From a virus, in IMG/VR virus record IMGVR_UViG_3300044580_000331: DNA of 30,953 nt. The stretch is one strand, 5' to 3'. The position numbers and the translations under genes were made by a program. Shown here in pieces: positions 1-30,953 of this stretch (its first letter is position 1; each line of letters begins with the position of its first letter). The notes beneath the pieces are model-generated. The model had not been told where the DNA came from, searched no databases, and saw only the letters and a program-made list of their open reading frames with translations.

Positions 1-270
1 AAGCTGTTTGGCAGATACTTTAGCGTAAGGGCGGGGCGTCGGAAGATTGACCATAGCTGGGGCGAGGGAGAGCTTGAGAACATCGGTAAGGACGCTGCGA
101 TTGATTATATGCAGATGCCTGAGAAGGTCAAGCAGATTGACAAGCGGCTAGCCAGGTTTGAGGTCAAGTTTGAGAAGCTTATCGAGGCTTTGGGTTGTCT
201 GGGGGATTTGGAGGCTTCGCCTGAGCGATTGGCTGAGGGTCAACGGCGGCTAGGAGAGTATGTGACATGA
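1..270 (+). CDS. Hypothetical protein, C-terminal part (5' truncated by window edge)
   Basis: Frame 1 open from base 1 to TGA 268-270 (KLFGRYFSV...KIDHSWGEGELE...EYVT*); stop overlaps ATG of next gene (ATGA). Confidence 0.6.
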   Translation, partial: KLFGRYFSVRAGRRKIDHSWGEGELENIGKDAAIDYMQMPEKVKQIDKRLARFEVKFEKLIEALGCLGDLEASPERLAEGQRRLGEYVT

Positions 271-1151
271 GAGTTGCCCTTGTCAATATTGAACCGAAAG
301 TTGAGAACACGGCTTACATGCAGATAAGTCAATATCACAAACAGCAAGGCGACACCGTGGAATGGTATAGCCCAATGTATCGCTATGAATACGATAAAAT
401 CTATTGCTCCAGCATTTTTGATTTTACCGATAAAAGCCAAGTGCCAAAAGAGGCTATCTGCGGCGGAACAGGCTTTAAAGACTTGATTGCTAAACGGTTG
501 CCTCCTGAGATTGAATCCTGCGACTTGGATTATTCTCTTTATCCGCGATGTAGGACCTCGTATATTTGGTTTTCAAGAGGATGCCCTAAAAATCATGATT
601 TCTGTGTGGTGCCACAAAAGGAAGGCAGACTTAGGTGTGTACAGCCTAAAAACCTCAATCCGAATGCAACCCGCGTAAGCGTTATGGATAACTCTTTTAC
701 TGCTTTACCTGACGCCGCCTTTTTTGGCGCTCTTAATTTTTTGGAGCGGTTAGGGTTACCTGTTGATTTTGAGTGTGGAATTGACTGTAGAATTGATGCG
801 CCTGAACGTTGGATCGCAATTCGTGATCGTTTGAAGATTTATCGCCAAATCAGGACCGCTTGGGATATTCCGAGCGAGGACCTGCGAGATGCTCTGAAAC
901 GATTTGCCGCCGTCTTTGGCACCTCAAAGGTCATGGTCTACGTGTTTATTGGGAAGGATTCCACGCCTGCAGAGGATTTAATGCGGGTTGAGGAGATTAG
1001 GAAACTCAAGCTCGATGCTTGGGTTATGCCCTATAACAAGAAGGACCGCTACCAAAAAGCGTTTGAGCGCTGGAATAATCGACACTGTAAATGTGACTGG
1101 AAGGATTACGATGTCAATGTAAAGAATTCAAGGCGGAGGGTTTCTGCTTGA
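267..1151 (+). CDS. Radical SAM-superfamily protein with short N-terminal B12-binding-like domain; variant CxxxHxxC cluster motif
   Basis: N-terminal VALVNIEP..N.AYMQISQYHKQQGD.VEWY pattern; SRGCPKNHDFCVVPQKEG at the radical SAM motif position; VMDNSF downstream. Confidence 0.7.
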   Translation: MRVALVNIEPKVENTAYMQISQYHKQQGDTVEWYSPMYRYEYDKIYCSSIFDFTDKSQVPKEAICGGTGFKDLIAKRLPPEIESCDLDYSLYPRCRTSYIWFSRGCPKNHDFCVVPQKEGRLRCVQPKNLNPNATRVSVMDNSFTALPDAAFFGALNFLERLGLPVDFECGIDCRIDAPERWIAIRDRLKIYRQIRTAWDIPSEDLRDALKRFAAVFGTSKVMVYVFIGKDSTPAEDLMRVEEIRKLKLDAWVMPYNKKDRYQKAFERWNNRHCKCDWKDYDVNVKNSRRRVSA

Positions 1152-1261
1152 GTTTGCAGGTTGGGTTGGCGCCGTGTCCTTGTCGCTTCTCTCAAATATG
1201 TGGAGATGTTACGGGGCCGCCTTACATGGATAAAGATTACAAGCCGGAGGTTAGCGATTAA
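1148..1261 (+). CDS. Small hypothetical protein (37 aa, TTG start)
   Basis: TTG overlaps the previous stop, and its TAA overlaps the next ATG (TAATG); below the ORF-track cutoff. Confidence 0.3.
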   Translation: MSLQVGLAPCPCRFSQICGDVTGPPYMDKDYKPEVSD

Positions 1262-1339
1262 TGAACGCTACACAACCACGGCGGGGGTATTGCCCCCACT
1301 TCGGGGAAGTGATGGATTTAGATAACTGTTTCTTTTGCC
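1261..1339 (+). pseudogene. 5' half of a small Cys-containing viral ORF interrupted by the transposon
   Basis: ATG 1261 MNATQPRRGYCPHFGEVMDLDNCFFC; continues in frame after the right TSD (HFKSNHTQPINP*, TAA 5362-5364) when the element and one TSD copy are removed. Confidence 0.45.
1332..1339 (+). repeat. Left target-site duplication CTTTTGCC
   Basis: Identical to 5319-5326 and abuts the TIR. Confidence 0.92.
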
Positions 1340-1431
1340 GGTTCTGTTAAGTTCTTAAGGGATTGACTTTTCCGTTAAGTTCCGTGGGATATTTCTGTTG
1401 GTTTTTTTCTCCATGTTAAGTGTCGTGGGAT
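1340..1431 (+). repeat. Left terminal inverted repeat (92 bp) with three internal ~17-bp GTTAAGT...GGGAT direct repeats
   Basis: Exact reverse complement of 5227-5318, checked base by base; sub-repeats start at 1346, 1374 and 1415. Confidence 0.95.
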
Positions 1432-1450
1432 AAACAAGGCATATCCTTAA

Positions 1451-1657
1451 ATGTCATTTAAAAACAGAAAACTAAGGTTGATAAAAATGTCAAAAAAAGC
1501 AAAAAGGAAAAGAACAGAAAAAGAAATATTGGAAGAAATTGAAATCCACTTATCGACACTTGGGTTATGTATGTCTGAATTGACTGAAACAATAAACCGA
1601 TTAACTCAAGAAATCAGGGAAAACAATAACTTAAGAAGAATAAGACACCCGACCTAA
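1451..1657 (+). CDS. Small basic/coiled-coil hypothetical protein (transposon passenger)
   Basis: 68-aa ORF (alternative start ATG 1487) converging on the transposase with overlapping stop codons. Confidence 0.5.
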   Translation: MSFKNRKLRLIKMSKKAKRKRTEKEILEEIEIHLSTLGLCMSELTETINRLTQEIRENNNLRRIRHPT

Positions 1658-2811
1658 TTCTTCTTGCTTGCATTCTCAATTATAGTTTTCCACTTATTAT
1701 TTCCCTCAATTACGATTCCGCAAGCATCTGCGGGAGTTTTACCGTCTAACGCTTCATGCGGTCTAATGAAATTGTGATAAAGCTGATAGCCCTTTAGAGT
1801 AGCCGTATCGTCAATCTTTAAACCTCTCATGACCTTTTCCCTATCCCTAACCTCTCCATTCATCCGTTCCATCTTGTTATTGTTCATATCACCACTTAGC
1901 TTAATGTGCCTAACGTGCTCAGTTCTTGGATTTTTTAGCGTGAAAAATTCCTTTTTATAAGCATCATGATAAGCGGGTAATCCATCGGTTATGAAAGTCA
2001 TAGGCTTCTTTCCAGTTGCTTCTTTTGCCATACGTAACAAGTTTCTTGCATCATGCTTATCCTTCGACTCTGCCACTTCTTGAGCTATCCAAAACCTTGT
2101 CTCATCATCCATCATGGCAAAGAGGTATTTCATGTTGCCATTAATCTTAACGTATAACTCATCGGCTCTCCAAGTGTCGCTTACATTTGGCTTTATTTTG
2201 GCTAAATATTCCGTCATTAGTGCGGTATACTTCTTTATCCATGCGTAAACTGCCACATGGCTAACCTTAACACCTTGCAGTTTAAGGAATTTCTGAACAT
2301 TCCTAAACGATTCCCCTGTGAAATAAAGTTGCATTGCCGATGTGATTATTTGCGGTGTAGCTCTCATACCCTCAAACCCTAAATTAAGGGTGAAATGTTT
2401 ACCGCATTTTTGGCAATGATAAACCTGTAAGTCACCGTGTTTGTTATGGCGAACCCCATCTTTCACTATCTCGGAAGAATGACAATAGATGCATTCGCCA
2501 ACGTTTTCTATCTGAGTGATTCTTTTGGTTACTTCTCTTAATGACTTGGAAAGCGCTACTGCAAAAATGTGTTTGCATTTTACGTGTCGGAATTGATAGT
2601 CTGGGCACTCACAGACTAATTCATTATCTACCTGAGCAACCGTGTATTCACCTTTTCCCGACTGTGACTTAACGATGTAAAGGCAATCATCTATTCGACT
2701 AACTTGATTTCCTTTCTTGCTTACTATCTCTGAGCCTCTTTGCTCTCGGAGATTTTCAAGTTCTTGTTTCATCATCATTCTACTTACCTTGTTACCTACA
2801 TGGTTACCCAT
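1654..2811 (-). CDS. tnp: IS6-family DDE transposase with N-terminal SWIM zinc finger and zinc ribbon
   Basis: SWIM CECPD...CKHIFAV; CIYC...CQKC ribbon; WRADELY, FITDG and NNKMERMNG catalytic DDE motifs; C-terminal YHNFIRPHEAL; real start probably ATG 2778-2772. Confidence 0.9.
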   Translation of the reverse strand: MGNHVGNKVSRMMMKQELENLREQRGSEIVSKKGNQVSRIDDCLYIVKSQSGKGEYTVAQVDNELVCECPDYQFRHVKCKHIFAVALSKSLREVTKRITQIENVGECIYCHSSEIVKDGVRHNKHGDLQVYHCQKCGKHFTLNLGFEGMRATPQIITSAMQLYFTGESFRNVQKFLKLQGVKVSHVAVYAWIKKYTALMTEYLAKIKPNVSDTWRADELYVKINGNMKYLFAMMDDETRFWIAQEVAESKDKHDARNLLRMAKEATGKKPMTFITDGLPAYHDAYKKEFFTLKNPRTEHVRHIKLSGDMNNNKMERMNGEVRDREKVMRGLKIDDTATLKGYQLYHNFIRPHEALDGKTPADACGIVIEGNNKWKTIIENASKKN

Positions 2812-2860
2812 TTATATAAACATGTTGGTAACAGTATAGGTAACCTTTTATATAGGTTAC
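2791..2860. promoter_or_regulatory. Divergent promoter between tnp and abrB-like gene: two TATA boxes flanked by GGTAAC/GTTACC repeats
   Basis: TTTATATAAA 2811-2820 and TTTTATATA ~2846-2854; GTTACC/GGTAAC/GGTTAC copies near 2791, 2802, 2827, 2839 and 2855. Confidence 0.55.
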
Positions 2861-2890
2861 AGATTAAGATACCTATTAAGGCGGATAAAA

Positions 2891-3121
2891 ATGGAAGACG
2901 ATAATGGAGAAACAACCAAATTAACCTTAGCCAAAACCGAAAGCACATCATTAAGAACAACAGTACCCATGAGTATCGTAAGGCAATTCAACCTGAAAAC
3001 AGGGGATAGACTAGGCTGGAAAATCGATATAAAAAATGGCGAATTAGTAGTAATTGTTAAACCTATTAGAGATTCCGAATCTAAAAATGATTTGAAAAAC
3101 TCCACTGGAAATATACGCTAG
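2891..3121 (+). CDS. AbrB/MazE/SpoVT-family DNA-binding protein
   Basis: SLRTTVPMSIVRQFNLKTGDRLGWKI...ELVVIV matches the swapped-hairpin AbrB pattern. Confidence 0.8.
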   Translation: MEDDNGETTKLTLAKTESTSLRTTVPMSIVRQFNLKTGDRLGWKIDIKNGELVVIVKPIRDSESKNDLKNSTGNIR

Positions 3122-3155
3122 GACTTAAGTAAAAGGTATTGATACATAGGAGAGA

Positions 3156-4448
3156 TTGAGAAAAATGGTGGAAATAGAGATAGGGCGACCAAAAGTTTCC
3201 GATAAGTTAACTGAAGTACGCAATTTAGTCTTAAATGGAAACGGGGAAACCAAAAACGTCGTTTTTAGAGACATCATGCCTTTACCGTCAACAACATACG
3301 CCACTTTTGGATTACACCGTTATCCTGCAAAATTTATTCCTCAAGTCATAGCATACATTCTTAATCAATACACCACACCTGACATGAAAATTTTCGACCC
3401 ATTTGGCGGCAGTGGCACAGTAGGCACCATGTCGCGACTTTATGGAAATGATTATGAACTTTGGGATTTGAACCCGATAATTGAAATTCTTCATGAAATA
3501 GCGACCATGAAGCCAAAAGAAATAGATGTTTCAGAAATCAGAAAACAGATGCTTGCAAGCGACAAAGAGTTTATTCCTGATTGGGATAGAATGCAAAATT
3601 GGTTCCCGAAAGAGTTTATGTCCTTCTTGTATAAAGCATGGGGATATTACCATTCAATAACTGATAAAGACCTACAACTTATTTTAACCGTGCCTCTGCT
3701 AAGAACAACAAGATACTTCTCTTTTGACGATATGCAAAGGCAAAAACTCACCAAATCCGACCGTTCAGAAGCAAGGGTTAACAACCTATTGAAAACAGAT
3801 TGGGAAAAACATTTCTTCCGTATGCTTCAGAATGAAACTATAAAGGTTCTTAATGGTATCCGTGAGTATAATTCTCTTGCACCAAAGAAGGTGAATGCCA
3901 TAGTTAAAGGTGGTGTAGATACTTTCACGGAAAAGTTAACTGAGAAAAAAGATGTTTTGATAACCTCCCCGCCTTATGTACAGTCGCAAGAATACATTCG
4001 CCAAGCCAAAATAGACCTGTTTTGGTTAGGTCATACTGAGGAAGAAGTAAAAGCATTAGGTAAATTAGAGATACCTTACAGAACAATAGAGCCGACAGAG
4101 ATATTCTCTGAAACATTCCGAGAATATGAAAAACAAATTGAGAAACCACATATCCGAAAAGTGTTTAATGCTTACTTTTGGGGTGTCGTTGGCGCACTTT
4201 CACGGTTACAAGAAGACATTACGTCACAGATGTTTCTTTTCGTTGGGCACTCAAGCACATGTGGTAAATCAACACCGATTGATAAGATACTTGTAGAGCA
4301 TTTTTCACATCTCGGTTGGCATCATAAAGCAACTTTAAGCGATACCATAGTTAGCCGCCGACTTTTCAGGTATAGATTAAACCCAGCAACTAAAACTCAA
4401 GATGCAAGAACATCGGTTGAAAACCTCGTGATTCTTGAAAAAGTTTAG
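3156..4448 (+). CDS. Amino-DNA methyltransferase, probably N4-cytosine, alpha motif order
   Basis: LHRYPAKF (motif X), FDPFGGSGT (motif I), and distal LITSPPY (motif IV) after a long target-recognition region. Confidence 0.85.
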   Translation: MRKMVEIEIGRPKVSDKLTEVRNLVLNGNGETKNVVFRDIMPLPSTTYATFGLHRYPAKFIPQVIAYILNQYTTPDMKIFDPFGGSGTVGTMSRLYGNDYELWDLNPIIEILHEIATMKPKEIDVSEIRKQMLASDKEFIPDWDRMQNWFPKEFMSFLYKAWGYYHSITDKDLQLILTVPLLRTTRYFSFDDMQRQKLTKSDRSEARVNNLLKTDWEKHFFRMLQNETIKVLNGIREYNSLAPKKVNAIVKGGVDTFTEKLTEKKDVLITSPPYVQSQEYIRQAKIDLFWLGHTEEEVKALGKLEIPYRTIEPTEIFSETFREYEKQIEKPHIRKVFNAYFWGVVGALSRLQEDITSQMFLFVGHSSTCGKSTPIDKILVEHFSHLGWHHKATLSDTIVSRRLFRYRLNPATKTQDARTSVENLVILEKV

Positions 4449-4459
4449 GAATTAAAACG

Positions 4460-4954
4460 TTATATTATTCCATATTCCCTTGCTTTTTGTAGGACATATG
4501 TTTGGTCTTTGCAGTTTTCAAGAATTTCATAGTTATTCTTTAGAGCTTGTATCCTATTGTTTGAAACGGATTTTGTTCCTAATGTTGCAATAAGGCATGT
4601 CGGAACAAAATAAAGCACTGGTTCACCATTTTCAAAATGTACACCCACAATACAGTCTGAGGTCTCTGGGCATTGAACGTATGTCTTGACATCTGACCTA
4701 TAGATTCTGTCCACTCCTCCTCGTGTACCACCCGTAAATTTGACTGAGTGCGTGGCTGTTTTGCATTGGAGTCTAAGAATGTCTTCTGTTCCGTCTGGTT
4801 TCTTCCTTACGATTATGATGTCGTACGGAGATAATGGTAACTCGACTGAAGAAACATTGCCATATTTTTTCATTAGAATGCCACATGCAATTTTCTCGTT
4901 TGCAAATCCTTCTATTGATGATTGCCTGCCTCTCTCTTCTTTTTCCTTAGCCAT
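4460..4954 (-). CDS. PD-(D/E)xK endonuclease, putative Type II restriction enzyme
   Basis: G..NE...SPYD...RLQCKT active-site pattern; converges on the methyltransferase gene. Confidence 0.7.
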   Translation of the reverse strand: MAKEKEERGRQSSIEGFANEKIACGILMKKYGNVSSVELPLSPYDIIIVRKKPDGTEDILRLQCKTATHSVKFTGGTRGGVDRIYRSDVKTYVQCPETSDCIVGVHFENGEPVLYFVPTCLIATLGTKSVSNNRIQALKNNYEILENCKDQTYVLQKAREYGII

Positions 4955-5186
4955 TAACGTTCATCCTTCCTTTATTTCTAAAATGGGGTTCGACCCCTGC
5001 TACAATACACCATTTATCGTTTGCCTCTTTAACGACTCCTTGCCTAGAAAGAAGAATAAGACTATCTCTAACCTTAACTCTATTGTTTGCATTGGTTAGT
5101 TTCTTAGTTTTTATAACATTAAAAATCTCATCTATAGTTGCATTTTTTAGTTCTGTTAGAATGTTGTAGACAATTCGTTGGCTCAT
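4947..5186 (-). CDS. Small winged-helix-like DNA-binding protein, co-transcribed with the nuclease
   Basis: IVYNILTELKNATIDEIFNVI...VRDSLILLSRQGVV...W helix-helix-wing pattern; overlaps the nuclease start by 8 nt. Confidence 0.5.
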   Translation of the reverse strand: MSQRIVYNILTELKNATIDEIFNVIKTKKLTNANNRVKVRDSLILLSRQGVVKEANDKWCIVAGVEPHFRNKGRMNVNG

Positions 5187-5226
5187 GTTACCCTTTGTTG
5201 ATGGTTTACAAATAAAAGTTTATCCC

Positions 5227-5318
5227 ATCCCACGACACTTAACATGGAGAAAAAAACCAACAGAAATATCCCACGGAACTTAACGGAAAAGTCAATCCCT
5301 TAAGAACTTAACAGAACC
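5227..5318 (-). repeat. Right terminal inverted repeat (92 bp)
   Basis: Exact reverse complement of 1340-1431. Confidence 0.95.
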
Positions 5319-5326
5319 CTTTTGCC
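5319..5326 (+). repeat. Right target-site duplication CTTTTGCC
   Basis: Identical to 1332-1339. Confidence 0.92.
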
Positions 5327-5365
5327 ACTTTAAGAGTAATCATACACAACCAATTAACCCCTAAC

Positions 5366-5400
5366 CTTAAATACTACCGTATCGTAGTACCTATTGAGGT
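5366..5400 (+). promoter_or_regulatory. Putative promoter/operator and RBS of the early operon
   Basis: CTTAAATA TATA-like box overlapping inverted repeat TACTAC-N6-GTAGTA (5372-5389); GAGGT RBS before ATG 5409. Confidence 0.4.
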
Positions 5401-5408
5401 AAAACAAA

Positions 5409-5726
5409 ATGAACACCGTAAACCCAACCCAAAAAGCAACACAATTATTATTAGCACTTGACAAACAAGGCGCAGACATCCTAACCTTTGAATGGGCTTT
5501 ACAAACTGGTAGATTAGCAGCAATGGACTACGACATAATGATGTTTATAAAAGCTGGCAATTTAGCAGCAACAAACGATGCACTAAGAGACGCTTACCGC
5601 TACTACTTCCAAAGCATGAAAAGCGCGTCTGTTGAGGAGTTGACCGCTAAAAAGTGGTTAAGCAAAAGCGCAATGGTGTTAGCCTCAAAGATAGCAAAAA
5701 CTCAATGGTTCCAAAAGGTTGACTAA
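5409..5726 (+). CDS. Hypothetical protein (helical)
   Basis: 105-aa ORF with GAGGT RBS. Confidence 0.7.
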   Translation: MNTVNPTQKATQLLLALDKQGADILTFEWALQTGRLAAMDYDIMMFIKAGNLAATNDALRDAYRYYFQSMKSASVEELTAKKWLSKSAMVLASKIAKTQWFQKVD

Positions 5727-5727
5727 A

Positions 5728-5850
5728 ATGGCTAAAGAACTTTTAATGTGGACTTGCCCGAAATGCGGCAAAGTTATAACATCCCTTTATACCCGACAAT
5801 TCGAGCAGAACAAGAAAGCTCATTTAGAAACACACCCGGAGGGCGCTTAG
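5728..5850 (+). CDS. C2H2-type zinc-finger microprotein (40 aa)
   Basis: MAKELLMWTCPKCGK...KAHLETHPEGA; ATG 1 nt after the previous stop; not in ORF track. Confidence 0.6.
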   Translation: MAKELLMWTCPKCGKVITSLYTRQFEQNKKAHLETHPEGA

Positions 5851-6027
5851 TTGTCTGGTGCTGTTGGTCCTGACGGTTGGCCTTTAGGCGAAAAACGCTA
5901 TCACTGTGCAAACTGCGACTTTGCCATAGATGGCAAGCCATGTGAAAAGCATGGCATACTTCAAGAGGATGGCACAGTCAAACCATTCAATAATAGCAAA
6001 GAAACCACAGGAGCCAAACAACCATGA
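5851..6027 (+). CDS. Small zinc-binding hypothetical protein (58 aa, TTG start)
   Basis: HCANC...PCEKH; directly follows the previous stop, and its stop overlaps the next ATG (ATGA). Confidence 0.5.
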   Translation: MSGAVGPDGWPLGEKRYHCANCDFAIDGKPCEKHGILQEDGTVKPFNNSKETTGAKQP

Positions 6028-6293
6028 CAGATAAACGAACCTTAAGAGAACGCTTAGAAGAGGTAGAGATTACAGACGGACACGCTGGTGTTGTTATCGC
6101 CTGTGTGTCTGAATGGTTAACTGGCATACTTCTGGATAAACAGAAAACTTACGAGTATTTGCAAGAGAAAGCAAAGCACGACATAATCCATCGGTCAATG
6201 TATTTTATGAGTGGAGCAGAGACAGACGTTTTAAAGGAACTCATAGCCGAACTTGCATCTAACAACCAGAAACCAATCAAGGGGAGCGAGTAA
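6024..6293 (+). CDS. Hypothetical protein
   Basis: 89-aa ORF, translationally coupled. Confidence 0.6.
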   Translation: MTDKRTLRERLEEVEITDGHAGVVIACVSEWLTGILLDKQKTYEYLQEKAKHDIIHRSMYFMSGAETDVLKELIAELASNNQKPIKGSE

Positions 6294-6294
6294 T

Positions 6295-6459
6295 ATGGAA
6301 GGCGTAAACTTTACCTTTAGTGAAACTGAAGACGGTTTCGATAAAATGATAGCATTGATTCAGAATATCTATCTTGAGTCAGATTCATGGGATTTCAAAG
6401 TTGAGATTACCAAAGAACAAGGAACTTATAACGTCTGGATAGGTGACAAAGATGAGTAA
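6295..6459 (+). CDS. Small acidic hypothetical protein
   Basis: ATG 6295 in the frame of track ORF 6253-6459, 1 nt after the previous stop. Confidence 0.55.
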   Translation: MEGVNFTFSETEDGFDKMIALIQNIYLESDSWDFKVEITKEQGTYNVWIGDKDE

Positions 6460-6667
6460 CTGGCAAGCATACCCAGACTGTTATAATTGCGGTAAAACTG
6501 GGCCATGTCCTTGTTTCACTGTTACAGCCGCAAGTATGATCGAATGCACCGTAAATCAAACAGGGATAAGCAGCGTAAGCGGCCTTTCAAGTCGCGCCCT
6601 AAAACTCAGATTAATGAATCACAAGGAATGCAAAAACCATGAGCGAGCAAAAAGTAGCATGGTATAA
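6452..6667 (+). CDS. Cys-rich hypothetical protein
   Basis: DCYNCGKTGPCPC motif; overlaps the previous stop. Confidence 0.45.
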   Translation: MSNWQAYPDCYNCGKTGPCPCFTVTAASMIECTVNQTGISSVSGLSSRALKLRLMNHKECKNHERAKSSMV

Positions 6668-6880
6668 ACGGAACCCTGAGAAAATACAAAAAACTCGCCG
6701 CGAAGTCTACTACATGTGAGATTAAAGGTAAGTGCCCATTTGCGTATAATGCGAGTATTACAAAATGCACCGATGGAAAAGCAATCACGGAGGCTAAAGA
6801 GTAATGCCGAGCGAATACTCAACTGGCTGTAGTGACTGTGGGCATCCGCTTGAGCGTTGTATCCAAGAGGAGGCTTTGAG

Positions 6881-7054
6881 TTGACGGGTAGGGAGTTTAG
6901 CGGAGTATTCAGGGAGCGATATTGTTGGCGATATAAAGAGTGCGCTCGGTGTCATGAAGCCTTCGTGGAAGGGGATAGGATTGTTTCTCGTAATCGTGGG
7001 AAGCGTCACCGGGTTGTGTATCACAAAAAATGCTGGGAGGGCATGCAGGTTTGA
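6881..7054 (+). CDS. Small zinc-finger protein (CxxC...HxxC)
   Basis: KECARCHEAFVEGDRIV...YHKKCW; GGAGG RBS ahead of TTG 6881. Confidence 0.6.
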   Translation: MTGREFSGVFRERYCWRYKECARCHEAFVEGDRIVSRNRGKRHRVVYHKKCWEGMQV

Positions 7055-15991: not shown

Positions 15992-16507
15992 ATGTGGTTT
16001 ATCAAAAAACTTAAGAAATTACTTAGTCACAGCGTTAGCTTTGATGTTGAGGCGGAAACATATTGGAGTTTCCAAGTCATACGAAACGGTAAAGTTATTG
16101 CGGAATCTGCACCTGTGCATAATGTGACTACTAATGCGGGGTTGAATGTTGCTCGGGCTATCTTGCATCAGGCTGCTCATGGTGGTATTGCGGGGTTTGA
16201 TAAGTTAACGGTGGGTAGTACGGATTATACGCCTGCGGCTGGCGATACGTCGTTGACTGGTGAAGTGAATGCAGATGGTTTAGAGCGGGTGTCTGGCACT
16301 TATAGTAATGAGGCGGGTACGGGGGCGTGGAAGCTTGAAACGACTTTTACTTACACTGGGTCGGGTGTCACTGTTTATACGGGGGCTGTTTTTAATTCTG
16401 CTTCTGGCGCTACTATGATGTATGCGGCAAAGTTTGCTTCGTCTGCTACATTGGTAAATGGAGATCAGTTAAGGGTCATTGTGACGGGTTCGGTAGCGGC
16501 GGCATAG
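15992..16507 (+). CDS. Virion structural protein resembling collar/fibre-base domains
   Basis: HNVTTNAG...LTVGS....PAAGDTSLTGE...R pattern; GGAG RBS. Confidence 0.55.
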   Translation: MWFIKKLKKLLSHSVSFDVEAETYWSFQVIRNGKVIAESAPVHNVTTNAGLNVARAILHQAAHGGIAGFDKLTVGSTDYTPAAGDTSLTGEVNADGLERVSGTYSNEAGTGAWKLETTFTYTGSGVTVYTGAVFNSASGATMMYAAKFASSATLVNGDQLRVIVTGSVAAA

Positions 16508-16583
16508 AGGGGGTTAAATTTGGAGATGGGGAATAATGATAAACTGTTTTTTAACCCAAGCAACTGGTACAGTAGGTTAAGGT

Positions 16584-19133
16584 ATGCGAATCCGTAAATG
16601 GTTAACTCACCTTTTCCCAAAAAGGGTTTTTTTCTGCCCAAAATGCAAAAACCCAATTGAACAAAACACCCAACAATGTCCTTATTGCGGTGAAAAGTTT
16701 CCGCTAAACTTCGCCGTTAAATGCCCAAGAAAACTATTACAGCGAGAGCATGAAAAAGAGTTATCGGCGTATGTTCACCAAAAGATTTTTCCATCACTCA
16801 GCGAAACACACCGTAACTATTTAGCAAGATACTTCACAACGTTTTTCACGAACGGGTTTGAAGAAGGTGATTTAAGTGCTTGGGATTCAACAGGTGGAAC
16901 CCCCGAAGCATCCACAACATCACCTTACACTGGAACATACTGCCTCAAACTTGACGGTGATTATGATAGAGTATTCAAAACCATAACATCATCAGACGTA
17001 ATGTATGCCCAAGCGCGAGTAAAATGGACAAGCAATCCCGATAGCGGACAAAACTTCTCATTATTCTTTATTGAACATTCAAACTGGAACATGGTTGTCG
17101 GCGCAAATATTTACAACGATTCAGGAACAATCAAATGGCGATTAGCATATCTCGACAGCGGATTCACTGAACAATATGTTACGGTTTCGTCGCCTAACCC
17201 AACAACAAACACATGGTATCTTGTAGAGTTATACTTCGACAAAACTACAGGAACAGGAAAACTTTACGTTGACGGTGTAGAATTAGCATCAACCACATCG
17301 GTTATAACATACTATCAAGCCACAGAAATATTACTTATTAACGTAAAATCAGGCGGCACTTCACCCACAATTTATTACGATGACATCGTTGTCGCCGATG
17401 CCTATATCGGAACATACGATTTTAACGACGGCTTCGAAAGCAACGATTTCAGTAAATGGTCAACCGCTAACGGCTCAATTCAATCTACAACCAAATACTC
17501 AGGCACCTACGCCGCTCAATTCACTCAATGGCAAGCCGCAGTCCGAACAGGTACAGCAGGCAACGAAAAATACGTACAAGCAAGAGTCTATCTTAGTTCA
17601 ATGTCGGGCACCGACGCATCCAGCGAAATTTTGATGCTCTCACAGTCTGCTGGAACAAGCGTCAGTGTCATCGTAAAAGATGTTAGTGGCACCAAACACT
17701 TCTATTTACGAGACGATTGGGGAAGTGAATACGATAGCGGCATCACAGCATCAACGGATCAATGGTACCTCATTGAATTAAGCTACAAAAAAAACACTTC
17801 TGGATGGTTCAAACTCTGGATAGACGGCACACTCGAAGTGGAACAAACAGGCGACACATCAGGACACATGACTACAGCCGACACAATCATCGGTGGATAT
17901 AACCTTGACAGTTTAACAATCACCCGAATAATTGACGATGTTAAAGTTTCCGACAGCTACATCGGCACAGACACACCTAACCCAATTACATTTATTACAC
18001 AAGTCAGCAACGTAGACTCAGTTGCCGACATCGGCTCCCATTCAAACTTCGCCAACCAACAAGCCGACGACTCAACCTACGACACCTTAACGGAAGCCAA
18101 CACCGTTACACAAGGTTCGTTAACTTACCGCACCGCTCAAAACGCACAAGGAACCTCACTAACCAGCCCCTACGATGTAACCGTAAACAAACCAACAGGA
18201 ATCGTAGAAGGCGACATTATCTTCGTCGCTGTAGCATGGTACACAACCAGCGGATACACGATAGACGGTGTACCGTCAGGGTTTACTTCACTTGGTTCAT
18301 ACACTTCTAACTCTGACAAATATGCGTTGTATTATAAAATTGCTGGAGCAAGTGAGCCATCCAGTTATACTTTCAGTTTCAGCAACACAGTAAAATACAA
18401 AATCACCAGCTTCGGATACTCTGGAGGTTCTTTTAACCCATCCGACCCAATAGATGTCGTTTCAAACACTGCATACCGAACATCCGGCACCACTGTTCGA
18501 GCAGCTTCAATGACAGTTGCTAATGCTAATTCGCCACTCATTTTCATCGGTATGCAATACAACACGTCATCTCAAACCTTCACTAAACCTTCCGTACCCA
18601 CATCTGATTGGGTTGAAAATTACGATTCAGGAAGTACAACACCTGACTTTTGGTTTGAATTCTGTAGCATGATTTGGTCAGGTAGTGGCGCAACAGGAAA
18701 CATGGATGCTACTTCAACTGGTAGCAACGGAACAAAACATGCATTCGCTGTAGCACTGAAACCTATTCCACCCAACTATCGCCTTGAATTAGAGGAAGAA
18801 TTCACCGACATCCCCTACTCAAGCTACACAACTTGGACTCTCCATGTAAAAACAGGTAGTTACAGCAGCCCCGCAGAAACCCTCAACATCCAAATCCGCG
18901 ACGGCTCCACTTGGACAACACTCGGAGCATTAACAGCTTCAACTGACAACACCTTCAATGTAACTAGCTACATAGTGGCATCCACAGAGCAAATCCGTTT
19001 TATCGACGGCACAACCAGCGACGATGTCACACAATCTACATGGCAAATAGACGCCGTATGGCTCGAAGGAAGCAACATCACTGTGAGTATTCCAGTTATT
19101 ATGCATCACCTAAAACAGATGGGAATAAGCTAA
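16584..19133 (+). CDS. Large multidomain adhesin/fibre protein with tandem concanavalin A/LamG-like domains
   Basis: Two repeats beginning NGFEEGDLSAW / DGFESNDFSKW and ending YYDDIVV / IIDDVKV; Ser/Thr-rich beta domains; N-terminal CPKC..CPYC ribbon. Confidence 0.7.
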   Translation: MRIRKWLTHLFPKRVFFCPKCKNPIEQNTQQCPYCGEKFPLNFAVKCPRKLLQREHEKELSAYVHQKIFPSLSETHRNYLARYFTTFFTNGFEEGDLSAWDSTGGTPEASTTSPYTGTYCLKLDGDYDRVFKTITSSDVMYAQARVKWTSNPDSGQNFSLFFIEHSNWNMVVGANIYNDSGTIKWRLAYLDSGFTEQYVTVSSPNPTTNTWYLVELYFDKTTGTGKLYVDGVELASTTSVITYYQATEILLINVKSGGTSPTIYYDDIVVADAYIGTYDFNDGFESNDFSKWSTANGSIQSTTKYSGTYAAQFTQWQAAVRTGTAGNEKYVQARVYLSSMSGTDASSEILMLSQSAGTSVSVIVKDVSGTKHFYLRDDWGSEYDSGITASTDQWYLIELSYKKNTSGWFKLWIDGTLEVEQTGDTSGHMTTADTIIGGYNLDSLTITRIIDDVKVSDSYIGTDTPNPITFITQVSNVDSVADIGSHSNFANQQADDSTYDTLTEANTVTQGSLTYRTAQNAQGTSLTSPYDVTVNKPTGIVEGDIIFVAVAWYTTSGYTIDGVPSGFTSLGSYTSNSDKYALYYKIAGASEPSSYTFSFSNTVKYKITSFGYSGGSFNPSDPIDVVSNTAYRTSGTTVRAASMTVANANSPLIFIGMQYNTSSQTFTKPSVPTSDWVENYDSGSTTPDFWFEFCSMIWSGSGATGNMDATSTGSNGTKHAFAVALKPIPPNYRLELEEEFTDIPYSSYTTWTLHVKTGSYSSPAETLNIQIRDGSTWTTLGALTASTDNTFNVTSYIVASTEQIRFIDGTTSDDVTQSTWQIDAVWLEGSNITVSIPVIMHHLKQMGIS

Positions 19134-20083
19134 TGACCATACCCTTAAAGTATAATACTGCAAGTCAAGAGGTTCCCATAGGGCCTTTTTTGGATGATAC
19201 TGATGGGAAAACTGCTGAAACTGGATTAACTATTGCGAATACCGATATTAAGTTGTGGAAGAATGGCGCCACAACCTTAGCGAATAAGAACAGTGGCGGC
19301 GCAACTCACATTAGCGGTGGCATATATTACGCGGTTCTTGATGCTACCGATACGAACACTAAAGGCCCTATGGTGATGTTTGTGCAGGTGTCGGGTGCTT
19401 TGCCTGTTCGGGTGGAATGTGAAGTTTTAGACGCGAACTTTTTTGATGCACGTTATGGTGATGACCGTTTACAGGTGGACGTCCGAGAAAAAGGTGACAG
19501 TTCTCTTGCGCTTACTACACAGGAAAAAGCAGATGTCAATGCCGAAGTAGATGGGGCGTTAGATACTGCGGTGCCTGCGTCGCCTACTGCTAACAGCATC
19601 AATGAACGAATTAAAACTATGGATGATGCTTACACGGCTACTCGCGCAGGTTACTTAGATAACATTAATAACGCGAACCTTGCGACTGTTCCAGCGATTA
19701 CATCAGCCCGTATCGGCTACCTTGATAACATTAACAACCCGCAATTGTTGAATATATCCAGCACTATTCTTGGTAGAATTGATGCGGCAATAAGTAGCCG
19801 AAGTAGTCACAGCGCCGCTGATGTTTGGAGTGTAGCCACACGTAGCTTGACTGATAAAGAAGGGTTCCGTCTTTCAGCTACAGGCGTTGATGATGTGCTC
19901 GATGAAGTCTGCGAAAACGGTTTGACTCTTCGGCAGATGTTGCGAATTTATCTGGCTGCTTTAGCTGGAAAAAGCAGCAACTATGGCAGTACTTTCCGTG
20001 ATAATGCAGATAGCAAAAACCGTATCGTTGCAACTACAGACACCGATGGCAACAGAACTGCTGTGACATTGGATGGAACATAG
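19133..20083 (+). CDS. Putative virion fibre/structural protein
   Basis: TAATG coupling; beta-rich N-terminus, internal repeat GYLDNINN x2, helical stalk-like region. Confidence 0.6.
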   Translation: MTIPLKYNTASQEVPIGPFLDDTDGKTAETGLTIANTDIKLWKNGATTLANKNSGGATHISGGIYYAVLDATDTNTKGPMVMFVQVSGALPVRVECEVLDANFFDARYGDDRLQVDVREKGDSSLALTTQEKADVNAEVDGALDTAVPASPTANSINERIKTMDDAYTATRAGYLDNINNANLATVPAITSARIGYLDNINNPQLLNISSTILGRIDAAISSRSSHSAADVWSVATRSLTDKEGFRLSATGVDDVLDEVCENGLTLRQMLRIYLAALAGKSSNYGSTFRDNADSKNRIVATTDTDGNRTAVTLDGT

Positions 20084-20084
20084 T

Positions 20085-20780
20085 ATGGGTGCGTATTTCA
20101 GTGCAAAGTATCTTTCCACACGCTATTGTAGTAGGCGGTATTTCAGCAGAAGTACACTGACCACATTAATTGAGCGATCCATCACTGCCGCTGCAGCCTT
20201 GTCAAGTAATTTAGGGCGGCAATTCAAACCTATTCGCAACTTAACTGTTGCTGCAACGTTGCAGGGCGGGTTTAGTCGCTGGTTTAGCGGGATTAGGGTC
20301 TTCAACGCTAACGCCTCTCTGGCATCTATATTAAGTAAAGCCTTTCTGTTTGTCAGGGGCTTCACATCCACATTAACAATCCAAGCCGGCTTAACATCAA
20401 AAATCACGTTGTTCATACGCCAATTAAGCGCCTCTTTAACAGCTTCCAGCACGTTTAGCCGCCTCTATACTGCCCTAAGAGGCTTCAACGCTTCAACTTC
20501 AGTGACCTCAGGCTTTAACCGCATATCAACAACCATTCGAACCTTCACAGCATCACTGAGTTTTTCCGCTAGCTTAAGCCGCTGGCTATCAGCCGCCCGA
20601 ACATTCACCGCCCAACTCACCGTATCCTCTGTATTGCTTAAGCACATAACTCGCGTTATTCGGCGGCTCTATTTGTATGCTACTCGCAGAAGCCAAGCTG
20701 CAGAGACCCAACGGCGCCATGGCACTCTCAGCGGAGAACGCCGCAACCTCACTATAACAAGCGAAAAAGGAGAAAAATAA
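20085..20780 (+). CDS. Protein with about eight ~20-aa tandem repeats
   Basis: Repeats such as IRNLTVAATLQGGFSRWFSG / IRQLSASLTASSTFSRLYTA / IRTFTASLSFSASLSRWLSA. Confidence 0.6.
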   Translation: MGAYFSAKYLSTRYCSRRYFSRSTLTTLIERSITAAAALSSNLGRQFKPIRNLTVAATLQGGFSRWFSGIRVFNANASLASILSKAFLFVRGFTSTLTIQAGLTSKITLFIRQLSASLTASSTFSRLYTALRGFNASTSVTSGFNRISTTIRTFTASLSFSASLSRWLSAARTFTAQLTVSSVLLKHITRVIRRLYLYATRRSQAAETQRRHGTLSGERRNLTITSEKGEK

Positions 20781-20782
20781 AC

Positions 20783-21418
20783 ATGACCCACCCCGGAGAT
20801 AGCTATATAGAAACCTTAACTTTCAAAGATGACAAGGGCGAACTCTATGACCCTATGTCGGTGACGGTGTCGTTTATTTCGCCGTCAAAAACCGTAGAGG
20901 GTGCTTTGTCTATTTTGGATTTGACGCGGACTGGTGAGGGTGTTTATGAGTTGGTTTGGAGTTTGCCTGTTGACGCGGCGAGTGGTACTTGGGTTAGGCG
21001 GGTAGTTGCCACTACTGATGACGATAAAACTTTGACGTTTGAGGAGCCTTTTAACGTATCTACGCAGCCCTATGGTACCTTGTCAGTGGTGAAGCGTCTC
21101 TGTAATTTGTCTGATACAACGGCTAAAGATGTTGATTTGTCAGGTTATTTGGATGATGCCACTGACTTCATCAATACCGCTCTGCGGCGTGCAGGGGAGT
21201 CGCGTTTGCCGCTTGATCCTGTGCCGCCAGAAATAGCTCGAATCGCTAGTTTTTATGCTGCGGGGATGTTTTTGCAGCGGGATACTGCTGATGCGCGGCA
21301 CCCGTATGTGTCGGATGCTAAAGCAGAATTAGAGGCCTACATACAAGCTGCTTATCATACTGCGTCGAGGGCTCCTAAAATCTTTGTGACTAGTGAAGTG
21401 TTAGGTGAAGATGACTAA
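20783..21418 (+). CDS. Head-tail connector (gp6/gp15-like) fused to an N-terminal Ig-like domain
   Basis: C-terminal YGTLSVVKRL...YLDDATDFINTAL...P.VP..IARIA..YAA helical adaptor pattern; N-terminal beta domain (LTRTGEGVYELVW). Confidence 0.6.
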   Translation: MTHPGDSYIETLTFKDDKGELYDPMSVTVSFISPSKTVEGALSILDLTRTGEGVYELVWSLPVDAASGTWVRRVVATTDDDKTLTFEEPFNVSTQPYGTLSVVKRLCNLSDTTAKDVDLSGYLDDATDFINTALRRAGESRLPLDPVPPEIARIASFYAAGMFLQRDTADARHPYVSDAKAELEAYIQAAYHTASRAPKIFVTSEVLGEDD

Positions 21419-21857
21419 AGCCGATATTGTTTCTTTGTTATCTTCTAATTTAGCTACGCTCACCTATCGTAACCGTACGGCGCGTGTTGCGGTGGTTGCT
21501 TGGTATGTTCCTGCAAACATGCAAAAAGATTACCTGCAAAACGAGAAAGCCGATGTACTTATCAGCGTCAAAGAAGCTGAATCAGTCTCTAGCCGTTTCT
21601 TAAGCACCCTAAGAGTGCCATACACCCGAAAAACCCAATTTGAGGTTGGCGTGTGGCTGCTGGATTCTCCGAGTTATACGCGGGGTGAAAAAGATGTTTT
21701 ACGTGATGCTGCAGTGGCAGAGGTGCAGCGGATTTTTAAAGCCAACCCAACCTATGGCTGCGAGCGGGGTGTCAGAAATGACGACCACGTCTATGGTAAA
21801 GTTTGGGTGCTTTCTTCAATCGTCACAGTTCAGTCTATAACTGAATCAACAACATAA
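21411..21857 (+). CDS. Putative tail terminator/completion protein
   Basis: Position after connector, size about 148 aa; synteny only. Confidence 0.4.
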   Translation: MTKADIVSLLSSNLATLTYRNRTARVAVVAWYVPANMQKDYLQNEKADVLISVKEAESVSSRFLSTLRVPYTRKTQFEVGVWLLDSPSYTRGEKDVLRDAAVAEVQRIFKANPTYGCERGVRNDDHVYGKVWVLSSIVTVQSITESTT

Positions 21858-21877
21858 ATGGAGGAAAAAAATTAGAT

Positions 21878-22321
21878 ATGCCTGATACAAATTTAAGTGA
21901 AAACAGTCCCGTGTCCATAACAATTGGAGCCACCACCTATACTAGCGTTGTGTCTGTTGCATTGCGTTTTCAGCGTGCAGGAGGCGGCGAAATGGTCACT
22001 TCGAGAACTGTGGCGAATAGTCATGTGCCTATAGGCGTCACTGACCACCCCAAAGAATGCGTGCTTGTTGTCGTTTTAGATGCGGATGTTGTGCCCGCGT
22101 TAATGACCTCTAACTACTTGAATATGTCGGGCGCTAACGCGGCTCCCTCAGCTTTGGTTATTACAGAAAAAAACACGGCTGGCGCCACCCGCACCGTCAC
22201 CTTCACCGCCGCCAACTGCAAAATCCAAAATGTCGCCCCAAAAAATGTGGTAGAAGGCGAACAACACGTCGAAATCACATTCCTAACCTACGGCTCGATA
22301 ACTTACAGTGCATTTGCATAG
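21878..22321 (+). CDS. Putative tail tube protein
   Basis: 147 aa, beta-rich, follows the putative terminator; GGAGG RBS; synteny-based. Confidence 0.4.
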   Translation: MPDTNLSENSPVSITIGATTYTSVVSVALRFQRAGGGEMVTSRTVANSHVPIGVTDHPKECVLVVVLDADVVPALMTSNYLNMSGANAAPSALVITEKNTAGATRTVTFTAANCKIQNVAPKNVVEGEQHVEITFLTYGSITYSAFA

Positions 22322-22334
22322 GAGACGGTACGAA

Positions 22335-22547
22335 ATGAGTTTTGAGGAACTTGAACAAAAACTCAAAGCCATCCCCGGAGTCGTCGATGTTCAACTGGTG
22401 GACCGCAAACTCTCAGTAAACTACTTGCCTAACTGTGACCATAATAAAATCACTGATATGCAGTTAGCTGTGGCTCTTGCTGTTTCTGATGCGAAATTGG
22501 ATGTTGTTTTCATAGATTACATAAAAGCGGCTGTCGATGCAGTTTAA
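22335..22547 (+). CDS. Small hypothetical protein
   Basis: ATG 22335 after GGAGA RBS. Confidence 0.55.
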   Translation: MSFEELEQKLKAIPGVVDVQLVDRKLSVNYLPNCDHNKITDMQLAVALAVSDAKLDVVFIDYIKAAVDAV

Positions 22548-22812
22548 AACCTTGCTAGCCGCGCTCCGTAATAAAGGGCGGGGGCGTGAAGCAGATTACT
22601 ATTTGCGTGCGGTGTCTGCGCATTTTCATGGGGTTCTCTCAGCTGAGGCTATCGGTGAATTAGACGTTGATGAAATCGCTAGCGTGTTGACTCTTGTTGG
22701 GTTGTTTGCTAAAGTCACTATGCCTTCTCCGCTAGCTGCGTATGTTGCTGATTTGCAAGCTCGGGGTTTTAGTGTATCTGTGGGGGAGAAGTACCGAAAA
22801 TGCCTACGTTAA
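22537..22812 (+). CDS. Hypothetical protein (possible tail assembly chaperone)
   Basis: Overlaps neighbours; position upstream of tape-measure-like gene. Confidence 0.45.
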   Translation: MQFKTLLAALRNKGRGREADYYLRAVSAHFHGVLSAEAIGELDVDEIASVLTLVGLFAKVTMPSPLAAYVADLQARGFSVSVGEKYRKCLR

Positions 22813-23168
22813 CTCTTTTTGGGTCGCTAGCTGAAATACGTGCAAAGTTGCAGCGTATTCGGGGGGTTTGTATGTTGCGGGCTGCTGAGGGTTGGCCTGT
22901 TTTGCAGCATGACGAAACTTGGCTTTATCATATATCTCAAGATGGTAAGGCTTGTCCGACTTGTACTCCTTTTGACAGTAATTCTTATCGTGGGGACTAC
23001 TTGCTCTACGAGTTTCCTTTCCTTGAGGTTCTTTCGCCTTTTAAAGCGTTGGTTCATAATGAAACTAGTTTTCATGCGGCATTGCGGTGTCAATGTAGTG
23101 TTGAATGGGTTAATCCAAGTGAGGTTTTGGTGCAACGGTTGATGGCGGAGTTTGAGGCTGTTTTATGA
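22800..23168 (+). CDS. Cys-containing protein resembling a second MuF-like domain
   Basis: WLYHISQDGKACPTC...Y...P...H....LRCQC echoes the W...D.K.C..C...HPNCRC pattern. Confidence 0.45.
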   Translation: MPTLTLFGSLAEIRAKLQRIRGVCMLRAAEGWPVLQHDETWLYHISQDGKACPTCTPFDSNSYRGDYLLYEFPFLEVLSPFKALVHNETSFHAALRCQCSVEWVNPSEVLVQRLMAEFEAVL

Positions 23169-24178
23169 GCGACGTAAATATTATTCCTAGTATTGATACT
23201 TCTGAGATAGATGCGGCTTTAGCTAAGCTTGATGCTGCACTTGAAAAAAGCAATCGTTTACGGGGACAAATCGTTGGAGAACAACCTCAGCCGCCAACTA
23301 ACCAACCCACACCCACCGAACCCATTATTTTACCCTCTGAAAACATTGAGGTTTCTGTACCTAAACAGTCTGTTTTAATCGAAAAAACTGTTGAGGTTTC
23401 TACCCCTAAAGCCCCTACCTTAAACGCTGAAAACCTCGAAGACCTCTATATTCTACCCGAAGCTGAGCTTAAAGAGCCATATATGGCTGAACCTGACCTT
23501 GGCGGTTTCTTTGCGCGGCTTGAAGCGGCTAAAGCAGAGGTGGATGATGTTGTCGCGGATGGAACTGCGAAACTTGATGCGTTGTCTGCTCATGCTGAAG
23601 CGGTTAAAATTCAAGTGGAGGGGGAAGAACCTGAAAATTGGGGGCCGCTCTATGAGGAAGTTAAGACGTTGAACCCTAAGGATTGGATGGGTGATGTAGA
23701 TTCTACAGTGGCAGAGGGGCAGGAAAAGCTAGCTGAGTTATCCCAAGAAGCAGAAGCGGCTGGGGCGGCGGTGGATAATGTGGTGGCGGAGAAAAAGGCG
23801 GATTTAAAGGGTTTAGAGGGCGAGGCAGACGCAGCGGAGCAACAAGCCGATGATTTAATCGCGGGGGAAGGCACCGAAATAAAGGGGCTGGAATCTGCGT
23901 CTAGCCGTATAATTCGTATGATTCCCGGGTTGCGTGAAGCCCACAGGCTCAAGGTGGCTTTAGGCGAAATCTCAGCGGGCAACATTGTAGGAGTAATTGG
24001 CGTATTAATGCTTGCCTACTCGATTTACAAGCAAGTTGTGACGCTAATGGAAGAGCAGAAGCGGCAGCAACTAGAATATCAACAAACCATCATGCAGATA
24101 CGTGGTTATGAACATGAATCACAATTTACTGCTTGGCTACAAACACAAGATAATTACAGAACAGGCGTTATTCCCTGA
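23165..24178 (+). CDS. Short acidic tape-measure-like protein
   Basis: Ala/Glu/Asp-rich helical body, C-terminal hydrophobic helix (IVGVIGVLMLAYSIY); position before the hub/spike gene. Confidence 0.45.
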   Translation: MSDVNIIPSIDTSEIDAALAKLDAALEKSNRLRGQIVGEQPQPPTNQPTPTEPIILPSENIEVSVPKQSVLIEKTVEVSTPKAPTLNAENLEDLYILPEAELKEPYMAEPDLGGFFARLEAAKAEVDDVVADGTAKLDALSAHAEAVKIQVEGEEPENWGPLYEEVKTLNPKDWMGDVDSTVAEGQEKLAELSQEAEAAGAAVDNVVAEKKADLKGLEGEADAAEQQADDLIAGEGTEIKGLESASSRIIRMIPGLREAHRLKVALGEISAGNIVGVIGVLMLAYSIYKQVVTLMEEQKRQQLEYQQTIMQIRGYEHESQFTAWLQTQDNYRTGVIP

Positions 24179-24211
24179 TTAAATAATATTTCTTAAAGGA
24201 GAAAAACCAAC

Positions 24212-30953: not shown

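Follow-up and report, generated by a model that had tools for sequence, protein, structure and literature searches.

Does the 30,953-nucleotide stretch of viral DNA analysed here (IMG/VR record IMGVR_UViG_3300044580_000331; the window) carry a single transposon that brought a restriction-modification (R-M) pair into a virus, and if so, what kind of transposon and what kind of virus are involved? We favor, with a probability of about 0.85, the reading that the element is an intact, recently inserted IS6-lineage unit transposon in a tailed dsDNA virus most likely infecting Bathyarchaeia; this estimate includes the mechanism proposed below.

Ends, target duplication and composition of the element

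The element occupies positions 1340–5318 (3,979 bp), is intact, and lies between genes of a tailed-virus genome. A repeat search of the window confirmed the perfect inverted repeats proposed in the first-pass annotation, with arms at 1340–1431 and 5227–5318 that are 92 nt each and 100% complementary. The length of this repeat far exceeds chance expectation. The features of the element are listed below, with the evidence in parentheses.

1332..1339, no strand: left copy of the target-site duplication (TSD), 8 bp, CTTTTGCC (sequence reading; single in six empty-site contigs)
1340..1431, plus: transposase-proximal terminal inverted repeat (TIR), 92 bp, tip GGTTCTGTTAAG (repeat search and sequence reading)
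1451..1657, plus: orphan ORF, 68 aa, lysine-rich, of uncertain coding status (ORF listing)
1654..2811, minus: DDE transposase of the IS6 type, its N-terminus comprising a SWIM zinc finger, a zinc ribbon and an HTH (profiles and alignment)
2812..2890, no strand: putative divergent promoter/operator region (motifs in the sequence)
2891..3121, plus: AbrB/SpoVT (MazE-fold) small DNA-binding protein (PF04014, 27.1 bits, cut-off 24.7)
3156..4448, plus: type II DNA methyltransferase (PF01555, 27.8 bits, cut-off 26.7; PADLOC)
4460..4954, minus: PD-(D/E)xK-fold nuclease, 164 aa, putative restriction endonuclease (AF2 model and Foldseek)
4947..5186, minus: probable winged-helix protein, 79 aa (ESM Atlas model neighbours)
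5227..5318, minus: cargo-side TIR, 92 bp, perfect mirror of 1340–1431 (repeat search and sequence reading)
5319..5326, no strand: right TSD copy, 8 bp, CTTTTGCC (sequence reading)

The 8-bp TSD claimed at first pass was thus read on both sides of the element. Both copies abut the TIR arms directly, and a match of 8/8 flanking positions is expected by chance at about 1.5e-5. A TATA-like sequence, CTTTAAGAG, is situated one base past the right copy. Within the left TIR a motif of about 18 bp occurs as three direct copies (1346–1363, 1374–1391 and 1415–1432), and the corresponding sites in the right TIR are at 5295–5312, 5267–5284 and 5226–5243; these motifs are putative transposase-binding sites. 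The G+C content of the element is 37–39%, compared to 45–48% in the flanks.

Both ends begin with GGTTCTGTTAAG, an IS6-type tip with the GG and cTGTt motif of that family, and the 8-bp TSD is also that of IS6 elements. Two other IS6 characteristics were not found. IS6 TIRs are 15–20 bp, whereas those observed here are perfect over 92 bp with three 18-bp sites, and IS6 elements are compact (about 0.7–0.9 kb and no more than about 1.8 kb) and encode nothing but the transposase, whereas this element contains five extra ORFs. A single pair of ends encloses the gene of one IS6-type transposase and about 2.7 kb of further genes, the arrangement of a unit transposon as originally suggested.

Empty sites in related virus contigs

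Six contigs from six other samples contain the site without the element. In each, the sequence ending at 1339 is joined directly to that starting at 5327 with one CTTTTGCC, and the contigs are 97.5–100% identical to both virus flanks. Alignments of the left and right flanks overlap by exactly the 8 bp. A seventh contig, which is a mosaic, likewise has the empty site.

As the filled allele is known from this one assembly alone, and repeats and mobile elements often cause chimeric assemblies, a chromosomal transposon could have been misjoined into a virus contig. However, such a chimera would produce neither a perfect 8-bp duplication of a target that occurs once in each of six empty-site contigs nor collinear virus flanks on both sides, and the TSD length agrees with that of 42 other end pairs in the transposon family described below. 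We consider a chimera extremely improbable. Since six near-identical virus contigs lack the element and have one CTTTTGCC each, we conclude that the element is a recent, genuine insertion rather than an artefact of assembly. A polymorphism of filled and empty sites in a natural population of the virus records the arrival of a candidate R-M pair as cargo of a single transposon.

The transposase and its control region

The transposase scored 136.8 bits against NF033587, the NCBI IS6 model (cut-off 125), and also matched PF13610 (DDE_Tnp_IS240, E 1e-18) and the SWIM domain PF04434. Models for IS1, IS481, IS3, IS66 and IS256 all remained under their own cut-offs. Alignment identified the catalytic residues as D217, D276 and E315, followed by R322; the catalytic triad is invariant with respect to the IS26 and IS1216 transposases and across 20 archaeal relatives. 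These results uphold the earlier assignment to the IS6-type DDE transposases. The true start of the protein is probably one of the ATGs at 2778–2770. Homologues number 5,351, and the named ones are mostly from Bathyarchaeia.

Two TATA-like boxes (2811–2820 and 2847–2855) are located between the transposase and AbrB-like genes, and five GGTAAC/GTTACC half-sites span 2791–2860. A sister element (L003) has a similar palindrome at the equivalent position between divergent genes.

The cargo operon begins with the AbrB-like gene, which is oriented divergently from the transposase gene. Its frame is more conserved than the antisense ORF (27 versus 10 hits), and a divergent AbrB-like gene is present less than 400 bp away at 24 of 87 related transposase genes; the counterpart at locus L009 matched PF04014 at 25.0 bits. 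An AbrB-like regulator had been listed among the genes of the element. Its identity holds, with PF04014 above cut-off, but the gene is a recurrent transposase partner more than a cargo item. The 68-aa ORF, previously described as an orphan, lies within a 235-bp segment (1432–1666) that is missing from sister elements L003 and L024. It had no homologue among the fetched loci and no Pfam or PADLOC match.

A methyltransferase-nuclease pair as cargo

In addition to PF01555, the methyltransferase matched PADLOC MTase_II (PDLC03322) over its full length with 90.5 bits (E 2.5e-26), in agreement with the first annotation; its match to M.PvuII was weak. Motif I (DPFGGSGT) and motif IV (TSPPY) are conserved in alignments and correspond to the AdoMet motif FxGxG and the catalytic (S/D)PPY of type II amino-methyltransferases. 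The product of the adjacent gene has a nuclease fold in which the catalytic residues are conserved, as in type II R-M systems. Its AF2 model (pLDDT 84, pTM 0.81) and Foldseek matches support the PD-(D/E)xK fold predicted initially, and E20, D45 and Q63-x-K65 are invariant across 24 sequences. From fold, motifs and gene pairing we infer that the cargo is a type II R-M pair.

The nuclease had no Pfam, NCBIfam, PADLOC or PDB sequence-family match, and its best fold match was the homing endonuclease I-Ssp6803I (E 2.6e-4, TM 0.57/0.62); a role other than restriction is therefore possible. In that case the element would be real but the pair would not be a defence or restriction system. It could instead be a selfish module of the addiction or homing type, or consist of an orphan methyltransferase next to a repair- or resolvase-type nuclease, and its sole effect would be that the transposon is stabilised or spread. 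Next among the fold matches were the Holliday-junction resolvases Hjc and RecU. These matches and the failure of any known restriction-enzyme profile to match the nuclease point in this direction, and R-M systems can act as addiction modules. On the other hand, the type II enzymes NhoI, HinP1I, SwaI, SfiI and HhaI are also among the fold matches. Moreover, the nuclease always adjoins a methyltransferase homologue (in this element and L003 as well as in three unrelated bacterial genomes, where the methyltransferases are full-length and 59–61% identical), which is a classic R-M signature. Addiction and restriction are also not mutually exclusive. We regard a pair without a restriction function as a minority possibility and retain the type II R-M reading. 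The roles in superinfection exclusion, anti-restriction or addiction suggested for the cargo are speculation.

The 79-aa ORF overlaps the nuclease start by 8 bp, the position of a controller protein, and is missing from L003. An ESM Atlas model resembles regulators of the ArsR, TrmB, DeoR and BlaI types (TM 0.68–0.71), which favors the winged-helix assignment made at first pass. Our own single-sequence AF2 model was poor and there was no Pfam hit, so that this assignment is only probable.

A family of gene-carrying transposons in archaea

Loci with homologous transposases were checked for paired TIRs, 8-bp TSDs and variable cargo. Perfect 8-bp TSDs flank 43 end pairs at 78 loci with related transposases, or 42 pairs after setting aside one locus fetched twice. 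The TSD-bounded elements are 2.3–7.6 kb (smallest 2,333 bp) and all carry extra genes; R-M is the commonest recognisable cargo by domain tally and PADLOC. Family ends consist of two or three co-varying 18-bp sites over 50–95 bp, and the tips read GG(T/A)(T/A/G)CTG in all 42 related elements. New copies are often inserted beside another element's end or a TATA-like box. Two loci (L015 and L048) contain arrays of elements that share one TSD, an arrangement suggestive of cointegrate transposition.

L003 is 83% identical over the nuclease, methyltransferase, AbrB gene and transposase, with different flanks. In L024 the transposase is 90% identical, yet the cargo is a fused type IIG/type I-like R-M system. 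The proposal of an archaeal family with variable cargo is borne out by these comparisons, and we found no description of such a family of gene-carrying IS6-type transposons in the literature.

The best 78 transposase loci are nearly all archaeal, and three family members are in bins labelled bacterial. One of these, the 'Limnocylindrales' genome, is archaeal because TFIIB is present and sigma-70 is absent. Both remaining contigs are short, and their bins are bacterial or mixed.

We give roughly even odds to a broader reading, in which an archaea-wide IS6-derived lineage became unit transposons and a main vehicle moving R-M and other defence genes between archaeal chromosomes and archaeal viruses. 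Each member would encode a single SWIM/zinc-finger DDE transposase, in many cases together with a small regulator of the AbrB or RHH type, and would be bounded by ends that contain two or three binding sites. Members would insert beside promoters or one another's ends. If true, viruses could acquire complete defence systems in one step and ferry them between hosts.

The virus and its host

The window encodes the terminase large subunit, portal and HK97-type major capsid protein of a tailed virus. TerL matched phrog_979 (E 1e-104), the portal matched phrog_12 and PF04860 (E 9e-07; 28.8 bits, below the 39.1-bit cut-off), the major head protein matched phrog_1650 and a connector matched PF05135. 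Relatives of the element are also present on four further IMG/VR contigs that encode tail, tape-measure or terminase proteins, in two cases with TIRs and TSDs, consistent with the suggestion that these transposons hitch-hike on viruses.

It is conceivable that the window is from a bacteriophage or from a bacterial genome's defective prophage, and that the transposon's archaeal relatives mislead as to host. phrog_979 was built largely from bacterial phages, TerL relatives at 50–60% identity are common (hundreds) in IMG/VR contigs of unknown host, a few transposase relatives are in bins labelled bacterial, and the methyltransferase-nuclease pair is found in bacteria too. Against this, a 44.6-kb contig syntenic with the virus lies within a Bathyarchaeia-class genome in which TFIIB is present and sigma-70 is absent, and the sole named homologue of the capsid protein is from a Bathyarchaeota MAG. 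The predominance of archaea among the best transposase loci, with the 'Limnocylindrales' genome included, likewise argues for an archaeal host, as do TATA-like boxes that are suitably spaced from gene starts within the element. The 31-kb window contains no cellular genes and no integrase gene. We therefore consider a bacterial host unlikely. The virus is probably a tailed dsDNA virus of Bathyarchaeia, as judged from binning and from the transposon's relatives; the earlier claim of an archaeal virus accordingly stands in its viral part, and the archaeal host is probable.

Proposed mechanism

The SWIM/zinc-ribbon/HTH N-terminus of the transposase would bind the three 18-bp sites at each end, and the enzyme would cut the target with an 8-bp stagger. 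By analogy with IS26 and other IS6 members, it would then join donor and target in a cointegrate. Classical IS6 elements differ in not having such long multi-site ends, and we infer cointegrate rather than cut-and-paste chemistry from this analogy. Host recombination between the two 4-kb copies would resolve the cointegrate, so that a single copy stays in the virus. The GGTAAC repeats located between the two divergent promoters may be bound by the AbrB-like protein, which would thereby control both the transposase and the cargo operon, and the small winged-helix protein may be the controller of the type II R-M pair. This pair would methylate the virus's own DNA, cut unmethylated DNA of a rival virus or the host chromosome, and make loss of the element costly.

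Comparison with known systems

Like IS26, IS257/IS431, IS1216 and IS6100, the element has a transposase that passes the IS6 equivalog model, an 8-bp TSD and GG...cTGTt tips (GGTTCTGTT). The transposase is 26–27% identical to those of IS26 and IS1216 across the alignment, with the HTH and the D, D and E columns conserved. Classical IS6 members are 0.7–0.9 kb with one ORF and move cargo only as two-copy composites (PMC7986276); the norms cited at first pass (short TIRs, less than 1 kb, two-copy composites) match this 2021 review. In contrast, the present element has five further ORFs in 3,979 bp inside a single end pair, 92-bp TIRs with three internal sites each, a 145-aa SWIM and zinc-ribbon N-terminal extension on its transposase, and an AbrB-like partner gene.

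The longer transposase with an N-terminal zinc finger resembles those of the clostridial IS6 clades h and i (340–450 aa, CxxC zinc finger; PMC7986276). The ability of an IS6-type element to carry a passenger is shared with ISDsp3, the only such IS6 member in ISfinder, which has one hypothetical gene and is known as a single copy (PMC7986276). Compared by description, these bacterial elements differ from ours in its R-M cargo, multi-site ends and archaeal/viral distribution. As the review (Varani et al.) lists a single passenger-carrying member and TIRs of 15–20 bp (PMC7986276), the novelty of an IS6-lineage unit transposon carrying R-M, which the first annotation could not judge, is supported.

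Tn7-like elements (PMC8649781) and the Tn3 family also combine one transposition gene set with variable, defence-rich cargo and several binding sites per end, and the present element would work as a similar defence-gene shuttle. Unlike theirs, its machinery is a single IS6-type DDE protein, unrelated or distantly related, without TnsABC or TnpR. Its TSD is 8 bp rather than 5 bp, it is much smaller, and archaea and viruses are its hosts; in 2019 it was stated that no cargo transposons had been detected in archaea (PMC6563490).

Virus genomes with a complete R-M pair or hit by an insertion sequence have precedents. Phage P1 carries IS elements as well as the EcoP1 res/mod genes, chlorovirus genomes contain R-M systems, and Halobacterium phage PhiH has an ISH1.8 insertion; IS26 copies have been seen in P1-like phages. 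Unlike in P1, the chloroviruses and PhiH, the R-M genes described here come as the cargo of one transposon.

Anatomy and insertion of the element

A repeat search returned a single outstanding inverted repeat in the window, 1340-1431 versus 5227-5318, with 92 nt that are 100% complementary. Reading the sequence placed CTTTTGCC immediately outside each arm, at 1332-1339 and 5319-5326, and gave GGTTCTGTTAAG as the arm tips. The element is 3,979 bp long, with a G+C content of 37-39% compared to 45-48% in the flanking DNA. All coordinates and features of the first-pass annotation were correct when the arms, target-site duplication (TSD), tips and length were re-read. The element contains the following genes.

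Predicted genes of the element
1451-1657: orphan ORF, within a 235-bp segment missing from the sister elements
1654-2811, minus strand: transposase; NCBI IS6 equivalog model at 136.8 bits (cut-off 125), with DDE_Tnp_IS240 and a SWIM zinc finger (Pfam)
2891-3121, plus strand: AbrB/MazE-fold protein, just over the Pfam cut-off
3156-4448, plus strand: methyltransferase; matches a type II methyltransferase model of PADLOC over its full length (E 2.5e-26), with DPFGGSGT and TSPPY motifs
4460-4954, minus strand: nuclease with a PD-(D/E)xK fold by model
4947-5186, minus strand: small protein, putative winged-helix, overlapping the nuclease start by 8 bp

The gene directly to the right of the element (5409-5726) specifies a 105-aa protein, and an exact look-up with this protein recovered six contigs from six different samples, each aligning to the window on both sides of the element with 97.5-100% identity. 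The left alignments stop at 1339 and the right alignments start at 5319, such that they overlap by exactly eight bases; contig L187, for example, aligns with window 70-1339 and continues with 5319-6884. This exact 8-bp overlap would not arise from an assembly chimera, nor would the single CTTTTGCC that each of the six contigs contains. Because all six show one CTTTTGCC without the element, we conclude that the element entered an existing virus lineage recently, duplicating 8 bp. No gene was broken, as the insertion lies between a radical-SAM gene (267-1151) and the gene that starts at 5409, and neither a tRNA nor an Rfam family was found at the target site.

Other candidate empty sites were set aside. 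A metagenome scan for the predicted empty junction yielded a seventh contig, L179, which has only ~110 bp in common with the window around the target and is a mosaic; the six clean empty sites replace it as the main proof. An exact scan of IMG/VR for the predicted empty site found none, and IMG/VR contig L176, which has the radical-SAM gene in common with the window at 75%, was rejected since its downstream DNA is unrelated. The segment found in L179 (1515-1616) corresponds to window 1260-1348 with the element removed, at 99% identity and including a GGGGG...CCCCC hairpin, and L179 is otherwise unrelated; this segment may be a small mosaic module, e.g. a terminator or promoter. A second indel was observed in the same virus population. 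The window and contigs L187 and L190 have a 158-bp stretch (window 5851-6008) that is missing from L185, L186, L188 and L189, and these four are 100% identical in the remainder of this region.

The transposase and its divergent partner

IS1, IS481, IS3, IS66 and IS256 models all scored under their cut-offs with the window transposase. Phage records supplied IS26 and IS1216 transposases for an alignment, in which the HTH region and residues D217, D276 and E315 were invariant. The N-terminal ~145 residues, containing a SWIM CxC...CxH followed by CxxC...CxxC, have no IS26 counterpart. As relatives begin at MMMKQ methionines, the true start is probably at 2778-2770. We regard the anatomy, insertion and family of the element as established. 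By family membership, transposition would proceed through a cointegrate that host recombination then resolves.

An AbrB-like gene is divergent from, and within 400 bp of, the transposase gene in 24 of 87 cases, beside differing cargoes, a frequency that excludes it as a universal core gene. Other elements have at this position an RHH-type gene, a more distant AbrB-like gene or a small gene without an identified family. Thus, the AbrB-like gene is a frequent, non-universal partner of the transposase. An antisense ORF (2857-3105, minus strand) clusters with ORFs of other loci; it was rejected because matches to the AbrB frame are both more numerous and stronger (27 versus 10). Two TATA-like boxes and five GGTAAC/GTTACC half-sites occur in a stretch made up of the 79-bp gap between the AbrB and transposase genes and the opening bases of the transposase ORF. 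From its sequence, this region looks like a divergent, operator-controlled promoter pair, from which the AbrB protein would control expression.

Relatives of the element and their cargo

The database holds 5,351 relatives of the transposase, the closest being 92% identical, and those with names come from Bathyarchaeia or other Thermoproteota. Among species-representative genomes, 244 stretches contained transposase relatives, and 78 loci were taken in from Bathyarchaeia, ammonia oxidisers, Methanoperedens and three bins labelled bacterial. One of the three is in fact archaeal, and the other two contigs are 4-6 kb long and lie in bacterial or mixed bins. On the strength of two TFIIB genes and the absence of a sigma-70 domain, assembly DATHCJ01 (L024, L006 and L026), labelled 'Candidatus Limnocylindrales bacterium', appears to be a mislabelled archaeon.

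The 78 loci were searched with a script requiring GG-tipped inverted ends and identical 8-bp flanks. This yielded 43 pairs (42 without a duplicate locus) spanning 2,333-7,638 bp, and no bare-IS-sized element was found among the 43. Single genomes contain 3-7 transposase copies, which are diverged rather than identical. Among 105 cargo ORFs of at least 100 aa, the assignments were N6_Mtase (8), Eco57I (6), HSDR_N (3-4), N6_N4_Mtase (2), GmrSD (2), HNH (2), Methylase_S (2) and BsaWI endonuclease (1), along with PIN, DprA, TBP, proteasome-type genes and many unknowns.

Cargo varies among close relatives. Sister element L003, with a transposase 92% identical to that of the window, has the same cargo at 83% nucleotide identity within different flanks, and sister element L024 (transposase 90% identical) encodes a 762-aa fused nuclease-methylase-specificity protein. 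The L004 element, on a 3.05-Mb chromosome, is flanked by a proteasome gene on one side and an alcohol dehydrogenase gene on the other; its cargo comprises a methyltransferase and a BsaWI-type endonuclease along with an AbrB-like gene, and it has 24-bp TIRs and TSD CGGTTCAC. A further relative adjoins type I M and S genes. In the right flank of the L003 sister (3599-3650), a run of ten Ns is followed by 14 bases matching the left flank (GCTATCAAATGAAG), possibly because scaffolding joined a filled to an empty allele.

The first-pass annotation had proposed a self-contained unit transposon with variable cargo that hitch-hikes on viruses; the 42 bounded relatives and the differing L024 cargo bear out the former, and four further full-length relatives, detected by a profile scan of IMG/VR, the latter. 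In a 76-kb contig (L181), the element measures 2,937 bp, has 40-bp TIRs and TSD GCGTGTGG, and lies a few kb from a tail gene. The 2,584-bp element of a 55-kb contig (L182; TSD CTTGCCTA) adjoins a reverse transcriptase and a tail protein, and the remaining two relatives lie near a tape-measure gene (L183) and a terminase gene (L180). Virus-borne copies are rare but recurrent. The reverse transcriptase directly beside the L182 transposon (11275-13655) is of the diversity-generating-retroelement type (phrog_1423, E 6e-125).

Ends and target sites

Nearly every element has the same end layout: a GGTTCTG tip, an ~18-bp motif, an ~10-bp spacer and a second motif copy. A third copy is present at ~+76 in the subgroup comprising the window element, L003, L024 and another locus, L040. 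The perfect 92-bp TIR is an end with three sites. The motif varies among subgroups and is identical at both ends within one element, and the spacers diverge. This co-variation argues that the ~18-bp motifs are putative binding sites, which would be bound specifically.

Two classes of target were apparent. The first comprises 14 of 41 elements, each separated by exactly 8 bp from another element's end or end remnant (random positions, 0.02%), with L015 and L048 forming TSD-element-TSD-element-TSD arrays. In each array (L015:4705-16020 and L048:1448-6943), two different family members are arranged head to tail, and an identical 8-bp sequence occupies each of the three junctions (TGATAAAG and TGATATTT, respectively); the second element reused the target duplication of the first. 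In the second class, a TATA-like box lies within 16 nt on the cargo-side flank in 9 of the 27 remaining elements (random, 3%). The window site belongs here, its right-hand TSD copy being followed by one base and then CTTTAAGAG.

A putative restriction-modification pair

The nuclease matched no sequence family in Pfam, NCBIfam, PADLOC or PDB sequences. A model built with 23 homologues was confident (pLDDT 84, pTM 0.81), and its fold matched I-Ssp6803I (E 2.6e-4, TM 0.57/0.62), Hjc, NhoI, HinP1I, SwaI, SfiI and RecU. Residues E20, D45, Q63 and K65 are invariant among the homologues. The nuclease has 578 relatives, and in three bacterial contexts its gene adjoins a methyltransferase-sized gene (413-431 aa). 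Two of the three neighbouring products are 59-61% identical to the window methyltransferase, and the third carries N6_N4_Mtase. Because of the conserved gene pairing, the nuclease fold and the motifs, we read the pair as a putative type II restriction-modification (R-M) system, with restriction activity predicted from sequence and model.

An ESM Atlas model of the 4947-5186 protein resembled ArsR, TrmB, DeoR and BlaI winged-helix domains (TM ~0.7). We used these neighbours only as a lead, since AlphaFold modelling from the single sequence gave a poor result (pLDDT 50), and a controller role would be a guess. No relatives of this protein or of the orphan ORF were found among the fetched loci. 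The cargo might benefit the virus by killing rivals or host DNA, by self-protection or by addiction.

The virus and its host

Outside the element, the window encodes a terminase large subunit (TerL; phrog_979, E 1e-104) along with portal, major head protein and head-tail connector. It also encodes an HTH protein placed where the small terminase would lie and a beta-helix protein of 1,302 aa. Neither an integrase nor cellular genes were seen in this part of the window, which is a tailed virus. Megablast against GenBank phages gave no match. TerL relatives were present in 5 of 301 Bathyarchaeia-class genomes, one of which contains a 44.6-kb contig that is collinear with the window between the terminase and the tail genes (10,158-28,270); this genome has TFIIB and lacks sigma-70. 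The sole capsid-protein homologue bearing a name is from a Bathyarchaeota MAG. The virus must have acquired the transposon from a cell in which it replicated, and the transposon's relatives are archaeal. We consider Bathyarchaeia the probable host.

Two other viral genes were observed. The radical-SAM-like protein (267-1151; phrog_9298, E 1.6e-55) has CPKNHDFC in place of the expected CxxxCxxC; a 77% identical copy is present in IMG/VR contig L176, and exact look-up returned no record. The early region (7030-7398) contains a DUF559/Vsr-like endonuclease-fold gene (PF04480, E 1.3e-07).

Significance and comparison with known systems

Our overall conclusion, to which we assign a probability of about 85%, is that the window contains an intact, recently inserted IS6-lineage unit transposon in a tailed virus, most likely of Bathyarchaeia. 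Cargo-carrying DNA transposons are central to bacterial gene flow, and a 2019 survey of thaumarchaeal mobile elements reported that passenger-gene transposons were undetected in archaea (PMC6563490). The window element and its 42 bounded relatives form an IS6-derived lineage with genes, mostly R-M systems, inside one pair of long multi-site ends. Particular to the window are a virus-borne copy with empty sites, the Bathyarchaeia clade, the putative AbrB operator region and the methyltransferase and PD-(D/E)xK pair common with bacteria. The filled/empty polymorphism in a natural virus population indicates that archaeal viruses can gain a whole putative R-M system by one transposition, which bears on virus-virus competition, host killing and defence-gene spread. 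The element is small and its ends are clear, which renders the system testable, and a 92-bp end plus one protein could become an archaeal genetic tool.

A paper on Bathyarchaeia viruses makes no mention of transposons (PMC10848311), nor are they covered in a 2026 survey of archaeal immunity, and additional literature text searches returned nothing closer. According to a 2021 review, IS6 members are single-gene elements of 0.7-0.9 kb with 15-20 bp TIRs and 8-bp TSDs that move by cointegrate transposition and carry cargo only as two-copy pseudo-compound transposons (PMC7986276). The same review lists one passenger-carrying member, ISDsp3, and confines zinc-finger extensions to clostridial clades h and i (PMC7986276). 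The window element resembles IS6 in its transposase, tips and TSD, whereas it differs in its size, its several genes and its long TIRs.
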